In this document: positions 1-64,000 of the stretch, one piece after another
How the letters are laid out: the number at the start of each line of letters is the position of its first letter
Position numbering within the stretch: position 1 is the first letter of the stretch
NCBI GenBank assembly: GCA_028279745.1
Contig: JANQNC010000001.1
Span: 914,154 to 978,153, forward strand
Origin: Candidatus Nanoarchaeia archaeon
GTDB taxonomy: Archaea; Nanobdellota; Nanobdellia; Woesearchaeales; JANQNC01
Length of the DNA: 64,000 nucleotides
Reading direction: 5' to 3'
The notes under the pieces: model-generated
The model's database searches: none
Told to the model about the DNA's origin: nothing
The model's input: only the letters and a program-made list of their open reading frames with translations
Made by a program: the position numbers and the translations under genes

Positions 1-156
1 TCAAAAAAGAAGGGTATGGGGCATATTGGTTTAACAGCGAGGATAAATCACTAAACAGGTATAAAAAAGGGACGAAAGCAATCGACTTTTTCTTTTTGAC
101 CAAAGAACATATAAATAAGTTGATGAGTTCAGATGAAATAAAAGTAAAAGGTTAAG

Positions 157-1371
157 ATGAACATAAGTGTTTTTGGATTGGGTTATGTGGGGATAGTAAC
201 ATCTGCAATACTTTCAAAGAAGCATAAAGTTATAGGTGTAGATGTAAATCCGACAAAAGTCTCAATAATGAACCAAGGCAGATCACCTATAATTGAGGAA
301 GGGGTGAGCGAGCTAGTAAAAAAAGGGATAAAGTCTAAAAGGCTTAAAGCAACTTCTGATCCAAAATATGCTGTAATGAACACAGATGTTTCTGTGATTT
401 GTGTCGGGACACCTTCTGAAGAGTCGGGAGGACACGATCTCTCTTATCTTAATAATGTTATGGAAGAGATATCAGAGCTACTTAAGGAAAAGAAAAAGTA
501 TCATCTTATTGTAATAAGATCTACAGTAACTCCTGGGACTTCTCTTGAGATGAAAGAAAAGTATTTTCAGGGGATGAATGTTGGGTTATGTTTTAACCCA
601 GAGTTTTTGAGAGAAGGCGTCGCGGTTAAAGATTATATCAATCCTCCTTTCATAATTGTTGCATGCACAGACAAGAAAGCAGTTAAGCTTATGAAAGAAT
701 TTTATAAAGGGATTAAATCAGAGTTTATTGTTGCACCATTTCAGGAAGCAGAGACAGTAAAGATGTTGTGTAATGTGTTCCATGCATATAAGATTGTGTT
801 TGCGAATGAAGTGGGCAGGTTTTCGGAAGCATATGGTGTGAGTGGAAAAAGATTAATGAGCTTGTTGTGCAGAGATAAAAAGCTAAACATCTCAAGTAAG
901 TATCTTATACCTGGTTTTGCTTATGGGGGGAGTTGCCTACCAAAAGATCTAAGAAATTTACAGTATCTTGCAAGAAAGAAAGATCTAGATTTACCTGTAA
1001 TAAACAGCCTTGATATTTCAAATGAGAAACACATACACAACGCAATAAGAAAAATAGAGTCATTTGATGTGCGGAGTGTGGGTTTTGTAGGATTAAGCTT
1101 TAAACCAGGTACAGATGATTTGAGAGAAAGTCCGCAAGTTAGGTTGGTTGAATACTTTATCGGAAAAGGGTATGATGTTAAAATATTCGACAAAGATGTT
1201 TCACTTGCAAAACTGATGGGTGCAAACAAAGCATACATCGAGAAAGAAATACCTCACATAAGCTCGCTTCTTGTGGATAGATTGGATGAGTTAGATGAGT
1301 GTAAAACTATAGTTCTTAATAGGAATGTTAAAAAAGATTTTAGCAATAGGAATGTTGTTGATTTAAGATAA
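157..1371 (+). CDS. Nucleotide-sugar dehydrogenase (UDP-glucose/GDP-mannose 6-dehydrogenase family)
   Basis: N-terminal Rossmann motif VFGLGYVG, catalytic GFAYGGSCLPKD motif; ~400 aa typical of the family. Confidence 0.85.
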   Translation: MNISVFGLGYVGIVTSAILSKKHKVIGVDVNPTKVSIMNQGRSPIIEEGVSELVKKGIKSKRLKATSDPKYAVMNTDVSVICVGTPSEESGGHDLSYLNNVMEEISELLKEKKKYHLIVIRSTVTPGTSLEMKEKYFQGMNVGLCFNPEFLREGVAVKDYINPPFIIVACTDKKAVKLMKEFYKGIKSEFIVAPFQEAETVKMLCNVFHAYKIVFANEVGRFSEAYGVSGKRLMSLLCRDKKLNISSKYLIPGFAYGGSCLPKDLRNLQYLARKKDLDLPVINSLDISNEKHIHNAIRKIESFDVRSVGFVGLSFKPGTDDLRESPQVRLVEYFIGKGYDVKIFDKDVSLAKLMGANKAYIEKEIPHISSLLVDRLDELDECKTIVLNRNVKKDFSNRNVVDLR

Positions 1372-1454
1372 TGTTTTCCTTTTAAATGAGGGGTCACTCC
1401 CTTTTTAAGGCAGGGGAAAAACTTAATAAAGACTTATTTTTCCTATTTTAGAAT

Positions 1455-2615
1455 ATGGTGGTTATAGATAACAAAGGAAGACTTTTTGGGAAAGTAAATG
1501 TTATAGATATTATTCTGGTTGCACTTGTTATTCTTGGGGTGATTGTTGGTGTGAAGTTTATTAGTGATCAACTTGAACCTCCCGAGTATGAAGCAACATA
1601 CCTTATTTTAGAAGTTGAAAGAGTCTCTTCCTACATACTTGAGACTGTGAAGGAGGGAGATGTAGGTTATTATAGGGGCATACCTGTACTAAAAATAATA
1701 AATTTTACAGCAATACCTAAATCAAAAGAGGAAGGGAACTATGAAGTTTACCTTACCTTTAAAGTTTTGTCCACAAATAACGGCGGAGATTTAAAATTTG
1801 CAGATGGCCAAGAGATAAGGGCGGGCGCACCCATCGAGCTTATAACAGAAAACAGCAGGTTTTTAGGAAAAATACAAAAAGTATCTCAGGATGTGGGCGA
1901 TTTACATTTACCAGACTATAAGATAGTAAAAAAAGTAATTGGTGTAGAAGTGAGTAATCTGGTGTCTGATGAGATTATAAGATCAATTGTTAAAGGAGGG
2001 GTAAATGAGTATGCAGGTATGAACATAACGAACATAGTTGACTATTCAGCTTTTCCTTCAGTTACGAGAGAAGGATACAGTCAGTTGTACTTGATTGTTG
2101 AAGTATTAGCAATATCTAAAGATGGAAGATTGATCTCGATAGAAAACGATAACCCTTCAAATGATATTAAAATAGGGAATTACGTGAATATACACACAGA
2201 TGATGGTTATTTTAGGGGGGTCATAGAACTGGTTGGAGATAACACCTCTGAGTTTAGAGAAGCTTATGATAAACGAGTTATGGGGGTATCTGTAATATCT
2301 CGAGGGGTGTATCCTGAACAAGGAGTTAATTTTGTGAACGTGGGTGATGTAGAGTTAGATGCTAGCGGAGAAGTAATTGTTAAGGTAGTAAACAGAGAAG
2401 AAATAAGTTCTAGTCTAGTCTCTGTGAGCGATTCAGGAAAGGTGTTTGTTGTAAAAGACCCGGTTAGAAAGGATATTACGTTAGATGCAGATATAACTGT
2501 ACTAAAAAAAGGAGATGACTACTTCTTTAAAGACGAACTTGTCAAAATTGGTGGGAAAATAACATTTTTACCGAGGAATAATTTAGTTGAAGGAGTAGTA
2601 ATAGACATAAAATGA
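1455..2615 (+). CDS. Hypothetical membrane-anchored protein (single N-terminal TM, large extracytoplasmic domain)
   Basis: ORF with hydrophobic segment IDIILVALVILGVIVG near N-terminus; no recognisable catalytic motifs. Confidence 0.4.
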   Translation: MVVIDNKGRLFGKVNVIDIILVALVILGVIVGVKFISDQLEPPEYEATYLILEVERVSSYILETVKEGDVGYYRGIPVLKIINFTAIPKSKEEGNYEVYLTFKVLSTNNGGDLKFADGQEIRAGAPIELITENSRFLGKIQKVSQDVGDLHLPDYKIVKKVIGVEVSNLVSDEIIRSIVKGGVNEYAGMNITNIVDYSAFPSVTREGYSQLYLIVEVLAISKDGRLISIENDNPSNDIKIGNYVNIHTDDGYFRGVIELVGDNTSEFREAYDKRVMGVSVISRGVYPEQGVNFVNVGDVELDASGEVIVKVVNREEISSSLVSVSDSGKVFVVKDPVRKDITLDADITVLKKGDDYFFKDELVKIGGKITFLPRNNLVEGVVIDIK

Positions 2616-3091
2616 AACGTCTAGCTGAAACTAGCTTTACATTTCAATCTTTAAACAAATTGAACGATCTTATTGTCATGGTAGTTTCTTTCTCTAGGTA
2701 CAGTGTACTGTTTAGATTATTAGACTGCATTGAAAGAAAGATAAGCAATATGTTCGGTGTTACTAAATTGGCGGAAATTAAAAGCGGCAGTAAGATTTTA
2801 GGTTTTTTTGAAGGGGATAATAAAGAGACATTTGAGGTTGCCAATAAAGGAGTTATCTACTCCATACTTAGTTTTGCAGGGAAGGTTGTGCACTTTTTTG
2901 TTGGATGTATCTTAAACCTAGTTCCTGAAAGAGTTTTAGGTATGAAGATGATAAGAGTGATGGGTGTTTTTATATTCGGATTGATAGCTGCGAATAGCAT
3001 AATCTCATCTGGAGAATTAAATTTACAAGGGGTTATAGTAAGAGGCATCATTATGGCAATATCTTTATTCTTGATCTGGAGGTTTAAATGA
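2612..3091 (+). CDS. Hypothetical small membrane protein
   Basis: ORF overlaps upstream stop by 4 nt (ATGA); two or more hydrophobic segments. Confidence 0.3.
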   Translation: MKRLAETSFTFQSLNKLNDLIVMVVSFSRYSVLFRLLDCIERKISNMFGVTKLAEIKSGSKILGFFEGDNKETFEVANKGVIYSILSFAGKVVHFFVGCILNLVPERVLGMKMIRVMGVFIFGLIAANSIISSGELNLQGVIVRGIIMAISLFLIWRFK

Positions 3092-3657
3092 AAGCTCAAG
3101 ACGTGATAAAAAAGATCGCACCCGTTTTTTTAGTACTAGTAAGTATGTTTGTTATTTTTATAGTTTTAATTATGGCTCAAATGGGAATTTTTACTTGTGC
3201 ACCTGGAGAAGTTGGTGAGTGTAATCTGTTGGATGGAGAAAAAGGCATAAGGTTATGTTCTTCTTCGGGAAAACTAAGCAAATCCTGGAGTGTATGTTTA
3301 CCTTATGAATGCAACAGACTGGACGCCACAGAGAAGTGCGAATTGACTGAAGGATTAGTTGGAATAAAAAAGTGTGTTCCTCGGGGTGAAGTTGGCAAAG
3401 TTTGGAGTGAGTGCGTTTTACACGAATGCGAGTATGACGGTAAGATCTTAGAATGTGGTTTTTCTGACGGAAGTAAAGGAATCCAGAACTGTGTGAGTTT
3501 TAAAGGAATTGGCACTAAATTAAGTGAATGTATCCTGTATGAATGTGAATATGCTTTTCAGGAAAAAGCCTGTATTTTAAGTAGTGGCTTAGAAGGCAAA
3601 CAAATCTGCCAAAGCCATAGTGGTGGCTTGGGCAAAAAATGGAGTGAATGCCAGTAA
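3088..3657 (+). CDS. Membrane-anchored cysteine-rich repeat protein (4 x ~31-aa Cys4 repeats)
   Basis: N-terminal TM (VFLVLVSMFVIFIVLIMA) followed by four repeats of pattern C-x6-G-x3-C-x(10-12)-WSEC-x3-EC; start overlaps upstream stop. Confidence 0.55.
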   Translation: MKAQDVIKKIAPVFLVLVSMFVIFIVLIMAQMGIFTCAPGEVGECNLLDGEKGIRLCSSSGKLSKSWSVCLPYECNRLDATEKCELTEGLVGIKKCVPRGEVGKVWSECVLHECEYDGKILECGFSDGSKGIQNCVSFKGIGTKLSECILYECEYAFQEKACILSSGLEGKQICQSHSGGLGKKWSECQ

Positions 3658-3750
3658 CTCCACTAAATCTTTATAAATAAAATACTTGTTCTTTAATGTA
3701 TGAACCTGTAGCGCAGCCTGGCAACTGCCACTGTCAGTTGACACCAGGAG

Positions 3751-3780
3751 GCGACTCCTAGTGCTTCGCACCGGAGTCCC
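3751..3780 (+). repeat. 30-nt hairpin module copy 1 (inside D-loop intron of tRNA-Arg CCT)
   Basis: gcgactcctagtgcttcgcaccggagtccc; stem GCGACTCC/GGAGTCcc; repeated at 3901-3930 with 2 mismatches. Confidence 0.8.
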
Positions 3781-3900
3781 CTGGGAACACTTGATCGTGT
3801 AAGTTGGGCAAATAGCGCAATAGCCTCCTAAACTTAAGTTGAAGACAGCTATAGGTCGAGGGTTCGAAACAGCTGGTTACGCTCAGCTGGCACGCAAAAA

Positions 3901-3930
3901 GCGACTCCTAGTGTTACGCACCGGAGTCCC
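3901..3930 (+). repeat. 30-nt hairpin module copy 2 (inside T-loop intron of tRNA-Arg CCT)
   Basis: gcgactcctagtgttacgcaccggagtccc; both copies are also adjacent to a shared tgtcagtt/gttgac motif. Confidence 0.8.
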
Positions 3931-3987
3931 TTGTGATTTGTCAGTTAGTAACTGTTGACGAAAGTCCCTCCAGGTTCGTATTTTAAG

Positions 3988-5091
3988 ATGATACAAGAAG
4001 CATACCAGATAGCAAAAGAGAATTTGAGGAATTCGTATAGTGATAAAGGGGTGTTAGCAGGGACAACACACTTTTCAGACTACTGGGCAAGAGACGGACT
4101 CTATGCCGTATTTGGAATGTGTGAATTGGGGGATTTTGAAAAAATAAAAAAAGAGCTGCTTTTGTTGCTTAATTATCAGAAAAAGGATGGGCAGCTGCCT
4201 TTAAGGGTTGGACAGAAAAGTATGATCTTGAACTTTTTAGGAATTAAAGGTAAGATACAAGCAAGATATACAGAAGACAAAAAAGATAATGTTCCAACAG
4301 ATCAAAATTCTTTGTTTATAATTGCATTAAAACATTATGTTGATAAGACTGGAGACATTGATTTTGTAAAAAAGAACCATTCAAAGATAAAAAAAGTGAT
4401 AGACTGGTATGGTGCAGGAGATCTGGTTGTTGAAGATGAATATTGCTCGTGGGCAGATAACATAAGAAAAAAAGGAAAAGTGCTGTATACGAATGTACTT
4501 TACTGTAAGGCATTATCAGATATGCATAAAATGGAGAATAAGCTGGGACATAAATCAGAGTATATGAAAAAATCAGTTTTTATTAAAGAGAAAATCAACA
4601 AAGAATTCTGGAGCGGAAACTACTATTCAGACTGGATAGACTCTGAAGGGCGACATGATTATTTTACTGCCTGTGGAAACTTATTAGCAATAATATTTGA
4701 TGTTGCAGACAAAGAGAAAGCATATAAGATACTTTATTTTATGGAAAAGAATAAGTTAGATGGGGGGTTCACAACACTTAATGCATTTCCAAGATACAAA
4801 AAAGAAGAAAAGTCAGCATTACTGAGATTTTTCGGGATGGATGACTATCAAGACAATGTATACTGGTTATGGCCTGGCTGTTTGGATATAATAGCAAGAC
4901 ACAAAACAGGATTTAAGTATGAAGATCTTGTCAGGAAGATGTCAGAAAAGATTGTAGAGCATAAAGGAGTTTATGAAGTTTATAGTTTGGATGGGAAACC
5001 ACTTAAGAGATTATTTTATAGGTCAGAAAAGAATTTTGCATGGAGTTCGTCTCTTTTTATACATGCTGTTCACGAAACAAAACTATTTTGA
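3988..5091 (+). CDS. Glycoside hydrolase-like protein (six-hairpin, amylo-alpha-1,6-glucosidase / GH63-like)
   Basis: HFSDYWARDG motif and overall resemblance to GDE_C/GH63 family; start moved to ATG 3988 because longer ORF (3955) overlaps the tRNA. Confidence 0.55.
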   Translation: MIQEAYQIAKENLRNSYSDKGVLAGTTHFSDYWARDGLYAVFGMCELGDFEKIKKELLLLLNYQKKDGQLPLRVGQKSMILNFLGIKGKIQARYTEDKKDNVPTDQNSLFIIALKHYVDKTGDIDFVKKNHSKIKKVIDWYGAGDLVVEDEYCSWADNIRKKGKVLYTNVLYCKALSDMHKMENKLGHKSEYMKKSVFIKEKINKEFWSGNYYSDWIDSEGRHDYFTACGNLLAIIFDVADKEKAYKILYFMEKNKLDGGFTTLNAFPRYKKEEKSALLRFFGMDDYQDNVYWLWPGCLDIIARHKTGFKYEDLVRKMSEKIVEHKGVYEVYSLDGKPLKRLFYRSEKNFAWSSSLFIHAVHETKLF

Positions 5092-5107
5092 AAGTTGGGA
5101 TTATAAA

Positions 5108-5950
5108 ATGATAAAAACAATATTGTTATTTGGCTTGGCGGTTTTGTTAGTGCTAAGAATAAAAGGCAAAATAAAAAGAGCAAAAAATATGAAAAAAAAG
5201 CCAAAAGTGATGAAAGGAGCAGAATCAAAGTTTATTAAAGGAGGGAAAGAAGGGGTGTTGTTATTGCATGGATTTACATCAACACCTGATGAGTTCCCTT
5301 GGATACTGAAGAACTTTCCAAAGAAAAAATATACTGTAAGTGCACCATTACTAGCAGGGCATGGAACTTCTATAGAACATCTTGATACAACAACCTGGCA
5401 AGATTGGTATAGGTCAGCGGAAAAAGCATACAAAGAACTAAGAAAGAGCTGTGAAAAAATAATTATAGTGGGATCATCTTCAGGAGGCAATTTAGGCTTA
5501 TTACTTGCTTCAAAATACAAAGTTGATTCAATAGTCTTAATGGGCACAATAGTCAAGTTTAAATTTCATGAAGCAATAAGGGTATTAGCATCAATAACAG
5601 GAATATTTACTGATAAAATTAAGAAAAGACATTTTCCTAGGGTAATTGAAAAAGAGATAAACAAAAAAAGACACTATAGATTCATTCCTATAAAAAGTTT
5701 TAAAGTCTTATTTGGTCTAATGAAAGAATCAAGAAACGCGCTTTCAAACGTTAAATCAAATCTTTTACTAATACAGTCTAACGATGACTTCTTAACTAAT
5801 AAAAATAATGTGAGATGTATCTATAAACAAATAAACTCAAAAAACAAAGAAGCAATAATAATGGACAGTGCATTCCACATCCCAGTATTTGAAAAAGAAA
5901 GAAAAGAAATCAGAAGTCTAATTACACGTTATTTAGACCAAGTAAAATAA
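5108..5950 (+). CDS. Alpha/beta-hydrolase (carboxylesterase/thioesterase-like)
   Basis: Nucleophile elbow GSSSGG, HGFTSTPDEF motif after N-terminal TM; start chosen at MIKTILL (5108) to avoid overlap with upstream gene. Confidence 0.65.
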   Translation: MIKTILLFGLAVLLVLRIKGKIKRAKNMKKKPKVMKGAESKFIKGGKEGVLLLHGFTSTPDEFPWILKNFPKKKYTVSAPLLAGHGTSIEHLDTTTWQDWYRSAEKAYKELRKSCEKIIIVGSSSGGNLGLLLASKYKVDSIVLMGTIVKFKFHEAIRVLASITGIFTDKIKKRHFPRVIEKEINKKRHYRFIPIKSFKVLFGLMKESRNALSNVKSNLLLIQSNDDFLTNKNNVRCIYKQINSKNKEAIIMDSAFHIPVFEKERKEIRSLITRYLDQVK

Positions 5951-5951
5951 G

Positions 5952-7049
5952 TCAGATAGTTTCTAATATTTCATCAGCAAGCTCTAAAGCTTCCTTACAT
6001 GCAACGTCCATATTGATGTACTTATATCTTCCAAGCCTTCCCAAGAAATAAGTGTCTTTTGTATTTTCTGCAAGCTCTTGATATTTTTTGAAAAGCTCTT
6101 TTGTTTCCTTTTGAGGTATAGGGTATGCAGGTACGCCTTCCCAAGTAGGGATTTCTTTCATAATCGTAGTCTTATCAGTCTTTTGATTCAAGAAATGTTT
6201 AAACTCGGTGATTCTAGTATAAGGAACATCAGGTCCTGGGTAGTTTACTACCGAATTTTCCTGAAATAGCTCCTTGTCTTTGGTTTCTAATATAAATTTA
6301 AGAGCTCTATATTTTAATTTTCCAAATTTGAAATCAAAAAATTCATCAATCGGGGCTGTGCAAATTAGTTTTGAATAATCTATTTTGTTTATTACATCTT
6401 TGTAATCTGTATTAAGCTTAATTTGGATGTTTGGAGATGCAATAATCTTTTTGAACATTTCGGAAAAACCATTGATTGGGATTCCTTGAAGTTCATTACT
6501 AAAATAGTAATCATCTTCATCAAATCTTACAGGAATTCTTTCAAGAACTTCTTTATCTAGATCTTCAGGATAACAATCCCATTGTTTTTTAGTGTAATAT
6601 TTAATAAAAGCATCATAAAGCTCAGTGCCAATCCTAGAAAGAATAACGTCTCGTGAATTTTTTATTATATCTATCTTTTCCCTTTTGTCCTCGAAAAACT
6701 CTTTCATACCTTCCCCGTCAAGATTAAGATTGTAAAACTTGTTGAAAGTTGTAAGATTAATTGGTACGGGGTAAAGCTTGTCTTTGTGTTTTGCAATAAC
6801 TTTATGTTTGTAATCATTAAATTTTGTAAATCTATTTAGATATTCAGAAACATCTTCGAATTTGGTGTGAAATATGTGCGGGCCGTAAGTCTGAACCATA
6901 ACTCCATTTTCGTCCAGCTTATCGCTACACTGACCACCAATATGATTCCTTTTTTCAACTATTAAAACATTAAGACCTTTTTCAGCCAGTCTCTGAGCAG
7001 CAACACAGCCAGAAAAACCAGCACCTACAATTAATACATCACACTTCAT
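5952..7049 (-). CDS. glf: UDP-galactopyranose mutase
   Basis: FAD motif VGAGFSGCV, HIGGQ, YGPHIFHT signature; ~365 aa. Confidence 0.9.
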   Translation of the reverse strand: MKCDVLIVGAGFSGCVAAQRLAEKGLNVLIVEKRNHIGGQCSDKLDENGVMVQTYGPHIFHTKFEDVSEYLNRFTKFNDYKHKVIAKHKDKLYPVPINLTTFNKFYNLNLDGEGMKEFFEDKREKIDIIKNSRDVILSRIGTELYDAFIKYYTKKQWDCYPEDLDKEVLERIPVRFDEDDYYFSNELQGIPINGFSEMFKKIIASPNIQIKLNTDYKDVINKIDYSKLICTAPIDEFFDFKFGKLKYRALKFILETKDKELFQENSVVNYPGPDVPYTRITEFKHFLNQKTDKTTIMKEIPTWEGVPAYPIPQKETKELFKKYQELAENTKDTYFLGRLGRYKYINMDVACKEALELADEILETI

Positions 7050-8205
7050 TTTTATTAAGCAGATTCAGTAAGAATTGAGCAATCTCATCACTGCCATTAT
7101 CTATGGATAAATTCTCAATATTCTTAACATAATCATTATAGCCTCCTTTATCTTTTAGTATTTTAGTAACTAGTTCATAAGCTTGCTTAGGTTTTTTTCT
7201 ATACCAACAAACTTTTTCTTTTAAGAATGCCTTCAATGCAGGTTCTTCATTCTTAAGACATTGCGTGATTATTATCGGTTTTTTGTAAATAAAAGATTCA
7301 AACATAAAAGATAATCCTGATTTACCCATCATCAAGTCAGAAGCAGAAACATACTCTTCCATGTTTGTAACAAAACCAAGAACAGTTAGCGAGAACTTTT
7401 TTGTGTTGTGGGTTTTAGCTAAGTTTTCAAGCTTGTTCTTCAAAGCTTCATTTCTGCCACACACAACAACCATCTGAACATCTAGATCTGATTCTATAAA
7501 CGGAAGGATTATCTTATCTAAGTCTCCAATACCCTCTCCTCCCGAAACCAAGGTAACTGTGAACTTATTTTTTTCTAAACCTAGTTTAGATCTTGTTCCG
7601 TTAACGTTAACTTTTTTACTTTGGAACACTTCTCTCAATGGAAAGTTAAAGTTTTTTATCTGTGAACCAGTTAATCCTTTTTTGGTTAATTTCTTGTTAG
7701 CATCTTTAGAATAAATAATTGTATAATCATTATTTTTGTTTATCCAATTGCGATGAGGATCAAATGCATCGGTAATGAAAGAAACGGTTGGGACGTCAAG
7801 TTTATTTTCCTTCTTAAGATCTCCAACTATCTGGTTAAAAGTGAAGTGAGTTGTAAAAATTAAATCAGGTTTTGTTTGGGTTATGTAGTTAAGTATTTTT
7901 TTCTTTAAGTCTCTTCTCAAAAATTTTTCAACTTGATGTGCAACCCCACTGTTTAAAATAGGATAAACTGTAGAAAAAAGTTTTGGGTTATTAAGACAGA
8001 AATTCCAGCTGTCTTTGTAAAAGTTATCAAATTTCAGACAACCAACCTCTTTTGCGCCATCAATAACTTGAAAGTCTATACTTTTATCCATTTTGTGGAT
8101 AGAATTCTTTACTGCCATGGCAGGCATTTTGTGGCCAGAGCCAGCTTCCATCATAAGCGCTAGGATCTTTTTCATTTTTAAACCAGTGCTACTGTTTTTA
8201 TTCAT
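7039..8205 (-). CDS. Glycosyltransferase, MGDG-synthase/MurG-like (GT28-like)
   Basis: GT-B fold architecture resembling MGDG synthase N-domain plus GT28 C-domain; inference from overall similarity only. Confidence 0.5.
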   Translation of the reverse strand: MNKNSSTGLKMKKILALMMEAGSGHKMPAMAVKNSIHKMDKSIDFQVIDGAKEVGCLKFDNFYKDSWNFCLNNPKLFSTVYPILNSGVAHQVEKFLRRDLKKKILNYITQTKPDLIFTTHFTFNQIVGDLKKENKLDVPTVSFITDAFDPHRNWINKNNDYTIIYSKDANKKLTKKGLTGSQIKNFNFPLREVFQSKKVNVNGTRSKLGLEKNKFTVTLVSGGEGIGDLDKIILPFIESDLDVQMVVVCGRNEALKNKLENLAKTHNTKKFSLTVLGFVTNMEEYVSASDLMMGKSGLSFMFESFIYKKPIIITQCLKNEEPALKAFLKEKVCWYRKKPKQAYELVTKILKDKGGYNDYVKNIENLSIDNGSDEIAQFLLNLLNKNEV

Positions 8206-8305
8206 GGAAAGGAAGGTGTTTTATAAAGCTATGCTCTCTCACATTTAAATAAAAATATGCTAATAGATAAGCTTTAAAAGGGAAAGTTATTAGTTAATAA
8301 AACAG

Positions 8306-9367
8306 ATGAAAGTACTACTCGGTGCCCTATCTTGGGGTTTAGGACATGCAACAAGAGACCTTCCAGTACTAAAAAAAATGATTGATGAAGGTCATGAAGT
8401 TACTGTTTTAAGCTATGGGCGATCTCTTGAATTACTAAAACATACTCTAAAAGATAGATGTGAATACAAAGAGTTGTTTGATTACCCTTTACCATATACT
8501 AAGTCAAATTTAATGCCTGGGAAAATAATGCTTTACTTTCCAAGAATTTTAAAGGCAATAAAAGATGAGCATAGAAAAGCACAAAAAATAATACATCAAG
8601 GAAACTTTGACAGAGTGATATCTGATGCAAGATATGGAGTTTATAGTTTAAAGAAACCTTCGTTCTTTATGACAAATCAAGTCAAATACATTTCTCCCGG
8701 AAGATTCTTTTTGGGAGAGTTAGCGACAGAATTTTTTAACCATAACTTTCACAAGAAGTTCAGTGCAGTTATTGTCCCAGATTATAGGGATAACTCTTTA
8801 AGCGGGGATTTAAGCCATAACTTGAAATTTCTTAAAGATAAAAGGATAGAATATGTGGGGATGTTAACAGATCTTCAGAAGAAGGAAGTCAAGCAAGACA
8901 TCGATCACTTTATCACTATATCAGGACCAGAACCACAAAGAACCTTATTTCAGGAAAAGATATTCAAGCAGATAGACCAGCTAAAAGGGAGAATTGTTGT
9001 GACGTGCGGGAAGCCTGAGTCAATTAATAAAGATCTATTGGGGGATGTTGAAGTCCATACACATCTGAAAAGAGAAGATCAAGAAGATTTTACCAACAGA
9101 AGCAAAATGGTGATAGCAAGATCAGGATACACAACAATGATGGAACTAGTTGCACTAGGAAAAAAAGCATTATTGGTTCCAACACCTGGGCAAACAGAAC
9201 AAGAGTACCTATCAAAATATCATAATAAGTTAGGAACCTTTTATTCGGTAAGCCAAAATAAATTCCAATTAGGAAGAGATGCAAAGATTGCAGAGAAATA
9301 TTCTGGATTTAACGAACAACACGATACAAAAAAATCTGTAGACAAATTTATGCAGATAATCTCTTAA
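8306..9367 (+). CDS. UDP-glycosyltransferase (MGT/GT1-GT28 superfamily)
   Basis: N-terminal GALSWGLGHATR motif typical of MGT/UGT-like GT-B enzymes. Confidence 0.55.
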   Translation: MKVLLGALSWGLGHATRDLPVLKKMIDEGHEVTVLSYGRSLELLKHTLKDRCEYKELFDYPLPYTKSNLMPGKIMLYFPRILKAIKDEHRKAQKIIHQGNFDRVISDARYGVYSLKKPSFFMTNQVKYISPGRFFLGELATEFFNHNFHKKFSAVIVPDYRDNSLSGDLSHNLKFLKDKRIEYVGMLTDLQKKEVKQDIDHFITISGPEPQRTLFQEKIFKQIDQLKGRIVVTCGKPESINKDLLGDVEVHTHLKREDQEDFTNRSKMVIARSGYTTMMELVALGKKALLVPTPGQTEQEYLSKYHNKLGTFYSVSQNKFQLGRDAKIAEKYSGFNEQHDTKKSVDKFMQIIS

Positions 9368-11171
9368 GAAGTTCCATAACTTTCTTACCGTCAGCTTTAC
9401 CTTTAAACTTAGCCATAGCCTTACCTATCAATGCATTGAAAGGAAGCCCTTTGTTTTCTTTAACTATTGTTTTAAGTTCTTTTTCTAGTTCTTCGTCAGA
9501 GATTAGCGCATACTTTTCTGGATTGATGCCTTCACCTTTACAGATGTCTAGTAGGATATCATTTACTGAATTCTTAGCAACCTTGCCTTGATCTAGCAAG
9601 GAGAACAGTTCTTTGAAGTTTTCATCTGTGATCTTATCTGTGTCAACTTTTTCTTTTCTTGCCAACTCTTTCAGTGTTGGAATTAATGTTTCAGCAATAA
9701 AAGAAGGTTTGATGTTATTGAACTCTTTTACGCATTGATCAAACAAGTCTTTCTTTTCAGATTTTGAGATAAGGTTAGCTAGATCTTTACCAAGACCCAT
9801 CTTTGTGTATCTTTCTGATACGTCTGTAATAAGCTCAGGAAGCTTGATGTTCTTTATCTCTTCGTCAGATATGTGAGTTATAGGGACATCGGTCTCAGGA
9901 TACATCCTTGCTGCACCAGGCATAGGTCTGATAAATACAGAAGTGCCGTCTGGTTGAGCATCTCTAACTTCTTCAGGGACTCCTTTGAAGAACTGATTGA
10001 TTCTTGGTATGATGAGTTCTTTTAATAATGCAATAGCTTTTTCTTTATCTCCTAATAACATAAACCAAGCATCATTATCTTTAAGCTTAAGCTGTTTTTC
10101 AACATTCTTTATCTCTTCCTCGCTAAACTTGTATTTTTTTAGGTCTTCATCAGAGTGGATTATTCCACCAAAGCCCCTAGTCTTAGCATAACCTGCTAAC
10201 TCACTGCCAACCCTAAAACCAGTTGTTAGTTCCATGCCTAGGATACCTTTGAATTTGTCAATCTTGATTGCAGTTAAAGAGTTTTTCTTCTTTAGACCTG
10301 CATTAACAAACTTGCATTCTGTGTTTTTGAAAATTTCAGAAACGTCTATTATTGACTTTTCATAATCTGCTTCTTTAACACCAACCAAATTTTCTTCCAA
10401 CCTTATCAAGTTAATCTGTCTTTTAGCTTCATTCTCAATAAGAAGTGGAACAATCTTGATATCTTGAGCACCCTTAATCTCAATTCGAGAGCCACCTGTT
10501 ACTGAAATGTTTAGGTCTTGTCTAATTGTGCCTAATCCTCGCTTAGCTTTTCCTGTACTTCTGAAAATCATGCCGATCTTTTCAGCAACCTCTTTAGCTT
10601 GTTCGGGAGTCTTGATGTCAGGACCGGTTGCAACTTCTATCAAAGGAATTCCAAGTCGGTCAAGCCTGTAAACTGTGTAATCTTGTTCTTTTCCAATAAT
10701 CTTAGCAGCATCTTCCTCTAAAAAAACACCTTCAATTGAGATTCCATCTAGATCTCCATTAGTGGCAACAAAAGAAGTTCTTTGGAATCCTGAAGTATTA
10801 GAACCATTAACAACAGTCTTACGCATGAAATGAATGTCGTTGAATATCTTACATTTGAGCATCTTAGCAAATTGGATTGTGGTGATTAAAGCATCTCTGT
10901 TAACTTTATGAGGGGGTTCTTCATCAAGTTCAACAAGACAAGTTGTATCTGAGTAAGCTTCGTACAGAAAGTGCTGTTTCTTTAGCTGTTCAAGCTGTGC
11001 AGCAATATCAACTTTTCCACCCTCTCCTGCAGAAGCCCTAAGATAACGTTTTAGTTTAATATCCGGTTCATCTTCCCTCATCAAAGTAGGACAGTCACAG
11101 AATAACTTTTTACCTTCTAGCTGTTGGTGAATTTCTAATCCAACTTTTAGGCCTATTTTTTCGTAATCCAT
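9348..11171 (-). CDS. gatE: Glutamyl-tRNA(Gln) amidotransferase subunit E (archaeal)
   Basis: N-terminus MDYEKIGLKVGLEIHQQL and overall GatE/GatB-like domain order, ~600 aa, archaea-specific. Confidence 0.9.
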   Translation of the reverse strand: MDYEKIGLKVGLEIHQQLEGKKLFCDCPTLMREDEPDIKLKRYLRASAGEGGKVDIAAQLEQLKKQHFLYEAYSDTTCLVELDEEPPHKVNRDALITTIQFAKMLKCKIFNDIHFMRKTVVNGSNTSGFQRTSFVATNGDLDGISIEGVFLEEDAAKIIGKEQDYTVYRLDRLGIPLIEVATGPDIKTPEQAKEVAEKIGMIFRSTGKAKRGLGTIRQDLNISVTGGSRIEIKGAQDIKIVPLLIENEAKRQINLIRLEENLVGVKEADYEKSIIDVSEIFKNTECKFVNAGLKKKNSLTAIKIDKFKGILGMELTTGFRVGSELAGYAKTRGFGGIIHSDEDLKKYKFSEEEIKNVEKQLKLKDNDAWFMLLGDKEKAIALLKELIIPRINQFFKGVPEEVRDAQPDGTSVFIRPMPGAARMYPETDVPITHISDEEIKNIKLPELITDVSERYTKMGLGKDLANLISKSEKKDLFDQCVKEFNNIKPSFIAETLIPTLKELARKEKVDTDKITDENFKELFSLLDQGKVAKNSVNDILLDICKGEGINPEKYALISDEELEKELKTIVKENKGLPFNALIGKAMAKFKGKADGKKVMELLKRLSA

Positions 11172-11256
11172 GTGTTCAAAGATAGCTTGTGTGGTTTATA
11201 TAGTTTACCAAAAGTTTTATTAAAAAGCAGGTTTTTGTGAGGTTAAAGGTTTTAAA

Positions 11257-11865
11257 ATGAAAGTGTCAAAGATTATTAAATACTCTTTAGATCAGTTACT
11301 TCCAAAAGCTGGTTTGAGACTAAGATTAGATTATATATATTCTTATGTTGCTGGAGAGTCGGTTAACTCCTCAAATTTATCAGGCTCTGTTGTAATTATT
11401 AAAGATACAAAGAGTGTTAAACTTTTAGCAGGATTGGACAAGTCAAGTGGCGCGAACAAAATAAGAAAAAGATTCAGAGAGTTTAAGGAACGTATAGCTA
11501 TAGGAAATATGATGTATGCTGTGAAGGCCGAATCAACTCTTGCTGGTTATTATTGGGTCTCAAGAGACAGGGAGACAGTTCCTAAAGAGATTATAACTTC
11601 TCAGATCCCAGAAAGTTTTATTTATACTTATGACGCGTTTATAGATCCTCAGTTTAGGAGAAGAGGTTTGTTTGATAATCTAGTTTCAATAATTAAGAAT
11701 GACCATGTAGATGGTATTAGAGGACTTGCGTGTTTTATATCCGTTTTTAATAAAAGGTCCCAGCGAGCTCATGAGAAACTGGATTTTAGAAAGCGATATC
11801 TGATTTTGACTTTTAAATTATTCAATAGGTTCAACTTTGTTAAAAGATTAAAATGTTTTCAGTAG
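11257..11865 (+). CDS. Hypothetical protein, possible acyltransferase-like
   Basis: ORF only; weak acetyltransferase-like segment FIDPQFRRRGLFDNLV. Confidence 0.35.
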   Translation: MKVSKIIKYSLDQLLPKAGLRLRLDYIYSYVAGESVNSSNLSGSVVIIKDTKSVKLLAGLDKSSGANKIRKRFREFKERIAIGNMMYAVKAESTLAGYYWVSRDRETVPKEIITSQIPESFIYTYDAFIDPQFRRRGLFDNLVSIIKNDHVDGIRGLACFISVFNKRSQRAHEKLDFRKRYLILTFKLFNRFNFVKRLKCFQ

Positions 11866-12926
11866 AAGAAATAACTAGTAGAGAAGAGTTTGAAAAACTC
11901 AGTAATTCTTGGAACATTTTGCTTGCGAAGGGTGAATTTGATGAGATTTTTTTGACTTACTCATGGGTTAAATCTTGGTTAGACTCGTTTTGGAAAAACA
12001 AGGAATTGTTTTTTATAGTTGTTAAAGAGGGTGATAAAATTGCAGGTATAGCGCCTCTGATTATTGTCGAGGAAAAATTTTTTGGAATTAAAAAAAGAGT
12101 TTTGAAATTTACGGGTTTGAATGATTCGGACTATAATGATTTTATAGTTGCTGGAGATAGGCAGAAAGTGATCTCTAAGATCTTTGATTATATTCTAGTA
12201 AACAAAAAGAGGTTTGATTTGGTAGACTTGGTCCAAATACCTGAAAATTCGTCTACTTTGAAAATATTTCAAGAATATTTTGGGGAGAAAAATGTCAGGG
12301 CGCAAATCAGGGTGAAAACTGTCTGCCCCGCCCATGTTGTTAATAAGGACTCAGACTCTACTTTTAATAAGAAGAGTATAAGGCGGGCAAATAATGCTTT
12401 GTCCAAAGTGGGCAAAGTCACATTTGAGAATATTGCAGATGCGCATGAAGTTGTTAAAAAGTTACCTTCTCTTTTTGAACAACATATTAAGAGGAGAAAT
12501 CTGCTGGTTGATAAAAGTCTGTTCTTGAAGAAAGAGTCAAGAGGTTTTTACGAAAAGTTAACCTGGTCTTTACCATCTGGTCAGGTTTTATTTTCGGTTT
12601 TGAGATTAAATGATGTCCCGATAGCATACCATTATGGTTTTGTGTACAATAAAAAGTTGATTTGGTACAAGCCTTCTTTTGATATGGAATATTATAAGTA
12701 TTCCCCGGGGATGATTCTTGTTAAAAATCTTTACCAGTATGTTAAAAAAAATAGTTTGAATGAGCTTGATTTTACTGTGGGTGGTGAGGAGTTTAAGAAA
12801 AGATTTGCGAATAAGTACCGAAAGAATATGCGGATTGTTGTTTATAACGATTGGGGATTATATATTTTTGAATGTTACTTTAAGAATTTGGCCAAATTTA
12901 TATTAAAGTTTTTTTCTAAGAAATGA
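11853..12926 (+). CDS. FemAB/CelD-like GNAT acyltransferase (BioF2-like acetyltransferase domain)
   Basis: ~355 aa, N-terminal region and size typical of Acetyltransf_6/FemAB-like proteins; overlaps upstream ORF. Confidence 0.5.
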   Translation: MFSVEEITSREEFEKLSNSWNILLAKGEFDEIFLTYSWVKSWLDSFWKNKELFFIVVKEGDKIAGIAPLIIVEEKFFGIKKRVLKFTGLNDSDYNDFIVAGDRQKVISKIFDYILVNKKRFDLVDLVQIPENSSTLKIFQEYFGEKNVRAQIRVKTVCPAHVVNKDSDSTFNKKSIRRANNALSKVGKVTFENIADAHEVVKKLPSLFEQHIKRRNLLVDKSLFLKKESRGFYEKLTWSLPSGQVLFSVLRLNDVPIAYHYGFVYNKKLIWYKPSFDMEYYKYSPGMILVKNLYQYVKKNSLNELDFTVGGEEFKKRFANKYRKNMRIVVYNDWGLYIFECYFKNLAKFILKFFSKK

Positions 12927-13679
12927 CTAGTATGAGTTTAACTTCATATACGTATTACAATTAGAGTTTCTACTTAGTCTTAAGAATAATCTGCTCGATA
13001 GATAGCTTCCAGAGTATCTTGGAATTTTTAAATAACTTTTGCAATGTTTAAATGATCTTCCTCGGATCGTAAATGCATACTTGAATCCTGCCTTTTTTAC
13101 TATGTCAGCGAATTTTTTGTTAACTTTTCCTTGGGGGTAGCAAAATGATTCGCATTTTTTGTTTGTAATTTTTTCAATTATTTTAGTTGATTTAAGTAGG
13201 TCTTTGAGAGTTTCTTCTTTACTTTTATTTAAGAAGTCGCTGTGAGTGTGAGTGTGAGAACCAATAGTGATTAGTTTGTTTTTTGATAGTTTAATTAAAG
13301 ATTCTTTTGATATGACTTCTTTTTCTCTATTTTTATTTTTTGAAATGTCATCTTCAAGCTTTTTCCCTAAATACTTGGTAGGGACAAAGAGAATACAAGG
13401 GATTTTGAATTTGTTTAATATGGGAACAACTTCTGTTTTAAATGAAGCATAAGCATCGTCAAAAGTTAAAAGGATTCTTTTATGCTTTTTTAGTTCTTTA
13501 ACTTTTGAAGTAAAAATGTAGCCTTTTTTTAGATAGTATTTGAGTTGATATTCAAAGAATTCAGGCTTTAGTTTACTTTTTTTGCTTATGTCGTGATACA
13601 TTAGTGCAAAGGAGTCAGAATCGTTTTTACCAAAGAGGATCAATAATTTTATAAGAAGTTTTTTTAATAATTTTTTCAT
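12927..13679 (-). CDS. Polysaccharide deacetylase (NodB homology domain)
   Basis: LTFDDAY and GSHTHTH motifs of NodB-type deacetylases; N-terminal signal/TM. Confidence 0.8.
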   Translation of the reverse strand: MKKLLKKLLIKLLILFGKNDSDSFALMYHDISKKSKLKPEFFEYQLKYYLKKGYIFTSKVKELKKHKRILLTFDDAYASFKTEVVPILNKFKIPCILFVPTKYLGKKLEDDISKNKNREKEVISKESLIKLSKNKLITIGSHTHTHSDFLNKSKEETLKDLLKSTKIIEKITNKKCESFCYPQGKVNKKFADIVKKAGFKYAFTIRGRSFKHCKSYLKIPRYSGSYLSSRLFLRLSRNSNCNTYMKLNSY

Positions 13680-13743
13680 TTTATGGGGTGGGGGAGAGTT
13701 TTAATTTAAATCTTGCTAATTTATTTATTAACCCTGTGCGGGG

Positions 13744-15024
13744 TTAAAGATAAGAATTAATATCTGTGCAGTTTGCGAGTTCCCCTCTAAGGTTTTTAGT
13801 GATGAGTTCTTTTACTTCTTCTGGTTTGTAGTTTCCTAAAAGCCAAGCAAGCTTAATGAATGCAGTTTCAGGAAGCATATCCTCTCCAGGGATTACACCC
13901 AGTTCTTGCAGATCTCTACCTTTAGAATAAACATCCATATCAACTCTGCCAAAAGTGCAAGTTGTGGTCATTACGATTATGCATCCATTGTCTGTAAGTT
14001 TTTTAATCTCATCTTTGATCTTATCATGAACTTTAGTACAATCATCCAAAACATCTAAAGGTGTGTGACCAAGGCCCGTACCTTCTATTACAAGACCTTT
14101 GTAGTTCTTGTAAGCTGCAAACTCTTCAGGCTGCATGTTGACATGGATTTTTAGTAATCCAACTTTCTCTTCAAACTCTGTCTTGGTCTTTATCGATTTG
14201 CCTTCACACTTACCTTCTTGTAGAAACTTAACTTCTCTAGTGTCATAGTCAACTCTTGCAATTGGAGTTACGTTAACTGGTTTGAAAGCATCCCTTCTAG
14301 AGCTGTGTAACTTTTTAGTCTTAGCTGCAGGCAGTATGACACATGAATTATCATCTGTGTTTTCATGCATACATAAAGCAACACCTTTGAACTTAGTTTT
14401 TGTAATGAACTCGGCAGCGCAAATCAAGTTAGATGCGGCATCGCTGCTTCCTCTATCAGAGCTTCTTTGTGCGCCGACGAAAATGATTGGGATGTTTACT
14501 TCTTCGAATACAAATGATAGCGCTGCAGAAGCAACAGCCAAATTATCAGTACCCATCCCGATAATGATTCCTTTAACGTCTTTTTTTGCTTCAGACTCTA
14601 TCGCTTTAGCGATCTTTTCAAAATGGCAGAACCTTAAGTCATCAGACCACATATTACTGATAAGTTTGGAATCAAAATTAGCAATATCTCTTAGCTCAGG
14701 AAACATTTCTAATAGGTCTTCTGGTTCAAACTTTGAAACTACTCCACCTGTTCTGTAATCTACTTTAGATGCAATGGTCCCTCCTGTGTGTAAAATTGTA
14801 ATGTTTGGAAGTTTAGAGTTCTTTTGAATAAGTGTTTTTTTTGTTTTAGTGTCTTCTGCTTCTTTTGTAACTTCTATTTTCTTTACGTCGTCCTTATTTA
14901 TGCTGACGTTATAGCCTGACTTAAGCTTAAGAACTACTGTGTTATTTTGTTCAGGCATCAGAATACCCTTAAAACTATCATCTTTTGTCTCAATAACAAC
15001 TTCATCTCCGGGTTTTCCAGTCAT
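13744..15024 (-). CDS. gatD: Glutamyl-tRNA(Gln) amidotransferase subunit D (archaeal, asparaginase-like)
   Basis: N-terminal GatD-specific domain plus L-asparaginase motif HTGGTIAS; ~425 aa. Confidence 0.9.
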   Translation of the reverse strand: MTGKPGDEVVIETKDDSFKGILMPEQNNTVVLKLKSGYNVSINKDDVKKIEVTKEAEDTKTKKTLIQKNSKLPNITILHTGGTIASKVDYRTGGVVSKFEPEDLLEMFPELRDIANFDSKLISNMWSDDLRFCHFEKIAKAIESEAKKDVKGIIIGMGTDNLAVASAALSFVFEEVNIPIIFVGAQRSSDRGSSDAASNLICAAEFITKTKFKGVALCMHENTDDNSCVILPAAKTKKLHSSRRDAFKPVNVTPIARVDYDTREVKFLQEGKCEGKSIKTKTEFEEKVGLLKIHVNMQPEEFAAYKNYKGLVIEGTGLGHTPLDVLDDCTKVHDKIKDEIKKLTDNGCIIVMTTTCTFGRVDMDVYSKGRDLQELGVIPGEDMLPETAFIKLAWLLGNYKPEEVKELITKNLRGELANCTDINSYL

Positions 15025-15062
15025 AACGGGATATTTGAGGTTTTCTTATATAAATCTGTTGC

Positions 15063-15794
15063 TCATAAACCAGTGGGAGAATCAATAAAGACACAAGGAA
15101 TATTATACTTTTCTTGCACATACTTCATCAAAGCTTTAGGCCCAACAGTTTCTGTTTTGTAATGGCCAGAGGCAATCAAGTTAAGTTTTCCTTCCTCACC
15201 TAACCTGTTATTATCATGTTTAATCTCGCCCGTCAAGAAACAATCAGTTTTGCCAATGAATGAAGGAATCCTAGAATCACCTCTCCCACTCACGATACTT
15301 ACAGTTTTTATCTTATCTTTTCCACATTTCCATAATGTAGATTTGGTCTTTAACTTTTTGTTTATGGAATTCACGAAAGATCTAACTTTTATTGGTTTAG
15401 GAAAATGTCCTACAGTAATGTGATTAGTGTGAGAAACTTTACTGATCCCAAGTATCCTATACAGCTCAGCATTATTCCCTACAACAGGATGTCTATCTAA
15501 AGGAAGATGCACACCATATAGACTGATCTTGTTTTTCTTTAGGTAGTTTACTCTTCTGTTGAAGATGGTGTCTTTTTCCATACCCTCCCACAGTAGACCA
15601 TGGTGGACTATAACTAAATCACATCCTTTCTTTTTTGCTTTTTGAAAAACATCAATACATGCGTCAACCGCAAACCCTATTTTTGTAACTTTATCTTTGG
15701 ATTTTATCTGCAAACCATTTTTAGAAGCGTCTTCAATCTCTTTAACCTTTAGAAATTTATTCAATTGTTTTGAAAGTTCAGTTGTTTTCATCAT
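15063..15794 (-). CDS. NIF3-family dinuclear-metal-centre protein (GTP cyclohydrolase 1 type 2 homolog)
   Basis: Characteristic NIF3/DUF34 organisation; the sequence contains both LVIVHHG and GVHLPLDRHP. Confidence 0.8.
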   Translation of the reverse strand: MMKTTELSKQLNKFLKVKEIEDASKNGLQIKSKDKVTKIGFAVDACIDVFQKAKKKGCDLVIVHHGLLWEGMEKDTIFNRRVNYLKKNKISLYGVHLPLDRHPVVGNNAELYRILGISKVSHTNHITVGHFPKPIKVRSFVNSINKKLKTKSTLWKCGKDKIKTVSIVSGRGDSRIPSFIGKTDCFLTGEIKHDNNRLGEEGKLNLIASGHYKTETVGPKALMKYVQEKYNIPCVFIDSPTGL

Positions 15795-16095
15795 GGTTGC
15801 TAAATTCTAGAGTGAAATTATGATCTATATACTTTCTATTAACTGTTCTAACCTGATTTTTAATTGTTTCCTTTTTCTTACTTGTTATGTCAGACATTAT
15901 AACACTTGTAACCAACCATTGGTAGGTGAAGTAGTTTTCTTCCAAGTTTTCTTGAACCTTGTTTTGAATCAAAGAATAACCAAGTTTAGAAGTAAAATCA
16001 TACATCTTGTCTGGCTTGCCAAAGATATCTCTGAGCCGCTTATTACTCTTGGTTCTTACACCTCTTAGAAAGTAGCTTAGATCTTTAACATGCAC
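15778..16095 (-). CDS. Hypothetical protein
   Basis: ORF only, 17-nt overlap with NIF3 start. Confidence 0.3.
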   Translation of the reverse strand: MHVKDLSYFLRGVRTKSNKRLRDIFGKPDKMYDFTSKLGYSLIQNKVQENLEENYFTYQWLVTSVIMSDITSKKKETIKNQVRTVNRKYIDHNFTLEFSNHDENN

Positions 16096-16101
16096 TTTAA
16101 C

Positions 16102-18381
16102 TTACCCCATGTAAGAAGGTCTGTCTTCCTTCATCTCTTCACCACGAGCCTTACGGAAGTGTTCACCTAATTCATTGTAAGCTTTCTCAATATCTTTAGT
16201 AACAGAAGGTTTAACCTTCTTCAAAGCATCATTAAAATGCTTCATAGAAATCTCTTTGCTTTTGATATCTTCTCTCAGTGCAGACATAGCTGCTTCTCTA
16301 CAAACTGCTTCAATATCAGCACCGACAAAACCTTCAGCCTGCTTAGCCAAATCAATAGGCTTAATATCTTTCAAAGGCATATTTGCAGTATGAACTGTGA
16401 AAATTGCTTCTCTGGTCTTAATATCTGGAACAGGAGCAAGAATGATCCTGTCAAATCTTCCAGGTCTTAACAATGCAGTATCTAAAATATCTGGTCTATT
16501 AGTAGAGGCAATAACAATCACGTCATTCATCTCCTCCAAACCATCCATCTCAGTCAAAATTTGGTTGACAACACGTTCAGTAACATGACTGTCTTGAGAA
16601 AGACCTCTTCTTGGAGCGATTGAATCTATTTCGTCAAAGAAAACGATTGTTGGAGAGGTTTGTCTAGCTTTTTCAAACACTTTTCTAACAGCTTTTTCAG
16701 ATTCACCGACCCATTTACTTAACATCTCAGGACCTTTAACTAAAATAAAGTTAGCATTTGTCTCGTTAGCAACAGCTTTTGCCAACAAAGTCTTACCAGT
16801 GCCTGGTGCGCCGTAGATAAGAACGCCTCTTGGAGGTCTAACACCCATCCTCTTGAATGCTTCAGGAGATTTTAGAGGCCAGTCAACAGCTTCCTTAAGC
16901 TCCTGCTTTAACTCTTCTAATCCGCCAACATCAGACCATTTTACACTAGGAACTTCAACTAAGAACTCTCGCATAGCACTTGGCCTAACAACTTTTAGCG
17001 CGTTTTTGAAATCTTTAGCCATGATAACAAGTTTTTCTAGCAATTCTTTTGAGATTGTAGTTTCATCATCTAACTTGATATCTGGAAGTATTCTTCTGAT
17101 GACAGACATAGCAGCTTCTTTAGTTAAAGCTTCTAAATCAGCACCAACAAAACCATAAGTGATGTTAGCAATACTCTCTAAGTTAACTTTTTTACTTAAA
17201 GGCATGTTTCTGGTATGGATCTTAAGAACATTTAGTCTTCCTTGTCTGTCAGGAACACCGATCTCTAACTCTCTATCAAATCTCCCAGGTCTTCTCAACG
17301 CAGGATCTAACGAGTTAGGCATGTTAGTTGCAGCAATAACGACAACTTTGCCTCTACTTTTCAGGCCATCCATCAAAGCTAATAGTTGAGCAACAACTCT
17401 CTTCTCAACTTCACCCTTAGTCTCTTCTCTTTTGGATGCAATTGCATCAAGTTCGTCAATGAAAATGATCGATGGAGAATTTTTCTCAGCATCCTCAAAA
17501 ATCTTTCTGATATTCTCTTCAGACTGTCCGTAATATTTTGACATGATTTCAGGACCATTGATAACTGTAAAGTTTGCATGTGTCTCATTTGCAACAGCTT
17601 TTGCCAAAAGAGTCTTTCCTGTTCCTGGCGGGCCTGAAAGAAGAACTCCTTTTGGAGGCTCAACACCAAGTCTTTCAAAAATCTCAGGATGTTTAAGAGG
17701 TAACTCAACCATCTCTCTAACCATCTTGATCTCGTTATCTAAGCCACCAATGTCTTCGTAAGATGTATCAGGGACTGTTTCTTCAGCAACCTCGACAGCT
17801 TCGGGTTTGTAATCAATTTCAGTAGATTCAGTAACTATGATCGGACCTTTAGCATCAGTGTTGATTATAATGAATTTTAGTTCTCCAAAGACACCAAATC
17901 CTGAATTTCCATTTTCATCAAATACATTAAAAATATCATCAAAGAAAGGACTGCCACTCATACTTGTCTTTCTTGAGCCAGCACCACCTAAACTAACTAA
18001 GTCACCTTTAACAACTGCTCGCCCTAAAAGGCCTCTTTTGAAAAAAATTGGTGAAGCTTTGATCATAACATCTTTTCTAGCAGGAGCAATTGTAACTTTC
18101 TTAGCTTCTTTGACTTCAGATTTTTTTACATGTACAGTTTCACTGATAGAAGTGTTAGCGTTTCTTCTCGTAATACCGTCCATACGGATAATGTTTAAAC
18201 CCATATCTCCAGGATAAGCTCTGTCAACAATTGCAACAGTTACTCTTTCACCTTTGATCTCAACAATGTCTCCAGGTCTTACTCCTATCTGTTGCATAAA
18301 ATTAGTGTCAATTCTAATGATGCCTTTATTTACATCATCTTGGACTGCTTCCGCAACCTTTAATTCCACTTCTTTTGGCAT
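16102..18381 (-). CDS. cdc48: CDC48/VCP-like AAA+ ATPase (two AAA domains)
   Basis: N-domain, two Walker A motifs GPPGTGKT and GAPGTGKT, two second-region-of-homology motifs; 759 aa. Confidence 0.95.
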
Positions 18382-18458
18382 GGTTCACGTGTTTAATGGA
18401 TGCTATATAAAGGTTTTTATGGGTTTAAAAGGGAGAATTTAATGTTTTTAGAAGTGAA

Positions 18459-18503
18459 GCGAGCGCCCGGACGTTAAATAAGGGTTCCACCCTTATCAAC
18501 CTG
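18459..18503 (-). repeat. Partial duplicate of tRNA-Cys 3' end (14-16 nt) preceded by 26-nt hairpin direct repeat copy B
   Basis: + strand aagcgagcgcccggac (18457-18472) identical to 18552-18567; ataagggttccacccttatcaacctg (18478-18503) matches 18625-18650 with 1 mismatch. Confidence 0.8.
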
Positions 18504-18552
18504 GATTGTGGTACTTCACTTTGTTCAGTACCACGCAGACTTTTAGAAACAA

Positions 18553-18624
18553 AGCGAGCGCCCGGACTTGAACCGGGGATCAGAGGGTTGCAGCCTCTTG
18601 CCTTAGCCGCTTGGCCACGCCCGC
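18553..18624 (-). tRNA. tRNA-Cys (anticodon GCA), intronless
   Basis: Manual fold of reverse complement: GCGGGCG-TG-GCC-AAGCGGCTAA-GGC-A-AGAGG-CTGCAAC-CCTCT-GATCC-CCGGG-TTCAAGT-CCCGG-CGCTCGC-T; U73 discriminator typical of tRNA-Cys. Confidence 0.85.
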
Positions 18625-18650
18625 ATAAGGGTTACACCCTTATCAACCTG
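18625..18650 (-). repeat. 26-nt hairpin direct repeat copy A immediately 5' of tRNA-Cys
   Basis: minus strand CAGGTTGATAAGGGTGTAACCCTTAT; stem ATAAGGG/CCCTTAT. Confidence 0.8.
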
Positions 18651-18728
18651 TAAGGGGTTTCGCTACGCTCAAGCCCCTGGGTACTGTTGGACTTGATGTG
18701 CTGTAGCACTTCAGTTGTGAAAATAAAA

Positions 18729-18869
18729 CGGACCTGGAGGGACTTTCGATGCATAAGCATATTCGAACCCTCGGTCTACAGCTCTCTGCGACGCCAGGCG
18801 CTGAGCCAGCGAATCTATGATTCTAGCGTGTAGAAGGCTGTCGCCCTATCCAGACTAGGCTACAGGTCC
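18729..18869 (-). tRNA. tRNA-Arg (anticodon TCT) with two introns (anticodon loop 47 nt; T-loop 59/60 19 nt)
   Basis: Manual fold of reverse complement: GGACCTG-TA-GCCT-AGTCTGGATA-GGGC-G-ACAGC-CTTCTA^[47 nt]^A-GCTGT-AGACC-GAGGG-TTCGAA^[19 nt]^T-CCCTC-CAGGTCC-G. Confidence 0.65.
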
Positions 18870-18967
18870 ATTGTAAATTGCAGAATCAGGACATTGTTTA
18901 TAAAAGTTATGTACTTTTACCTATATAAAGAAAAGGTCAGAGGGAGCTGACCTTTTCTAACTAGCAA

Positions 18968-19234
18968 ATGATGCATCATTTGCTAGTAAACGAAAGACAT
19001 AAAAAAGCAGGAGTTCAAAAAGGAAGTATGGAAACAATCACAGGTATTGAAGGAAAAAAGAATGTGTGGATCATATTTGTGCTAGTCGCAGTAATAGTTT
19101 TCTTTGCAAACTTAGGACTAAGATATATGTTTGAGAGAGAGGTTGATGTATTTTATTCAATACTTGTAACGATGCTTATAATGTTGGCTTACTTTTTACT
19201 TACCTTGTTTTTGAACATAAGAAAAGCATCTTAA
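18968..19234 (+). CDS. Hypothetical small membrane protein
   Basis: ORF with two hydrophobic segments; true start may be internal (METITG). Confidence 0.3.
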   Translation: MMHHLLVNERHKKAGVQKGSMETITGIEGKKNVWIIFVLVAVIVFFANLGLRYMFEREVDVFYSILVTMLIMLAYFLLTLFLNIRKAS

Positions 19235-19277
19235 GCACATAAAACTATATAAATAGAAACACCATACACTAACTAAA

Positions 19278-19436
19278 ATGGCTGAAGACATAAACGAAAT
19301 CTGCAAGGACTGTGTGAAGTTCGAAAAATTTGGCAAAAAGTGCCACGTGCACTGGGAAGACAAGAAAGTTTGCACTGTGAAAGCAAAGAACGAAGAAGAA
19401 TGGCAAGAACAAGCAAGGATGCTGAACACAAGATAA
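19278..19436 (+). CDS. Small Cys-containing protein (52 aa, possible zinc-binding), not in supplied ORF track
   Basis: ATG at 19278, stop 19434-19436; MAEDINEICKDCVKFEKFGKKCHVHWEDKKVCTVKAKNEEEWQEQARMLNTR; overlapping minus-strand ORFs look like antisense artefacts. Confidence 0.4.
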   Translation: MAEDINEICKDCVKFEKFGKKCHVHWEDKKVCTVKAKNEEEWQEQARMLNTR

Positions 19437-19494
19437 TTTTTCTTTTCTCTTTTTACTACAAAGCTTTATAAACAAAATATACTAATCTAAAGAC

Positions 19495-20841
19495 ATGATA
19501 CAAATAGCACCTGTGGGGGGATATTCTGAATTTGGCAGAAACATGACTGCCATCAATGTTGATGGTGAGGTAGTCATACTAGATTGCGGAATACATCTTG
19601 ATAAGTACATACAGTACGTTGGGGATGAAGATAAGAAATTGCTTTCTTCTACGGAGTTGCAGAAGATAGGTGCAATACCTGATGATTCAGTAATCCAAGA
19701 CTGGAGAAAAAAAGTAAAAGCGATAGCTGTGACGCATGCACACTTAGATCATGTAGCTGCACTACCTTTCTTAGCAAATAAGTATGATGCGCCAATATTG
19801 ATGACACCCTACACTAACGAAGTGCTTCAAGCAATCTTAACAGATAACAAAAGAAAGATAAAAAACAAAATAGAAGTGATGGGGCAGAATTCAGTATACC
19901 AAGTTACAGACAACATCAAAATAGAATTCATAGCGACAACACACTCAACAGCACAAGTAGTTATGATAGCAGTGCACACAAAATATGGTGTTTTGATTTA
20001 TACAAACGATTTCAAGTTCGACAACCACCCTTGTTTAGGGTTAAAGCCCAACTACAAGAGACTAAGAGAGTTAGGAAAAAAAGGAGTCTTGGCTTTAATG
20101 GTGGATAGCACAAGAGCAGACCAAGTAACAAAAACCCCGTCAGAGTCAGTAGCAAGAGAGATGTTAAAAGATGTTATGTCAGTAATCAAATATGCAGATA
20201 AGGGAATCGTGCTTTCAACTTTTTCTTCACACATAGCACGTCTCAAATCAATCGTAGAGTTAGCAAGACAAGTCAAAAGAAGGAAAGTTGTAATAATGGG
20301 AAGAAGTCTCCATAAATACATAACTGCAGCAGAGAATATTGATCTAGTCAATTTTTCTGAAGAGGTAGAGCTAATAAAATACTCAGCACAAGCAAAAAGC
20401 AGACTGAGACAGATAGAGAATAATCGAGAAGACTATATTGTGATAATGACTGGGCATCAAGGAGAGAAAAATGCAATGTTAACAAGGATAGCAAGAGGAG
20501 AGATGCCATTTAAATTTGAAAAAGGAGATTTTGTGATATTCTCGTGCACAGTAATACCGACAGAGCAAAACATACAAGACAGAAAGGAATTGGAGATGGA
20601 CCTTAAGGAGTATGGTGTAAGGATAATAAAGGATGTTCATGTATCTGGCCATGCAGCAAGAGAAGACATAAGAGAGTTGATAAGTATGACAAAACCAAAA
20701 AACATAATCCCTTCACATGGACATAAACAGAAAGTGAAAGCTGTTGTAGACATTGCAGAAAAGATGGGCTATAAGTCTGGGAAGGATATTCTCATCTTGA
20801 AGAATGGTGACAGAAAAGTTTTGAACCGAGATGCTTCTTAA
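19495..20841 (+). CDS. Beta-CASP metallo-beta-lactamase ribonuclease (archaeal RNase J-like)
   Basis: VTHAHLDH motif, ~450 aa, beta-CASP layout. Confidence 0.8.
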   Translation: MIQIAPVGGYSEFGRNMTAINVDGEVVILDCGIHLDKYIQYVGDEDKKLLSSTELQKIGAIPDDSVIQDWRKKVKAIAVTHAHLDHVAALPFLANKYDAPILMTPYTNEVLQAILTDNKRKIKNKIEVMGQNSVYQVTDNIKIEFIATTHSTAQVVMIAVHTKYGVLIYTNDFKFDNHPCLGLKPNYKRLRELGKKGVLALMVDSTRADQVTKTPSESVAREMLKDVMSVIKYADKGIVLSTFSSHIARLKSIVELARQVKRRKVVIMGRSLHKYITAAENIDLVNFSEEVELIKYSAQAKSRLRQIENNREDYIVIMTGHQGEKNAMLTRIARGEMPFKFEKGDFVIFSCTVIPTEQNIQDRKELEMDLKEYGVRIIKDVHVSGHAAREDIRELISMTKPKNIIPSHGHKQKVKAVVDIAEKMGYKSGKDILILKNGDRKVLNRDAS

Positions 20842-20905
20842 AGGATACAATAAACTTTATAAATAACCTTAGTTTTGTAATCTTTCAACAGAGGGGGTGT
20901 ATTAC

Positions 20906-21652
20906 ATGAAATTAACATTATCAGATCCGAAATATCTAAGAGAAACAATATCAATCATATCAGAACTAGTTAACGAAACAAATCTAAAAGTAACACCAGA
21001 CGGGATAGAGCTGGTGGCAATGGATCCAGCAAACGTTGCGATGGCAATCCTAAAAATACTATCAAGCTCATTTGTAGATTACAATGTAGATAAAGAAGTC
21101 AATCTAGCAATAAACTTAACAAGTTTGAAACAGATATTAAGAAGATCAAAACCAAACGATCTTTTAACATTAGAGATGGATAAAGACAACAAGTTGAAAA
21201 TAACTTTGAAAGGAAACAATACAAGAACATTCTCACTACCAATAATTGACATCGATGAGAAAGAACAAAAAGTACCTTCGCTAGAATTCCCGCTTACAGT
21301 TGAGTCTAGTTCAACATTAATAGACGAGGCTGTTGAGGATTCAGATCTTGTAAGTGAGTCAGTAACACTGATTGCAGAACCAAAAAAGTTTACAATAGAA
21401 GCTTCTGGTGATTCAAGTGATGCAAAAATAGAGATGCCTCAAAGTGATGATCTGAAAATAAAAGCAACAGACAGTTCTAAGGTATCTGCTAAGTATTCAA
21501 TAGAATACATGAAGAAAATAATTAAAGGAAGCAAGCTAGCAGATACTGTTGAGATACAGTTCAACAAAGACTATCCATTAAAGATAACATACAAAGAAGT
21601 GGACAAGTTTATGTTGTCATTTATCTTGGCACCAAGAGTTGAGACAGATTAG
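20906..21652 (+). CDS. pcn: DNA polymerase sliding clamp PCNA
   Basis: ~248 aa, archaeal PCNA-like N-terminus and C-terminal LAPRVE; ATG 20906 preceded by GAGGGGG. Confidence 0.85.
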   Translation: MKLTLSDPKYLRETISIISELVNETNLKVTPDGIELVAMDPANVAMAILKILSSSFVDYNVDKEVNLAINLTSLKQILRRSKPNDLLTLEMDKDNKLKITLKGNNTRTFSLPIIDIDEKEQKVPSLEFPLTVESSSTLIDEAVEDSDLVSESVTLIAEPKKFTIEASGDSSDAKIEMPQSDDLKIKATDSSKVSAKYSIEYMKKIIKGSKLADTVEIQFNKDYPLKITYKEVDKFMLSFILAPRVETD

Positions 21653-22794
21653 TAAGGGTTTTTCCAAGAAAAACCATTCTTATTCATTTGTAAGAAAGTC
21701 AAATCATGAGAAGCAATAGTCTTAACTTTAGTTTCAGCTTTGACGTATTTAGCAACCAGGTCTTTGAAATTAGTTACTTTTTCTCTCTTGTAAATTTTGT
21801 CGATGTCCTTATTATGCATGCCCATGTGATACCACCAATGGTTTAGGATTACTAACTTTGGAGCTTTCTTGATGCTCTTAAGATAGTTAATAACATCGAT
21901 AGCTCCCTGAGCACCCATCTTACGATAAGGATTTTTCTTAGAAGCCAAAGCACCACCGATATTAATGATTAAAACATCAACACCTGCATATTCTTTGATT
22001 AATTTTTTATTTAGCTTCGGCTTTTCAGTTATTGTGTTTATCTTTTTTGCATAACCTGCCCTGTCTTCGTCCTTTAGCAAATAAGGTGTGGAGTCTGCAA
22101 AATAGCCTATAGACTTACCTTTAGAAGAAAAGATAAAACCTAAAGAGTTACAAAGATGTTTATCACCAATAGATGTTTCAACATCAGTTGCATGAACTGC
22201 TTTAATCTTAACATTATTTATTTTGGTCGATCTTCCTGGAGTCAAAGTGATGCCTTTCTTAGACTTAAGCATCTTCTCATGGAAATAGTCAAGATGTTTA
22301 GGGATAATAGAGACAACTCGATCATTTCTCAAAATCCTAAAACCTTCAATAACAGTATGGTTACTGATAAGGTCTAAAGAATTCTTTCTTCTTGATGTAC
22401 ATATTTCAAAATCACCCATACTAAACATATGATCGGAGTGAACATGAGATACAACAATTGCATTAACCCATCTAGGATCAACAGCAGAATCTCTGATCTG
22501 CTCAGTAAAATGGGGTCCAGGATCAACAAGAAGTCTGGTGTTGTTTAAAGAAATGATAAATCCAGCGACTGCACTAACGTACTTATGATTCTTATGAGTG
22601 AATTTCTTCAGATGATCAATAGTGTGAAATATAAACGAAGGAGTTGAGCCGGCAGAACCAAGAAAGTACACCCCTTCTTTATTTGAAATTTTATCTTTAA
22701 CTGGTTGAGTAAGTAGAGGAGAGATAATGTTTGAATCATACTCTCTCATATCATCTCCAAGTTTCATCACGTCTTTTTCAAGTTGAGATTTCAT
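21649..22794 (-). CDS. MBL-fold metallo-hydrolase
   Basis: HVHSDH motif in metallo-beta-lactamase context; function unknown. Confidence 0.6.
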   Translation of the reverse strand: MKSQLEKDVMKLGDDMREYDSNIISPLLTQPVKDKISNKEGVYFLGSAGSTPSFIFHTIDHLKKFTHKNHKYVSAVAGFIISLNNTRLLVDPGPHFTEQIRDSAVDPRWVNAIVVSHVHSDHMFSMGDFEICTSRRKNSLDLISNHTVIEGFRILRNDRVVSIIPKHLDYFHEKMLKSKKGITLTPGRSTKINNVKIKAVHATDVETSIGDKHLCNSLGFIFSSKGKSIGYFADSTPYLLKDEDRAGYAKKINTITEKPKLNKKLIKEYAGVDVLIINIGGALASKKNPYRKMGAQGAIDVINYLKSIKKAPKLVILNHWWYHMGMHNKDIDKIYKREKVTNFKDLVAKYVKAETKVKTIASHDLTFLQMNKNGFSWKNPY

Positions 22795-22906
22795 TAATTA
22801 AGATTTGAGTTTTGTCATTTATAAAAGTTATTGTTAAAAGTTAGGGTGGTGGTTAATTTATAAACCACACAAAAAGAATATAAACCAATTGTATCTTTTG
22901 CGTGAG

Positions 22907-23650
22907 ATGAAAGAAAAACTAGCAATTCTAGATGCAGGAGCACAATATGGAAAAGTAATTGACAGACGAGTAAGAGAGATGAACGTCGAGTCAGAAATAC
23001 TTCCAATGAACACACCTGCAGAAAAACTAAAAGATTACAAATCAATAATAATCTCGGGTGGACCACAAAGCGCATACGGCAAAGATGCACCAGAATACGA
23101 TCCAGCAATATTCTCTTTAGGAAAACCAATACTGGGAATATGTTACGGAATGCAGTTAATGAATTACGTGATGGGGGGAGTAGTGGCAGAAGAAGGTCAC
23201 AGAGAGTATGGGCAGTGCGATATGACAATCACAAACGGATCCAAACTGTTTAAAGATCTGGATCAAAAGCAAGTAGTGTTGATGAGCCACGGAGATAGTG
23301 TGAGAGGGTTAGCAGACGGATTTAAGACAACTGCAAGCTCAAGTGGGGTAGTGGCTGCTATAGAGAACACTGAGAGAAAACTTTTTGGAGTGCAGTTCCA
23401 TCCAGAAGTGGATGATACAGAGAATGGAAAAACAATATTGCACAATTTCTTGTATGCAGTATCTGACTTTTCAGGTTCTTATACTATGGAGAACAGAGAA
23501 GAGAAAGCGATAGAATACTTTAGAGAAACAATAGGTGACGGAAAAGCTTTGGACAAGATGGTTAACAGAATAATGGACGAAGTACCAAAAGTTTCAAGAG
23601 TTGCTTATGACTTAACTTCAAAGCCACCAGGTACAACCGAGTGGGAATAA
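22907..23650 (+). CDS. guaA: GMP synthase glutamine amidotransferase subunit (with ~60-aa C-terminal remnant of the ATP-pyrophosphatase linker)
   Basis: class I GATase catalytic GICYGMQL and the HPE motif in FGVQFHPEV; C-terminal YTMENREEKAIEYFRETIGDGKA resembles the start of the GuaA ATP-PPase domain but no SGGVDSS PP-loop follows. Confidence 0.8.
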   Translation: MKEKLAILDAGAQYGKVIDRRVREMNVESEILPMNTPAEKLKDYKSIIISGGPQSAYGKDAPEYDPAIFSLGKPILGICYGMQLMNYVMGGVVAEEGHREYGQCDMTITNGSKLFKDLDQKQVVLMSHGDSVRGLADGFKTTASSSGVVAAIENTERKLFGVQFHPEVDDTENGKTILHNFLYAVSDFSGSYTMENREEKAIEYFRETIGDGKALDKMVNRIMDEVPKVSRVAYDLTSKPPGTTEWE

Positions 23651-23749
23651 ATACTTTATTTTTTTAATTTTGTTACCAACTCATGATAATTTAGCATAGG
23701 TAACATTTATAATAAAGTAGTTTATATTCTTACCATCTTAAAGTAAAAG

Positions 23750-26700
23750 GTGGTTATAATAGCGAATGGGGAGACAGGTGTTGTAAAAGGGTTGGAATTC
23801 TTCTTACCAAAATCCATAGATGACAAAAAAGTATCCGTCGTGGAAGTAGGTCCATTTGACGAAAACGCACAGGCAAAAGAGATAAACAAATTCTTAGGGA
23901 CAAGCATTGAATCATTATACAGAATTAATTCGTATATTATGGTTCATCCGCCAGAAATAACCAACATTGAAGACTTGCTTAGGGGAAAACCATTTGTAGA
24001 TCCAATAATGCATCAAGCGACACTAAATGAACCTCTGATTAGGAAGTTGGGTATTCCTTATGACTTTGTATTCCAAGATATGTTGAATCCAGGAACATCA
24101 GATGCAGAAGGCGACACAAAACTAAGACAGACATTACTTGCGTTAGGAAAGAAATTCGAAGAAGGTGATGTGGGATTCAGAGGAAGACAGTACTTCATGA
24201 AAGGAAAACTAGGGATAGATGAATCAGAAAACATATCCGCATTCTTAGCAAACCCTGATCTAAACCAAAGATTGGTAGTTCATAGAAATGAATACGAAAG
24301 AGGACAAAAAGTACAAGTTCCAGTTGTTACATTGCCACCAAAGATAGAGATACAAAAATATGATGTTCTTCGTATGAGTGATGATGAACTTCTTGAGTTG
24401 AGCAAGACAAGAAAATTGGCAGCAAGCTTAGAAGAGATGCAGCAATTCAGAGACATGTACAAAGACAAAGCATTTATCGAGAAAAGAAAAGAGAAAGGAC
24501 TGGATGAAAGAGCGACAGACGTAGAACTAGAAACATGGTTTGGTCTGAGAAGCGAGCATTGTTTCCATAAAGAGTTTAATGCACACATAACACTCGAAGA
24601 CAAAGTTAACGATCCAATATTCAAAAGAGCAGTAGAGAAAGGTTATCTGAAGAAAAATGATAAAGGAGAACTGATTTTAGATAAAGGGATCTTCAAAACA
24701 TTCATACAAGAACCAGCACAAAAAATATATGACAAACTAGAAAAAAGAGGAAAGAACTGGATTGTGGCTCCAATGTTCACAGACAATGCAGGCACAGTAC
24801 TTTATGATGAAAACTACATGTTCTGTATCAAATTCGAAACACATAACTCGCCATCAAATAAAGAACCTGTTCAAGGAGCAAAAACAGGAATAGATGGGGT
24901 TAACCGAGACATATTTGGAAACATGCGAGGAACATTCGATGCAATCGCAAACTTTTTCTTATACGGAACAGGGAATATTGATTATGAAGGATGGTTGCCA
25001 AAAGGAGTAAAGCATCCATACGTGATACTAAAAGGAGCAACACAGGGAGTAAGAGAGGGAGGAAACGAATCTCAAATAGCAACACTCGGTGGAAGCTCAG
25101 TATTCGATCCAAGAAACTCAGCAAAATGCAAAGTACACGCAGGAACTGTGGGATGGAGCCCAGTAAAATCACCAGACGGAATAAGCTACATAGGAAAAGT
25201 ACCAAACCTAGGAGATCTAGTGTTTGTAGTAGGACAACCTGTGGGTGTGGATGGAGTTCATGGAGCAACAGAAAGTTCACTTATTGCAGACGCAAATATA
25301 AGTTTGGGACACGTACAAGCAGATTACTCGTTTATACAAGCAAAAGCAAAAGGATACATTCTAGAAGTAGCAAGAGACAACTTATTATCATCAATAACTG
25401 ATTTCGGAGCGATGGGATTGGGATCTGCGTCACACGAGATGGCAGAAGCTACCGGCGGATTATTTATGGATTTAGCATTGCATCCTGTGAAGTACAAAGG
25501 AATACAACCCTGGCAAATCAATTGCTCAGAAACACAAGATAGAATGTTACTAGTGGCTAAGCCAGAAAATAAAGAAGAACTGTTTAACAGAGCAAAACTT
25601 CATGATGTTGACATAACCCAAATGGGAGATTTAACAGATTCAGGATATGTTCATTTAACACACGGAGAAGAAAGTGCAGCCTTCATAGACATAAAGAAAC
25701 TGTTCAACAAGGAACCAAGAAAAAAAATGCACGCAACCTGGTATGGTAATGGGGAAAAGGAAGCAGAAGAAATTAAAGGAGAATACTCACTAGAAGAAGC
25801 ACTATGTGATGTTATTGCAAGACCAGATATTGCATCAAAAGAATGGTTCTTCAGACAAAAAGACTCATCAGTAAAAGGTGCAACAATACAAGGGCCGCTA
25901 ATAGGAAAGAAACAAGAAGTAGAAGCAGACGCAACCATACAAAAACCATTAGATACAGAAGGGAAAGACTTTGGAGCAATAGCATATTCATTTGGAGTGA
26001 ATGAAAAACAATCAGACTTAGATGCATACTATTCAGCACAAAACTCATTCTTAGAGATGGTGGGAAAAGTGGTGGCGATTGGTGGAAAGTTGCCAGACAT
26101 GGATAAAGCAAAATGGGATGCGTGGGCAGTATGTGGTAATTATTGCCAGCCAAACTCAGAATCAAAGACAACACTAACAAAAGAAAGTGGAGAGCATAAC
26201 TTGGCTTCACTAGTAAGGGAAGCGATGGGAGTAAGAGAAGCAGAAGAAGCACTTAACATCCCAGTAATTTCTGGAAAAGACAGTATGAAATGCTCATGCA
26301 GATATGAAGTTGATGAGTCATTCAAACTAGAAGATGTACCTTTGGATTTAAGAAGACACATAACACTAGTTGAAAAAGATGGAAAAAGAGAGATTGAGAT
26401 ACATGATCCAGATAGTTATCTAGCAACATGCGCAGTAAAAATAGAAGATTACAGGAAATGTGTGAGTTCAAGCTTCAAACAAGAAGGCGATCTGATCTAT
26501 GTTTTAGGCATCACTGAAAAACAACTAGGAGCATCACAATATCATGAAGCGATGGGTTACAAAGAACAAGGAGCACCAATACAGGGTGGAGAAGTTCCAA
26601 AAGCAGACCTTGAAGAATTTATACAAGCAGGTAAAGCAGTTCATGCTGCAATAGACAACGAATTAGTTGCATCATGTAGTTACCTGCACAAAGGTGGGTT

Positions 26701-27031
26701 AGCAGTTTCAGCTGTAAAAGCAGCAATGGCAGGAGATTTAGGAATAGACATAAATGTAAACAGCGTGTGGAGTCCAGAAGATCTAGCAGATGAAGAATTA
26801 TTATTTTCAGAAACACAAGGAAGATACATGGTTACTGTAGCTAAAGAAGATCAAGATGCATTCGAAAGAACATTAAATGACGTAATTTACAGTAAAGTTG
26901 GAACTGTAACTTCAAATGGCATGACTGTACTGAAAGGGGATGGAAAGAAAGAATCAATTGACATTTCAAAAGTAAAAGAAAGCTATCAAAAAACACTAAG
27001 CTTTGGTTTAAATGATCTGGTGAAAAAATAA
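23750..27031 (+). CDS. purL: Phosphoribosylformylglycinamidine synthase PurL with long N-terminal extension (large-PurL-like N-domain), no C-terminal glutaminase domain
   Basis: 1093 aa; FGAM synthase AIR-synthase-like duplicated core (…HNSPSN…, GVDGVHGATESS, ISGKDSM); GTG start 23750 uncertain. Confidence 0.85.
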   Translation: MVIIANGETGVVKGLEFFLPKSIDDKKVSVVEVGPFDENAQAKEINKFLGTSIESLYRINSYIMVHPPEITNIEDLLRGKPFVDPIMHQATLNEPLIRKLGIPYDFVFQDMLNPGTSDAEGDTKLRQTLLALGKKFEEGDVGFRGRQYFMKGKLGIDESENISAFLANPDLNQRLVVHRNEYERGQKVQVPVVTLPPKIEIQKYDVLRMSDDELLELSKTRKLAASLEEMQQFRDMYKDKAFIEKRKEKGLDERATDVELETWFGLRSEHCFHKEFNAHITLEDKVNDPIFKRAVEKGYLKKNDKGELILDKGIFKTFIQEPAQKIYDKLEKRGKNWIVAPMFTDNAGTVLYDENYMFCIKFETHNSPSNKEPVQGAKTGIDGVNRDIFGNMRGTFDAIANFFLYGTGNIDYEGWLPKGVKHPYVILKGATQGVREGGNESQIATLGGSSVFDPRNSAKCKVHAGTVGWSPVKSPDGISYIGKVPNLGDLVFVVGQPVGVDGVHGATESSLIADANISLGHVQADYSFIQAKAKGYILEVARDNLLSSITDFGAMGLGSASHEMAEATGGLFMDLALHPVKYKGIQPWQINCSETQDRMLLVAKPENKEELFNRAKLHDVDITQMGDLTDSGYVHLTHGEESAAFIDIKKLFNKEPRKKMHATWYGNGEKEAEEIKGEYSLEEALCDVIARPDIASKEWFFRQKDSSVKGATIQGPLIGKKQEVEADATIQKPLDTEGKDFGAIAYSFGVNEKQSDLDAYYSAQNSFLEMVGKVVAIGGKLPDMDKAKWDAWAVCGNYCQPNSESKTTLTKESGEHNLASLVREAMGVREAEEALNIPVISGKDSMKCSCRYEVDESFKLEDVPLDLRRHITLVEKDGKREIEIHDPDSYLATCAVKIEDYRKCVSSSFKQEGDLIYVLGITEKQLGASQYHEAMGYKEQGAPIQGGEVPKADLEEFIQAGKAVHAAIDNELVASCSYLHKGGLAVSAVKAAMAGDLGIDINVNSVWSPEDLADEELLFSETQGRYMVTVAKEDQDAFERTLNDVIYSKVGTVTSNGMTVLKGDGKKESIDISKVKESYQKTLSFGLNDLVKK

Positions 27032-27879
27032 TGGTTAAAGCATACGTAATAAACGGACTTGGGATAGGGTGTGATGAAGAAGTGGCTCATGCATATGAAA
27101 AAGCAGGAGCAAAAGTAGAGATGGTACACTTTAGACAACTGTTATCTATGAGCAAAGACAAACTTTTCGAAGCACAAATCATAAACCTTGCAGGAGGATT
27201 CTTACACGGAGACTTTGGCGGAGCAGGAATGTATGCTGCGAATGAGTTGGAGCATTCAGGCATAAAGGATTTATTGATAGAGTTTGCAGATGAAGGAAAT
27301 GTAATATATGGTCAGTGCAACGGATTTCAATTTCTTGTAAAAACAGGGTTGCTTCCAGGGATTAACAGTGATTATTCTAAGCAAATACTTACATTAACAC
27401 ACAATGACTGTGGAAATTATAGGGTTGCACCTGTAATGCATAAAGCAGATCAAGCTCATTTTGCGTTTAAAGGAATTGATATGATCCAATTGTGGTGTAG
27501 ACATGCGGAAGGAAAAGGACAATTCAATTCAAAGTATGGGTCAGTATCTGAAGAAGAAGGAGAAAAAAACAGACAAGAAGTAAATAAAAACCATGTTATA
27601 TTGCGTTATGTCGATAATAATGGAGAGCCAACAGAAAAATTTCCTTTCTCTCCTAATGGGTCCATTGACGGAATTGCAGGTTTGGCAAATTTTAATGGTC
27701 ACATATTTGGAAACATGGCACACCCAGAAGTATCCATATATTCATCAAGAGATCCAGATTGGTTCGTTCAGAAAGACAGATTAAGAAGACAAGGAATAAA
27801 AGCGAAAGATCTGGAAGGAGAGATTATGGAAGGACAAGGACTGAAGATCTTTAGAAATATAGTCAATTATGTTAAATAA
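27031..27879 (+). CDS. purQ: FGAM synthase glutamine amidotransferase subunit PurQ-like
   Basis: GQCNGFQFL nucleophile motif and NMAHPE motif resembling glutaminase domain of large PurL; start overlaps purL stop. Confidence 0.75.
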   Translation: MVKAYVINGLGIGCDEEVAHAYEKAGAKVEMVHFRQLLSMSKDKLFEAQIINLAGGFLHGDFGGAGMYAANELEHSGIKDLLIEFADEGNVIYGQCNGFQFLVKTGLLPGINSDYSKQILTLTHNDCGNYRVAPVMHKADQAHFAFKGIDMIQLWCRHAEGKGQFNSKYGSVSEEEGEKNRQEVNKNHVILRYVDNNGEPTEKFPFSPNGSIDGIAGLANFNGHIFGNMAHPEVSIYSSRDPDWFVQKDRLRRQGIKAKDLEGEIMEGQGLKIFRNIVNYVK

Positions 27880-27932
27880 ACAACCGAGGCAGCAGAAATT
27901 AAAAATTTCTGGGCCTCGAAAGCCGAGGTGGA
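27880..27932 (+). promoter_or_regulatory. Two adjacent hairpins between purQ and purH (candidate terminator/attenuator)
   Basis: cagaaatt-aaa-aatttctg followed by cctcg-aaagc-cgagg directly upstream of the purH ATG (27936). Confidence 0.35.
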
Positions 27933-27935
27933 AAA

Positions 27936-28748
27936 ATGTCAATAAGACAAGTAGAAGGATTGCAAAGAAACAAAATACCAGTACAGAACGTTCTAATAAG
28001 TGTTTTTTACAAAGACGGACTAGAAGATATGGTAAAGGGATTGATAGATGTAAACCCTGATGTATTATTTATGTCAACAGGCGGAACATACAATGGAATG
28101 AAGGAAATGCTGGGGAGTGATGCAGATAAACATCTGATAGCTGTAGATGAATACACAGAATTCCCTGAAATGGATGGAGGTTTGGTGAAAACTTTACACC
28201 CAAAGATACATGCAGGATTATTGGGAGAGAGAAACAACCCAAAACACCAAGAATACATAAAAAACTTATCAAAAACAATCAAGTTCTTAGATGATGGTGT
28301 CGAAAGAGTGTTTGATGCGGAATTAGGAAAACAATACAGAGTTGAAGTAGTAGAAGGAGTAACAGGAGTCTATATCGATTTGATGATAGGAAATCTTTAC
28401 CCATTCGAACAAGTAATTAAAAAAATAGAATCTGGAGAGATAAATCCAAAAACGAAAGAACCTTACAACTACGAGGATGCAAGAGGATTTAAAGATATAG
28501 GTGGACCGGGCATGACAAGAGCGGCGGCAAAGAACTTCCTGAGCTGTGCAGTAATATGCGACCCAGCAGACTATAACATAGCAGACACTTTAGTTGATGG
28601 ATGCACAACATTCGAACAAAGGTTCGCACTTCAGCAGAAAGTATGGGAGATGTCCTGGAAATATGACAAGAAAATAAGTGATTTCGAAAATCAACAGGAC
28701 GTTGCAAAAGTCAAAGCACTTTATGAATTCGAGAAGGAGGGTGAATGA
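27936..28748 (+). CDS. purH: PurH N-terminal half: IMP cyclohydrolase (MGS-like domain) plus linker
   Basis: MGS-like domain motifs LFMSTGGT, LVKTLHPKIHAGLL, NLYPF, DIGGPGMTRAAAKNF; C-terminal FEQRFALQQKVWE matches PurH inter-domain linker. Confidence 0.8.
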   Translation: MSIRQVEGLQRNKIPVQNVLISVFYKDGLEDMVKGLIDVNPDVLFMSTGGTYNGMKEMLGSDADKHLIAVDEYTEFPEMDGGLVKTLHPKIHAGLLGERNNPKHQEYIKNLSKTIKFLDDGVERVFDAELGKQYRVEVVEGVTGVYIDLMIGNLYPFEQVIKKIESGEINPKTKEPYNYEDARGFKDIGGPGMTRAAAKNFLSCAVICDPADYNIADTLVDGCTTFEQRFALQQKVWEMSWKYDKKISDFENQQDVAKVKALYEFEKEGE

Positions 28749-28749
28749 A

Positions 28750-30078
28750 ATGACACAAGATATCAAACATAAACCAGTTATGGATCTGAAAGGTGGAGAA
28801 AATAGTCATCTGAAAGCAAGGTTAAGAGCGGCAGTTGATGAAAAAGAAGAGCCATTGAAGAAGATTTTATATTCTGAAGTCTATGACCGAGGAGCAAAAG
28901 TAAGAAAACCAGGATGGACGAACATAGGAGACTTCAGTGCGTGCATGAGAACCATAACCGCACTAGATACAGTATACAAAAATTCTGAAACGCCACATAT
29001 AGCAGTTGCATCAAAACACACAAGACCTGTAGTATTAGCAAACGGAAAAACACAACTAGAAGCAGTAGTAAAAGCAATTGCAGGAGACTTAAACTCGCCA
29101 TTCGGAGGGGTTTGGGCATTAAACACACCACTAGAACAAGAAACAGCAGAGTTCATAGACAGAATGTTTATAGAGGGGGTTATTGCGCCAGAGTATGAAA
29201 AAGGAACAGCAGAATTACTAAAAGATACAAGTAAAGTAAAAATGCATCAAAACAGATTCCTACTAGAAGTTGGGTACTTAAAACCAGAAGACCTTGATGT
29301 CATAGTTGGGAAGAGTTTAACACCTGTTGCATTTGGGTGTTACATAGAGCAAGACAGAGAACCATTATTCGATGCACTAAAAGAATGTACAGTAGTAACT
29401 GGAAATGATGGAAATTCAGACATAAACTCATTAGATAGTCAGCTGATAAATGATATTAACTTTGCAGGAAATGTTGCAAGTTACCTATCCTCAAATCTGA
29501 TATTCTACGTGCATAACGGAGCGATAGCAGGATTAGGAGATGGATGCGGGGCAAGAACAGTCGCAGCAGAAAAAGCAAGAACCATGCTAGAAAAATCGGC
29601 ATACGCAGCAATAAGTGCAGACAAGGAGGTTAAGGATTATGTGTGGGATGCAGTACTTTACGACACTCCATTCACAAGAGAAGACTTTGATATAATACAA
29701 ACACCAATAGAACTAACTGCATTCTCAGATGCATTCTTCCCCAAACTAGATGGCTTTGTAGAAACATCTGGGGTGGATAGAATCAAAGAAGAATTCGGAG
29801 CAAGAGAAGTGGTTTATACAGAGAAAAAGAAAGGAAAAGAATATGATGTGACATTCATACCAAAGAAAAACAACTTCGATCCAGACTACAACCAAAGTTT
29901 GATACCAAAAGTTGTAATACAGCCCGGTGGAAGTATGGCTGATAAGCTAGTAAGGCCAATGGCTGAAAATTATGGAATTAAGATGGTATTCACAATGCCT
30001 CCAGAAGTTGGAGAAAAATATTTAGCGGGAGAGAAAGCAACAGGAAGAAGATTCTTTGGACATAACATAATGTCCTAG
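28750..30078 (+). CDS. purH: PurH C-terminal half: AICAR transformylase domain
   Basis: Starts 1 nt after the IMPCH ORF stop, different frame, own GGAGG RBS; LKGGENSH (cf. YGENPHQ), ASKHTRPV (cf. KHTNPCG), C-terminal GGSMAD…MVFT…RRFFGH (cf. GGSIRD…MVFTG.RHFRH). Confidence 0.75.
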   Translation: MTQDIKHKPVMDLKGGENSHLKARLRAAVDEKEEPLKKILYSEVYDRGAKVRKPGWTNIGDFSACMRTITALDTVYKNSETPHIAVASKHTRPVVLANGKTQLEAVVKAIAGDLNSPFGGVWALNTPLEQETAEFIDRMFIEGVIAPEYEKGTAELLKDTSKVKMHQNRFLLEVGYLKPEDLDVIVGKSLTPVAFGCYIEQDREPLFDALKECTVVTGNDGNSDINSLDSQLINDINFAGNVASYLSSNLIFYVHNGAIAGLGDGCGARTVAAEKARTMLEKSAYAAISADKEVKDYVWDAVLYDTPFTREDFDIIQTPIELTAFSDAFFPKLDGFVETSGVDRIKEEFGAREVVYTEKKKGKEYDVTFIPKKNNFDPDYNQSLIPKVVIQPGGSMADKLVRPMAENYGIKMVFTMPPEVGEKYLAGEKATGRRFFGHNIMS

Positions 30079-30090
30079 GAGGTTAAAAAA

Positions 30091-31386
30091 ATGGCAAAAG
30101 TACTAGTTATAGGATCAGGTGGGAGAGAACACGCATTAGGTTGGAAAATAGCACAAAGCGAAGAAGTTGAGGAAGTGCTTTATGCACCTGGAAATCCAGG
30201 GATGTTAGAAGGAAAATGTAAAGTTGTCCCAGTTGACGGATCAAAGATAGAGAATGCGGATGCAATATCAAACTTAATCGAACAGGAAAATATAGATTTA
30301 ACAGTTGTAGGGCCCGAAGCTCCACTGGCTGCAGGGTTAGTTAACACGCTGAATAACAGAGGGCATAATCGTGTTTTTGGACCAACAAAACAAGCATCAT
30401 TGCTAGAGTCTGACAAATTTTATTCATACGACATCATGAAAGAGATAGGAATACCTCAAGCAAACTCAATGAAATGTTTCTCAACACAAGATGCGGTAAA
30501 CGCAATAAAAATAATGTCAGAAACTGAAGGTGTTGTGATTAAAGCAAGAGGATTGACAGGAGGAAAAGGAGTAACAGTGTGTGATTCAAAAGAAGAAGCG
30601 CTTACAGAGATATCAAACCATGCTGAAAACTATGGATCACATGTGCTAATAGCAGAAAGATTATTCGGACAAGAATTTTCAGTATTTGGAATTTCAGATG
30701 GAGAACAAGTATCACCTCTAGAAATCTCAATACAGGATCATAAACCATTATTAGATGGAGACAAAGGACCGAACACAGGAGGGATGGGGGCTTACGGACC
30801 AGCACCAGTTGCATCAGCAGAAGTAGTAAAGAAAGTGGCTGATGATATAATGACTCCAGTAGTGCAAGAGATGAAGAAAAAAGGCACACCCTACAAAGGA
30901 TTCCTATATGGTGGAATGATCATGACAGAAAAAGGTCCAAAAGTAATCGAGTTCAACATAAGATTCGGAGATCCAGAATGCCAGCCAGGAATGATGATGG
31001 TAGAAAGTGACATGTACAAAGCACTATCATATGCAGTTGATGGAAAACTTAACGAAGTTGACTTTAAGTTCAAACCCGGAGCAGCATGTTGTGTTGTGCT
31101 AGCATCACAAGGATACCCTGGAAGTTATGAAAAAGGACTGCTGATAAAAGGAATAGAAGAAGCAGAACAAATCTCTGCAGTAAAAGTATTCCACGCAGGA
31201 ACAAGAGAAGTAGAAAACGGAGATGGAAGATTTGTAACAGCTGGAGGAAGAGTTCTTGGAGTTACAGGATATTCACCAGCAGGAATTTCGGAAGCACAAA
31301 AAGTGGCTTACAACGCAGTATCAAAAATAAGCATTCCAGGCGGATGGGCTTATAGACAAGACATAGCGGATAAAGCTCTGAAGTAA
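30091..31386 (+). CDS. purD: Phosphoribosylamine-glycine ligase
   Basis: MAKVLVIGSGGREHALGWK and ATP-grasp body; 431 aa. Confidence 0.95.
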   Translation: MAKVLVIGSGGREHALGWKIAQSEEVEEVLYAPGNPGMLEGKCKVVPVDGSKIENADAISNLIEQENIDLTVVGPEAPLAAGLVNTLNNRGHNRVFGPTKQASLLESDKFYSYDIMKEIGIPQANSMKCFSTQDAVNAIKIMSETEGVVIKARGLTGGKGVTVCDSKEEALTEISNHAENYGSHVLIAERLFGQEFSVFGISDGEQVSPLEISIQDHKPLLDGDKGPNTGGMGAYGPAPVASAEVVKKVADDIMTPVVQEMKKKGTPYKGFLYGGMIMTEKGPKVIEFNIRFGDPECQPGMMMVESDMYKALSYAVDGKLNEVDFKFKPGAACCVVLASQGYPGSYEKGLLIKGIEEAEQISAVKVFHAGTREVENGDGRFVTAGGRVLGVTGYSPAGISEAQKVAYNAVSKISIPGGWAYRQDIADKALK

Positions 31387-31388
31387 AA

Positions 31389-32213
31389 ATGGACTACACA
31401 CCAATATACTCAGGAAATCCAAAAGAATTCAGTTGGGTGGGATTTGGATCTGGAAGCGGGACAAATTTAGCAGCATGTGCTAAAGTTATCAAACCAGTGA
31501 TGGTTTTTTCTGATAAACCATCTGCGAAACTTTTCAAACTAGAAGAGTTAGCAGGTGTTGAACAAAAAACAATAGATGGTTTTGGGTATTGTGGGGGTTG
31601 GCAAGCAGCAAAAGGCAATCCAGTAAAAGAAGAGCAATACAAAGAAAGAAGCGTAAAATATAACGAGCTGATTCTAGAGACCTTAAAAGAGTTTGAAGAG
31701 GCACAAGGCAAACCGATAGACCTGATAGTTCTTGGCGGATATATGAGACTAGTTGGTGATTGTATACTTGAAGCATACAAAGACAAAATAATAAACGTGC
31801 ACCCGGCAGATCTTTCTATCCTGAACGAGAAGAACGAAAGAGTGTTTATCGGTGGAGATGCAGTTTATGACGCGATAAAAGCAGGACAAGAACAAACAAG
31901 ATCGTCAGTAATAATGGTAGATTCAGGAATGGATCATGGAGAAATAATTACAATGGGTCCTGAGGTAAGAACGTGGGAAGAATACACTAACGGAACAAAA
32001 GCAGAAAAAGAAGAATGCTTGAGAGAATATGCAGATGGACACCAAAGCTTACAAAAAATAAGGAGTGATCATCCAGCATTAACAACGGCAGTGGACCTTA
32101 TTGCACAGAACAAATTAGCATTAGGCAAAGAAAAAACATTCCATAACGAATGGAGAACCGTATACTTCGGTGGGAGACCGCTTGATTATAAAGGACTTGA
32201 GTTAGGGAGGTAA
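31389..32213 (+). CDS. purN: Phosphoribosylglycinamide formyltransferase
   Basis: formyl_trans_N motifs INVHPADLSILNE; N-terminal ~60 aa extension. Confidence 0.8.
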   Translation: MDYTPIYSGNPKEFSWVGFGSGSGTNLAACAKVIKPVMVFSDKPSAKLFKLEELAGVEQKTIDGFGYCGGWQAAKGNPVKEEQYKERSVKYNELILETLKEFEEAQGKPIDLIVLGGYMRLVGDCILEAYKDKIINVHPADLSILNEKNERVFIGGDAVYDAIKAGQEQTRSSVIMVDSGMDHGEIITMGPEVRTWEEYTNGTKAEKEECLREYADGHQSLQKIRSDHPALTTAVDLIAQNKLALGKEKTFHNEWRTVYFGGRPLDYKGLELGR

Positions 32214-32219
32214 TTGAAA

Positions 32220-33386
32220 ATGGGAAAAGATACAGCAGATTACGAAGAAAGTGAAGAGATTGCGATAGCATCAGGGAAAAAAGCATTAGAAAGAGCGCCT
32301 TGGTTATTCAACAGAGTGAATCCAAAAACAAAAGGATTCTTTGTAGAACTAAGAGATAATCAAATAATACACCCAAACTATTCCTCTGTACATTGTGTTG
32401 ATGGAAACGGAACAAAACTATTTCTTAGTGCGTGGTCAGATAATTATAGAAAAGCAATGACTGATGGAATTGCAATGAATGCAAATGACATGGCAACAAT
32501 AATAAATGCAAAACCAAGCGAGTTGGAACTTTATATTGCATGTCAGCAAGGAGTTGAAGTAAATTATATGGGTCAGATAATGGATGGTTTAGTTGATGCG
32601 GTAGAAAGGATAAGAATACCAAATGCTCCGTGGGACATGAATATAGGAAAGATGGAAACTGCATCGGTGGATGAAATGATCTCGCTAGGAGTAAAAAATA
32701 AAGGGGTTGACTTTGGGATAGTGATGGTTGGTTACATAGCAAAAGATGAGATACCAAACTTAAATCCAAAACCAGGACAACCGATTGTTGGAGTAAGTTC
32801 AACTGGGCTGCACAGTAACGGGTTTACTGGAGCAAGACATGTACTTTTCATATATGACCCAGCGCTAGAATATAGGGAAGAATGGAAGGGACAATACCGT
32901 GGTAGATTCAAGCCAGATGACAAACCAGACATCCTTGAAGGAAAAACAGTGATGGAAGCATTGCAAGAACCAACTGCTCTTTACATGAAAGAAGCAGCAT
33001 TAGTGGGGCAAAGCTTCGACACAAAGGAGATATATGGTGTGAACATAACGGGGAATGGTTTGATGAATTTCAATAGAGTTGGAGAAGGAGTGTCATTCGA
33101 AATAACAGACCCGATAGAAATGCTTCCAATACACAAATTATTAGCACAAGAATCAGGATGGGATCCTGAAACATCCTACAAAAAACAAAACAATGGGATG
33201 GGTTTTGCTTATATTGCGCCTGATATGGAAACAGCAGAAGGAATTGTTAAGTTAGTGAACGAGGCGGGTGAAAATAGAGCAAAGATTGTTGGAGAAGTCA
33301 GAGACAACAAAGACAAAGAGATAAAAACAACAATCCACAAGCCATACGAAGGAGAACCGATAACCTTTACAGGTTATAACGGTTAA
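32220..33386 (+). CDS. purM: Phosphoribosylformylglycinamidine cyclo-ligase (AIR synthase), long form
   Basis: VDGNGTK and GVSSTGLHSNGF motifs of PurM; ATG 32220 preferred over in-frame TTG 32214. Confidence 0.8.
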   Translation: MGKDTADYEESEEIAIASGKKALERAPWLFNRVNPKTKGFFVELRDNQIIHPNYSSVHCVDGNGTKLFLSAWSDNYRKAMTDGIAMNANDMATIINAKPSELELYIACQQGVEVNYMGQIMDGLVDAVERIRIPNAPWDMNIGKMETASVDEMISLGVKNKGVDFGIVMVGYIAKDEIPNLNPKPGQPIVGVSSTGLHSNGFTGARHVLFIYDPALEYREEWKGQYRGRFKPDDKPDILEGKTVMEALQEPTALYMKEAALVGQSFDTKEIYGVNITGNGLMNFNRVGEGVSFEITDPIEMLPIHKLLAQESGWDPETSYKKQNNGMGFAYIAPDMETAEGIVKLVNEAGENRAKIVGEVRDNKDKEIKTTIHKPYEGEPITFTGYNG

Positions 33387-33408
33387 TTTTTATTTCTTTT
33401 TTTTAGAA

Positions 33409-34191
33409 TTATTCTACATTAATCTTAACAGTAACATTATCTTCAGCGATGTTGTCAAAAATGTCATAGACTCTAGCACTTAGAAGGTAGTTCTTATTAG
33501 GATAACTAGAGGCATCAATAGTTGCAGTGTAAGGAGGATCTCTATCTACTCCAATGCTTGTATGGTTAAAGAAAAAATTAACTTTCTTTATGTACTCAGA
33601 TGCATTTATGCTAACTAAAACAGTATCTTCCTCAGTAACTTCTTCGTTATTAGAAGGATTAAGGATTTTTATAGATAAATAGTGTTCTTTTGCAGTACAA
33701 GTACAGTCAGAACTGCAGGTTTCATTAAATGAACAACCTGTTGGAGATGCAGAAGGATCACACATCTCACCTTCAGAAATAATTCCATCATCGCAAGTAC
33801 TTAGACAGACACAATCAACACACATAAAACCTTCATCACACCCATTAGGATCTGCTAAAGCATCACAAACTTCATTTTCACCTATAATTCTGTCAGGCAC
33901 ACAAACAGTTTCAGTGTTGTTTGTAGATATATTAACAGTTTCAGAATTGTTTAATGTTTGGTTAGTGTGTGTAATGTTTATTGTTTCGGTAACGTTAACT
34001 GTTTCATTAACAATAACATTTGCTTGGTTGTCATAAGTAATATTTACTTCCTCTGTAACATTTAATGTGGTGTTCTTAGGGATACTTTCAGCTTTAGGTG
34101 CATCGGCCCAGACATCATCGTCAGAGCTAATAGACTGAGCACAACCTGTAATAAGGATTGTCAATGCTAAAAGTATGAATAAATATTTCAT
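33409..34191 (-). CDS. Secreted/lipoprotein-like protein with N-glycosylation-sequon-rich region and Cys-rich module
   Basis: Signal MKYLFILLALTILITGCAQ; dense N-x-T/S sequons (NVTE, NITY, NETV, NVTE, NITH, NQT, NNS, NIS, NNT); ~20 Cys in CxxC/CxC arrangement. Confidence 0.5.
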   Translation of the reverse strand: MKYLFILLALTILITGCAQSISSDDDVWADAPKAESIPKNTTLNVTEEVNITYDNQANVIVNETVNVTETINITHTNQTLNNSETVNISTNNTETVCVPDRIIGENEVCDALADPNGCDEGFMCVDCVCLSTCDDGIISEGEMCDPSASPTGCSFNETCSSDCTCTAKEHYLSIKILNPSNNEEVTEEDTVLVSINASEYIKKVNFFFNHTSIGVDRDPPYTATIDASSYPNKNYLLSARVYDIFDNIAEDNVTVKINVE

Positions 34192-34269
34192 CTTGTAATA
34201 AATTAAGTTTAAGGTTTTTTATATCTTTCTATTACAAATAGTTATAAACTAATATAACTTCTTACAAAT

Positions 34270-34992
34270 ATGCAAGAAAGAATACAGAAAATAATGGCAA
34301 ACAGGGGATACTGTAGTAGAAGAAGAGCTGAAGAGCTAATTGCAGAAGGAAAAGTAAGAGTTAATGGCAAATTAGTGAAGATAGGGGACTCAGCCGATAA
34401 AAACAAGTGCAGGATTACAGTAAAAGGAATTAAGCTGAAGAAGCCTGTTAGATTGTATTTTGCATTAAACAAACCGAAAGGTGTTGAATGTACATTAAAC
34501 AGCACTTCTGGGAAAGAGACAGTTGTATCTTTAGTTAAGACTAAAGAAAGAATCATTCCAGCAGGAAGACTGGATGTTGATAGCAGAGGACTGATATTGT
34601 TAACAAACGATGGAGGGTTTGCAAACAGGGTGATGCACCCCAGCTATGAACTAGATAAAGTGTATAAGGTCAAGGTAAAAGGAGAGGTCCCAACTGAAAA
34701 AATTGAATTAATGAGAAGAGGCATGGACATAGGAAAGGGGGACATAACAAGTCCTTGTGAAATAAAACTAATCAAACGAAGCGCAGACACGACTATGTTG
34801 ACCTTCAAAATACATGAAGGAAAAAATAGGCAAATAAGAAGGATGATAGAGAAAATAGGATTTAAAGTCATAGATCTTTTACGAATAAGAGTGGGAAACA
34901 TTACACTAAGAGGAATAGCTGAAGGAAGATATGTAGAAATAAAGAAAAAAGATCTAAATAATCTAAAAAGAAAACTGAAACTTATTCAATAA
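34270..34992 (+). CDS. Pseudouridine synthase, RsuA/RluB family (S4 domain + catalytic domain)
   Basis: S4-like N-terminus RANRGYCSRRRAEELI, catalytic GRLDVDSRGLILLTNDG with conserved Asp. Confidence 0.85.
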   Translation: MQERIQKIMANRGYCSRRRAEELIAEGKVRVNGKLVKIGDSADKNKCRITVKGIKLKKPVRLYFALNKPKGVECTLNSTSGKETVVSLVKTKERIIPAGRLDVDSRGLILLTNDGGFANRVMHPSYELDKVYKVKVKGEVPTEKIELMRRGMDIGKGDITSPCEIKLIKRSADTTMLTFKIHEGKNRQIRRMIEKIGFKVIDLLRIRVGNITLRGIAEGRYVEIKKKDLNNLKRKLKLIQ

Positions 34993-36751
34993 CTGCTTTA
35001 ATTCTTCTAACACCGCCAGAAGAAGACTGTTCTTTTTTAATCTTAAAATGACCAATCTCAGAAGTGTTATTTACATGAGGTCCACCGCAAAGCTCAGCAG
35101 AGAAATCACCGATCATGTACACGCTTACTTTATCTCCATACTTATCTTGGAATTCAGACTGAGCACCAAGTTTATTAGCTTCCTCTACTGACATCTCTTT
35201 TCTCTCAACAGGAAGAGCTTCCATGATCTTTTTATTGACTAAATCTTCCACTTCCTGCTTTTCTTCATCTGTAAGTTTTCTATCAAAGTTAAAATCAAAC
35301 CTTAATCTTTCAGGTGTTATGTTGGAACCTCTTTGCTTGATGTCTTTTGATAACACACGTCTCAATGCTTCTGCTAACAGGTGTGTTGCAGTGTGAAGCT
35401 TTTTAGAAATTTCAGAATCATCAGCCAAGCCACCTTTGAATTTCTTCTCAGCGCCTTTTCTAGACAGTTCTTGATGTTTCTTAAATTCTTCATTAAAACC
35501 TTTAACATCAACCTCAATTCCCTTTTCATTTGCTAACTCTTCAGTCATTTCGATAGGGAATCCGTATGATTGGAATAATAAGAATGCTTCTTTAGCAGAA
35601 ATCTTATTGTCAGAACCCATCTTATTGAATTCTTTAAGCCCTGTTTCAATAGTTCTGCCGAATTTTTCAGATTCTTTACTTAATTCATCAAGAATGAAAG
35701 ATTTGTTTTTGTTTAACTCCTCGTATTCATCTTTGTACTGTTCTATGATCAGTCTAGCAACCTCGTTTGTAAACTTAGCGGGCTCAGGAATACCTAAAGA
35801 TAAACAGTGTCTAATGCTTCTCCTGATAAATCTTCTAACAATATAACCTTGATCAACATTTGAAGGAGAGATCTTTCTTTCATCACCCATGATAAAAACA
35901 GCAGATCTCATATGATCTGCAATGATTCTCATAGAAACTGTGTAGTTTGGATCATCGTAACTTTTGTTTGACAATTCTTCAATCTTTTTTATCGTAGGTT
36001 GGAAAAGTTCTGTTTTGTAGTTATCATCCAAACCTTGCAAGATTGCAGTAACTCTTTCAACACCTAAACCTGTGTCTACGTTTAGTTGTTCTGCAGGTTC
36101 GTATCTTCCATCTTTTGTCTTAGTGTACTGCATAAAAACATCATTCCAGATTTCTACCCAATCTTTATTGTCTGGATCAAAGGTTTCAGGTACGGGGTCT
36201 TTTCCAGTCCAGTAAAACATCTCGGTGTCAGGACCACAAGGACCCGTTTCACCAGCAGGACCCCACCAGTTATCCTTTTTTGGTAAAAAAGTAATTTTGT
36301 TTTCAGGAAAGCCCAAGCTTTTCCAAACTTCGTAAGCTTCAGTATCTTTTTCAGAATCATCGTCACCTTCAAAACAAGTAACTGCTAGTTTCTCGATAGG
36401 AAAGTTAAGCTGTTGTGTAAGAAATTCAAAGCTTATCTTTATTGCATCTTCCTTGAAGTAATCACCTAAGCTCCAATTGCCAAGCATCTCAAAGAAAGTG
36501 TGGTGGACTTTGTCACCAACCTCATCAATATCTCCAGTTCTAACACACTTCTGAACATCGCAGAGTCTTTTACCTTGTGAGTGTGGTTCACCTAGTAAGA
36601 ATGGAACCAAAGGATGCATACCTGCAGTTGTAAATAGAACTGTAGGATCGTTTTCAGGAACCAATGAAGATGAAGGTATCCTCTTATGATCCTTACTTTC
36701 AAAGAAACTTAAGTACAGTTCCTTTAGTTCTTTAGCTGTTTTAATAGTCAT
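34982..36751 (-). CDS. alaS: Alanyl-tRNA synthetase (catalytic + editing domains, no C-Ala domain)
   Basis: FTTAGMHPLVP, HHTFFEMLGNWSLGDYFK class II AlaRS motifs; editing-domain zinc motifs HTATHLL and CGGPHV; 589 aa. Confidence 0.8.
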   Translation of the reverse strand: MTIKTAKELKELYLSFFESKDHKRIPSSSLVPENDPTVLFTTAGMHPLVPFLLGEPHSQGKRLCDVQKCVRTGDIDEVGDKVHHTFFEMLGNWSLGDYFKEDAIKISFEFLTQQLNFPIEKLAVTCFEGDDDSEKDTEAYEVWKSLGFPENKITFLPKKDNWWGPAGETGPCGPDTEMFYWTGKDPVPETFDPDNKDWVEIWNDVFMQYTKTKDGRYEPAEQLNVDTGLGVERVTAILQGLDDNYKTELFQPTIKKIEELSNKSYDDPNYTVSMRIIADHMRSAVFIMGDERKISPSNVDQGYIVRRFIRRSIRHCLSLGIPEPAKFTNEVARLIIEQYKDEYEELNKNKSFILDELSKESEKFGRTIETGLKEFNKMGSDNKISAKEAFLLFQSYGFPIEMTEELANEKGIEVDVKGFNEEFKKHQELSRKGAEKKFKGGLADDSEISKKLHTATHLLAEALRRVLSKDIKQRGSNITPERLRFDFNFDRKLTDEEKQEVEDLVNKKIMEALPVERKEMSVEEANKLGAQSEFQDKYGDKVSVYMIGDFSAELCGGPHVNNTSEIGHFKIKKEQSSSGGVRRIKAVIE

Positions 36752-36788
36752 AGCTAAGATTGTTAATTATTGATATTTAAAGGTTTAG

Positions 36789-37208
36789 TTAGAATCTGCC
36801 GTTAATTTTCCTGACATAAGCCTCAAACTCTTCCCTGTCAAAATGGTTCGGGTTAATGTAGACTGCCAGTTGAAGATCATTTTGTTGGATGTGGCTAAAA
36901 AGATCGGGTGTGTCAACAAAAGCAAAATAGTTATTGCTATTGCCTCTATTTTTTCTACTTTCCATTCCAACCTTGAGAAGAAGATCTCTTATTTTATTAC
37001 TATAAGTCTTAACTTGACTGAATGAAACTCCAAGAACTCTCTTGTCACCTGGGGCAAGAGTAACTTCATTCATCAGAGCTTTTTCAATTAAGCTAATGTC
37101 GCACTCGGTCAGGTTTCCATTGACCTCGGCGAGATGATGGGTGTGGGGGTATAAAGATTCAACTCTTACTTCAACTCCTCTTCCAGTATATTGTTTGATT
37201 GCCCCCAT
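36789..37208 (-). CDS. Hypothetical protein
   Basis: ORF only, no recognisable motifs. Confidence 0.4.
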   Translation of the reverse strand: MGAIKQYTGRGVEVRVESLYPHTHHLAEVNGNLTECDISLIEKALMNEVTLAPGDKRVLGVSFSQVKTYSNKIRDLLLKVGMESRKNRGNSNNYFAFVDTPDLFSHIQQNDLQLAVYINPNHFDREEFEAYVRKINGRF

Positions 37209-37326
37209 TTTAGGCTATAAATGGATTATTATATATAAACCTTCTGGGGATAGTTCCTTTAAAGTAGTAACATTTATATAGTAGAAGTTGTTTTTAGCTA
37301 TTATAAAGCTTAAGGGGGTAATTATA

Positions 37327-37551
37327 ATGGCATTAGGAAAATTATTCATAGCATTACTATTGTTGGGAGTTGCATTATCAATAGTATATGTAAACATAGA
37401 CTCAACTGCAGCAGCAGATGTTGAAGTTGAATCAGAAAACAGTGTTGAATGCAGACTAAACTGTGACGGTTACTGTTCAATCGACAGAAGATTAAACTGT
37501 GGAGGATTCTGTGACCAAGAAAGACAAGAAGTCTGTTCATGGCACGAGTAA
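37327..37551 (+). CDS. Small secreted cysteine-rich peptide (~74 aa precursor)
   Basis: ATG 37327 preceded by AAGGGGG RBS; signal-like MALGKLFIALLLLGVALSIVYV then acidic segment and 8 Cys (CRLNCDGYCSIDRRLNCGGFCDQERQEVCSWHE). Confidence 0.45.
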   Translation: MALGKLFIALLLLGVALSIVYVNIDSTAAADVEVESENSVECRLNCDGYCSIDRRLNCGGFCDQERQEVCSWHE

Positions 37552-37577
37552 TTTTTTTATTTTTTTAGAGAGTAAAA

Positions 37578-37997
37578 ATGGCGTTTGATAATATTAAAAC
37601 ATACATTATTGCTTTGGGAGTATCAATAGGGATCCCTCTTTTGGTTGCGAGGGGGTGTACTATGCTTTTTAATAATAAACAGATTGTTAACCCTGCCTAT
37701 AAAACAGTTTCTTATGCAACCGGTTTAAATGGTCATATTGAATATACTAGATATTCTGATGGCTCGCAAGATGTTAAATCGTATCCTGGTGTGGGTCATA
37801 GAATGTGGGATTCTGAATTACAACAAGACTTAGATGGCGATGGCTTGATAGATAGAATACGAAGGAATGGTGCTGAGTGGAAAGCAAACAGTCTTAGAGA
37901 GATTTTGGTAAGAACAACAGATTATCAAGCAAACAAGGGACGGTTTGATAAAGCAGATAAAAGACTTCAACTCCTTATGGAAAAGTACTCTAATTAA
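37578..37997 (+). CDS. Hypothetical membrane-anchored protein
   Basis: ORF with N-terminal TM. Confidence 0.4.
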   Translation: MAFDNIKTYIIALGVSIGIPLLVARGCTMLFNNKQIVNPAYKTVSYATGLNGHIEYTRYSDGSQDVKSYPGVGHRMWDSELQQDLDGDGLIDRIRRNGAEWKANSLREILVRTTDYQANKGRFDKADKRLQLLMEKYSN

Positions 37998-38100
37998 CTT
38001 TGGTGATTATTATTCTAAATCCCAATAATATTTATAAAGAAAGCAATAAAAGCACAATATGTTGTATTGAAAATAAATCATAACACACAACATATAGAAA

Positions 38101-38571
38101 ATGCGATGTCCATACTGCTCAAAAACTGATACTAAAGTAGTAGACAAAAGAGATTCTGAAGAAGAGCCAGTAATTAGACGAAGGAGGGAATGCCTTAAAT
38201 GTGGTAAAAGATTTACAACATATGAAAGAGTAGATATGGTAGATCTAACAGTGATAAAGAAAGACGGAAAGAAAGAACAGTTTGACAGAGAAAAGTTGAA
38301 AAGAGGGATGTTAAGAGCAGCAGAAAAAAGGATAAGCATGGAGCAGATAGACAAAGCGATAGATGAGATCGAATCAACATTAAGAAAAAAGAATACAACA
38401 GAAATCAAAGGGCCGCAGATAGGAGATCTAGTTATGAAAAAGTTAAAGAAACTAGACAATATAGCTTACATAAGATTTGCGTCAGTCTACAGAGAGTTTG
38501 AAGACTTGACAGACTTACAAGGCGAGATAAGAGAAATTATCAAGAAAGAAAAGAGTAAGAATTCTAAATAG
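38101..38571 (+). CDS. nrdR: Transcriptional repressor NrdR (zinc ribbon + ATP-cone)
   Basis: MRCPYCS…RRRECLKCGKRFTTYE zinc ribbon followed by ATP-cone; 156 aa. Confidence 0.85.
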   Translation: MRCPYCSKTDTKVVDKRDSEEEPVIRRRRECLKCGKRFTTYERVDMVDLTVIKKDGKKEQFDREKLKRGMLRAAEKRISMEQIDKAIDEIESTLRKKNTTEIKGPQIGDLVMKKLKKLDNIAYIRFASVYREFEDLTDLQGEIREIIKKEKSKNSK

Positions 38572-38917
38572 TCATTGCAGCGCCAAAAGCAAATTGTATT
38601 GCAAGAATAACAAAAATCAATATAGCTGCAATAATAAATTGCAAGAACCAACTAAGGATAGCTTTCCACCAGGTAAGATCAAAAACACCTTTGTACAAGA
38701 ATATAACAAAAACAAATGAGATCAGTCCACCCCAAACAAAAAATATTTGGTTAACTATTGAAATAAAAACTGCAGATAAAATATTAACAACAATAACTTC
38801 TTTGAACTCAGTCTTACCTTTCAAAGCTTTAACTGCTAAAAAAAGTGGAATGCTAGAGATAGCAAAAACTATCACCAATAACAATATTTTGATCAATGCA
38901 CTTACTATCCAAACCAT
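38564..38917 (-). CDS. Hypothetical polytopic membrane protein
   Basis: ORF, 3-4 hydrophobic helices. Confidence 0.35.
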   Translation of the reverse strand: MVWIVSALIKILLLVIVFAISSIPLFLAVKALKGKTEFKEVIVVNILSAVFISIVNQIFFVWGGLISFVFVIFLYKGVFDLTWWKAILSWFLQFIIAAILIFVILAIQFAFGAAMTI

Positions 38918-38966
38918 AACCCTCTATTATACTAATCTATATATAAAATTAACCCCCTAAACCAGC

Positions 38967-38980
38967 AACCTTTAAAAATG
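38967..38980 (+). promoter_or_regulatory. Archaeal BRE/TATA-like element AACCTTTAAAAAT upstream of first pilin-like gene
   Basis: TATA-like box ~45 nt upstream of ATG 39016, GAGGTGGG RBS before start; near-identical AACCTTTAAATAC at 44621-44634. Confidence 0.45.
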
Positions 38981-39015
38981 CTTGAACAGAATATACTATA
39001 TAAAAGAGGTGGGAC

Positions 39016-39420
39016 ATGAGAAAAGGCCAAGTTGCCATGGAATACGTGATGATAGTTGGGTTTGCAACCCTGATAGCAATACCATTATTCCTAATATTCA
39101 ACTTTTATACATTAGAAACAAGAGACGAAGTTATATTGAGCCAAGCAGACAGCATAGCAACAAAAATAGTTGACTCTGCCGAATCAGTTTATTACATTGG
39201 AGAACCATCCAAAATAACTCTTAAGATCTATATGCCAGTGGGTGTAGAAAATATTACAATACAAGATGGATATGTTGTTTTAAGAGCAAGCACGAAAGGA
39301 TTATCGACAGACATAGTAAAATCATCTGACGTAAATATCACAGGAACGTTAAACATAGTGCCTGGAATGAAGAACATAAACATAGAAGCGAGAGGTGACT
39401 ATGTTTGGGTAGAAGGTTAA
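39016..39420 (+). CDS. Class III signal-peptide (type IV pilin-like) protein
   Basis: N-terminus MRKGQVAMEYVMIVGFATLIAIPLFL = archaeal prepilin-type signal (KGQ + hydrophobic helix). Confidence 0.65.
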   Translation: MRKGQVAMEYVMIVGFATLIAIPLFLIFNFYTLETRDEVILSQADSIATKIVDSAESVYYIGEPSKITLKIYMPVGVENITIQDGYVVLRASTKGLSTDIVKSSDVNITGTLNIVPGMKNINIEARGDYVWVEG

Positions 39421-39797
39421 AAGCACAGACATCAACAGAGTTTGTTCTGTTCATAAGCGTAGTATTCTTAGTGACTTTGATAGTATTATCATCTATTCTA
39501 TATTACTTAAGAGAGTACACTTCAGAAAAAGAGTATAACGTACTAAAAAAACAGGCAGAAGTAATAAAAAACGAATTATACCTTGCATCAACAGTAGAAA
39601 ATGGGTATTTGAGAATGTTCCAGATAAAATCTCCACAAGACGACATAGTCTTTAACTTTACACAAGAAAACAATTCATTAATACTGACTTCAAGACGTCA
39701 GCAATTCATAGCAGATCTGGGCGTTAAGATAAACGGAACATTAGTGATGGGAAATAACACAATAAGAAACATAGAAGGTGCAGTCCATGTCAACTAA
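39405..39797 (+). CDS. Class III signal-peptide pilin-like protein
   Basis: MGRRLKAQTSTEFVLFISVVFLVTLIVL; overlaps upstream gene. Confidence 0.5.
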   Translation: MGRRLKAQTSTEFVLFISVVFLVTLIVLSSILYYLREYTSEKEYNVLKKQAEVIKNELYLASTVENGYLRMFQIKSPQDDIVFNFTQENNSLILTSRRQQFIADLGVKINGTLVMGNNTIRNIEGAVHVN

Positions 39798-40875
39798 AAA
39801 CAAGAAAGCACAAGTATGGACAACAGACTTTTCACTTAGCCTTTTGGTGTTTGTGATAGCAATAGTACTTTTCGGCAGAGCAATAACAAATCTTTCATCG
39901 TCAACAGGAGAAAACATAGACGACTTAGTGAGTGAAGGAAGATTAGTGACAGATTCTTTAACATCGGAAGGGTACCCTTCAAACTGGACCGTTGCAAACG
40001 TAAAACGAGTTGGGTTGATGGGGCAAGGCAAATTGTTGGAGAATGACAAATTACAGAACATGCTCAATATGACTTACCAAGATGCGCGAGAGATATTAGG
40101 GACAAAGTATGATTATTTCTTATTCTTCATAGACGAAAAAGGAGAACTAGTAAACGTATCAGAAAACTTGGGTGTGGGACATCCTAATGTGTACGCGATA
40201 GGATCAAGAAAAGACACAAATACCATAGCATACTACCAAAAAGAAAACTTGCTTCTAGATGAGATGCAAGAGCTTAATGCAACAGTATTTACAGGAGGAT
40301 CAAAATCACAGTTCATAGGCAACATAACAAACTATGAGGTTCTAGTGATGGAAGATCCACACTTTTCAGACATAGAGATAGACGTGGTTGAAGAGTATGT
40401 TTTAGAGGGGGGCAAACTAATAATCACAGAACACATAACAGACACAAGCGGAACATACTTTGGAGTGAATTTTGTACATAGGAGCATGAACGCAGGAAAC
40501 GAGCTGGCAACAGTGATAAGCGCAGATTCAAATATGCCTTTCTCAATAGGTGAAACATACACGCCAAGAGAGTATCCTTATATAGATGCTGCACATATAG
40601 ACAAGATAGCAACATACCCTGATGGAAAAGTGGCGATGGCAACCTTCGGATATGGAAGCGGGAAAGTTTATTATCTAAGCGATTCAGATAATCCAGACTA
40701 TTTAGGAGATTTTGAAGAAGAGATAAAAACAGCAACAACAAATTTTTTACTTGAAGAAAGACCAGAAAATTATGTAGAATTAAACCAGATACAATATAAC
40801 AAACTAGTCACGATAACAAGACTTATAGTCATGAATGGAAAAGTAACAAGGATGGTGCTATACATATGGGACTAA
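39778..40875 (+). CDS. Large class III signal-peptide pilin-like protein
   Basis: KKAQVWTTDFSLSLLVFVIAIVLF N-terminus; 365 aa; overlaps neighbours. Confidence 0.5.
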   Translation: MQSMSTKNKKAQVWTTDFSLSLLVFVIAIVLFGRAITNLSSSTGENIDDLVSEGRLVTDSLTSEGYPSNWTVANVKRVGLMGQGKLLENDKLQNMLNMTYQDAREILGTKYDYFLFFIDEKGELVNVSENLGVGHPNVYAIGSRKDTNTIAYYQKENLLLDEMQELNATVFTGGSKSQFIGNITNYEVLVMEDPHFSDIEIDVVEEYVLEGGKLIITEHITDTSGTYFGVNFVHRSMNAGNELATVISADSNMPFSIGETYTPREYPYIDAAHIDKIATYPDGKVAMATFGYGSGKVYYLSDSDNPDYLGDFEEEIKTATTNFLLEERPENYVELNQIQYNKLVTITRLIVMNGKVTRMVLYIWD

Positions 40876-43589
40876 AGAAAGGATACTATTTCAGCGTTGA
40901 TGCCATACTTGGATTAAGTATAGTGTTGGTTGGGATACTTATCATGGGATCTTTTTATTCAAACCAGCAGGAGACAACCCACTTAACATATGTTGCAGAC
41001 GATCTAATAGAGGTTTTATCTACTGTACAGATAAGTGATGTGAACAACACATATGTACAAGAACTTATCGCAACAGGCCATATAACAAACACAAATAGTT
41101 CTTTACTGGAACAAATAACAAAACTTTGGGTGGAAGGAAAACATACAAGAGCAAGCGAGATGGCTCGAAACATAACCGAACAGATAATTCCTGACAACAT
41201 CATGTTTAGCATACTTGTGGATGGAGGTGTAGTCTATGAGAGAACAAACACAAGCTCAAACGTACTTGTACTGAGTAAAGAGCTAGTCTCAGGAATGGAA
41301 ACAGGAAAAGCACCAAAAGGATCAACCGCAAGAATGTATCTTACAGGAATAAAATCAAAAGAGACAAACGCTTACGTATACTTTGGCGGATTTACAGGAC
41401 AAGGAAACGTGACAATGTCCATAACAGACTTACCAAGTGATGCAAACATAACTGAGATGGAAATAGAAGGTGACTTTGGAGCAAGTTTCTGGCTGGAAAT
41501 AAATGAACAGTTATGTGGAAGTTTTGTACCTGTTGCTGGAGAGCTAGCGGCAGATGCGTGGGACATAACAAGTTGTAACAATCTAGTTGATGTGGGCAGC
41601 AATGTACAAAATAATTTTTCAATATCTTTTACGGGAGAGATGGAGGAGAAATATATAGGTGGTGGTTTCATAAGGATGAAATACACAACCGAAACACTAT
41701 ACGAAAATAAGACCTTAGGAAATCAAAAAATTTATCTTCCTGGGATAGACGGAATCATAAACTTATTCTCGGGGATAAACATCCCCGGAACATTAAACCA
41801 GATGAACTTACACTTACATTATTTCTCAAACCACTCAGACTTTTCAGTACCTTTATTCTTCTCATTTGGAGACGTGCAAGTCTATAACGACACAAACAGC
41901 ACAACACCACAAACAATAGACATAGATGATGCACAACTTTCATCTTTGCTTGACTATGGTGAATTAAGCAACACCACAGTACCGATAAGGTTTGGGTTTT
42001 CAAATGTAAGTTACTTGACAGAGTTTGTAGGATTAGCAGATGTAATGTTAGTAAGTGACTTATCAGGAAGCATGGAATTCTGTATGAATAGAAATGACGG
42101 CTATGAAACAGACTGGGTATGGACAAACTTTAACTTCCCAGATCAATCAGGAGCGGCAGCGTGCGGAAGAAAATGGGAGAGGGACGGTAATTGTCCAAGC
42201 AATGCCCCAAGAAGGATAGACGTAGCAAAAAATGCAAGCAAAGCATTTGTAGAAGCATTATTTAACACAACAGGAAACAGGATAGGCACAGCAGAATATT
42301 CTGCATTTTACTCATCAGGAACTTATGTACAACAACCCTGCGGAACAAATATACAAGAATTCCCTGGAGGGATAGTAACACAAGAAAGTCTAACAACAGA
42401 TCAAATAGTCTTAGAAAACCACATAGATGACATGGCAGTATGGTATGGAACTTGCATATGCTGTGGAGTAAATAGAGGTATGCAAGTATTACAAGCAAAC
42501 AGCAACGCATCAAGAATAGGATCCATAGTTGTAATGACTGATGGAGATGCAAACCAAGAATGCCCTGAACAAGGTAACACAGGAGATCTGGATGGAGATG
42601 GAAGTTCAGATACAGCAAGAGATGATGCAGTGCAAGCAGCACTTGATGCCTGTGCTTTGAACTATTCAGTATACACAGTTGGATTTGGTCCAGGAGCATA
42701 CAACGGGACAATGATCGCGATGGCATGTAATGGAGGAAGTTACTATTCTGCATCAGACATGGACACACTTATAGATGCATACACTGCAATAGCAAACCAG
42801 ATAAGAGTTGCAACAATGCAAGCGCAAACGATAGTTGTGTCTGGAAACAATATAACATCATCACAAATATATCCCGATTCTTACATAGAAATAAACTACA
42901 CTCCAACATATAATCCAGTAGAGTTTGGAGAGATATCTGTAACTTTACAATCAGACCAATTTCCAAACTGTTCAGGAAGCTGGTATATCTCTGATGATCT
43001 TACTATAGTAGACTCAAGCGCCACTTCATATTCAGCACAGCACTGGACAGACCTTGTAAGAGTAAACAACCAAACAAGCTTTAATCTGAGCTATTTCGGA
43101 ACAGACTATACTTCGTTAGGAGATCCTTATCTAGCATATGTCAAGCCAGAAAGTTTCATAACAGGGATTAATAATATCACAATAGTGTCTGCAGATGAGA
43201 TAGCAAACGATACTTTCTGTTCAACAAACAACTCATTGATATATACTGCAATGGCAAAATCTTCAGTCTCATACGGAACAGTATTGGAAAGAGAGGAAGG
43301 TTGTAATTGGTTTGTAGAGTTTGAAGATGGAGGCAATGCAACATTAGCAGTGCCGCAAGGATATGCAGGAAATAAAACTTGCAGTTACACCGGATCTTCG
43401 ATAAGTTATGATACAGATGATTCATATGATGATGCGATGTACAGATTGTTAGAAGGGCTGGATTTTGATGATGATGGAAGAACATACTTTAATTTTGATC
43501 AAAGCGATATAGGGTTTAATGTAATTACGATTTCAGAAGTACCTTACATGTGGGGGCCGACAGGGGTCGAGGTGAGAACATGGCAATGA
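40866..43589 (+). CDS. Pilus-associated giant protein with von Willebrand factor A domain (candidate tip adhesin)
   Basis: Prepilin-like N-terminus GLKKGYYFSVDAILGLSIVLVGILI; MIDAS DVMLVSDLSGSME and downstream VVMTDGDANQ vWA motifs; 907 aa. Confidence 0.65.
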   Translation: MGLKKGYYFSVDAILGLSIVLVGILIMGSFYSNQQETTHLTYVADDLIEVLSTVQISDVNNTYVQELIATGHITNTNSSLLEQITKLWVEGKHTRASEMARNITEQIIPDNIMFSILVDGGVVYERTNTSSNVLVLSKELVSGMETGKAPKGSTARMYLTGIKSKETNAYVYFGGFTGQGNVTMSITDLPSDANITEMEIEGDFGASFWLEINEQLCGSFVPVAGELAADAWDITSCNNLVDVGSNVQNNFSISFTGEMEEKYIGGGFIRMKYTTETLYENKTLGNQKIYLPGIDGIINLFSGINIPGTLNQMNLHLHYFSNHSDFSVPLFFSFGDVQVYNDTNSTTPQTIDIDDAQLSSLLDYGELSNTTVPIRFGFSNVSYLTEFVGLADVMLVSDLSGSMEFCMNRNDGYETDWVWTNFNFPDQSGAAACGRKWERDGNCPSNAPRRIDVAKNASKAFVEALFNTTGNRIGTAEYSAFYSSGTYVQQPCGTNIQEFPGGIVTQESLTTDQIVLENHIDDMAVWYGTCICCGVNRGMQVLQANSNASRIGSIVVMTDGDANQECPEQGNTGDLDGDGSSDTARDDAVQAALDACALNYSVYTVGFGPGAYNGTMIAMACNGGSYYSASDMDTLIDAYTAIANQIRVATMQAQTIVVSGNNITSSQIYPDSYIEINYTPTYNPVEFGEISVTLQSDQFPNCSGSWYISDDLTIVDSSATSYSAQHWTDLVRVNNQTSFNLSYFGTDYTSLGDPYLAYVKPESFITGINNITIVSADEIANDTFCSTNNSLIYTAMAKSSVSYGTVLEREEGCNWFVEFEDGGNATLAVPQGYAGNKTCSYTGSSISYDTDDSYDDAMYRLLEGLDFDDDGRTYFNFDQSDIGFNVITISEVPYMWGPTGVEVRTWQ

Positions 43590-44518
43590 TGAATAGGAAA
43601 GCGGTGTTCTATACAGTAGTTGGAGTTATAATGGTTTTTACACTTCTACTTTTATTCATTGTTTATGAAAAAGAACCCTCTATAGATAAGACATCAGTAA
43701 TATTGACAAGAGTAAAAACAACAAATAACTTTTTAGAAAACATAAATAGAGATCTTGAAAGAGCATTGCAGATATCAAGCATGAGGGCATCACTATCTTT
43801 GTTAGAACATATAACAACAACTGGAGATTTTGTAGACGATTCAAAAGCAAGGTATGAAGAAGCGATAGTTGATGGAACTGTAAATGGAAACCAGATGATT
43901 TTGATGGAGAATACAACATTCGTAGATTGGATTAATAAAATAGAATCCGAAGCAAATAGAATTGGGGTGATGACAAACATAACTCTGATTGTTGTAAGTG
44001 TATACCAAGAAGATCCTTGGCATGTAAAGAGCACAGCAAACATAACTATGCGAGTAAGAGATTCAAAAGACACTGCAGAATGGACACAGACAAAACAGAT
44101 GCAGACAAAAATACCTATTGTTGGGTTAGAGGATCCTCTTTACTTAGTCAATACTTATGGGAGAGTGGCGAACATAATTAATGTAACCCCTTATGAAGGA
44201 GATTATGTTCAAGGAAGCAATGTTGCAAACTTAACAATACATCTTAACAGTTCACTTTATACAAACTCAACGTTAGCACCATCTTTCTTAATGAGATTAG
44301 AAAACGATTTAGGAAGTTCACCTTTTGGGATAGAGAGCATGGTAAACTTAAACAAGTTAGAAGAACAAGGGATCACAACTAAAAACAGAAGTAACATAGA
44401 CTATATCTACTTTGGATTTGGTTCCACAACAAACTATAAAGTGACTGGATTACCGACGTGGTTCCATATAGATGATGGCCATGTCAATAGATATCAAGTT
44501 CAGAATCTAACATACTAA
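43580..44518 (+). CDS. Class III signal-peptide pilin-like protein
   Basis: MAMMNRKAVFYTVVGVIMVFTLLLLFIV; ATG 43580 after GGTGA; ATGA overlap with upstream stop. Confidence 0.45.
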   Translation: MAMMNRKAVFYTVVGVIMVFTLLLLFIVYEKEPSIDKTSVILTRVKTTNNFLENINRDLERALQISSMRASLSLLEHITTTGDFVDDSKARYEEAIVDGTVNGNQMILMENTTFVDWINKIESEANRIGVMTNITLIVVSVYQEDPWHVKSTANITMRVRDSKDTAEWTQTKQMQTKIPIVGLEDPLYLVNTYGRVANIINVTPYEGDYVQGSNVANLTIHLNSSLYTNSTLAPSFLMRLENDLGSSPFGIESMVNLNKLEEQGITTKNRSNIDYIYFGFGSTTNYKVTGLPTWFHIDDGHVNRYQVQNLTY

Positions 44519-44624
44519 CTTTAATTTTTTTGTAAATTGATTTTTTCTATTAAGAAAAAATAATTTTTTTATGAAAAAATAGTTTTTTAATTAGTGACGG
44601 AAGAAACACTAATTTTTCGAAACC

Positions 44625-44632
44625 TTTAAATA
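44625..44632 (+). promoter_or_regulatory. TATA-like box (within AACCTTTAAATAC) upstream of Lys/Ala-repeat gene
   Basis: ~60 nt upstream of ATG 44693; GAGGTGA RBS at 44681-44687. Confidence 0.45.
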
Positions 44633-44692
44633 CTCAAAACTCCAAAATTAGAGTTGTGTTAAAACTAACACAAAAAACATGAGGTGATATTC

Positions 44693-44932
44693 ATGGCAGC
44701 AAAGAAGAAAAAAAAAGCAGCTAAGAAAAAGAAAAAAGTTGTAAAAAAGAAAAAGGCTAAAAAGAAAGCTAAGAAAAAAGCTAAAAAGAAAAAAGCAGTG
44801 AAGAAGAAAGCTAAAAAGAAAGCAAAGAAGAAAAAGGCTAAAAAGAAAAAAGCTAAGAAAAAGAAAGCTAAGAAAAAAGCTAAAAAGAAAAAGGCTAAAA
44901 AGAAAAAAGCTAAGAAAAAGAAAAAAAGATAG
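44693..44932 (+). CDS. Highly basic Lys/Ala-repeat mini-protein (79 aa, >65% Lys), histone-H1/Hc1-tail-like
   Basis: MAAKKKKKAAKKKKKVVKKKKAKKKAKKK…; ATG with SD, upstream TATA, downstream hairpin terminator; opposite-strand frame would encode poly-Phe, implausible. Confidence 0.45.
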   Translation: MAAKKKKKAAKKKKKVVKKKKAKKKAKKKAKKKKAVKKKAKKKAKKKKAKKKKAKKKKAKKKAKKKKAKKKKAKKKKKR

Positions 44933-44948
44933 TTAATTAATTTATAGT

Positions 44949-44980
44949 TTGCCTGTAAAACAGGCAAGCTTCCTTTTTTC
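44949..44980 (+). terminator. Hairpin plus T-run terminator-like element
   Basis: TTGCCTG-taaaa-CAGGCAA followed by gcttccTTTTTTc. Confidence 0.5.
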
Positions 44981-45049
44981 TAAAAATTTTACATACACTT
45001 ATTCTAAACAAAAAGGTTTTTAAACCCAAATCCCATAATTAGCATTAAA

Positions 45050-45718
45050 ATGATCGAAACAGGTGTAGATAGACTTATAAGCTTAGTAAACGAGAAAAAA
45101 AAGATTTCTTTTAAGGATGCAGCAAAGGAATTGGCAGTAGATATATCTACAGTAAAAGAATGGTCAAGCATAATGGGTGACGAGGACAACGTCATCATAG
45201 AGTATAAGTTCACAACACCTTTCTTAGTCATGAAAGGAGAAACAAAGAAGTCAAAAGCGCCAAAAAATCAGAAGATAGACAAGCTTCACAAAGAAAAAGA
45301 AGAACAGATAAAAAAAGTTGAAGAAAGTATAGGCTCATTAAACGAACATCAAACAGGCATAGAACAAGCAAAAGAAAGGATAAGCGGGATAAAAGATGAT
45401 CTTGCAAAGCATTCAAGCGAGCTTCAAAAACAAATTTCAGGACTTGTAGGTGGAAAAGAAGAAGTTAATCCTGAAAAACTAAAAAAGTTCATTATGCAAA
45501 GGATAAACGCGATAAACAAAAAACTGATAGAAGAAGAACAAAAATATGAAGACTTTGCAAACAAAGTAAAAAAAGAGACAGACACACTTAACGATTCATT
45601 TAAGAATATGGCAACACATCTAAAAAAAACTGCAGACTGGATAAACTACTTCAAAGAACATGATGCTGAACAAGAGAAAAGAATAAAAGAACTTGAAAAA
45701 GGTGCAAAGAAAAAATGA
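45050..45718 (+). CDS. Coiled-coil protein with N-terminal wHTH-like segment, translationally coupled to pilus ATPase
   Basis: Lys/Glu-rich heptad-like region; stop overlaps ATPase start (ATGA). Confidence 0.5.
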   Translation: MIETGVDRLISLVNEKKKISFKDAAKELAVDISTVKEWSSIMGDEDNVIIEYKFTTPFLVMKGETKKSKAPKNQKIDKLHKEKEEQIKKVEESIGSLNEHQTGIEQAKERISGIKDDLAKHSSELQKQISGLVGGKEEVNPEKLKKFIMQRINAINKKLIEEEQKYEDFANKVKKETDTLNDSFKNMATHLKKTADWINYFKEHDAEQEKRIKELEKGAKKK

Positions 45719-47148
45719 AGCTTGTAGATGAATATAACTTCACATCAGATAAGGTGCCTGTTAAAGTACAGATAGTTCTGCAAGATGGAGAATATGTGCC
45801 ATTGTATGTTGCATCAGTGATGGACATATCCAAAAGTGCAGAAAGAGTTCTTGAAAGAGTAAGAGAAGAAACAATCAACGAAGTAAAAATAGACATGGCC
45901 GATTTAGGGGATGTCAAAAAAAGAGATATAATAAGGCAAAAGTTTGAAGAAAAAACAAAAGAGTTGATCACAAAATACTTTCCAGACGCATCAAAAGATC
46001 TAGTTGAATTCTTTACATCATTCTTGATACAAAAGAGTATGGGGTTAGGAGACATAGATCTTCTAAAAAATGACGATCTTCTGGAAGAGATAACTGTAAA
46101 TGGATCTGCAGAACCGGTTTGGGTATACCACAGAAAACACGGGTGGTTAAAGACAAATATTTTACTGCCATCAGAACAACACATCAACCACATATCAACA
46201 ACAATAGGAAGAGACATAGGAAGACAGATAAATGTTTTAGAACCATTAATGGACGCAAGCTTAGACACGGGGGACAGGGTTAACGCAACATTGATGCCCA
46301 TCTCAAACAGAGGAAACACAATAACAATAAGGAAATTCTCAAAAACTCCCTGGACAATAGCAAACATAATCAAAGCAGGAACAATATCATCACAAGGAGC
46401 AGCACTAGTCTGGTTAGGGATGCAGTATGAACTATCAGCACTAATAGCAGGAGGAACGGGGTCAGGAAAGACAAGTATGATGAATGCATTATCAAACTTT
46501 TTCCCTCCAAACCAAAGGATACTAAGTATAGAAGATACAAGAGAGCTAACTTTGCCGGACATTCTACACTGGGTGCCAATGATGACCAGGTTACCCAATG
46601 CAGAAGGAAAAGGGGAGGTAACTATGCTTGATCTATTAGTGAATTCATTGAGGATGAGACCCGACAGGATACTGGTGGGAGAGATAAGAAGACAGAAAGA
46701 AGCAGAAGTACTTTTTGAAGCTATCCACACAGGACACTCAGTATACGCAACAATACACGCAAACGACGCAAGAGAAACAATATCAAGACTTACAAACCCA
46801 CCAATAGAAGTTCCAAAGATGATGCTTCCAGCGCTAAGCATGATAGTGGTACAGCACAGAAACAGGAGAACTGGTGGAAGAAGAACTTTCCAAATAGCAG
46901 AAGTAACAAAAGAAGGAGATCCGAATGTATTACAACAACTTGATCTAAAAACTGATAAATTATATCAGAAAAACAAATCACAGTCCATACTAGACACTTT
47001 AACAATGCACATAGGAATAACCGAGCAAGAGATGCTCCAAGACATGAAAGAAAAAGAAGGCATACTGAAGTGGTTAGTCAAAGAAAACATAATGGACGTA
47101 CATAAAATAGGAAGGATAATAGCAGACTATTATCAGAAACATAGTTAA
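45715..47148 (+). CDS. Type IV pilus/archaellum-family assembly ATPase (FlaI/TadA/GspE-like, VirB11 superfamily)
   Basis: Walker A GGTGSGKTS, Asp box, Walker B ILVGEIR, His box; 477 aa. Confidence 0.9.
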   Translation: MKLVDEYNFTSDKVPVKVQIVLQDGEYVPLYVASVMDISKSAERVLERVREETINEVKIDMADLGDVKKRDIIRQKFEEKTKELITKYFPDASKDLVEFFTSFLIQKSMGLGDIDLLKNDDLLEEITVNGSAEPVWVYHRKHGWLKTNILLPSEQHINHISTTIGRDIGRQINVLEPLMDASLDTGDRVNATLMPISNRGNTITIRKFSKTPWTIANIIKAGTISSQGAALVWLGMQYELSALIAGGTGSGKTSMMNALSNFFPPNQRILSIEDTRELTLPDILHWVPMMTRLPNAEGKGEVTMLDLLVNSLRMRPDRILVGEIRRQKEAEVLFEAIHTGHSVYATIHANDARETISRLTNPPIEVPKMMLPALSMIVVQHRNRRTGGRRTFQIAEVTKEGDPNVLQQLDLKTDKLYQKNKSQSILDTLTMHIGITEQEMLQDMKEKEGILKWLVKENIMDVHKIGRIIADYYQKHS

Positions 47149-47188
47149 GTTTCAATCATTAAGTCAAAAAAAGGGGTGAAGGTAAAGG

Positions 47189-48007
47189 ATGTTTATAGAT
47201 GATATTTCTGAAAGAATTTCAAAGTCTTTACCTGAGCTAAAAACAGTTCTGAAACAAGCAGGACTTAAAGGGGAACCGCAACTGTTTGTAAAAAAAACAT
47301 TAGTGTCAGCAATCTATATGTCAGTTGGAGTAAACATACTGTTCTTATTTGCATTCCTTAAATTGGGAATTTCACCATTATTCCTTCTGATATCATTATT
47401 GATAATAACCCCAATAATGTTTGCATACTTGATAAAGACACCAGTAGTATACATACAAAAGAGAAGAAAAGAAATCAATAAAGAGATAATATTTGCAGGC
47501 AGAGCATTATTGATAGAACTAGACTCAGGAATATCTTTATTTAACTCACTAGTAAGCATATCAAGAGGTTATGGGTTAGTTGGTGAGGAGTTCAAAAAAA
47601 TAGTAACACAAATCAAGATGGGAACTCACATAGAAGATGCAATAGATAAAGTAATAGAAACCACCCCTTCTGATAATCTAAGAAGATTATTATGGCAAAT
47701 ACTTAACTCACTAAAAACCGGATCAAACGTAGCAAGATCAATAGAAGAAGTACTAGAACAAATAGCAAAAGAACAGATCATAGAAGTAGAAGCATATGGA
47801 AAAAAACTGAATCCTCTGGCGATGTTTTACATGATGATGGCAGTAATAGTTCCATCCTTAGGAATAACAATGTTAGTAGTATTAGCAAGCCTGATCTCAT
47901 TTAACATGACCTTGCCGATGTTGATCGGGTTAGCAGTATTTGTAGGATTATTCCAAGCGATGTTTATCGTGATGATAAAATCAATGAGGCCAGCAATAGA
48001 GCTATAA
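47189..48007 (+). CDS. TadC/FlaJ-like polytopic membrane protein (T2SS-F domain) 1
   Basis: Size/topology and position immediately after secretion ATPase; AGGGGTGAAGG RBS. Confidence 0.7.
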   Translation: MFIDDISERISKSLPELKTVLKQAGLKGEPQLFVKKTLVSAIYMSVGVNILFLFAFLKLGISPLFLLISLLIITPIMFAYLIKTPVVYIQKRRKEINKEIIFAGRALLIELDSGISLFNSLVSISRGYGLVGEEFKKIVTQIKMGTHIEDAIDKVIETTPSDNLRRLLWQILNSLKTGSNVARSIEEVLEQIAKEQIIEVEAYGKKLNPLAMFYMMMAVIVPSLGITMLVVLASLISFNMTLPMLIGLAVFVGLFQAMFIVMIKSMRPAIEL

Positions 48008-48008
48008 G

Positions 48009-49019
48009 ATGATAGAAGAAATCGGAAAGTTTGTAACACCAAAAAAACTTGAAAAATCATTAAAACAGAAATTAATAGTCTCAGGAATAAAGATGAAACC
48101 GGAAGAGGTGACGGGTTCTGCATTTTCTCTTAGTATTTTCGTTTCATTGATAATCTTCTTCTTACAAATATTTCCGTTGAGAGATCAGTATGCGGCTAAT
48201 GGCGCAATGCTGGTCATATTATCATTAGTGTTCTTTTTGATTTTATTATTAATCACCTTAGTTGTTTTGGGCGTTGTAATATTTACGTTCTTTAACTTGA
48301 GAGGGTATTCAAGAGCAAAACAGATAGAAGAAGTATTGCCTGACTTTTTGCAATTGACAGCTGCAAACATACGATCAGGAATGATGATAGACAAAGCGAT
48401 GTGGTTAGCAGTAAGACCAAGATTTGGGATACTTGCAGAAGGGATAGAGATAGTCGCAAAAAAAACATTATCAGGACATGAAATATCAGATGCGCTAAAC
48501 GAATTCGTAGCAAAATATGACAGCTTATTATTACAGAGATCCATGCATTTAATGATAGAAGGGATGGAGTCAGGAGGAAAGATGGCAGAACTTCTGAATA
48601 AGATCTCCTGGAACGTAAGAGAAACACAACTTATGAGAAAAGAGATGGCAGCAAGCGTAATGACATATGTAATATTCATATCATTTACAGTACTATTGGC
48701 AGCACCGTTCCTTTATGGGCTATCATACACATTGTTAACAGTAATAGGACAGATCATACCTTCACTACCCGAACAATCAGGAACATCTGCAATGATGATA
48801 AGCTTCTCAGAAATAAGCATATCACCTGATGAATTTAGCATATTTGTAATGGTTTCATTAGCGATCACTTCATTATTTTCAGCAATAATAGTATCAACAA
48901 TACAAAAAGGGTCGGCAAAAGCAGGAATAAAACTCATACCTGCTTTCATAGTCGTGTCGGTAGTTTTATTCATAATATTTAGAACGGTGTTATCCTCTGT
49001 GTTCTCTGGATTCTTTTGA
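48009..49019 (+). CDS. TadC/FlaJ-like polytopic membrane protein (T2SS-F domain) 2
   Basis: Second T2SS-F-like membrane protein; start 1 nt after upstream stop. Confidence 0.7.
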   Translation: MIEEIGKFVTPKKLEKSLKQKLIVSGIKMKPEEVTGSAFSLSIFVSLIIFFLQIFPLRDQYAANGAMLVILSLVFFLILLLITLVVLGVVIFTFFNLRGYSRAKQIEEVLPDFLQLTAANIRSGMMIDKAMWLAVRPRFGILAEGIEIVAKKTLSGHEISDALNEFVAKYDSLLLQRSMHLMIEGMESGGKMAELLNKISWNVRETQLMRKEMAASVMTYVIFISFTVLLAAPFLYGLSYTLLTVIGQIIPSLPEQSGTSAMMISFSEISISPDEFSIFVMVSLAITSLFSAIIVSTIQKGSAKAGIKLIPAFIVVSVVLFIIFRTVLSSVFSGFF

Positions 49020-49048
49020 CCACTAACGGTATATAAAAAAACGCTACA

Positions 49049-49056
49049 TTTAAATA
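49049..49056 (+). promoter_or_regulatory. TATA-like box (TTTAAATA) upstream of major pilin gene
   Basis: Several TATA-like motifs 49028-49084; GGAGGTG RBS before ATG 49131. Confidence 0.35.
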
Positions 49057-49130
49057 GGAGAAGTTCCAGGATTGGTATATACCCTTAATTTACAATAAAG
49101 AGGTTAAATTAATAGGAGGTGTTAAGGTAA

Positions 49131-49562
49131 ATGAAAAAAGGACAAGCAGCAATGGAGTTCTTAATGACCTATGGATGGGCAATTCTAGTTGTTCTTATAG
49201 CAATTGGAGCTTTAGCTTATTTCGGTGTACTAAGCCCAGATAAACTACTGCCAAACCAGTGTAGGTTAGCACAAGGATTGTATTGTAAGTCACACAAAGC
49301 TGATACCGCCGGAGTTAGTGTTTTAATAGTGAACTCACTAGGAAAAGACATAACTGTAACAGGTATCAACATAACAGACCAGTCAGGATGTGATGCGTCA
49401 TTCAGTACAGCATTAGCTAATGACCAGCAAGCACAGTTCGACGTGGCGTGTACAATAACTGCAGGAACAAAGATCAAATCAGATATTGCAGTGACTTACG
49501 ACGAAACAGGTGGACTTTCAGGGCTTAAGAATTCTGGAAATTTCATCGCACAAGTAGAATAA
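49131..49562 (+). CDS. Class III signal-peptide pilin (candidate major pilin)
   Basis: MKKGQAAMEFLMTYGWAILVVLIAIGALAYF; own promoter and T-rich terminator. Confidence 0.75.
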   Translation: MKKGQAAMEFLMTYGWAILVVLIAIGALAYFGVLSPDKLLPNQCRLAQGLYCKSHKADTAGVSVLIVNSLGKDITVTGINITDQSGCDASFSTALANDQQAQFDVACTITAGTKIKSDIAVTYDETGGLSGLKNSGNFIAQVE

Positions 49563-49676
49563 ATTTTTTTATTTTTTCTACCTTTTTCTTTTATTTTTTT
49601 TAGAAACTTAGTGTTAGCTGTATAGACAACATTTATATATCCTTAAATCAAGAAATAGGAAAAAAGGGATGATATT

Positions 49677-50102
49677 ATGGAATTTACTCTGAAGGAATGG
49701 GCGCTGATGTACTTCAAAAACAGAGATATAATGCTCCAGAAGATAGATAAGATAGATGAAAAGGATGAGAGTATAATCATTTCTAACAACGATGGCAGTA
49801 TGAACCATGTTGAAGTGAAAGAGTTTGTAGATGATTTGGAGATTGTTGTTAATACGTTTAAAGACAAATCAGGTACGCTTGTGATGTTTAACAATAAAGA
49901 CAATCTTGATTTTGTTATAGATAACTGGCAGAAGTTGATCGAGTTAAAAGAGTTGACGCTAATATTTGTAAATCCTGAGTCATTACAAGAGAAGAAATGG
50001 ATAATAAATCCTTATGTACATGATAAAGTAACAGAACCAAAGTCGTTAAGAGCAGGATTAATCGCATTATTTACTACGGTTGATCCTGTGTTGAAGAAAT
50101 AG
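49677..50102 (+). CDS. Hypothetical protein
   Basis: ORF only. Confidence 0.4.
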   Translation: MEFTLKEWALMYFKNRDIMLQKIDKIDEKDESIIISNNDGSMNHVEVKEFVDDLEIVVNTFKDKSGTLVMFNNKDNLDFVIDNWQKLIELKELTLIFVNPESLQEKKWIINPYVHDKVTEPKSLRAGLIALFTTVDPVLKK

Positions 50103-50119
50103 ATTAAAAAAATAAAAAA

Positions 50120-50590
50120 TTACTTTTTCTTAGCTGCTGGCTTTGGAGCTGGTTTAGCGTCTTTAGTAGCAGGCTTAGTTGGTGTATTAACCTGAACTTT
50201 AGGAAGCTGTAATGGTGGTGGCAAGTTAATATCATCGCTAAGTACAAGAGCTTTAACATTGCACTTGTTCAATATGTGGTTCAAAAGAACTGCCATTAAA
50301 TTCTTTTCAAGCTTCTTTGTCTTTTTCCAACCGTCAATTATTTCTTTAGCCTTGGATGCTTCTTCTAAATTTAGAACATCACCTTCAAGCTTTATTTCGC
50401 CAACGCCTGGTTCGTAACTGCAAATAAATTCAAATCCAAACTTGATCCCTTCTTGCTTAACCTTTCCTAAAGAAAGATTTTGTCCATCCACACTCACTAT
50501 CTTAACATTATTATTAATGTTAATCCTGCCAGTTGCAGGTTTTTTTCTCTCAACGGAGATCTTGTTAAAATTAAATCCTACTATTGCCAT
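50120..50590 (-). CDS. Hypothetical protein with Lys/Pro/Ala-rich C-terminal tail
   Basis: C-terminus TPTKPATKDAKPAPKPAAKKK. Confidence 0.45.
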   Translation of the reverse strand: MAIVGFNFNKISVERKKPATGRININNNVKIVSVDGQNLSLGKVKQEGIKFGFEFICSYEPGVGEIKLEGDVLNLEEASKAKEIIDGWKKTKKLEKNLMAVLLNHILNKCNVKALVLSDDINLPPPLQLPKVQVNTPTKPATKDAKPAPKPAAKKK

Positions 50591-50698
50591 ATATTATCAC
50601 CATCCCAAAAGGGTTTGAAGCTATATTTAAAGGTTTCGGGGCAGTTATAAGAAATGTTTATAAAAAGAGAATACAAAGAATGAACTAATCATGTTTTA

Positions 50699-51691
50699 GT
50701 GGAGGATGATAAGATGAAAAAAATAATCTTAATGGTGCTGGTTGCAATTATGAGCATTAGTTCTGTTTTTGCAGCAATAGCTGGGTGCGATCCTTTTCTT
50801 TTAGGTTCTTGTACTACAAGATGTAATGATATGATTTCGCCTACAGGTACAGCGGTAGGGTGGAATTTGAATGTTCAAGGTAATAACTTTGTTTGTCAGA
50901 GCACAGGTGCTACTTATACGGGTGGGCTTTTTGATATTGATTCAGATATAGCTGATGGGGGATGGTGTAACTCGTTGTCTGTTCCTAGGGTGAATGAGGG
51001 TCCGTGTATGCATGTTTACTATTCTGAAACTGAAAGTAATGTTTATTGCGCGGGCTATGAAAGAGCGGGTGAGCCAGTTACGTTGGCGAATGTAGCGACA
51101 CATTGTAGGGTGTCAGGTGTTCCTGATTACTCTGCTTTTGATTTTAGCGATCCTTTCTTTGCAGGAACTGGTGCACCTGGTGGAATAACATTAATAAGCG
51201 ACTGTGATCCTGCTCTTCCAGGATCTTGTACTGCAAGATGTAATGATATAATGTCTCCTACAGGCACAGCAAATATTTGGAGTTTGAACCTTCAATCTGG
51301 TTTTGTTTGTCAGAGCACAGGTGCTACTTATACAGGCGGGCCTTTCGATATTGATTCAGACATAGGTGATAGTAGATGGTGTAACTCATTATCTGTTCCA
51401 AGGGTGAATGAGGGTCCATGTATGCATGCATACTACTCCGAAACTGAGAGTAACGTTTATTGCGCAAGCTATAAAAGAGCGGGTGAACCAGTTACGTTGG
51501 CAAATGCAGCAACACACTGTAGGGTATCGGGTGTTGAGGACTATTCAGCTTTTGATTTTAGCGATCCTTTCTTCGCAGGACATTTAGTAGACCAAGTACA
51601 GGGTGTACCTGAGATTAGTGTAGCATCTTCAATAATTGCATTGATAGCAGTTCTTGCAGTAGTCGGAGTTATAGCGGTTAGAAAGCGCTAG
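50699..51691 (+). CDS. Secreted, C-terminally membrane-anchored protein made of two ~140-aa Cys-rich tandem repeats
   Basis: Signal MKKIILMVLVAIMSISSVFAA; repeat 1 CDPFLLGSC…DFSDPFFAG and repeat 2 CDPALPGSC…DFSDPFFAG ~80% identical; C-terminal TM SIIALIAVLAVVGVIAVRKR. Confidence 0.55.
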   Translation: MEDDKMKKIILMVLVAIMSISSVFAAIAGCDPFLLGSCTTRCNDMISPTGTAVGWNLNVQGNNFVCQSTGATYTGGLFDIDSDIADGGWCNSLSVPRVNEGPCMHVYYSETESNVYCAGYERAGEPVTLANVATHCRVSGVPDYSAFDFSDPFFAGTGAPGGITLISDCDPALPGSCTARCNDIMSPTGTANIWSLNLQSGFVCQSTGATYTGGPFDIDSDIGDSRWCNSLSVPRVNEGPCMHAYYSETESNVYCASYKRAGEPVTLANAATHCRVSGVEDYSAFDFSDPFFAGHLVDQVQGVPEISVASSIIALIAVLAVVGVIAVRKR

Positions 51692-51771
51692 AAAAGCAGG
51701 TGCTTTTCTGCGCGCAAGAAAACACAAAATGTTTTCTTTGCGAAATAATTTCTTTTTTTCTTTTCCTTTTT

Positions 51772-52200
51772 TTACTGACAATAATCAATCCAAGTTAGAG
51801 TTCTTTCAACGTATTTAGAAACAAATTTACCTACAGAGGATGCAGCAGTGCAAACATTACTGGTATATTCTTCACCAATACAGTATTCAAGACCTTTGGC
51901 TAAAGTGTTAGTAGAATATTTCTTAACCTTCATACCGTAAGGTGTTGTCAATAAAGTATTAGCGATAAGAAGTGTAGTGAGAAACATCTTAATCTTCCCA
52001 ACCTTGTCTTTTTTTGAGATGAAATCTGTAATGATGTTCCCAGTTCTTCGTGTAGCGTAAACTGTGCCTGGTGGATCAACTCTAGGGGGAGGGGTATTAT
52101 TTGTCACAGTTTTCTCTATTCCAGGTGAATAAGTTTTGTTGTAAATCAAGTCTTCTCTCATATACCCTAATAGGCAACGAAGACTAATAAAAATTACCAA
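51772..52200 (-). CDS. Hypothetical protein
   Basis: ORF only. Confidence 0.3.
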   Translation of the reverse strand: MVIFISLRCLLGYMREDLIYNKTYSPGIEKTVTNNTPPPRVDPPGTVYATRRTGNIITDFISKKDKVGKIKMFLTTLLIANTLLTTPYGMKVKKYSTNTLAKGLEYCIGEEYTSNVCTAASSVGKFVSKYVERTLTWIDYCQ

Positions 52201-52239
52201 ACAAAACCCGAAATTTCTACTAATATATTAGAAAGATTT

Positions 52240-52905
52240 ATGAATACATATAACAAAACCAGAAACATGACAATATTAGTGTTAGCTGCCCACCCAGACG
52301 ATGAAATACTAGGTGTTGGGGGGACATTAGCTAAATATTCAAAAGATAAAGAGAAGATAGTAACTGCTGTTTTTTCTATGGGAGAGATGAGTCCTCCGTG
52401 GATCAAACCAGAGATATTAACAGAGACAAGAAAGATTGAGTCAGAAAAAGCACATAAACTTGTTGGAGTTAATGAATCATACTTCTTAGAACTTACTGAT
52501 GCGAATTTTGCGAAAGATGCAAAAAAGGAAAAGGTAGATGAAAAAATGATGAGAATAATAAAAAAACACAAGCCAAACAAAATATTTACTCATTCACCAG
52601 ATGATCCGCATCCGCATCATAGACTGGTATATGCGTTAACAATGAAAGTACTAAAAAAAATGAAGTTTGATACAAATGTATATGTGTATGATGTGTGGAA
52701 TCCACTATCCTTGTTGAACAGAAATAAGCCTAAAATGTATATAGATGTAACAAAGACGTTCAAGAAAAAAATAAAAGCGCTGGGTGTATTCAAAAGCCAA
52801 AAAGCAGTAATGGCACAGCTGTTACCGGGGATATATGTAAGAGCGATAACAAACGGACTTAGTTATGGATGTAAGTATGCAGAAAGATTCACAAAAGTAA
52901 AATGA
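52240..52905 (+). CDS. LmbE/PIG-L family N-acetylglucosaminyl deacetylase
   Basis: AHPDDE motif, downstream HPDHH-like PHPHH. Confidence 0.8.
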   Translation: MNTYNKTRNMTILVLAAHPDDEILGVGGTLAKYSKDKEKIVTAVFSMGEMSPPWIKPEILTETRKIESEKAHKLVGVNESYFLELTDANFAKDAKKEKVDEKMMRIIKKHKPNKIFTHSPDDPHPHHRLVYALTMKVLKKMKFDTNVYVYDVWNPLSLLNRNKPKMYIDVTKTFKKKIKALGVFKSQKAVMAQLLPGIYVRAITNGLSYGCKYAERFTKVK

Positions 52906-54071
52906 GCATTATAAAAAAGATAGCAAAAGGGACAATAGAAGAAAAGAGATTAGAAAAGAAAAGACTACTTATAGCAACAGATAGTTTCTTACCAAGATGG
53001 GATGGGGTTGCAAGGTTCTTGCTGGAGATGATACCTTATCTTAAAAAAGAGTTTAAAATAACAATTCTTGCGCCTGATTTTGGAGAGTTAAACGAAGAAG
53101 GATTTGAAGATGTTAGGATAATAAGATTTCCAACAACAAAATTTCAGATAGCAGACTATAATTTACCAAAACCTAGATGGGGGGTGATAAAAAAAGAAGT
53201 AGAAGCACACGATGTTGTGTGGACACAAACACTGGGCCCTATCGGTTATTTGGCAATGAAATATGGCAGGAAAAAGAGCAAAAAAGTTGTTGCATATATA
53301 CATTCAATAGAATGGGAACTGGTATCAAAAGGACTCACAAAGAATGAGACCTTCAGGAAAGTCATACTATCGATCGCTAAAAAGGCAGTGAAGAAGTTAT
53401 ACAACGATGCAGATATGTTAATGGTGCCATCTGGGGGGATCTCAAACTTCTTAACAGAACAAGGAATAAGAACTGACCGGAAAATCATACACTTAGCAAC
53501 AAACCCCGAAGTATTTAAGCCACCTTTAGATAAAGAAGAAGCAAAAAGAGAGCTAGAGATGGGTGGAAAAATAATAGGTTTCTGCGGAAGAATAGGAAAA
53601 GAAAAAAACCTTGATACATTATACAAAGCTTATAAGTTATTGAAAAAACACCACCCCCATCTTAAACTAATCTTTATAGCGGACGGTCCTGAAAGCCAAA
53701 AAGAAAAATTCCCGGAAGCGATAATAACGGGAAACACAAGACCTGTGCCATACTTGCAGGCGCTAGATGTGTTTATACTGCCATCGCTAACTGAAACAAC
53801 ATCATTATCGACAATGGAAGCGATGTCAACAGGATTGCCGGTTGTAGTAACTAAAGTGGGTTATGTAAAAGATTATGTTACTGATGGAATAAATGGACTG
53901 TTCACCCCAAAAAAGAATGTAAGAAAGATGGCAGAAAAGATTGAACGATTATTAACACATTCAGAACTAAGAGAAAGATTAGGGCAGAATGCAAGAAAAA
54001 CAATCTTAAACCATTACTCTTGGGATAAAACTGCAAAAAGAATAGTTGAAACATTAAAAAAATTATCTTAA
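52902..54071 (+). CDS. Glycosyltransferase family 4 (GT-B, group 1)
   Basis: C-terminal motifs LPSLTETTSLSTMEAMSTGLPVVVT (E-x7-E-like). Confidence 0.8.
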   Translation: MSIIKKIAKGTIEEKRLEKKRLLIATDSFLPRWDGVARFLLEMIPYLKKEFKITILAPDFGELNEEGFEDVRIIRFPTTKFQIADYNLPKPRWGVIKKEVEAHDVVWTQTLGPIGYLAMKYGRKKSKKVVAYIHSIEWELVSKGLTKNETFRKVILSIAKKAVKKLYNDADMLMVPSGGISNFLTEQGIRTDRKIIHLATNPEVFKPPLDKEEAKRELEMGGKIIGFCGRIGKEKNLDTLYKAYKLLKKHHPHLKLIFIADGPESQKEKFPEAIITGNTRPVPYLQALDVFILPSLTETTSLSTMEAMSTGLPVVVTKVGYVKDYVTDGINGLFTPKKNVRKMAEKIERLLTHSELRERLGQNARKTILNHYSWDKTAKRIVETLKKLS

Positions 54072-54073
54072 TT

Positions 54074-57000
54074 CTAAACTTTTAGACTAGTAATCTTACT
54101 AATCCCATGTTCATTCATACTGATCCCATAAAGAATGTCCGCAGATGAGATAACTGCATCGTTGTGGCTGATAATAATATATTGTGCTTTATCGCAATAC
54201 TGTTTAACTAATCCCGCTAGTTTCTCAGCGTTACTCTTGTCAAGAGCAGCATCAACCTCATCCAGAATGTAGAATGAAGCAGGTTCATATTCCTGAACTG
54301 CAAAAATAAAAGCCAAAGCAGTAATTGTTTTCTCACCACCGCTTAAACTCTTAATATCCATGAATTTGTTTGTAGAAAGCTTAACTTTGAATGAGACTCC
54401 TCCGTCAAACACAGTCTCAGGATTTTCTAACTCAAGGAAAGCCTGGCCTTTTTTAGACAACGAACTGAATATGTCCTGGAACTTACCATTAATCTCATCA
54501 AAAGTCTTCATAAAAATATCTTTCTTCTTAGTTTCAATCTCGTTCATAAGTACAAGAACATTCTCTTTTTCCTCTGCAAGTTTATCTTTCTTCTCAAGAA
54601 GCTTATTGTACTCTTCTTCTACCTTGTCGTATATCTCTAACGCTCTCAAGTTAACATTGCTAGAGTTCTCAAGCTTGTACTCTAACTTGTTTATGTCTTT
54701 CCTAAGCTCTTCTTCAGTCTTTTTGACATCTGAGAAGTCAATCTTAGCATAAGGTTCAAATTCTTTAGCAAGTCCTGCAAGCTCAGCACTTACTTTTGCT
54801 TTGTCAATATTAACATTATTGACTTTTTGTTCTATTTCTCTGATCCTGAAATCAAATCCTGCTTTCTTGTCTTCAAACTTCCTGATCTCTTCTTCAAGTT
54901 TCTGTCTTTTAGTGAATAATGCTTTGAATTTTGAATAGAACTCTTTAGCAAACTTCTCTTTCGCAATTAAATCTTCAGTTTTAGTGGTGTTTTCTTCTGT
55001 AAGCTTATTGATCTCTTCCTCAAATGATTCAATCTCTTTAGTGTGTTGTTTAAGAATCTTCACGATGCTTTCTTTCTCTGACTTAAGCATGTTGTTGATT
55101 TGAACATCAAAATTCTTAACATCTGCAGTAAGATGTATAATCTTCTCTTTAAGCTCGGATCGTTTGTCTTCAAACGCGTTAAGTTCTGCAATTACTGTGG
55201 GGTTTCTTAATTCATTAATCTTATTTCTTAGTTCCTGTTTCTTTATCTTTCCTTGGGTTAACTCTTTATTAGTATCACTGATATCATCTTGAACCTTATC
55301 GACTTCAGTATCAATCTCTTTTATCTTGTTTGTCAAGTCAGTCTTTGTCTTTTTGAAATCAAGCACATCTTCACCTTGCTTGATGTTAAGCTTATTTTCA
55401 AGCGAAAGAATACTTCCTTCCAGCTCAGATTTTTCCTGTCTTAGTTTAGTAAGAGTTTCATCATTTTCAACCCTTCTTTTTTCAAGAGTTTGAACTACAT
55501 TAGTCAAATTCTCAACGACTTCTTCGTATTCCTGCATATCTTTAAGGACTTCTTCCTCCTTGAAACCAATACCTTTACTTCTTTGTCTGTAGCCACCAAT
55601 CATCGCACCGCTCATCTCAACTAAGTCACCTTCTAAAGTGACCATCCTTGTAGTGCCAATACCTATCTTTCTTGCAGTCTCTAAATTATCAACTACAAGA
55701 GTGTTTGAGAATACATGTGAGAAAATATTTTTGAACTTATCATCAAACTTAACTAGATCAATAGCAAAACCATGAACTCCTTGCTTTTTTCTTAAATCAT
55801 ATACGTCAGCATCGATTAATCTTGTCCTAACTTTGTTTAGAGGAAGGAAAGTAGCAATACCTAGCCTGTTTTTCTTAAGGTGTTCAATGCATTTTTTAGC
55901 AATCAAATCATCTTCAACAACAAGACTTCTAATCCTGCCTCCAGCAGCAACCTCTAAAGCAAGAGCGTATTTCTTATTAACCTGGCCTAAATCAGAGACA
56001 GTACCAAAAATGCCTTTATCTTTCTTGCCCATATCGATAATCTCATTGATGGCAGTGCCGCCTTGAACTTTCTCTCTTATGCTTATGTTTCTTGCCTTTA
56101 ACTTAGCAAGTTCATCATTAGATTTAGCAAGCTTTATCCTAGAGTTTGCAATCTGAGATGCTAAAGAAGAGTCTTCATTAAGAGCAGTAGAAAGTTCTGA
56201 TGCAACCGTTTTAAATCTTAGCCTCTTGTCTTTTAGTTCTCCTATCTGCTGTTTGTTCTCTTTTTCGATAGCAGCGACTTCATCAATCTTCTCATCAAAT
56301 GACCCAATCATAAACTCCGTCTTATCTTTTTCTCTAAGCAACTCTTGCTGTTTTTCTCTTAACTCATGAATTTTCTTTTGTAGGTCTTCACTCTGCTTAT
56401 CGATATCTTCAATATCTTTTTCAATATTTTCAGTATCTTCGCTAATCTTGTGTTTTTTCTTGAACTGTTCAATGCTGTTCTCTATCTGGTTAAGGGACGA
56501 TTCAGAATCAGTCTTATCTTTTACCAAACCTTCTTTTTCGGCTTCTAATCTTGATATCTTTTCATCAACTTCAGCAATACTCTCATCCAGCTGTTTTTTT
56601 CTTTCTTTGACTTTTTCAATCTCGTTCTTATCAGATTCTATCTTGGTCTTATTAGTTGCAACTTCTATCCTAAGCCTTTCCATCTCTTTGTTAAGTTTAA
56701 CCTGTTCAACTTCACCTTTCTCTTCAATTTCATTGTTAATCTCCTTAATCCCTGAGTCTCTTTCATCAATTCCAGACTTAGTCTCTTCAATCTTTTCTCT
56801 TAACTCAGTAATGTTATCATTATGCTTCTTAAGTCTAGCTTCCTGTTCTTCTTTGACTTTTTCTTTTTGCGCAATCTGCTTGCTAAGATAGGATGCTTTG
56901 TACTTTTCCAAAGTTCCCTTTAGTGATTTGAACTCTAAAGCTTCATCTCTGTCTTTCTTTAGTTCCTTAAGATAAGTTGCTCTCTCAGAAAGAACTATGT

Positions 57001-57577
57001 CTGCTTCACCAAGCTTGGTCTCAACTTTTTCCAGCTCTTTCAGCGCTTTATTTTTCTTTTCTTCATAAACACCAATACCTGCGATCTCTTCAACGATCAT
57101 CCTCTTATCAACAGAAGACATATCAACAAATTTGACAATATCTCCCTGAAGAATTATGTTATGGCCCTCAGGATCAACTTTAGCTAAAGCCATCATGTCA
57201 AGAATTTGCTGTCTAGTTCTGGTTTGGTTATTAATCTTATATTTTGACTGGCCGTTTGGTCTAACAATTCTAGTGATCTTAACTTCAGGGTCTTCAACAG
57301 GGAAAAGTTTAGTTGCGTTATCAAAGAAAATGCTAACTTCAGCTTCTTTAGCGCCCCTTTTAGACTTGCCTCCATTATATACAAGGTTACCAGACTTTTC
57401 AGCTCTCATAGCTTTGCTTGAAGACCTTCCCAACACAAATGTAAGTGCATCTAGAATGTTGCTTTTACCGCTGCCGTTAGGGCCCAAAACAACATTAAAA
57501 TTGTCGCCAAAAACAAGTTCGGTATGGTTGGCAAAAGACTTAAACCCCTTCAAAACAAGTCTATTTATCTTAGTCAT
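54074..57577 (-). CDS. smc: Chromosome segregation protein SMC
   Basis: N-terminal Walker A GPNGSGKSN, long coiled coils, hinge, C-terminal LSGGEKT signature and Walker B ILDEVDAALD; 1167 aa. Confidence 0.95.
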   Translation of the reverse strand: MTKINRLVLKGFKSFANHTELVFGDNFNVVLGPNGSGKSNILDALTFVLGRSSSKAMRAEKSGNLVYNGGKSKRGAKEAEVSIFFDNATKLFPVEDPEVKITRIVRPNGQSKYKINNQTRTRQQILDMMALAKVDPEGHNIILQGDIVKFVDMSSVDKRMIVEEIAGIGVYEEKKNKALKELEKVETKLGEADIVLSERATYLKELKKDRDEALEFKSLKGTLEKYKASYLSKQIAQKEKVKEEQEARLKKHNDNITELREKIEETKSGIDERDSGIKEINNEIEEKGEVEQVKLNKEMERLRIEVATNKTKIESDKNEIEKVKERKKQLDESIAEVDEKISRLEAEKEGLVKDKTDSESSLNQIENSIEQFKKKHKISEDTENIEKDIEDIDKQSEDLQKKIHELREKQQELLREKDKTEFMIGSFDEKIDEVAAIEKENKQQIGELKDKRLRFKTVASELSTALNEDSSLASQIANSRIKLAKSNDELAKLKARNISIREKVQGGTAINEIIDMGKKDKGIFGTVSDLGQVNKKYALALEVAAGGRIRSLVVEDDLIAKKCIEHLKKNRLGIATFLPLNKVRTRLIDADVYDLRKKQGVHGFAIDLVKFDDKFKNIFSHVFSNTLVVDNLETARKIGIGTTRMVTLEGDLVEMSGAMIGGYRQRSKGIGFKEEEVLKDMQEYEEVVENLTNVVQTLEKRRVENDETLTKLRQEKSELEGSILSLENKLNIKQGEDVLDFKKTKTDLTNKIKEIDTEVDKVQDDISDTNKELTQGKIKKQELRNKINELRNPTVIAELNAFEDKRSELKEKIIHLTADVKNFDVQINNMLKSEKESIVKILKQHTKEIESFEEEINKLTEENTTKTEDLIAKEKFAKEFYSKFKALFTKRQKLEEEIRKFEDKKAGFDFRIREIEQKVNNVNIDKAKVSAELAGLAKEFEPYAKIDFSDVKKTEEELRKDINKLEYKLENSSNVNLRALEIYDKVEEEYNKLLEKKDKLAEEKENVLVLMNEIETKKKDIFMKTFDEINGKFQDIFSSLSKKGQAFLELENPETVFDGGVSFKVKLSTNKFMDIKSLSGGEKTITALAFIFAVQEYEPASFYILDEVDAALDKSNAEKLAGLVKQYCDKAQYIIISHNDAVISSADILYGISMNEHGISKITSLKV

Positions 57578-57664
57578 CTGTATATAAAAAAGAAGGTTGG
57601 CTATATATAAAGTTTTTGATTAGTTATTGGGGAGAAAAGAGATTAATCACTAACTGGTTGAGTA

Positions 57665-58330
57665 TCAGAACTCACCTAAACTCTTCTGGTCTTTTGCATC
57701 TGCTACTTTTTTGTAAGAAGCCCAAGTCTGTCTAAATATTTTTTTATGCTTTTTCCAGCTCTTTTCCAAGAATTCTTTAGTTAAAGGATCAGAAGGGTAG
57801 CCAGAACCAAAATTAACCTTGATCTTTTTCTTTATCTCTTCAATCAGTCTATCCCTGGTAACTTTAGCAAGAATAGAAGCAGCACCAACAACAGGATAGA
57901 TCGCATCTGCTTTGTGTTCTGTGACTAAGTTAGTTTCAACACCCAGTTTTTCTTTAACATAGTTATTGTAAGCTTCAGGATTATTGCTTGGACAGTCAAG
58001 GATAGTCTTATCAGGAATAGGTTTTATGTAGTTCACAATCTCTGCCGACTTATCAGCTTCCAACCAGTTTAAGTTACTGTCTTTACTGTTTAAGGTGTCG
58101 TCTATTTCGCTAGGTTCAATGACAAGAATGACATGATTCTTAGCAATCTCCTGAACAGTTTCGAATAATTCCTCTCTTTTGTGAGGGAGAATGTCCTTGC
58201 TATCTTTAACGCCAATATTTCTAAGCCTTTCTTCATCTTTCTCATCAATCAAGACCCCTGCAATAACTAAAGGACCAATAACTGGGCCTCTTCCAGCCTC
58301 ATCAATGCCAAGTACTAATGCCATAAGCAT
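57665..58330 (-). CDS. rnhB: Ribonuclease HII
   Basis: LGIDEAGRGPVIGPLV N-terminal motif; 221 aa. Confidence 0.9.
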   Translation of the reverse strand: MLMALVLGIDEAGRGPVIGPLVIAGVLIDEKDEERLRNIGVKDSKDILPHKREELFETVQEIAKNHVILVIEPSEIDDTLNSKDSNLNWLEADKSAEIVNYIKPIPDKTILDCPSNNPEAYNNYVKEKLGVETNLVTEHKADAIYPVVGAASILAKVTRDRLIEEIKKKIKVNFGSGYPSDPLTKEFLEKSWKKHKKIFRQTWASYKKVADAKDQKSLGEF

Positions 58331-58404
58331 ATTTTGTGAGGTGGAGTTTTTAAGCTTTAGTCTTTTTCAAAACAAAAAGTATATAAATAATCAATCACGA
58401 TTCT

Positions 58405-58728
58405 ATGTGTATGGTAGATATAAAATATTTAGGGATGGAAGATCTTAATGAGGAAGAGCAAAACCTAACAAAACAGTTATCAGAAGAGTACTTCGAAAGA
58501 ATACAAAGAGATCTGAAAAACGAGCTTTGTTTAATAGCGCATATAAAAGTTATGAACACAGGGGGAGAACGTAAAGAGTTCTCAATCTCAGTAAGAACCG
58601 AAGCACCATTACAGATCATAGAAGCTAGTGAAGAAGATTGGAACTTAGAGGTTGGATTGCATAAAGCATACAAAAAACTTGAAAAAGAGATACAACACAA
58701 ATTCCACACTGACAGACAGCATGATTAG
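58405..58728 (+). CDS. Ribosome hibernation promoting factor-like protein (YfiA/HPF family)
   Basis: ~100 aa; C-terminal LHKAYKKLEKEIQHKFHTDRQ resembles HPF C-terminus; low-moderate confidence. Confidence 0.45.
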   Translation: MCMVDIKYLGMEDLNEEEQNLTKQLSEEYFERIQRDLKNELCLIAHIKVMNTGGERKEFSISVRTEAPLQIIEASEEDWNLEVGLHKAYKKLEKEIQHKFHTDRQHD

Positions 58729-58828
58729 TTCTAAAAAAGGCAAGCCTTTTTTATCTAGCAAACAACATAAAATGTTATTTGCTATTCTAGACAATAACTT
58801 TATAAACTAAAAATCTAGTTAGAAGTAT

Positions 58829-59494
58829 ATGCAAAAAATAATAGACATAACAAAACTGTCGAAGTCTTATGATGATAAAGAAGTTGTGCTTAAGGATATT
58901 TCGCTAAGCGTAAAGAAAAAAGAAAACATACTGATAATGGGCAGATCGGGAGCAGGAAAGACGACACTGTTTAAAGTAATCGGATGTTTAGAAAAACCAT
59001 CAAAAGGAAAAGTAAAAGTTCTAGGAAAAGATGTAACTAAGTTGACAATGGATGAGATGTCACAATTGAGATTAACGGAGATAGGTTTTATATTTCAGGA
59101 CTTTAATCTATTGCCTCACTTAACAGCGTATGAAAATATGGAGTTGGTTATGAATCTTGCAGGAAAGAATGAAACAAATAACAGAATAATGAAACTACTG
59201 AAAGACATGGGCATACAAAAAAAGAAAAATAGTTTGCCATCAGAGATGAGTGGTGGTGAAGTAAGAAGGTTGACGATTGCAAGAGCACTAGCAAATAACC
59301 CAAAAGTTGTGTTGGCGGATGAGCCTACATCTAATTTGGATGAGAAAAATTCTAAGAATATAATGAAGCTATTGCTTTCGCTTAATAAAAAGTATAATAC
59401 GAGCATAATAACAATTTCCCACGATCCTCTTGTTAAGAAGTACTTTAGAAAAAAGTATGAGCTTAGAGATGGCAAACTGAAAAAGGTGCGTTAG
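58829..59494 (+). CDS. ABC transporter ATP-binding protein (MacB/LolD/FtsE-like)
   Basis: Walker A GRSGAGKTT, signature MSGGEVRR, Walker B VVLADEPTSNLD. Confidence 0.9.
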   Translation: MQKIIDITKLSKSYDDKEVVLKDISLSVKKKENILIMGRSGAGKTTLFKVIGCLEKPSKGKVKVLGKDVTKLTMDEMSQLRLTEIGFIFQDFNLLPHLTAYENMELVMNLAGKNETNNRIMKLLKDMGIQKKKNSLPSEMSGGEVRRLTIARALANNPKVVLADEPTSNLDEKNSKNIMKLLLSLNKKYNTSIITISHDPLVKKYFRKKYELRDGKLKKVR

Positions 59495-61020
59495 AACCTG
59501 CTTCTTCTAAAAATTACAATTGCAGAAATCATTGAAGTGATAAGAGTGAAAGCTAAAGTGATTATTATGACATGAATGTTCAGTATAGGGTTAATTATTG
59601 AAGAACCCAACCCAATCAATGAAAGTTTTGACATTATAAGGAGAATACTAAATCCAATAAGGATGCCCAGAAATGATGCAAGTAATGTAGCAATAACTAA
59701 TCTGAATAAGAACATAGTAGAGATCTGACTATGTTTGCCGCCCACTTTAGAAATCATAGCTAACTCTTTCCTAGACTCAAAGATCATATTAGCAACAGAG
59801 CTGAAAATAGCAAAAATGCTAGTTATTATTACAATAACGGTGATAACTGCAAAAACATAGATGGCTTCTTTGAATCCTTTTGTTACTAAAAGTGTTAAAA
59901 CATCAGAGTTGTCTTTTAGTGAAACTGAAACAGAAGGTATATCTTTGACTGGTTCGGGAGTTGTTTGTTTTGGTGGGAGGTCTGTTGTGTTAGGTTCTTC
60001 TTTAACTTCGGGTTTGGCAGATGTGTCTGTTAGTTCTTCTGCATCTGCATTTTCTTCTTTAATTTCTATGTTAGGCTCCTCTGGCGCTTCTTCACGTTTT
60101 TCAGGAGGGGGAATATCTTCAATCTCTTCTTCAGGCAAATCTTCTTTGATCTTTTCAATCTCTTCTTTGACATAATCTTCTCTGTCAATCGCTTCACCAA
60201 CCTCCTCAACAGCTTCTTGGATGTACTCTTTTGCAGAAGGCTTGTAACCTAAGAATCTTTTTACTCTTTCTACAAGACTTAATTCTTCTGTTGGGGTGGT
60301 AAGCGAGTTTTGAACTGTGTTTTTATCGAGAAGAACAGACGAAACATCATAAACAGGAGAAGCAGTTATTTTTTTCAAGTCATCTTCTTTAAACAAGGAG
60401 TTGTTAACTTTAAGCCGGGCAACAGAGAAATAATCTTTTTTCGGATTGATGTCTAGGTTCCAGACACTCTCTAAAGGAATCAGAATTTCGGAATCCATCA
60501 AAGAGTACGTTTTGAATATGCCTTTTACTTTAAAGACACCGTAAGTGCTGATTCTCGCAGAAGGTATTATGAAAGTATCATTCACATTAAGATCTAGTTT
60601 TTTTGCAATGTCTTCTCCAATCAATGCAGAGTCGAAATCGTTTTCAGTGATTAGTTCTCCTTCTTTGAGCTCAAAATACTCAGATAGTACAAAGGTATTG
60701 TGAGTTATGCCTCTGATTATTACTGGCTGATCCTTAACAAAACTATAAACAAAAGATTCAGGGCTGACAATGCTTACACCTTCAAGGTTTTTGAAGTGAT
60801 CAATAGTGCTTAGATGAAGCTGACTATTCCTAAAAGAATAAGCGCCTTCCTGAAAAACATAAATTGTATCTTCACCAATGTAGTCATCCATATAGTTCAT
60901 AATAAACAAGAATGAAGAGAAAACACTGAATAAAAGAGCAGTAACGAGGCATAAACTAAACAAACCAAGCAAAAGACGCTTGTTAGGAACAATCCTTGTT
61001 TTTAGTAATTTAATGTTCAT
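59491..61020 (-). CDS. ABC transporter permease (FtsX/MacB-like) with ~110-aa acidic Glu/Pro-rich periplasmic insertion
   Basis: N-terminal TM, large extracytoplasmic domain, C-terminal 3-4 TM FtsX-like; insertion EEVGEAIDRED…PPEKREEAPEEP…. Confidence 0.7.
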   Translation of the reverse strand: MNIKLLKTRIVPNKRLLLGLFSLCLVTALLFSVFSSFLFIMNYMDDYIGEDTIYVFQEGAYSFRNSQLHLSTIDHFKNLEGVSIVSPESFVYSFVKDQPVIIRGITHNTFVLSEYFELKEGELITENDFDSALIGEDIAKKLDLNVNDTFIIPSARISTYGVFKVKGIFKTYSLMDSEILIPLESVWNLDINPKKDYFSVARLKVNNSLFKEDDLKKITASPVYDVSSVLLDKNTVQNSLTTPTEELSLVERVKRFLGYKPSAKEYIQEAVEEVGEAIDREDYVKEEIEKIKEDLPEEEIEDIPPPEKREEAPEEPNIEIKEENADAEELTDTSAKPEVKEEPNTTDLPPKQTTPEPVKDIPSVSVSLKDNSDVLTLLVTKGFKEAIYVFAVITVIVIITSIFAIFSSVANMIFESRKELAMISKVGGKHSQISTMFLFRLVIATLLASFLGILIGFSILLIMSKLSLIGLGSSIINPILNIHVIIITLAFTLITSMISAIVIFRRSRF

Positions 61021-62105
61021 CGTGCTTTCCTCTTGTGATTAAACTTAAACCTTGAAGCTTTGTGCGCAATATAGAGTGAGCTTAAGAAACCAGTTGCTAC
61101 ACTTATTATGAATGCATATCCGACTGTAGCAAAAGAGGTTACAGGCCAGATAATGTCACTTCTGCTAATCAATCCAAATATAACCATTAATGCATTAGAG
61201 ATTAAGAATCCTAAGATGGTGCCTGCAAAGAATCCTGCAAGAGCAAGAACAACAGTCTCTAAAACAATCAACCACATTATGTTGTTCTGCTTCATACCGA
61301 TGTTTAACAGGAGCTTAATCTCATTTCTTCTCTCATAAATTGTGATATTCATAAGGTTGATTAAAGACAGGAGAATTATGGTTGCTATAACGATTAAAAT
61401 TTGACTTAATGATTTTTCAAGAAGCACAGCACTTTCTTTGAAGTAAGAAGAGACAGCACCACCTCTTACAGTTGTTGCAGTATAATCATATCTGGTTAAT
61501 AGGTTTTCAAGATCATCATAATTTCTATAACTGACAACAACTTCAACCAAGTTATATTCATTGTCTAAGTCAGGGATTATGAAAGAAGGGTTAATACCTC
61601 TCCAAGGAGCAAACAAACCAGAGATGATGAAAGTTTTCCCATTAATCTGGACAGAGTCATTAACTTTTAGACTATTCTTTTTAGCAAATATCTCATCAAT
61701 GATAACTTCATCTGTTTTATTGAATAACTGTCCAGTGTGGATATTCACAGCAGGTCGTTCTATGATGTGGTTAAAGTTTCTAAATGTTTTGAGGTCAACA
61801 TGTTTGACAAAAATATCTTTATTATTGAAACTTTCTTCAGTCAGAAGTGCAGGATTTGCAAAATATACATTTTTTGTTCTTACAACTTTATTGAAAAAAG
61901 ATTTATCTGCCGTTTGGTTGATGAAAACAGGAACCATTGTCCTGTAAACTTTACCTTCATACCTTTCGTAAACTTTCTCACTTACACCATCCATAATAGA
62001 AAAAGTTGAAACAAAAAGCATAACAACTAACGCAATCGGGAAAACAATAAGAAAAGACCCAACTTTATTCCTAAGAATATTTTTCTTAATAAGTTTGTCT
62101 ATCAT
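61017..62105 (-). CDS. ABC transporter permease (FtsX-like)
   Basis: Same topology; 4-nt overlap with neighbouring permease gene. Confidence 0.7.
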   Translation of the reverse strand: MIDKLIKKNILRNKVGSFLIVFPIALVVMLFVSTFSIMDGVSEKVYERYEGKVYRTMVPVFINQTADKSFFNKVVRTKNVYFANPALLTEESFNNKDIFVKHVDLKTFRNFNHIIERPAVNIHTGQLFNKTDEVIIDEIFAKKNSLKVNDSVQINGKTFIISGLFAPWRGINPSFIIPDLDNEYNLVEVVVSYRNYDDLENLLTRYDYTATTVRGGAVSSYFKESAVLLEKSLSQILIVIATIILLSLINLMNITIYERRNEIKLLLNIGMKQNNIMWLIVLETVVLALAGFFAGTILGFLISNALMVIFGLISRSDIIWPVTSFATVGYAFIISVATGFLSSLYIAHKASRFKFNHKRKAR

Positions 62106-62434
62106 CCTCTTTTGAAATAATAACTAAAAATGTTATTTATAAATCTTGTTAAGGAAAATGACGCTGGGAGGGAGCTTTTAGGCTCAATTCCAACGCCTAC
62201 GGCAGATTAATATATGTCTCACTTAGCAAAAACTGGTCTGTAGAGTAAATATTTAAATTAATCGGTTTATAAAGAGCATTTAAGGGCTATGCAGGTTTAA
62301 GTCTTAAGTATTCAAATTTCTTATATTTGGTCTTATTGTGCTTTGCGATCTTGCTCATGTAATGATTGATCTTTTGCAATCGCTTTCTTGACTTTTTCGT
62401 CTATGCTTAGTTCTTCATTCATTTTTTATTCCTC

Positions 62435-62932
62435 TTAATCTTTTGGCCATATACCAAATCTTCCTTCATGAAATTCCTCTTCATTTCTGATACCTTCAAT
62501 TTCATCTAAAGAAGGTTTTAGAGAACCTTTTGGTGCATCAAGAGGATCTTTATATGCAAAATCTTTTGGTTTATGATAGTTCTGTTCGATTATATCTTCA
62601 AATCGAACAACTCCTTTATCTCTTAAATTTATTTCACCTTCGTTATGAAGCTTTTTTAGGTGTTCCCAAATTCCGTCTTGTGTGTAAAAAGCATATGGTG
62701 TTTTACTTAATCCTAATTTCTTAGAATTGTATACGTGATCTTTTAACATTCTTCTTACACTACCTGAATGAAAATCTGTTAACCATAAATACATCCACCG
62801 AGTTTCTTTAGCAGTGTATACATTTTTTCCAAGTTTAGCAGATACTCTTTCCCTTATCTCTTCTGGAACTACTGAGCTCATTTTCTTTCCCCCCCCTATC
62901 AGTCTGATTATGAAAAGTGTCCCCCTATACAA
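62435..62932 (-). CDS. Hypothetical protein
   Basis: ORF only. Confidence 0.4.
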   Translation of the reverse strand: MYRGTLFIIRLIGGGKKMSSVVPEEIRERVSAKLGKNVYTAKETRWMYLWLTDFHSGSVRRMLKDHVYNSKKLGLSKTPYAFYTQDGIWEHLKKLHNEGEINLRDKGVVRFEDIIEQNYHKPKDFAYKDPLDAPKGSLKPSLDEIEGIRNEEEFHEGRFGIWPKD

Positions 62933-63294
62933 TCTGATTCTTGTCTACGTAATGTGTATAGATGAAGTCTTGTATTGGGATCTTTTTTTATTTCCCAGTT
63001 GTATCTTGAGTGTGTAACATTCAGCATTTTTTCTACGTATGGCATTGCTTCTTTAACGTTGTCATACATGTTGTTTTCAACAAAAAGTTCTGCAAGTTCT
63101 TCTTTTGAGTATAATGGAGAATATCTAAAATCAGTTATTATTAACCCGATCTCTGATAAGAGATTCCTTATAGGATTTCTTTTGCTCAACAGTATCTTTT
63201 CTAATTTATCGAATGCAAGATCTCTTCTTTCCGATTCTCGAAAAGTATTTTTTTTAGTGCTTAGCACAGCGTTCATTATGTTTTTGTTGTTCAT
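62908..63294 (-). CDS. Hypothetical protein
   Basis: ORF only. Confidence 0.4.
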   Translation of the reverse strand: MNNKNIMNAVLSTKKNTFRESERRDLAFDKLEKILLSKRNPIRNLLSEIGLIITDFRYSPLYSKEELAELFVENNMYDNVKEAMPYVEKMLNVTHSRYNWEIKKDPNTRLHLYTLRRQESDCIGGHFS

Positions 63295-63297
63295 TTT

Positions 63298-63963
63298 CTA
63301 AACCTCAATTGTATTTAGTGATGGTTTTTTGTTGTTGGGTTTTAGCTCCTTGATTTCTTTCTCATATTTTCTTAGTGTTTCCTCTACTGGTGTATAGAAT
63401 CTAGCAGGGCTACTTTCTCCCTTTAATGCGAATTCAAGATTATCATCTACTATCTTGTATATTTCATTTTTTGGATCAAAAGTTGTTGTATAAACCATGT
63501 TAAGATTGGGAGCTAGTATGTGATATCCCATTTCTTGCTGGTTTGACTTATCAGAATCATTGTCGCTTTCTCTTACTTTAAGTTTCACTACTCTTTTAAT
63601 TTGTGCAGTTCTATTTTCTGATTCTACGGAAGGTCTTTTGATAATTTGAAATAGATTTATACTTTTATCTTTTTGAGAAGTCATATATACGTCGCCTTCT
63701 TCAAGGTTACACAATCTGGTTTTTTCTCCGAAGTACTTTATTGCATCTGTCATTGCTTGTTCTTTATCTAAATTAAAATCAGGATCTTTTTTCTGTACTT
63801 TTATTTTAGTATTTTCTAAGAAATTGCTTATATCTGTCAGTTCTTTTTTGTTTTTAGTTTTGTTTCTTATTTCTAGGCTTTGTCTTCCATAAAAGTTTGA
63901 GATGTTGTCTAGATTTTTTGAATTTGATTCCATTACCTTTTTCATGCCGAACAATGAGCACAA
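63298..63963 (-). CDS. Hypothetical protein
   Basis: ORF only; Lys/Glu-rich. Confidence 0.4.
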   Translation of the reverse strand: MCSLFGMKKVMESNSKNLDNISNFYGRQSLEIRNKTKNKKELTDISNFLENTKIKVQKKDPDFNLDKEQAMTDAIKYFGEKTRLCNLEEGDVYMTSQKDKSINLFQIIKRPSVESENRTAQIKRVVKLKVRESDNDSDKSNQQEMGYHILAPNLNMVYTTTFDPKNEIYKIVDDNLEFALKGESSPARFYTPVEETLRKYEKEIKELKPNNKKPSLNTIEV

Positions 63964-64000
63964 TCCTACAAAAGTAGCTAATGTTGCAGTTTGTAAATAA

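What the first reader, a model, noticed from the sequence alone, without database searches (positions are those of the whole stretch)
3702..3978. tRNA-Arg(CCT) gene interrupted by three introns, including D-loop and T-loop (59/60) positions
Hand folding gives a complete cloverleaf only if three segments are removed: ~90 nt in the D-loop (between AGCCTGG and ATA), ~16 nt at the canonical 37/38 site, and ~96 nt between T-loop positions 59 and 60. The resulting 75-nt exon set (acceptor GAACCTG/CAGGTTC, D-stem GCGC/GCGC, anticodon arm ATAGC-CTCCTAA-GCTAT, T-arm GAGGG-TTCGAAT-CCCTC) closely parallels the second tRNA-Arg at 18729-18869. Three-intron tRNAs are known mainly from Thermoproteales and a few other archaea. 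One in an AT-rich, DPANN-like genome would be missed by standard tRNA finders and implies a splicing endonuclease with relaxed BHB specificity.
Basis: seen in the sequence. Interest (0 to 1): 0.8.

Follow-up and report, generated by a model that had tools for sequence, protein, structure and literature searches.

The report
Three-intron arginine tRNA gene, Woesearchaeota
This is very probably a working arginine tRNA gene of a tiny DPANN (Woesearchaeota-type) archaeon that is broken into four pieces by three protein-spliced introns; this is a known kind of gene, found here in a less studied lineage, and two of its introns carry a shared hairpin element that also occurs elsewhere in related genomes.

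Summary
Removing 90 nt (D-loop, after G19), 16 nt (37/38) and 96 nt (59/60) from window 3702-3978 leaves a 75-nt perfect cloverleaf tRNA-Arg(CCT). ARAGORN and Rfam both miss the unspliced gene. Each junction carries a bulge-helix-bulge (BHB)-type motif whose predicted cut sites give exactly the mature tRNA.

Comparative evidence:
- Homologous genes L023 and L027 have three introns at the same three sites.
- The syntenic gene L024 has only the 37/38 intron, and its D-loop and T-loop are contiguous exactly at the predicted junctions.
- Five spliced homologues pair at 100% of cloverleaf positions, with 8 compensatory pairs.
- The central BHB helix covaries between exon and intron.
- A TATA box is conserved upstream.

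The host is a Woesearchaeota-like DPANN archaeon. AGG makes up 21% of its Arg codons.

Multi-intron BHB tRNAs (up to three introns, at D-loop and 59/60 sites) and heavily disrupted DPANN tRNAs are already published, so this is a new member of a known kind.

An extra result: introns 1 and 3 share a ~50-nt hairpin module. The same module sits in 59/60 introns of Ala, Glu and Val tRNAs, next to tRNA genes, and in unrelated intergenic spacers of Woesearchaeota MAGs. This suggests intron or module mobility.

The parts
3670..3677 (+). TATA-box-like promoter element TTTATAAA, 25-32 nt upstream of tRNA position 1
   Evidence: Read from the sequence. The same octamer sits at the same distance in the homologues L023 and L024, in invariant columns of alignment A2.
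3702..3721 (+). Exon 1: tRNA positions 1-19 (acceptor 5' strand, D-stem 5' strand, D-loop up to G18G19)
   Evidence: It is contiguous with exon 2 in the homologue L024.
3722..3811 (+). Intron 1, 90 nt, in the D-loop after G19. BHB: central helix GCCU/GGGC, bulges GG|C and AA|A, inner helix AACU/AGUU
   Evidence: The central helix covaries in homologues: GCUU/GAGC in L023 and GUCC/GGAU in L027. The intron is absent in L024.
3741..3790 (+). Copy 1 of the shared hairpin module (A-rich linker plus hairpin GCGACUCC-UA-GUGC-UUC-GCAC-C-GGAGUCCCC) inside intron 1
   Evidence: Direct repeat of 36 nt, 89% identical to the copy in intron 3. Covariance model R1 scores it 65.3 bits.
3812..3830 (+). Exon 2: positions 20-37 (rest of the D-arm, anticodon stem 5' strand, anticodon CCT)
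3831..3846 (+). Intron 2, 16 nt, canonical 37/38 site. Relaxed BHB: central helix CUCC/GAAG (3 of 4 pairs, mismatch at position 34), bulges UA|A and AC|A
   Evidence: The same site is occupied in L023 (69 nt), L024 (22 nt; ARAGORN calls this intron) and L027 (64 nt).
3847..3868 (+). Exon 3: positions 38-59 (anticodon stem 3' strand, variable loop, T-stem 5' strand, T-loop UUCGAA)
3869..3964 (+). Intron 3, 96 nt, at 59/60. BHB: outer helix is the T-stem (5 bp), central helix UUCG/CGAA, bulges AA|A and AG|U, inner helix CAGC/GUUG with one extra unpaired A
   Evidence: This BHB forms even in the unconstrained minimum-free-energy fold (table). The intron is absent in L024. Homologous 59/60 introns occur in L008, L010, L011, L019 and L023.
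3891..3940 (+). Copy 2 of the shared hairpin module, inside intron 3
   Evidence: (57.9 bits).
3965..3978 (+). Exon 4: positions 60-73 (U60, T-stem 3' strand, acceptor 3' strand, discriminator G73). No CCA is encoded
3981..3984 (+). Short T-run (TTTT) just after the gene, a possible archaeal termination signal. The next gene starts at 3988
   Evidence: Read from the sequence. The start of the next gene comes from the gene call on Logan contig L001. The terminator role is inferred only.

Best explanation
Window 3702-3978 is a functional gene for tRNA-Arg(CCU) of a Woesearchaeota-type DPANN archaeon, interrupted by three archaeal bulge-helix-bulge (BHB) introns.

Proposed mechanism (inferred from established archaeal tRNA splicing):
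1. RNA polymerase starts about 25 nt downstream of the conserved TTTATAAA box and makes a precursor of roughly 280 nt.
2. The four exons fold into the cloverleaf core. Each intron protrudes as its own rod or hairpin domain from the D-loop, the anticodon loop and the T-loop.
3. At each exon-intron boundary, 4 exon nucleotides pair with 4 intron nucleotides. This forms the central helix, flanked by two 3-nt bulges.
4. The splicing endonuclease EndA cuts two nucleotides 3' of that helix on each strand, at six sites in all.
5. RtcB-type ligase joins the four exons, and probably circularises the introns.
6. CCA is added after transcription.
7. The 75-nt product reads AGG, the second most used Arg codon here.

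Introns 1 and 3 are long because each contains a two-hairpin module. That module also occurs in other tRNA introns, in tRNA flanks and in intergenic DNA of related genomes. I interpret it as a spreading or converting palindromic element that is tolerated wherever it is spliced out or lies outside genes.

What is shown: the sequence motifs, their conservation and covariation, and intron presence/absence among homologues. What is inferred: transcription, cleavage, ligation and the mobility of the module.
For: **Spliced product.** It is a perfect tRNA-Arg(cct).

**BHB motifs with correctly placed cut sites**:
- Intron 1: GCCU/GGGC with bulges GG|C and AA|A.
- Intron 3: T-stem, UUCG/CGAA, bulges AA|A and AG|U. 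This BHB forms in the unconstrained minimum-free-energy fold (z = -4.66).
- Intron 2: relaxed, 3 of 4 pairs in the central helix.

**Intron presence and absence among homologues.**
- L024, next to the homologous GDE_C gene (61% identical protein), has D-loop AGCTTGG|ATAGCGC and T-loop TTCAAA|TCCCC uninterrupted and only the 37/38 intron.
- L023 (65% identical neighbour protein) and L027 have all three introns, with lengths 88/69/91 and 169/64/140 nt.
- L032 has a single intron, at 28/29.

**Selection on the mature tRNA.** Five spliced homologues pair in 100% of cells. Eight of 21 pairs show compensatory changes, and 0 of 500 shuffles reach that.

**Exon-intron covariation in the central helix.**
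- D-loop site: GCCU/GGGC, GCUU/GAGC, GUCC/GGAU.
- 59/60 site: UUCG/CGAA, UUCA/UGAA, UGCG/CGCA.

**Promoter.** The TATA box is conserved.

**Demand for the tRNA.** AGG accounts for 96 of 459 Arg codons.

**Same 59/60 intron type elsewhere.** It occurs in the window's tRNA-Arg(TCT) and in Ala, Glu and Val tRNAs of Woesearchaeota contigs.

**Archaeal host**.

**Independent assemblies.** They show the same architecture (L001, L023, L027).

**Literature.** BHB introns at D-loop and 59/60 sites and up to three per gene are established (PMC4090602, PMC8450103). DPANN genomes are rich in disrupted tRNAs (PMC5829648).
Against: - There is no RNA evidence, so splicing is inferred.
- EndA and RtcB were not found in the 64-kb window (Pfam scans of about 50 ORFs; weak phmmer test). 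The enzyme type is therefore unknown.
- Intron 2's BHB is poor: an A.C mismatch in the central helix and an inner helix of at most about 2 bp.
- Intron 1's outer helix is interrupted by one bulged A.
- Most long 59/60 introns have one extra unpaired nucleotide next to the central helix.
- I could not check whether the genome holds another, intact tRNA-Arg(CCU). tRNA-Arg(UCU) might also read AGG.
- Two 36-nt direct repeats inside one gene could promote deletion of exons 2 and 3.
Confidence: 0.88

Rival explanations
1. The locus is a dead tRNA-Arg(CCU) pseudogene. An ancestral one-intron gene was hit twice by a small palindromic mobile element, in the D-loop and in the T-loop, and is no longer matured.
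For: - The two long insertions share a 36-nt, 89% identical segment.
- That segment also occurs in intergenic DNA, in either orientation relative to neighbouring genes.
- The homologue L024 lacks both insertions.
- The BHB motifs are not fully canonical.
Against: - Both insertions are bounded by BHB motifs whose cut sites restore the tRNA to the nucleotide.
- The same three sites are occupied in L023 and L027 by strongly diverged introns that keep the BHB through compensatory exon/intron changes.
- The exons remain under stem-preserving selection: 100% of cells paired and 8 compensatory pairs.
- The promoter is conserved.
- Pseudogenes would not keep all of this across lineages whose neighbouring proteins are only 46-65% identical.
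Confidence: 0.06
2. The repeat-containing structure is an assembly artefact: a mis-join or duplication at the 36-nt repeat created an apparent second long insertion.
For: An independent Logan contig (L001) starts at about window 3868, that is, at the exon 3/intron 3 boundary and just upstream of the second repeat copy. This shows that short-read assemblers break in this gene.
Against: - L001 independently reproduces intron 3 and exon 4.
- L023 and L027, from unrelated metagenomes, have long introns at both sites.
- The two copies differ at 4 of 36 positions and have entirely different flanks, each fitting its own BHB.
- The window's proteins map to a 1.30-Mb NCBI contig.
Confidence: 0.02
3. 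The gene is functional, but the shared hairpin module is not a passive or mobile passenger. It is a functional RNA domain, for example a protein-binding platform or an intron-borne small RNA released by splicing, analogous to the C/D-box RNA in the euryarchaeal tRNA-Trp intron.
For: - The core (26 nt read by eye; the searched pattern had 21 specified bases) is identical by construction in all 23 occurrences found by exact-pattern search. The copies come from 5 MAGs and 14 metagenome contigs with different flanks.
- The lower stem covaries: pair 10-41 is GC 11, UA 4, AU 3.
- Every tRNA-associated copy has the sense orientation.
- A second subfamily keeps the same shape and the GC-UUC-GC apex with a different stem sequence.
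Against: - No Rfam family matches, and no C/D or H/ACA boxes are present (direct reading).
- Intergenic copies lie antisense to their flanking genes, for example between rpoB and rpoA' in L006. That does not fit a strand-specific RNA function.
- The invariance of the core is partly an artefact of searching with an exact pattern.
- The orthologous intron 1 of L023 has a quite different hairpin.
Confidence: 0.2

Closest known systems
Multi-intron BHB tRNA genes of Thermoproteales/Crenarchaeota (e.g. Pyrobaculum, Thermofilum), as catalogued by Marck & Grosjean 2003 and Sugahara et al. 2008 and reviewed in PMC4090602 and PMC8450103
   Same: - Up to three protein-spliced introns per tRNA gene.
- One intron at 37/38 plus non-canonical ones in the D-loop and at 59/60.
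- Each intron is bounded by a BHB or relaxed BHB.
- The gene is invisible to ordinary tRNA finders.
   Different: - The host is a mesophile-type, AT-rich Woesearchaeota (DPANN) archaeon rather than a hyperthermophilic crenarchaeon.
- The non-canonical introns are long: 90-169 nt here. From my recollection, most crenarchaeal ones are about 12-40 nt.
- The same three sites are kept in at least three diverged lineages for one isoacceptor.
tRNA intron 'transposition' in Thermoproteales (Fujishima et al. 2010, Mol Biol Evol 27:2233, as summarised in PMC4090602)
   Same: Near-identical intron sequence is found at different positions of one tRNA (D-loop and 59/60) and in tRNAs of unrelated identity (Arg, Ala, Glu, Val). 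This implies DNA-level spread or conversion of intron sequence.
   Different: - Only an internal ~50-nt module is shared between the two positions. The BHB-forming ends are position-specific.
- The module also occurs outside introns, in tRNA trailers, next to duplicated tRNA fragments and in ordinary intergenic spacers. I did not find this described.
Disrupted tRNA genes of DPANN archaea and their EndA variants (ARMAN-2 epsilon2 EndA, PMC3239211/PMC3488258; alpha4 EndA with L3 loop in several DPANN lineages, PMC5829648)
   Same: The superphylum is the same. PMC5829648 predicted tRNAs in a Woesearchaeota genome (RBG_13_36_6). [quoted passage not shown]
   Different: That work gives genome-level counts, not this gene. 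The EndA of the present organism could not be examined.
tRNA fragment plus mobile-element model of intron gain in Caldiarchaeum subterraneum (Sugahara et al. 2012, PMC3293823)
   Same: Related contigs show a duplicated 5' fragment of a tRNA lying upstream of the full gene (L014/L015/L020), and duplicated 3' ends downstream of tRNAs (window tRNA-Cys, L008, L016). These resemble the tRNA-Thr fragment described there.
   Different: In that case the intervening DNA is 1.8 kb and encodes a recombinase. Here it is only 60-125 nt of hairpins with no coding capacity.

Membership tests
Archaeal BHB (EndA-spliced) tRNA intron | The host is an archaeon | tested here: met
   GatD/GatE with GAD insert, CDC48 and PCNA are present. 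The nearest named GatE homologues are Woesearchaeota/Nanoarchaeota. Module-bearing contigs come from Woesearchaeota MAGs.
Archaeal BHB (EndA-spliced) tRNA intron | Removing the intron(s) restores a canonical cloverleaf with the conserved tRNA nucleotides | tested here: met
   ARAGORN calls the 75-nt exon set tRNA-Arg(cct). U8, A14, G18G19, A21, U33, T-loop UUCGAAU and G73 are present by direct reading.
Archaeal BHB (EndA-spliced) tRNA intron | Two 3-nt bulges separated by a 4-bp helix at the exon-intron junctions, with the splice sites 2 nt 3' of the helix on each strand | tested here: met
   - Intron 1: central helix 4/4, bulges GG|C and AA|A, inner helix 4 bp, outer helix interrupted.
- Intron 3: outer helix 5 bp, central helix 4/4, bulges AA|A and AG|U, inner helix 4 bp after one extra unpaired nucleotide.
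- Intron 2: central helix 3/4, a relaxed hBH type.
- Random placements reach this quality at about 5e-4.
Archaeal BHB (EndA-spliced) tRNA intron | The motif is maintained by compensatory change in homologues | tested here: met
   - D-loop site: GCCU/GGGC (window), GCUU/GAGC (L023), GUCC/GGAU (L027).
- 59/60 site: UUCG/CGAA, UUCA/UGAA, UGCG/CGCA.
Archaeal BHB (EndA-spliced) tRNA intron | Splicing endonuclease EndA and RtcB ligase are encoded in the genome | not testable with these tools
   Neither was found among about 50 window ORFs scanned with Pfam, nor by phmmer with a recalled M. jannaschii EndA sequence against all fetched DNA (a weak test).
Archaeal BHB (EndA-spliced) tRNA intron | Spliced tRNA and excised or circular introns are observed in RNA | not testable with these tools
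   No transcriptome data are available.
Transposed/homologous tRNA introns (Thermoproteales type) | Clear sequence similarity between introns at different positions, or in tRNAs of different identity | tested here: met
   - Introns 1 and 3 share 36 nt at 89% identity.
- The same module lies in 59/60 introns of tRNA-Ala(GGC), Glu(CTC) and Val(CAC).
- The first 33 nt or so of L023's 59/60 intron match those of the L011 tRNA-Val intron (comparison by eye).
Transposed/homologous tRNA introns (Thermoproteales type) | The whole intron, including its BHB ends, is the transposed unit | tested here: not met
   Between the D-loop and 59/60 introns only the internal module is shared, and the ends differ. 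Among the 59/60 introns themselves the CGAAAG 3' end is shared.
Intron-borne box C/D sRNA (euryarchaeal tRNA-Trp type) | C box RUGAUGA and D box CUGA with a k-turn | tested here: not met
   No such boxes are in intron 1 or 3 by direct reading. Rfam in E-value mode finds nothing relevant.
Group I self-splicing tRNA intron | Ribozyme core of about 200 nt or more (P3-P9) and a typical anticodon-loop location | tested here: not met
   The introns are 16-96 nt. No Rfam group I hit appears at gathering or at E<=10.
MITE / REP-like mobile palindromic element (for the shared module) | Terminal inverted repeats or target-site duplication, multiple dispersed copies, and empty versus filled sites | tested here: inconclusive
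   - Dispersed copies in unrelated contexts are seen.
- Copy number is low: 2 in 64 kb, both in this gene, and 1 per related locus.
- Insertions or deletions made of paired palindromes separate close relatives (L009 vs L005, L020 vs L015).
- No clear target-site duplication and no transposase were identified.

The most novel reading that the evidence does not exclude
The ~50-75-nt two-hairpin module has a variable palindrome, an A-rich linker and the conserved hairpin GCGACUCC-UA-GUGC-UUC-GCAC-C-GGAGUCCCC. The most novel reading is that it belongs to a previously undescribed family of small mobile or converting palindromic elements of Woesearchaeota that colonise tRNA introns, tRNA flanks and intergenic spacers. 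On this reading, such elements, together with the recurrent partial duplications of tRNA 5' or 3' ends seen next to them, would be the vehicle by which BHB introns are expanded, copied between positions, and perhaps created. That would give a concrete, testable mechanism for archaeal tRNA intron gain.
Probability: 0.3. Interest if true: 0.65.

Novelty: new member of a known kind. Interest (0 to 1): 0.42.

Why it matters
- **Annotation.** Genomes of this lineage will appear to lack tRNA-Arg(CCU), and other tRNAs, unless non-canonical introns are modelled. Here ARAGORN and Rfam find 1 of at least 3 tRNA genes in 64 kb. That distorts estimates of completeness and decoding capacity for DPANN archaea.
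- **Biology.** The three-site architecture is kept for one isoacceptor across lineages whose neighbouring proteins are only 46-65% identical, with precursors of up to 448 nt for a 75-nt tRNA. A close relative has lost, or never gained, two of the introns.
- **An open question becomes testable.** How archaeal tRNA introns are gained, lost and copied is still unresolved. The material gathered here allows comparative and experimental tests: presence/absence pairs, a sequence module shared by introns at different positions and by non-intron DNA, and neighbouring partial tRNA duplications.

Tried and rejected
- **Known RNA families.** Rfam gave no family for the introns, the module or its free-standing copies (gathering threshold on the window and 7 loci; E-value mode on 3600-4050 and on L007). 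C/D box, H/ACA, k-turn, ribozyme and group I readings were rejected.
- **Viral origin.** An exact-pattern scan of IMG/VR for the module core gave 0 hits.
- **Free-standing copies as part of one larger single-copy ncRNA** (SRP or RNase P-like). L007 folds into a 210-nt structure closed by a long stem (z = -4.1). However, an alignment of nine non-intron copies shows no conservation beyond the module. A shared CCCGTTCGC motif is simply the reverse complement of the Shine-Dalgarno/5' UTR of the neighbouring genes. Rejected.
- **Genome-wide REP-like palindrome excess.** The window has 21 perfect palindromes of 8 bp or more, against 6-15 in shuffles. This is too weak to build on.
- **Synteny search beyond close relatives.** Loci of GDE_C homologues at 44-47% identity (L025, L026, L028-L030) and of GatE homologues at 60-62% (L031, L033) yielded no recognisable Arg(CCT) gene. 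ARAGORN found nothing in any of the loci L025-L031 and L033. The three-intron gene in L027 only turned up later with a custom 59/60 scan.
- **EndA.** It was not found in the window or in any fetched locus.
- **Source organism name.** Cluster look-ups gave no names. They showed only that the proteins sit on a 1.30-Mb NCBI contig.
- **A scanning error of my own.** My first regular-expression scan for 59/60 introns was flawed, because non-greedy matching tried only one intron length. It was replaced by an exhaustive scan.
- **Antisense-terminator explanation for the sense orientation of intron copies.** I dropped this as a firm claim because some introns carry T5 runs on the sense strand anyway (L008, L010).
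Full report
**1.

Reading window 3500-4200 and cutting out 3722-3811 (90 nt), 3831-3846 (16 nt) and 3869-3964 (96 nt) leaves this 75-nt sequence:

GAACCTGTAGCGCAGCCTGGATAGCGCAATAGCCTCCTAAGCTATAGGTCGAGGGTTCGAATCCCTCCAGGTTCG

- ARAGORN calls it tRNA-Arg(cct) with a flawless cloverleaf.
- On the unspliced window, ARAGORN finds only tRNA-Cys at 18553-18624, with or without its intron option. Rfam at gathering threshold finds the same single tRNA.
- A permissive Rfam scan of 3600-4050 finds no tRNA and nothing else meaningful.
- The gene fills the spacer between the ORF ending at 3657 and the GDE_C-family gene starting at 3988.
- The 277-nt transcript is far more structured than shuffles (-105.4 kcal/mol, z = -4.66).

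**2. Each junction has a bulge-helix-bulge (BHB) type motif with correctly placed cut sites.**

From established knowledge of archaeal splicing, EndA recognises two 3-nt bulges separated by a 4-bp helix and cuts two nucleotides 3' of that helix on each strand. I scored the motif in that register.

| Intron | Central helix | Bulges | Inner helix | Outer helix |
|---|---|---|---|---|
| 1 (D-loop) | GCCU/GGGC, 4/4 | GG\|C and AA\|A | AACU/AGUU | One A:U pair, a bulged A, then the D-stem (HBh'-like) |
| 2 (37/38) | C32-C35/GAAG, 3/4, mismatch at wobble position 34 | UA\|A and AC\|A | Weak | Anticodon stem, 5 bp |
| 3 (59/60) | UUCG/CGAA, 4/4 | AA\|A and AG\|U | CAGC/GUUG after one extra unpaired A | T-stem, 5 bp |

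- The intron 3 BHB appears even in the unconstrained minimum-free-energy fold.
- Forcing the four cloverleaf stems costs only 2.7 kcal/mol.
- Random placements in the window reach 'central helix 4/4, inner helix of 3 bp or more, outer helix of 1 bp or more' at 5e-4.

**3. Comparative evidence is decisive.**

I looked up homologues of the downstream GDE_C protein and of GatE and fetched their contigs.

| Locus | How found | Introns in tRNA-Arg(CCT) |
|---|---|---|
| L023 | Neighbour GDE_C protein 65% identical, GatE 69%; GDE_C-glycosyltransferase-GatE-GatD synteny | Same three sites: 88, 69, 91 nt |
| L024 | Neighbour GDE_C protein 61% identical | Only a 22-nt 37/38 intron, which ARAGORN recognises |
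| L027 | Locus fetched via GDE_C homologue P0006 (46% identical). The gene lies upstream of an LPG_synthase gene that precedes the GDE_C gene, and was found with a custom 59/60 scan | Same three sites: 169, 64, 140 nt; a 448-nt gene for a 75-nt tRNA |
| L032 | GatE 59% identical | One 30-nt intron in the anticodon stem (28/29) |

- In L024 the D-loop AGCTTGG|ATAGCGC and the T-loop TTCAAA|TCCCC are contiguous exactly where the window's exons were joined.
- All five spliced sequences are called tRNA-Arg(cct).
- On their alignment (A3), 100% of cloverleaf cells are standard pairs. Eight of 21 pairs carry compensatory changes, and 0 of 500 shuffles and no slid register come close.
- The BHB central helix, which pairs exon with intron, covaries. 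At the D-loop site it is GCCU/GGGC, GCUU/GAGC and GUCC/GGAU. At 59/60 it is UUCG/CGAA, UUCA/UGAA and UGCG/CGCA.
- A TTTATAAA box lies 25-34 nt upstream in the window, L023 and L024.

These results exclude a pseudogene or an assembly artefact as the main explanation.

**4. Host and demand.**

- The window encodes GatD/GatE, CDC48, PCNA, SMC, a purine-synthesis cluster and type IV-pilus-like genes.
- GC content is about 35%.
- The nearest named GatE homologues are 'Candidatus Woesearchaeota' or Nanoarchaeota.
- The window's proteins are recorded on a 1.30-Mb NCBI contig.
- In 25 ORFs, AGA and AGG make up 321 and 96 of 459 Arg codons. The two Arg tRNAs in this window therefore serve 91% of Arg codons.
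- The second one, tRNA-Arg(TCT) at 18869-18729 (- strand), has a 47-nt 37/38 intron and a 19-nt 59/60 intron with a textbook strict BHB.

**5. The two long introns share a module that also exists elsewhere.**

- Window 3751-3786 and 3901-3936 are a direct repeat, 36 nt and 89% identical.
- An exact-pattern search for its core found 7 loci in GTDB genomes. They come from four MAGs labelled Woesearchaeota and one MAG labelled 'uncultured Methanosarcinales', which contributes L002 and L005. It also found 14 metagenome contigs and none in IMG/VR.
- The module consists of a variable perfect palindrome, an A-rich linker (often GUAAAAAG) and a conserved hairpin (lower stem, C.C mismatch, GACUCC/GGAGUC, UA/C internal loop, GUGC-UUC-GCAC).
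- The lower stem covaries: GC 11, UA 4, AU 3 at one pair.
- A covariance model (R1) finds only the two copies in the 64-kb window and one per related locus.

Contexts of the module:

| Context | Loci |
|---|---|
| Inside 59/60 introns of tRNA-Ala(GGC), Glu(CTC), Val(CAC) and another Val-like tRNA | L008, L010, L011, L019 |
| Directly behind tRNA-Leu(GAG) | L021 |
| Behind tRNA-Ala and tRNA-Glu | L002, L016 |
| Between a duplicated 19-nt 5' fragment of tRNA-Gly(GCC) and the full gene | L014, L015, L020 |
| Ordinary spacers, antisense to the flanking genes (e.g. between rpoB and rpoA' in L006) | L005, L006 and others |

- All tRNA-associated copies are in the sense orientation.
- A second subfamily has the same shape and the same GC-UUC-GC apex but a GGAGGAU/AUCCUCC stem. 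It occupies other 59/60 introns and a 37/38 intron.
- Close relatives differ by insertions or deletions made of pairs of short perfect palindromes: L009 vs L005 next to the module, and L020 vs L015 inside the hairpin apex.
- Hairpin 1 of the window's intron 3 (loop GUUACGCU) resembles hairpin 1 of L023's intron 1 (GUUACGCG). The conserved hairpin of the window's intron 1 matches the window's intron 3 rather than its orthologue in L023.

Together this points to copying or conversion of intron-internal sequence between positions and genes. It resembles the intron 'transposition' described for Thermoproteales (PMC4090602, citing Fujishima 2010). The difference is that here only an internal module travels, and it also lives outside introns.

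**6. Comparison with what is known.**

- BHB introns at D-loop positions and at 59/60, and up to three introns per gene, are established (PMC4090602, PMC8450103).
- PMC5829648 predicted tRNAs for a Woesearchaeota genome. It reported marked tRNA gene disruption in DPANN lineages whose alpha4 EndA carries an extra L3 loop, and incomplete tRNA sets that call for manual curation.
- A tRNA fragment left next to a gene that gained an intron was described for Caldiarchaeum (PMC3293823).
- The gene is therefore a new member of a known kind.
- I found no description of the module. The searched library is incomplete, so I treat its novelty as possible, not established.

**7. What remains inferred.**

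- Transcription, cleavage, ligation and CCA addition are inferred from motifs and conservation.
- The endonuclease and ligase genes are not in this window (Pfam scans; weak phmmer test).
- I could not check the rest of the genome for a second Arg-CCU gene.
- The nature of the module (mobile DNA, converted intron sequence, or functional RNA) is unresolved.

**Verdict.** This is a real, almost certainly functional three-intron tRNA-Arg(CCU) gene. Its interest is moderate, and rises if the shared module proves to be the vehicle of intron spread.

Noticed in passing
window 18729-18869 (- strand): tRNA-Arg(TCT) with two introns, missed by ARAGORN and Rfam. Exons are 18869-18831, 18783-18762 and 18742-18729. 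The introns are 47 nt at 37/38 and 19 nt at 59/60, the latter with a strict hBHBh' motif (UUCG/CGAA, AUGC/GCAU). The spliced 75-mer is 63/75 identical to tRNA-Arg(CCT).
   Followed up: yes
window 18440-18660 (read on the - strand): tRNA-Cys(GCA) (18624-18553) is followed by about 85 nt containing two hairpins, and then by a second copy of its last 15 nt (GTCCGGGCGCTCGCT, positions ~59-73) at 18471-18457. A 27-nt repeat (CAGGTTGATAAGGGTG[T/G]AACCCTTAT, itself a hairpin) precedes both the tRNA and the duplicated fragment. The same layout, '[tRNA][60-125 nt of hairpins][copy of the tRNA's last 11-15 nt]', recurs at L008 (tRNA-Ala) and L016 (tRNA-Glu). It could be a decayed tandem duplication, a footprint of an integrative element, or an intermediate of 59/60 intron gain or loss.
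   Followed up: partly
L014 ~270-420, L015 ~4040-3900 (- strand), L020 ~8650-8800: The first 19 nt of tRNA-Gly(GCC) (GCGCCGATGGTTTAGTGGT, up to the D-loop) are duplicated upstream of the full gene. The A-type module and an AT-rich stretch lie in between. It looks like exon 1 plus the 5' part of a D-loop intron, followed by a fresh intact gene. The full gene has a 94-nt 37/38 intron carrying the B-type module.
   Followed up: partly
L027 36-483: A third three-intron tRNA-Arg(CCT), with introns of 169, 64 and 140 nt, giving a 448-nt gene for a 75-nt tRNA. Its introns are built from different short palindromes separated by A-rich linkers.
   Followed up: yes
L032 16230-16336 (- strand): In a more distant relative (GCA_964434475.1), tRNA-Arg(CCT) has a different acceptor stem and a single 30-nt intron inside the anticodon stem (about 28/29). 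Intron positions are therefore fluid within the clade.
   Followed up: partly
L009 vs L005; L020 (7751-) vs L015 (4955-, - strand): Closely related contigs differ by insertions or deletions of about 50 nt, each made of two short perfect palindromes (for example CAAAAGCcttGCTTTTG plus CAGAAATGCttgGCATTTCTG). One of them lies inside the apex of an intron hairpin. This suggests actively inserting palindrome pairs.
   Followed up: partly
L001 (Logan SRR20820740_189220), start = window ~3868: An independent short-read contig of the same organism ends inside the tRNA gene, at the exon 3/intron 3 boundary just upstream of the second copy of the 36-nt repeat. Such genes will often be split across contigs in metagenome assemblies.
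   Followed up: no
window 27936-30078: The purH (AICARFT/IMPCHase) homologue is split into two overlapping ORFs (27936-28748 and 28678-30078). These match Pfam profile positions 1-62 and 63-308 respectively. This may be a frameshift, a sequencing error or a genuinely split gene, within an otherwise intact purine cluster (22889-33386).
   Followed up: no
window 18929-18987: Two adjacent 12-bp perfect palindromes (AGAAAAGGTCAGagggagCTGACCTTTTCT and ACTAGCAAATGAtgcaTCATTTGCTAGT) lie in the spacer after the tRNA cluster. They are probably terminators or members of the palindrome population seen in related contigs.
   Followed up: no
L007 1700-1925: A free-standing module copy is embedded in a structured region of about 210 nt, closed by a long inverted repeat (AAAAAAGTCGCC..TTGGCC / GGCCA..GGCGACTTTTTT). 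The fold gives z = -4.1 and there is no Rfam match. It may be a longer composite element.
   Followed up: partly
L006 4739-4834: A module copy sits antisense in the 94-nt spacer between the RNA polymerase genes rpoB and rpoA'. A strand-specific RNA function or a terminator would be unexpected there.
   Followed up: partly

Follow-up and report, generated by a model that had tools for sequence, protein, structure and literature searches.

The window analysed here, a 64,000-nt stretch of DNA from a Candidatus Nanoarchaeia archaeon, contains a tRNA-Arg(CCT) gene that is interrupted at three sites, and two of its three inserts carry copies of the same hairpin module (Table 1). In the raw window the gene is missed by both ARAGORN and Rfam, while ARAGORN returns a perfect tRNA-Arg(CCT) cloverleaf for the spliced 74- and 75-nt products, which are obtained by deleting 3722-3811 (or 3722-3812), 3831-3846 and 3869-3964. 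The TATA-like box upstream of the gene is taken as a putative promoter element because its spacing agrees with the usual archaeal TATA position.

Table 1. The interrupted tRNA-Arg(CCT) gene and its elements, in window coordinates.
Feature	Position	Strand	Details
Putative TATA-like box TTTATAAATA	3670..3679	+	23-32 nt upstream of tRNA 5' end; putative promoter
tRNA-Arg(CCT) gene, three BHB introns	3702..3978	+	perfect cloverleaf once spliced (ARAGORN); orthologs L035, L036
Exon 1	3702..3721	+	acceptor 5' strand, D-stem 5' strand, D-loop to G18 G19
Intron 1, D-loop, 90 nt	3722..3811	+	good BHB motif; fold, ortholog and paralog comparison
Hairpin 1 of intron 1	3722..3740	+	CAACUG-ccacugu-CAGUUG; fold
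Module copy 1	3749..3782 (core 3753-3778)	+	AGG/CCU closing pairs, C.C mismatch, GACUCC/GGAGUC, UA/C internal loop, GUGC/GCAC, loop UUC
Exon 2	3812..3830	+	D-loop 3' part, D-stem 3' strand, anticodon stem 5' strand, anticodon CCT, A37
Intron 2, canonical 37/38 position, 16 nt	3831..3846	+	relaxed BHB, CUCC with GAAG, 3/4 bp, manual pairing
Exon 3	3847..3868	+	A38 to A59
Intron 3, T-loop 59/60, 96 nt	3869..3964	+	strict hBHBh' motif
Hairpin 1 of intron 3	3870..3889	+	CAGCUG-guuacgcu-CAGCUG; loop identical to L002
Module copy 2	3899..3932 (core 3903-3928)	+	loop UAC, U.G closing pair; AAG/CUU closing pairs
Intron 3 3' tail TGTCAGTTAGTAACTGTTGA	3939..3958	+	pairs with intron 5' end to give a rod; contains TGTCAGTT
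Exon 4	3965..3978	+	T60, T-stem 3' strand, acceptor 3' strand, discriminator G

Splice sites of the interrupted gene

In archaeal tRNA splicing, an endonuclease cleaves both 3-nt bulges of the bulge-helix-bulge (BHB) motif, after which an RtcB-type ligase seals the exons to each other and probably also closes the intron into a circle. In the predicted fold of intron 1, the BHB helix is formed by GCCU (3716-3719) with GGGC (3806-3809), including one G.U pair, the bulges are GGC (3720-3722) and AAA (3810-3812), and the inner helix joins AACU (3723-3726) to AGUU (3802-3805). Similarly, intron 3 is predicted to pair UUCG (3863-3866) with CGAA (3959-3962) between the bulges AAA (3867-3869) and AGU (3963-3965), and this motif is flanked by the T-stem, which serves as the outer helix, and by an inner helix. 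The intron 3 BHB has a predicted pair probability of 0.94-0.98 in the full precursor; for intron 1 it is low (0.17) as long as introns 2 and 3 remain in place.

An ortholog that lacks this intron (L036, …CTTGG/ATAGCGC, where the slash marks the junction) fixes the junction of intron 1, as does the D-loop sequence GGATAG in the paralogous tRNA-Arg(TCT). The neighbouring protein in L036 is 61% identical to that of the window, and its tRNA-Arg(CCT) is precisely without introns 1 and 3, with uninterrupted junctions in the D-loop (GCAGCTTGG/ATAGCGC) and the T-loop (GGTTCAAA/TCCCC), therefore these two introns are insertions and not part of the tRNA. A second ortholog, L035 (neighbouring protein 65% identical), has the same three-intron layout with both long introns present, and its intron 1 BHB helix differs from that of the window by a compensatory change from C-G to U-A. 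At the intron 2 site, the orthologs contain 22-nt and 70-nt introns. Four distant orthologs (P0004, P0006, P0009 and P0010) have lost synteny with the tRNA and are uninformative. The properties by which archaeal BHB tRNA introns are recognised are thus found at this locus, namely restoration of the cloverleaf, 3-nt bulges with a 4-bp helix (introns 1 and 3) and precise absence in an ortholog, and we infer that introns 1-3 would be spliced out.

In nine of the eleven introns at the 59/60 position, which were inspected by hand, the 4-nt strand of the intron starts with a base that pairs with base 57, as G57-C or A57-U. A simple target-site duplication, visible as a CGAA repeat, was considered as the origin of the T-loop BHB and was rejected, because introns have UGAA where base 57 is A, which means that the pairing is kept rather than the repeat.

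The hairpin module and its scaffold

The preliminary description of this DNA had pointed out two 30-mers with two differences (3751-3780 and 3901-3930) in different introns of one tRNA, and both statements hold: the two differences lie in the apical loop, and the intron junctions are confirmed by the spliced cloverleaf and by the ortholog without the long introns. The proposed 8-bp stem with a plain 14-nt loop has to be revised, since the stem consists of six perfect pairs (GACUCC/GGAGUC) with a C.C mismatch and three further pairs below, and the loop is itself structured in the minimum-free-energy (MFE) fold, where a UA/C internal loop is followed by a 4-bp GUGC/GCAC stem and a 3-nt loop. This structure is the MFE fold of both module copies (z = -2.6 and -3.4), and the reverse strand folds equally well or better. 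The three outer pairs, which were not fixed by the search pattern, covary with 14 double-change cells, a count that is reached in 0 of 500 shuffles. Both long introns contain GACTCCTAGTG(N5)CACCGGAGTC. Within the window, exactly two copies of the 30-mer are found with up to three mismatches (0.00 expected), and GACTCC-N8-20-GGAGTC also occurs twice (0.01 expected).

The homology between introns 1 and 3 extends over approximately 70 nt rather than 30 and includes hairpin 1, a linker and the module, with an ungapped repeat of 36 nt at 89% identity. The third pair of hairpin 1 covaries (A-U versus G-C) in a comparison of introns 1 and 3 with the copies L002 and L014, and in intron 1 the 5' arm of this hairpin could pair instead with the 3' tail AGUUG (3802-3806), which would give an intron rod. 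The segment CAGTTGAC, which makes up the 3' arm of the intron 1 hairpin, recurs in the 3' tail of intron 3. The TGTCAGTT motif, which had been noted beside both 30-mers, does not stand as an independent motif (five matches against 3.6 expected), but it is shared as part of these homologous arms. In general, the members of the family to which the inserts belong have a variable hairpin 1, an A-rich linker ending in ..AGGC, a GC-rich tip hairpin and CCCU.., and the tip comprises the C.C mismatch, GACUCC/GGAGUC, the UA/C loop, GUGC/GCAC and a triloop. Intron copies additionally have a 3' tail that is complementary to their own 5' end.

The module also has CTCCTAGT…CCGGAGT in common with helix 95 (H95) of the E. 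coli 23S rRNA. Mimicry of the sarcin-ricin loop was considered and the likeness is regarded as a coincidence; the 23S rRNA of L025, a lineage that carries the module, has CCCTCTAGTACGAGAGGAACGGGGG instead, and the module is without the AGUA/GAA bulged-G core.

A dispersed family of inserts

An exact-pattern scan located the module at 32 loci besides the window, nearly all labelled Woesearchaeota or Nanoarchaeia, although the conservation of the core is overstated by construction because the scans of the collections demanded an exact match; most copies found independently of the pattern have variant or different tips. Species-representative genomes contribute 11 loci, against about 1.4 expected by our own calculation, and all of these are in archaeal metagenome-assembled genomes (nine Woesearchaeota/Nanoarchaeia, and two from one bin labelled Methanosarcinales), while metagenomes contribute 21 more with the exact pattern. 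The hairpin is thus neither restricted to this gene nor unconserved. The pattern is absent from the viral contigs, plasmids and phages of IMG/VR, PLSDB and INPHARED, and a viral or plasmid origin was rejected on this ground. The family consists of structured inserts of about 75-100 nt that are specific to Woesearchaeota/Nanoarchaeia-type DPANN archaea.

Roughly half of the module loci are BHB introns at 59/60 or 37/38, in some ten tRNA species. The hosts of the 59/60 introns, assigned by ARAGORN, are tRNA Ala, Val (two isoacceptors), Glu, Thr, Ile, Leu, Met and Arg, the module-bearing intron at 37/38 is in tRNA-Gly (read by hand), and a D-loop module intron occurs only in the tRNA-Arg(CCT) of the window. 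Similar introns across different tRNA species and positions are also what defines paralogous introns of the Thermoproteales type. Each of the 12 distinct intron copies reads in the sense direction and has a well-formed BHB. The other copies are located at or beside the 3' ends of tRNA-Leu, tRNA-Val and 5S rRNA genes, in an rRNA operon spacer, or in intergenic DNA. The intergenic copies in L008, L009 and L011 lie antisense and immediately upstream of a start codon. A role as an outward promoter or operator for downstream genes was considered, but it would leave the intron copies unexplained.

Comparison of related loci reveals exchanges of intron segments. In L035, intron 1 carries a different, 8-bp tip hairpin, which is swapped or altered relative to the window, and the 5' half of intron 3 is identical (31/31) to a tRNA-Val intron in L017. 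The orthologs L020 and L028 have near-identical exons and D-loop introns, but the flanks of their T-loop introns are very different around the same module, and the core of the L028 copy is identical to that of module copy 2. The proteins of the window are 50-60% identical to those of module-bearing loci, whereas the module is 100% identical; identity over at least 22 nt across genomes with about 55% identical proteins points to recent horizontal spread or sequence-specific recognition. Outside the module, intron 3 matches L002 at 30/34 positions of the 5' halves, intron 1 matches L002 at 24/31, and the two introns match each other at 21/31; with the module included, blastn aligns intron 3 to L002 at 88.7% over 62 nt. 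Because each intron is nearer to copies in other genomes outside the module, they are not a recent duplication within the gene. The earlier suggestion of a duplicated or mobile intron element is supported, in that both introns belong to a family dispersed over numerous genomes, tRNAs and intron positions.

The copies in L002, L014 and L018 lie between direct repeats of target sequence (22, 20 and 13 nt, respectively), compared to a maximum of 11-12 nt in shuffles, although the tRNA-Gly case may be a truncated tandem gene copy instead. The flanking repeats are variable across copies (11-22 nt) rather than fixed, and the delimited copies L002 and L014 have no terminal inverted repeats, neither of which fits a MITE. 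The neighbourhoods of the copies contain no transposase, reverse transcriptase or integrase. An autonomous partner gene beside the copies was rejected as well, since the neighbours are housekeeping genes (PGI, GTPase, NFACT, radical SAM, archease, RNA polymerase and secretion ATPase).

Origin and role of the inserts

The best explanation, in which we have moderate confidence, is a dispersed, recombining and probably mobile intron family, the GC-rich tip of which is most likely a folding clamp of an AU-rich intron rod. The ends of the intron would pair into the rod, and its base together with flanking exon nucleotides would form the BHB. The tip hairpin would nucleate the rod and prevent the AU-rich intron from mispairing with the tRNA body, such that the insert is tolerated; the splicing endonuclease would cut the bulges, and the RtcB-type ligase would join the exons and probably circularise the intron. 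The family probably spreads, swaps segments among introns and also lands outside introns, and it behaves as a selfish, mobile or recombining element and not as a host gene. The role of the tip as a clamp that presents the splice motif is most likely in light of the folding model, in which the BHB of intron 3 has a predicted pairing of 0.94 with its native tips but of 0.09 or 0.61 once both are replaced by GAAA or AU-rich sequence, respectively; the same replacements take intron 1 from 0.17 down to 0.00-0.01, and a different stable hairpin as the tip restores the predicted pairing of both. Furthermore, some members of the family have other tips of comparable shape. A pure clamp leaves the identity of at least 22 nt across genomes unexplained.

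A tentative alternative, which we regard as somewhat unlikely, is that the family is an active, non-autonomous mobile element, with the excised intron as its transposition intermediate and the invariant hairpin as a cis-signal for a mobility factor, inserting into tRNA loops and the 3' ends of stable RNAs. Such an element could account for insertions in either orientation at the 3' ends of tRNA-Val, tRNA-Leu and 5S rRNA (with a T-run), and the variable target duplications of 13-22 nt at some insertions would be in keeping with target-primed, SINE-like copying or with some other mechanism that is new to archaea.

It is unlikely that the hairpin is instead a site bound in a sequence-specific manner by a lineage-specific RNA-binding protein and maintained by selection in any stable-RNA precursor that has spacers. 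Such a protein could be a pre-tRNA/pre-rRNA processing or chaperone factor, or a stabiliser of the excised intron. The core is identical across very divergent genomes and stays the same where the flanks diverge (L020 versus L028), sense-strand copies are present in introns, a tRNA 3' trailer and an rRNA spacer, and the conserved C.C mismatch and UA/C loop resemble a recognition surface. However, the L035 intron that is orthologous in position to intron 1 carries a different tip and the tRNA-Gly introns of L024 and L030 have yet another, many copies are antisense to neighbouring genes, L036 manages without both introns, and a candidate protein was not found.

Recognition of the hairpin at the DNA level, for ssDNA-hairpin transposition by a REP/RAYT-like, IS200/IS605-like or unknown enzyme, would make the splicing of intron copies incidental and is rather improbable. 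The module resembles REP/IS200-type hairpins as an imperfect palindrome of invariant sequence with a mismatch and a small bulge, its reverse strand folds at least as well, intergenic copies are dispersed, and target duplications surround some copies at the 3' ends of RNA genes. These duplications argue against the same class, as IS200/IS605 elements and REPs make none; in addition, TnpA, RAYT and TnpB are absent near copies at all 45 loci examined, the viral and plasmid collections gave no matches, and the uniform sense orientation and well-formed BHBs of the intron copies fit descent, RNA-level copying or gene conversion. Like REP, MITE and Rickettsia palindromic elements, the family consists of short non-coding hairpins in many dispersed copies, and those elements are likewise sometimes found inside stable-RNA genes or nested in each other (PMC3733652, PMC10969869). 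Unlike REPs and MITEs, it has no terminal inverted repeats, GTAG/CGTC tag or associated transposase, its flanking repeats are long and variable, and about half of its copies are spliceable BHB introns in one orientation.

The preliminary description had also proposed a guide RNP encoded by the intron (C/D or H/ACA sRNA), to which the module would belong, or an L7Ae K-turn site; both are very improbable. C/D box sRNAs do reside in the tRNA-Trp introns of other archaea (PMC12558985), and the ortholog L035 has C/D-like boxes elsewhere in its introns. Nevertheless, RUGAUGA and CUGA are absent from introns 1-3, in agreement with the earlier remark that canonical C/D boxes were not seen, and no conserved ACA follows the basal stem at a fixed distance across copies. 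Tandem sheared G.A pairs (GA/AG) are lacking in and beside the hairpin, where the internal loop places UA opposite C between C-G and G-C pairs, hence there is no K-turn. Rfam 15 assigns no family to the module at gathering or permissive thresholds in the window, in 3600-4100 or at the loci, with no C/D sRNA match above noise, and it identifies only tRNA and rRNA families in the window and 31 loci (L002-L020, L022-L025, L027-L033 and L035). Moreover, the conserved nucleotides cannot be guides because they are buried in Watson-Crick stems. The family is similar to functional RNAs of tRNA introns (PMC12558985, PMC4536317) in that a conserved structured RNA lies in an intron and is likely released and circularised, but it differs in having no guide boxes, in its closed hairpin and in not being bound to one tRNA or position.

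A duplication confined to this gene, a repeat that arose by chance or an artefact of assembly has a negligible probability: short-read contigs of the same sample break at 3868-3896, which makes the region repeat-like for assemblers, but the module is present at 32 other loci with 0 copies expected by chance, the exon order gives a perfect tRNA, and the three-intron layout is also found in L035.

To our knowledge, no donor element, intermediate or target rule has become known for the gain of archaeal tRNA introns at many positions since the 'intron transposition' of Thermoproteales. The dispersed, probably mobile intron family offers a concrete handle on this process in tiny DPANN (Woesearchaeota-type) archaea, and its recognisable core, filled and empty orthologous sites, mosaic introns and extra-intronic copies with duplicated flanks make the question testable. 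If the mobile-element reading is true, no earlier system would have allowed the mechanism by which archaeal tRNA genes gain introns to be dissected. In the Thermoproteales (2010, as summarised in PMC4033280), gain was inferred from sequence similarity, and the inserts described here share with that system, so far as the summary relates it, similar introns in different tRNAs, non-canonical positions and multi-intron tRNAs. In contrast to that summary of a TACK lineage, the present family belongs to DPANN, has a defined, covarying hairpin core of near-invariant sequence, shows segment swaps between D-loop and T-loop introns, and includes copies outside introns (tRNA/5S 3' ends, rRNA spacer and intergenic), some with target duplications. 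A duplicated piece of tRNA flanks the insert in L002, L004, L023/L024/L030, L012 and L025, which is reminiscent of the tRNA fragment and insertion at integration sites (Sugahara et al. 2012, as cited in PMC4033280); compared with the sites cited there, the inserts are only about 60-100 nt long and encode no recombinase.

BHB introns and disrupted tRNA genes have been described in DPANN archaea, the splicing endonucleases of which carry an L3 loop (PMC5829648). The gene in the window resembles these in its 37/38 and non-canonical introns with BHB or relaxed BHB motifs and in being missed by standard tools. That study and a Nanobdellota preprint (10.64898/2026.05.13.725050) treat intron positions and enzyme types and describe no shared intron-borne module or element family; the tRNA sets are incomplete in both reports. 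Genes with long inserts of this type escape ARAGORN, Rfam and probably tRNAscan-SE, and two of the three tRNAs in the window were missed, thus hidden genes of this kind may explain the 'missing' tRNAs of DPANN/Nanobdellota genomes.

A tRNA-Arg(CCT) gene with a hairpin in two of its introns

The tRNA-Arg(CCT) gene was recognised by reading the sequence; ARAGORN and the Rfam tRNA model, run on the raw window, call only a tRNA-Cys. It is interrupted by three introns, whose removal in silico yields a perfect cloverleaf. Intron 3 is predicted to form a textbook bulge-helix-bulge (BHB) motif with the T-stem as outer helix, a UUCG/CGAA helix and the bulges AAA and AGU, and the predicted BHB of intron 1 combines a GCCU/GGGC helix with the bulges GGC and AAA, while that of intron 2 is of a short, relaxed form. 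A putative TATA-like box, read from the sequence, would lie 23-32 nt upstream. The window has a G+C content of ~35% and encodes GatE, which marks it as archaeal, and the best homologs of a neighbouring protein carry Nanoarchaeota or Woesearchaeota labels.

Introns 1 and 3 carry the module, a 30-nt GC-rich tip hairpin whose two copies are located as in the preliminary description and differ at two positions, both within the apical loop. No further copy with up to 3 mismatches is present in the 64 kb (0 expected by chance), the looser pattern GACTCC-N8-20-GGAGTC occurs twice (0.01 expected), and the ungapped repeat between the two introns spans 36 nt at 89% identity. Both copies adopt one common shape as MFE and as centroid structure (z = -2.6 and -3.4), which consists, from the base upward, of 3 bp, a C.C mismatch, 6 bp (GACUCC/GGAGUC), a UA/C internal loop, 4 bp (GUGC/GCAC) and a triloop, and replaces the 8-bp stem with a 14-nt loop proposed earlier. 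The tgtcagtt…gttgac motif noted beside both copies is the 3' arm of hairpin 1 (the variable hairpin in the 5' half of each family member) in intron 1, with a related copy in the tail of intron 3, but TGTCAGTT by itself is not enriched in the window (5 matches versus 3.6 expected). Short-read Logan contigs of sample SRR20820740 break at 3868-3896 (L001 ends at 3896, L034 starts at 3868), probably because the genome contains hairpin 1 or the module at other sites as well.

Positions of the tRNA-Arg(CCT) gene, module copies and neighbouring features
Feature	Locus	Position	Strand	Remark
tRNA-Arg(CCT)	window	3702-3978	+	
exon 1	window	3702-3721	+	
intron 1	window	3722-3811	+	D-loop, 90 nt
module copy	window	3751-3780	+	intron 1
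exon 2	window	3812-3830	+	
intron 2	window	3831-3846	+	37/38, 16 nt
exon 3	window	3847-3868	+	
intron 3	window	3869-3964	+	T-loop 59/60, 96 nt
module copy	window	3901-3930	+	intron 3
exon 4	window	3965-3978	+	
tRNA-Arg(TCT)	window	18729-18869	-	disrupted
GAGYGARC-RAA-GYGARC hairpin	window	~18655-18690	-	
GAGYGARC-RAA-GYGARC hairpin	window	~18510-18540	-	
GAGYGARC-RAA-GYGARC hairpin	L005, L008/L015, L010, L012/L033, L019, L020, L025, L028, L032			
module copy in rRNA operon	L025	6804-6829	-	sense strand
element at tRNA-Val 3' end	L002	3935-4055		antisense
two tandem elements at 5S rRNA gene	L018	3600-3850		antisense
C/D-box-like sequences in 37/38 intron and intron 1 tail	L035	2446-2570		37/38 intron 70 nt
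archease gene	L008	3914-4333	-	
two tandem small genes	L011	1014-1299	-	

Dispersal of the module

The preliminary description had proposed looking for the hairpin beyond the window, where it does recur: the exact pattern GACTCCTAGTG-N3-7-CACCGGAGTC matches 11 loci in 185,579 species-representative genomes (~1.4 expected by our own calculation) and 21 in JGI metagenomes, and has no match in the viral contigs, plasmids and phages scanned. Of the genome loci, nine bear a Woesearchaeota or Nanoarchaeia label, and the other two share a single Methanosarcinales-labelled bin. Window proteins share only 50-60% identity with their homologs in module-bearing loci, yet identity is 100% across the module and a few bases beside it. 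The three closing pairs left free by the pattern covary across 27 distinct copies (G-C, U-A and A-U at one pair, G-C and A-U at another), with 14 double-change cells and a score reached by 0/500 shuffles, which indicates that the module strand is under selection to fold.

Of the distinct copies, twelve are BHB introns on the sense strand. According to ARAGORN, those at position 59/60 reside in tRNAs for Ala(GGC), Val(CAC), Glu, Thr, Ile, Leu and Arg, and in two orthologs of tRNA-Val(TAC); by hand reading, position 37/38 is occupied in two orthologs of tRNA-Gly(GCC), and the window tRNA-Arg is the sole D-loop case. Eleven 59/60 introns were read by hand, nine with the exact module plus the L033 and L035 variants; in 9 of the eleven, base 57 forms a pair with the opening base of the intron helix strand (G57 with C, A57 with U).

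Outside introns, a copy immediately follows the tRNA-Leu 3' end in L031, and another occupies the rRNA operon spacer between an intron-containing tRNA-Ala and the 23S processing stem (L025). In L002 an antisense insertion coincides precisely with the tRNA-Val 3' end, of which 22 nt are duplicated; in L018 two tandem elements, likewise antisense, sit precisely at the 5S rRNA gene's 3' end and T-run, with a 13-nt duplication (CCAACTTTTTTTT). The L014 copy is flanked by 20-nt repeats that have a T-run at their end, and in L023, L024 and L030 it follows a 19-nt copy of the tRNA-Gly 5' end, which may be a truncated tandem copy of that gene. The remaining copies occupy short intergenic spacers, mostly antisense to adjoining housekeeping genes. 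Stable-RNA genes seem to be targeted preferentially at their 3' ends. In L011, an antisense family member, one with a canonical module and one with a variant tip, directly precedes the start codon of each of two small tandem ribbon-helix-helix-like genes. The archease (RtcB tRNA ligase cofactor) gene ~320 nt from an intergenic copy in L008 is probably a coincidental neighbour.

Common to the members are hairpin 1, an A-rich linker with AGGC at its end, the tip hairpin and CCCU. In intron copies a 3' tail complementary to the intron 5' end is added, so that two folds are available to the intron, one with hairpin 1 and one as a BHB-presenting rod. Window introns 1 and 3 form the 'CARCTG' subfamily with L002, L014 and L018, in which hairpin 1 displays a compensatory A-U/G-C change. 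R1, a covariance model of the module, recovers variants beyond the exact pattern, including a tRNA-Met 59/60 intron that keeps the lower stem and UA/C loop under a GCC/GGC apex, and copies with only GAC/GUC, or the AGGC…CCCU frame alone, around a different hairpin. A tRNA-Gly intron of L024/L030 combines the family hairpin 1 and linker with a different tip of the same shape. Orthologous copies (L015 versus L008, L022 versus L013) differ by small inserted AU-rich hairpins of the AAAAGC-nnn-GCTTTT type, which suggests that these genomes host additional families of small, nested hairpin inserts.

Intron turnover and a probable role of the tip hairpin

Two syntenic tRNA-Arg(CCT) orthologs were reached, independently of the module, by way of homologs of the glycosidase gene that lies downstream. 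L036 (61% protein identity) has a single 22-nt intron at 37/38, and its D-loop and T-loop are continuous exactly at the sites of window introns 1 and 3, which fixes the start of exon 2 at A3812. L035 (65% protein identity) has three introns at identical sites; intron 1 retains the AGGC…CCCUGG frame around an unrelated 8-bp tip, and intron 3 contains a module variant (GACGTTCGGTGCTTCGCACCGAAGTC, 27.5 bits) with a compensatory change. The 5' half of L035 intron 3 is identical to the L017 tRNA-Val intron (31/31), and that of intron 1 is closer to window intron 3 (26/33) than to window intron 1 (18/31). In the tRNA-Val(TAC) orthologs L020 and L028, exons and D-loop intron are near-identical, whereas the T-loop intron flanks differ greatly around the same module. 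These comparisons indicate that introns are gained, lost, replaced and recombined on a short time scale. The suggested duplicated or mobile intron element is supported and extended to dispersed copies, while the suggested L7Ae site or guide RNA is not supported. C/D-box-like sequences do occur in L035, in its 37/38 intron (CUGAUGA…CUGA with a terminal stem) and intron 1 tail (CUGAUGA-12 nt-CUGA), with weak Rfam matches (E 0.4-9); window introns contain none.

Partition-function folding of the 277-nt precursor, with both tips replaced together, gives BHB helix probabilities for introns 3 and 1 of 0.94 and 0.17 with native tips, 0.09 and 0.00 with GAAA, 0.61 and 0.01 with an AU-rich sequence, and 0.94 and 0.19 with the L035 intron 1 tip. 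Removing introns 2 and 3 raises the intron 1 helix from 0.17 to 0.54. These modelled figures and the naturally swapped tips favour the tip hairpin as a structural clamp. The clamp model leaves the near-invariant module sequence unaccounted for, which requires recent horizontal spread or else a partner that recognises the sequence. Judged from the loci around the copies, a REP/IS200-like element is an unlikely identity for the module. Readings as a K-turn, MITE, Rfam family or guide RNA each fail the tests for their class.

Among known systems, the transposition of tRNA introns that has been inferred in Thermoproteales (PMC4033280) comes nearest, and the literature searched yielded no report of the module, nor of a family of elements that also has copies outside introns. 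Disrupted tRNA genes are numerous in DPANN archaea, whose endonucleases have a broadened specificity (PMC5829648), and complete Nanobdellota genomes are reported to have incomplete tRNA sets (10.64898/2026.05.13.725050). Module-bearing inserts may explain tRNA genes missed by annotation, and the family makes the mechanism of archaeal tRNA intron gain approachable.

A second disrupted tRNA and a recurrent hairpin

The window tRNA-Arg(TCT) gene, also missed by ARAGORN and Rfam, has a T-arm identical to that of tRNA-Arg(CCT), a 47-nt intron at 37/38 and a minimal 19-nt intron at 59/60 (TATGCTTATGCATCGAAAG) without the module. A second recurrent motif, a hairpin with the loop GAGYGARC-RAA-GYGARC (for example GGGGCTTGAGCGTAGCGAAACCCC), is mostly situated immediately downstream of tRNA genes. 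In L012/L033 and L025 the final 11-13 nt of the tRNA are repeated after it, and in L020 it sits within the hairpin-1 loop of a module-bearing intron.

Follow-up and report, generated by a model that had tools for sequence, protein, structure and literature searches.

The tRNA-Cys locus in the 64-kb stretch of archaeal DNA analysed here (the window) has probably been shaped by insertion of a short non-coding module directly behind an intact tRNA-Cys gene, with a flank resembling a target duplication, a functionless second copy of the tRNA 3′ end, and a further module copy in the spacer between tRNA-Arg(TCT) and tRNA-Cys. According to this model, a module of about 68 nt (18540-18473), built from a stem-loop with a tandem G·A loop (SL1), a second hairpin (hp2, CAGGTTGATAAGGGTGNAACCCTTAT) and a short tail, would have entered immediately behind the gene. 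At or after insertion, 27 nt (tRNA positions 59-73 and 12 nt of trailer) would have ended up flanking the module on either side, with the upstream copy (Y) completing the working tRNA and the downstream copy (Y′) left as a functionless pseudo-end. The copy in the Arg-Cys spacer would be older or of a different subfamily, and its position there explains why tRNA-Cys appears bracketed by the hairpin. The features of the locus are as follows.

18729..18869, minus strand: tRNA-Arg(TCT) with two introns (exons 18869-18831, 18783-18761 and 18741-18729)
18830-18784, minus strand: 47-nt intron of tRNA-Arg(TCT) at position 37/38
18760-18742, minus strand: 19-nt T-loop intron of tRNA-Arg(TCT)
18625..18678, minus strand: module copy 1, in the Arg-Cys spacer (SL1, TTA linker, 26-nt unit)
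18677-18653, minus strand: SL1 of module copy 1, GGGGCTT-GAGCGTAGCGA-AACCCC
18650-18625, minus strand: copy 1 of the 26-mer, CAGGTTGATAAGGGTGTAACCCTTAT, abutting position 1 of tRNA-Cys
18624-18553, minus strand: intact tRNA-Cys(GCA), 72 nt (ARAGORN; Rfam tRNA, 57.6 bits, model positions 1-71)
18541..18567, minus strand: Y, the upstream copy, tRNA-Cys G59-U73 (15 nt) plus 12 nt of trailer, TTGTTTCTAAAA
18473..18540, minus strand: module copy 2, the putative inserted element, 68 nt (GTCTGC, SL1, AATC linker, 26-nt unit, TTAAC tail)
18534-18508, minus strand: SL1 of module copy 2, GTGGTACT-GAACAAAGTGA-AGTACCAC
18503-18478, minus strand: copy 2 of the 26-mer, with 1 mismatch to copy 1, reached from tRNA-Cys across a 49-nt spacer
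18477-18473, minus strand: TTAAC tail, between copy 2 of the 26-mer and the second 16-mer
18472-18457, minus strand: downstream copy of the 16-mer GTCCGGGCGCTCGCTT, identical to 18567-18552
18446..18472, minus strand: Y′, the displaced downstream copy, GTCCGGGCGCTCGCT plus TCACTTCTAAAA
18412-18403, minus strand: TATA-like box CTTTATATAG of cdc48 (sequence reading; repeat listing)
16102..18381, minus strand: cdc48/VAT AAA ATPase gene, the next gene downstream (Pfam AAA, CDC48_N and CDC48_2)

The initial annotation had described tRNA-Cys as lying between two 26-nt hairpin repeats on the minus strand, and all elements of that arrangement are located as it claimed. The gene itself carries U73 as its discriminator, a mismatch between A13 and A22 and a G4-U69 pair. 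The duplicated 3′ end is likewise present, and the repeat is longer than the identical 16-mer first noticed, spanning 32 nt at 84% identity (18446-18477 versus 18541-18572); the last 15 nt of tRNA-Cys and the trailer are found again 95 nt downstream. Because this repeat takes in 12 nt of trailer (TTCTAAAA...), the tRNA end and trailer are duplicated as one. Within the window, the 26-mer and the 16-mer are each confined to the tRNA-Cys locus, and none of 100 shuffled sequences held two matches to either repeat. Y belongs to the working tRNA-Cys gene and agrees with Y′ at 24 of 27 positions; Y′ is a pseudo 3′ end without a 5′ partner, and neither ARAGORN nor Rfam, permissive threshold included, calls a tRNA there. 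The inverted repeat AAGTGAAG/CTTCACTT, described as enclosing the whole unit, exists but encloses only the second hairpin and second 3′ end. It is only 8 nt long (18521-18514 and 18459-18452) with one arm inside the SL1 loop; by our own estimate about three perfect 8-nt inverted repeats per 650 nt are expected by chance, and 12 pairs of at least 8 nt are listed in the 650-nt region.

Module copy 2 folds into two hairpins (-21.2 kcal/mol, z = -3.6). Its SL1 is identical at 25 of 27 positions, with one compensatory pair change, to that of a module in another genome that lies behind a different tRNA, tRNA-Leu (locus L003), and the tails of the two modules correspond (TTAAC in the window, GTTCAC in L003). 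The SL1 of copy 1 resembles that of the first module behind tRNA-Arg(TCT) in locus L001; the two window SL1 hairpins are dissimilar and represent different subfamilies. These relationships bear on a purely local origin, in which tRNA-Cys with its 26-nt leader and its trailer was tandemly duplicated and 52 nt (positions 1 to about 53) was then deleted from the second copy. The spacing fits such a history, with leader repeats 147 nt apart and 3′ repeats 95 nt apart, a difference equal to the 52 nt of missing tRNA body. However, SL1s of different subfamilies are ill-suited to a recent tandem copy, module copy 2 is nearly identical to the L003 module and not to copy 1, and the same leader hairpin and SL1 with the same outcome at many tRNAs elsewhere would go unexplained. 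The family data disfavour a local duplication and deletion, which we regard as very improbable.

Other tRNA-Cys genes show the locus in its usual state. Among 41 distinct tRNA-Cys loci sampled, 39 of them new, the module is absent from all 39 new loci. tRNA-Arg(TCT) lies upstream in about half, mostly across a short spacer estimated at 0-57 nt in most such loci and at <10 nt in several, compared with 104 nt in the window, whose previously unannotated tRNA-Arg(TCT) is the upstream partner in this conserved pair. Since the usual arrangement places tRNA-Arg(TCT) a short way ahead of tRNA-Cys and lacks the module, both window copies are best read as insertions.

The module belongs to a family found across archaeal genomes. 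Searching with the pattern GATAAGGGTNNAACCCTTAT returned 53 genome loci, 37 archaeal and 16 bacterial. The archaeal loci are mostly labelled Woesearchaeota or Nanoarchaeota and include one chance palindrome (L031), leaving 36 loci with 38 hairpin copies in metagenome-assembled genomes. All 38 copies are preceded by G (T in one case), then G, N and T, a 5′ flank present at 0 of the 16 bacterial matches, for which our chance estimate is about 17. The module measures roughly 55-70 nt and consists of SL1, with a covarying stem and tandem G·A loop, followed by hp2 (GGTTGATAAGGGTGNAACCCTTAT). The order tRNA, SL1, hp2 and a copy of the 3′ end of the same tRNA recurs for Arg, Cys, Gln, His, Pro, Lys, Glu, Gly, Leu and Ile; hairpins are likewise located behind a 16S rRNA, next to antisense tRNA ends and within T-loop introns, and some class-B copies lie at protein-gene ends. 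The generic terminator raised initially as an alternative agrees with a hairpin that is widespread and lacks a link to integrases, but because most copies lie at stable-RNA gene ends, the hairpin is not a generic terminator. The module has its own polarity, can point either way with respect to the genes beside it and forms tandem arrays in L001 and L044. Subfamilies span genomes and tRNAs, as the affinities of the two window copies illustrate, and SL1 differs so greatly between copies of one genome that there is no sign of recent bursts. No Rfam family matches the module at gathering or permissive threshold with E-values up to 10, and neither topic-based literature searches nor searches for the exact sequence strings turned up a published description; the family has apparently not been described so far.

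In SL1, 10 of 10 pairs vary on both sides, and 85.9% of cells are paired compared with 55.3% in shuffles (0 of 500 reach 85.9%) and 31-48% in slid controls; SL1-type hairpins number 22, compared with 0-3 in shuffles. These statistics use fixed-length SL1 segments; a whole-module MAFFT alignment had put gaps inside SL1. Compensatory change in SL1 might also stem from template switching in DNA palindromes and not from selection. K-turns, which bind L7Ae, have tandem sheared G·A pairs beside a 3-nt bulge, and the likewise L7Ae-binding K-loops have them beside a terminal loop; SL1 has an invariant GA...GA around a covarying 2-bp mini-helix and no 3-nt bulge. hp2 is a perfect 8-3-8 palindrome forming an 8-bp helix without bulges, and a 24-nt sequence is identical in all copies that the search could detect, across a large number of deeply diverged DPANN genomes. 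Given the constancy of hp2, a conserved protein probably binds the module, in the form of either RNA or single-stranded DNA; a 24-nt sequence constant across DPANN genomes and absent from Rfam implies such a binding partner. Several identities were considered and set aside. The 26-mer does not read as a promoter, as the hairpin abuts tRNA +1 and the region about -26 from the tRNA start lacks an AT-rich box, and the module lacks the box C/D consensus, ACA box and pseudouridylation pocket of C/D-box or H/ACA sRNAs. CRISPR-like, integron attC, parS/dif-like and uptake-sequence readings were judged unlikely on grounds of spacing, copy number and motif.

Gene ends are duplicated in most settings in which the module abuts a stable RNA. 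There, 11-65 nt of the gene end (possibly about 90 nt in L013) is usually repeated on the far side of the module, often at 100% identity (examples are 20/20, 23/23, 22/22, 39/40 and 65/65). The duplicated ends include the 3′ end of 16S rRNA in L045 (23/23; gene end at 6005 by Rfam) and antisense tRNA ends in L011, L015, L016 and L038, and upstream trailer sequence is apparently carried along in L014/L027 and L003/L042. Flanking duplication is absent from class-B copies at protein-gene ends and is therefore not universal for the 26-nt unit. Matches between Y′ and the last 16 nt of its tRNA range from 9/16 to 16/16, with hp2 unchanged in the same loci; in L013, L014, L034 and L040, Y′ has lost T-stem or acceptor complementarity next to an intact module. 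The T-loop part of Y′ is altered in every case, and at T-loop positions 55-57, directly 5′ of Y′, the change is systematic (TTCGAAT to TGGGAAT, TTCAAAT to TGGTAAT). Judged from these comparisons, Y′ decays in older loci and the hairpin stays invariant, a pairing that points to a host-level function more than to a purely selfish element. As the initial annotation proposed, the module may be a pre-tRNA processing signal, but that role is unlikely for the duplicated 3′ end because this end decays in other loci. Between the orthologous loci L016 and L038, Y′ mirrors a compensatory acceptor-stem change of the tRNA, a sign of gene conversion, of re-insertion or of selection acting on Y′.

One alternative is a functional cassette, in which the module and second 3′ end work in tRNA expression, the segment that runs from Y through the module being a long T-loop intron or the target of fail-safe processing or termination, and Y′ an alternative 3′ exon on read-through transcripts. 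Invariant hp2, covarying SL1, the L016/L038 tracking and the complete identity of Y′, trailer included, in many loci are all consistent with this proposal, the tRNA 5′ strand folds equally well with Y′, and the reverse-complemented hairpin starts genuine T-loop introns in L002, L018, L020, L022 and L046. We nonetheless consider it unlikely. By inspection, no bulge-helix-bulge can be drawn at either junction; the four loci with lost complementarity retain intact modules; Y′ never keeps its T-loop part unaltered; duplication extends to antisense tRNA and 16S ends, where an alternative 3′ exon would be meaningless; and the module is dispensable at 39 of the 41 tRNA-Cys loci. Three pairing schemes were also rejected. 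A tRNA-like fold of module and Y′ fails because no covariation links the 5′ flank to the Y′ acceptor strand (L014 and L027 have this flank in common and different Y′); GGGTT-AATCC pairing of the module with the T-loop shows no compensating change in genomes with GGGCT or GGAT; and pairing between the SL1 loop and the trailer is significant in window copy 2 only and is no family feature.

Integration targeted to tRNA genes classically leaves direct repeats of a tRNA 3′ end that begin in the T-loop, and the locus had first been read as a possible integrase footprint. An element with the tRNA-Cys 3′ end in its attP, deleted to about 70 nt with attL and attR left behind, would account for this geometry as an att scar or cis-mobilisable remnant; the tandem arrays of L001 and L044 look like accretion at one att site, and the hp2 palindrome is of a type that a recombinase could bind. 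As in SSV-type and pNOB8-type att sites, the duplication runs from the T-loop to the tRNA 3′ end, with a working gene on one side and a pseudo-end on the other. Unlike in those sites, the repeats enclose about 70 nt of conserved non-coding hairpins and no integrase, and many tRNAs, a 16S end and antisense ends each have their own sequence duplicated. In Pfam scans, none of 39 window ORFs of at least 230 aa proved to be an integrase, transposase or reverse transcriptase, and the 68 nt between the window repeats hold no recombinase gene. On viral contigs the 16-mer has 7 matches and the hairpin 4, every one in unrelated coding DNA and none with a tRNA or GGTT flank; the 16-mer matches sit in GC-rich phage DNA, and we attribute the viral matches to chance. 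A remnant constant at about 60-90 nt is not expected from random deletion. Moreover, one module accompanies many tRNAs, each with its own end duplicated, so that a single attP is no explanation; at least 10 tRNA species, the 16S end and antisense ends would need a separate attP lineage per target. A virus-integration scar is thus not supported, and an att remnant of any kind seems improbable. What stands of the initial proposal is insertion at the tRNA gene, as opposed to a second gene; the solo scar also considered there is contradicted by the inserted element, about 68 nt holding the second hairpin, which is still in place.

With a conserved structured scaffold ahead of a variable 3′ segment that copies nearby DNA, the layout also recalls a guide-RNA gene, in which the module would be a TnpB omega-RNA-like scaffold and Y′ a 3′ guide directed at DNA where the tRNA 3′ end adjoins a T-loop ‘TAM’. 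The systematic change at positions 55-57 would then be a mutated ‘TAM’ that avoids self-targeting, and archaeal IS200/IS605 omega-RNAs exist (PMC12558985). This identity is hardly credible, however, for a scaffold of merely about 55-70 nt with no Rfam family match and no TnpB or IscB in the window: the intact Y 95 nt away retains ‘TAM’ and target and would make the locus target itself, Y′ is decayed in several loci, and class-B copies have no duplicated ‘guide’.

The favoured reading, insertion of a module behind tRNA-Cys, can be set against known small elements. Like MITEs, REP/REPIN sequences and IS200/IS605-derived palindrome-associated elements, the module is short, non-coding, multi-copy and built from hairpins, and it lies between genes and at gene ends in either orientation with genome-specific variants. 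Unlike MITEs, it has two different hairpins, no terminal inverted repeats and a flank duplication of 11-65 nt instead of a fixed length; we know of no DNA transposase that gives duplications as variable as these. Copy number is low (2 in 64 kb), with most copies at stable-RNA gene ends, and unlike species-specific REPs the hp2 core is identical in all detectable copies across many deeply diverged genomes. IS200/IS605 elements make no duplication, in contrast to class-A modules, and have similar hairpins at both ends, whereas each module has one hp2 and the window has no TnpB. With SINE/non-LTR target-primed elements, Ty3 and Dictyostelium TRE, the module shares variable duplication length, a variable 5′ boundary, a 3′ tail with microhomology to the target and trailer sequence seemingly carried along; tRNA gene flanks would serve as safe insertion sites. 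The module has no poly(A) or simple-repeat tail, no reverse transcriptase partner turned up among the window ORFs scanned, and we know of nothing of this kind in archaea; the analogy is mechanistic and not one of membership.

Thermoproteales have transposed non-canonical tRNA introns, and Nanoarchaeum and Caldivirga have split or permuted tRNA genes; the origin of archaeal non-canonical tRNA introns and fragmented tRNA genes is a long-standing question. Module T-loop introns resemble the Thermoproteales case in placing related sequences at the same position of different tRNAs, and the module hosts are DPANN archaea with intron-rich tRNAs. Unlike split or permuted genes, window tRNA-Cys is complete, uninterrupted and needs no splicing, and the Y′-type 3′ fragment always lies beside a complete gene with the same end. 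By inspection, the window interval from Y to Y′ has no bulge-helix-bulge and no complementary leader and trailer; at other loci, leader/T-loop pairing is limited to the 5-bp GGGTT/AATCC, with JACPII01 copies reading GGGCT next to an unchanged AATCC. Because class-B copies lie inside tRNAs that require splicing, the local endonuclease may accept relaxed motifs.

Insertion would involve either a pair of staggered breaks or the target-primed copying of an RNA transcript. One break would fall within the gene, with a preference for the T-loop, to which the T-loop-like module tail (GTTMAC or GYGGG before AATCC) may offer microhomology; the other break at variable distance past the gene end, followed by fill-in, would yield a duplication of variable length, and breaks close together would leave a T-loop intron between short T-loop repeats. 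More tentatively, and at well below even probability, the module may be an active or recently active clade-specific mobile RNA or DNA element that targets stable-RNA gene ends and T-loops, a single insertion process giving both outcomes. Break spacing would then decide between an intact tRNA with a pseudo-3′-end, as in the window, and a T-loop intron, as at class-B loci; the T-loop intron of window tRNA-Arg would perhaps have the same origin; a conserved protein would recognize the invariant hairpin; and a directly observable route to non-canonical tRNA introns in archaea would be at hand. One conserved sequence is met in three settings, next to an intact tRNA whose end is duplicated, within T-loops as an intron and at rRNA or protein-gene ends, so that insertion and its consequences can be compared directly. 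Counting against insertion of the module, the window contains no enzyme identifiable as able to move the module, and no autonomous parent element was found.

Duplicated ends break assemblies and are easily taken for integration scars; in JAQBWB01, two contigs end within the repeat. Standard tRNA finders likewise overlook multi-intron tRNAs in such genomes. Window tRNA-Arg(TCT) is an example, called neither by ARAGORN nor by Rfam at gathering threshold and matched only partially (14.2 bits) by Rfam at permissive threshold. Spliced in silico it gives a 75-mer with a perfect Arg(tct) cloverleaf, identical at 65 of 75 positions to the uninterrupted L001 gene. Such omissions bear on the tRNAs reported as ‘missing’ in Nanobdellota (bioRxiv 10.64898/2026.05.13.725050). 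The closest homologue of the downstream Cdc48 protein is about 73% identical, too distant for a comparison of synteny, and the cdc48 gene is context that lies outside the element.

The tRNA-Cys locus in the window is one case of an apparently undescribed family of small two-hairpin modules found at stable-RNA gene ends in Woesearchaeota and Nanoarchaeota. A module usually comprises a stem-loop (SL1), a 26-nt hairpin unit (hp2) and a short tail. The sole tRNA called at the locus by ARAGORN and Rfam is tRNA-Cys(GCA), on the minus strand, and the features described in the initial annotation, a hairpin direct repeat bracketing this gene and a duplicated gene 3′ end, were all located on that strand:

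18869-18729, minus: unannotated tRNA-Arg(TCT) with two introns (in-silico splicing; cloverleaf fold)
18650-18625, minus: first copy of the 26-mer CAGGTTGATAAGGGTGTAACCCTTAT, its 3′ end abutting tRNA-Cys position 1 exactly
18624-18553, minus: tRNA-Cys(GCA) (ARAGORN and Rfam, 57.6 bits)
18567-18552 and 18472-18457, minus: two occurrences of the 16-mer GTCCGGGCGCTCGCTT
18567-18541, minus: Y, the tRNA-Cys gene-end segment, upstream flank of module copy 2
18540-18473, minus: module copy 2 (68 nt), between Y and Y′
18503-18478, minus: second copy of the 26-mer, with one mismatch
18472-18446, minus: Y′, the displaced copy of Y, downstream flank of module copy 2

The 64-kb window contains no further copies of the 26-mer or 16-mer, and no shuffle reached two copies of either. 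The 3′ repeat is larger than the 16 nt first proposed, spanning 32 nt at 84% identity and extending into the trailer, and Y and Y′ agree at 24 of 27 positions. An 8-nt inverted repeat said to enclose the unit occurs at chance level and has one arm inside another hairpin. The neighbours Cdc48/VAT, NIF3, GatD, RNase J and PCNA are all archaeal genes, and the best Cdc48 homologues (about 73% identity) come from Woesearchaeota/Nanoarchaeota MAGs. No Rfam family matched the module at E-values up to 10, and no paper describing it, nor any of its longer sequence strings, was found in the searchable literature.

To define the spread of hp2, one representative genome per species was scanned with the pattern GATAAGGGTNNAACCCTTAT, yielding 53 loci. 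The 16 bacterial matches have different loop sequences and no conserved flank, in agreement with an estimated chance number of about 17. Most of the 37 archaeal matches are labelled Woesearchaeota, Nanoarchaeota or Nanobdellota by the MAG submitters, and six are labelled Methanosarcinales. One candidate member, L031 from Iainarchaeum, was rejected as a chance palindrome. The other 36 archaeal loci hold 38 hairpin copies, every one of which carries an asymmetric 5′ flank of G (T in one), G, any base and T. An alignment of 26 copies shows no variation at 22 of the 24 positions in GGTTGATAAGGGTGNAACCCTTAT, a value partly due to the exact-pattern search, which preset 16 of these positions and could not retrieve diverged copies. 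Because the search pattern did not specify the flank, its unvarying positions (two Gs, the last T and the next G) are independent evidence of hp2 conservation. The flank is kept regardless of the direction of the neighbouring gene, demonstrating that the hp2 unit has its own polarity.

SL1 usually lies upstream of hp2, and its stem varies in sequence between copies while retaining pairing. In a gap-free alignment of 17 copies, 10 of 10 pairs are changed on both sides, and pairing holds in 85.9% of cells, versus 55.3% in shuffles (0/500 attain this value) and 31–48% when the partner strand is slid. The loop follows the form GA-(R Y)-NNN-(R Y)-GA, with the inner two pairs covarying (GC/GC, AC/GT, AT/AT). 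SL1-type hairpins number 22 in the 307 kb of hp2 loci and window, versus 0–3 in shuffles. Part of the apparent SL1 covariation could arise from template switching in DNA palindromes. Another SL1-type hairpin, CAAATCCGAGCGTAGCGAGGATTTG, lies in L017 (about 3620–3790) within a region of about 130 nt whose ends pair in a long stem (GGGAAACCCAACAACAATGG ... CCATTGTTGTTGTTGGGTTTC); this region has no Rfam match at E-values up to 0.1 and may be a structured RNA without a named family that has the SL1 motif.

Among the hairpin matches, the commonest layout is that seen in the window. In this setting, seen at about 20 loci, a complete tRNA with a T-rich trailer is followed on one strand by SL1, hp2, a constant short tail (GTGGG, GTGGT or GCGGG, with GTTCAC/TTAAC in one subfamily) and a second tRNA end. 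The duplicated segment runs from the T-loop of the same tRNA to its 3′ end, usually with some trailer, and the preceding tRNAs include Arg, Cys, Gln, His, Pro, Lys, Glu, Gly, Leu and Ile. Duplicated tRNA stretches measure 14–65 nt and are often perfect (20/20, 23/23, 22/22 and 39/40; one tandem array reaches 65/65). At L045 the duplicated end is the 3′ end of 16S rRNA, with GGATCACCTCCTTTTCTTTTTTT repeated and the gene ending at 6005 according to Rfam. The duplicated piece is the 5′ end of an opposite-strand tRNA in L015, L016 and L038, and 11 nt of an antisense tRNA 3′ end in L011. In window copy 1 and L028, the module stands immediately before a complete tRNA without a long duplication. At tRNA-Lys in MAG JAQBWB01, two contigs (L009 and L024) end or begin within the module and duplication, and the assembly seems to have been interrupted by the repeat; hp2 is present in this copy and SL1 is missing. 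Directly after a tRNA-Glu pseudo-end, L042 (3600–3900) contains a tRNA lacking the acceptor 3′ strand beyond the T-arm (Rfam match limited to model positions 8–63). It is followed by a pair of SL1-type hairpins, one on each strand, and by CAAAACTCGC/GCGAGTTTTG inverted repeats; the whole could represent an intron or a larger insertion.

Comparison with other tRNA-Cys genes identifies both window copies as additions. Metagenome contigs were scanned for the anticodon arm, identical in the window and L004, giving 46 loci of which 39 were new and distinct, and hp2 was present at 0 of these 39. About half have tRNA-Arg(TCT) upstream of tRNA-Cys, with an estimated spacer of 0–57 nt in most and below 10 nt in several. 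The window spacer is 104 nt and contains copy 1, and copy 2 follows tRNA-Cys, so both have been added to a conserved Arg–Cys pair. SL1 of copy 2 matches that of L003, behind tRNA-Leu in a different genome, at 25 of 27 positions with one compensatory pair different, and their tails correspond (TTAAC versus GTTCAC). SL1 of copy 1 is similar to that of the L001 module lying first after tRNA-Arg(TCT), indicating subfamilies common to several genomes and tRNA species. Copies within a genome share their own changes beside hp2 (GGGCT in JACPII01; GGAT and GTTCAC in JACPCA01). Duplication of tRNA 3′ ends extends beyond the hp2 family: in metagenome locus L082 the tRNA-Cys end ATCCCTGTCTCGCCTT recurs 107 nt downstream, on the far side of an unrelated insert that lacks hp2, and L067 and L104 have an intact tRNA-Cys followed by a second, heavily interrupted tRNA-Cys-like copy.

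Class B, an hp2 variant that lies in reverse orientation and has GCA as its loop, makes up the opening ~25 nt of T-loop introns in L002, L018, L020, L022 and L046, where the other end has only a short, imperfect T-loop repeat and no long duplication. The T-loop intron of the window tRNA-Arg(TCT) resembles this layout, with a small hairpin ATGCTTATGCAT between the repeats TTCGAAT and TCGAAAGT. ARAGORN, and Rfam at its gathering threshold, missed this gene, whose introns measure 47 nt (at 37/38) and 19 nt (in the T-loop); spliced in silico, it gives a perfect Arg(tct) cloverleaf identical to the uninterrupted L001 gene at 65 of 75 positions. Bulge-helix-bulge motifs were assessed by eye alone. 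T-loop introns also occur within tRNA-Cys in metagenome loci L089 (short, bounded by a GTGCAA repeat) and L095 (about 47 nt, with a trailer TTTAACTTCTAAAAA similar to that of the window). Class-B hairpins further occur at protein-gene ends in L005 (between two T2SSF-domain ORFs), L019, L026 and L051, where an opposite-strand ORF stops at a TAA in the hairpin stem; the L019 ORF is a complete TFS/RpoM-like protein. None of these four has a flanking duplication, and the 26-nt unit may thus have more than one mode of origin. In JACPNF01, tandem ATCAACCTGCACGAAAA repeats follow a class-B hairpin.

Y′ is not preserved as tRNA sequence. Its identity to the last 16 nt of the tRNA falls from 16/16 to 9/16 across loci, the T-loop part is altered in every case, and T-stem or acceptor-strand complementarity is lost in L013, L014, L034 and L040, with hp2 unchanged. 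This decay fits a by-product of insertion and argues against a second exon, split-tRNA half or guide. Counter-evidence comes from the orthologues L016 and L038, in which Y′ tracks a compensatory acceptor-stem change, requiring gene conversion, renewed insertion or selection on Y′. In Archaeon GW2011_AR15 (L021, CP010425.1; 5457–5486), a tRNA-Pro pseudo-3′-end, ...TAACCCCACCATTT, includes an encoded CCA and the working copy ends ...TAACCCCATTTAACC without it, which could hint that the pseudo-end derives from mature tRNA. The window trailer copies (18541–18557 versus 18446–18462) differ at three neighbouring bases (GCTTTGTTTC versus GCTTCACTTC), each version being complementary to a separate, abutting part of the copy-2 SL1 loop (18508–18534; AACAAAG / AAGTGAAG); the longest run is 11 nt, attained in 0/300 shuffles, and such complementarity is absent from the other loci.

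The proposal of an attachment-site scar holds as an insertion footprint and fails as the work of an integrase. An attP carries the sequence of a single target. In these loci the duplicated sequence is each target's own, for at least ten tRNAs, an rRNA end and antisense tRNA ends alike, arguing against an attP origin. Pfam analysis of the 39 window ORFs of at least 230 aa found metabolic and housekeeping proteins and no integrase; at E-values up to 1e-6, five (365, 907, 322, 330 and 390 aa; at 39778–44518, 50699–51691 and 32214–33386) had no match. Viral contigs gave seven matches to the 16-mer and four to the hairpin, all in unrelated coding DNA.

We infer instead that the element would enter through two breaks, one within the RNA gene itself. 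This break would usually fall in the T-loop, whose sequence the module tail resembles. The second break would fall a variable distance away, and fill-in would duplicate the stretch between. A second break beyond the gene end would leave an intact gene plus a pseudo-end, as in the window; one only a few nucleotides away would yield the class-B outcome, a T-loop intron between short T-loop repeats. The variable duplication length, a 5′ insert boundary that varies among modules, tandem arrays in L001 and L044, and homology, in two genomes, between modules at different tRNAs over the whole stretch starting just past the discriminator (L014/L027 and L003/L042) are as expected from target-primed RNA copying. 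A process acting on DNA is just as likely, and the window ORFs yielded neither a reverse transcriptase nor any other mobilising enzyme. The family can be placed among small non-autonomous insertion elements and tRNA-targeted insertions, and has real potential to account for the origin of T-loop introns. Conservation of hp2 and SL1 structure in place suggests that a conserved protein binds the module, either as an RNA or as single-stranded DNA. At the Arg–Cys pair itself, the 14-nt ACTTTTATAAACAA upstream of tRNA-Arg (18894–18907) is complementary at 13 of 14 positions to TTGTTTCTAAAAGT directly after tRNA-Cys (18539–18552; minus strand), and these segments, both AT-rich and of roughly estimated significance, could form a leader–trailer processing stem of a putative Arg–Cys precursor.
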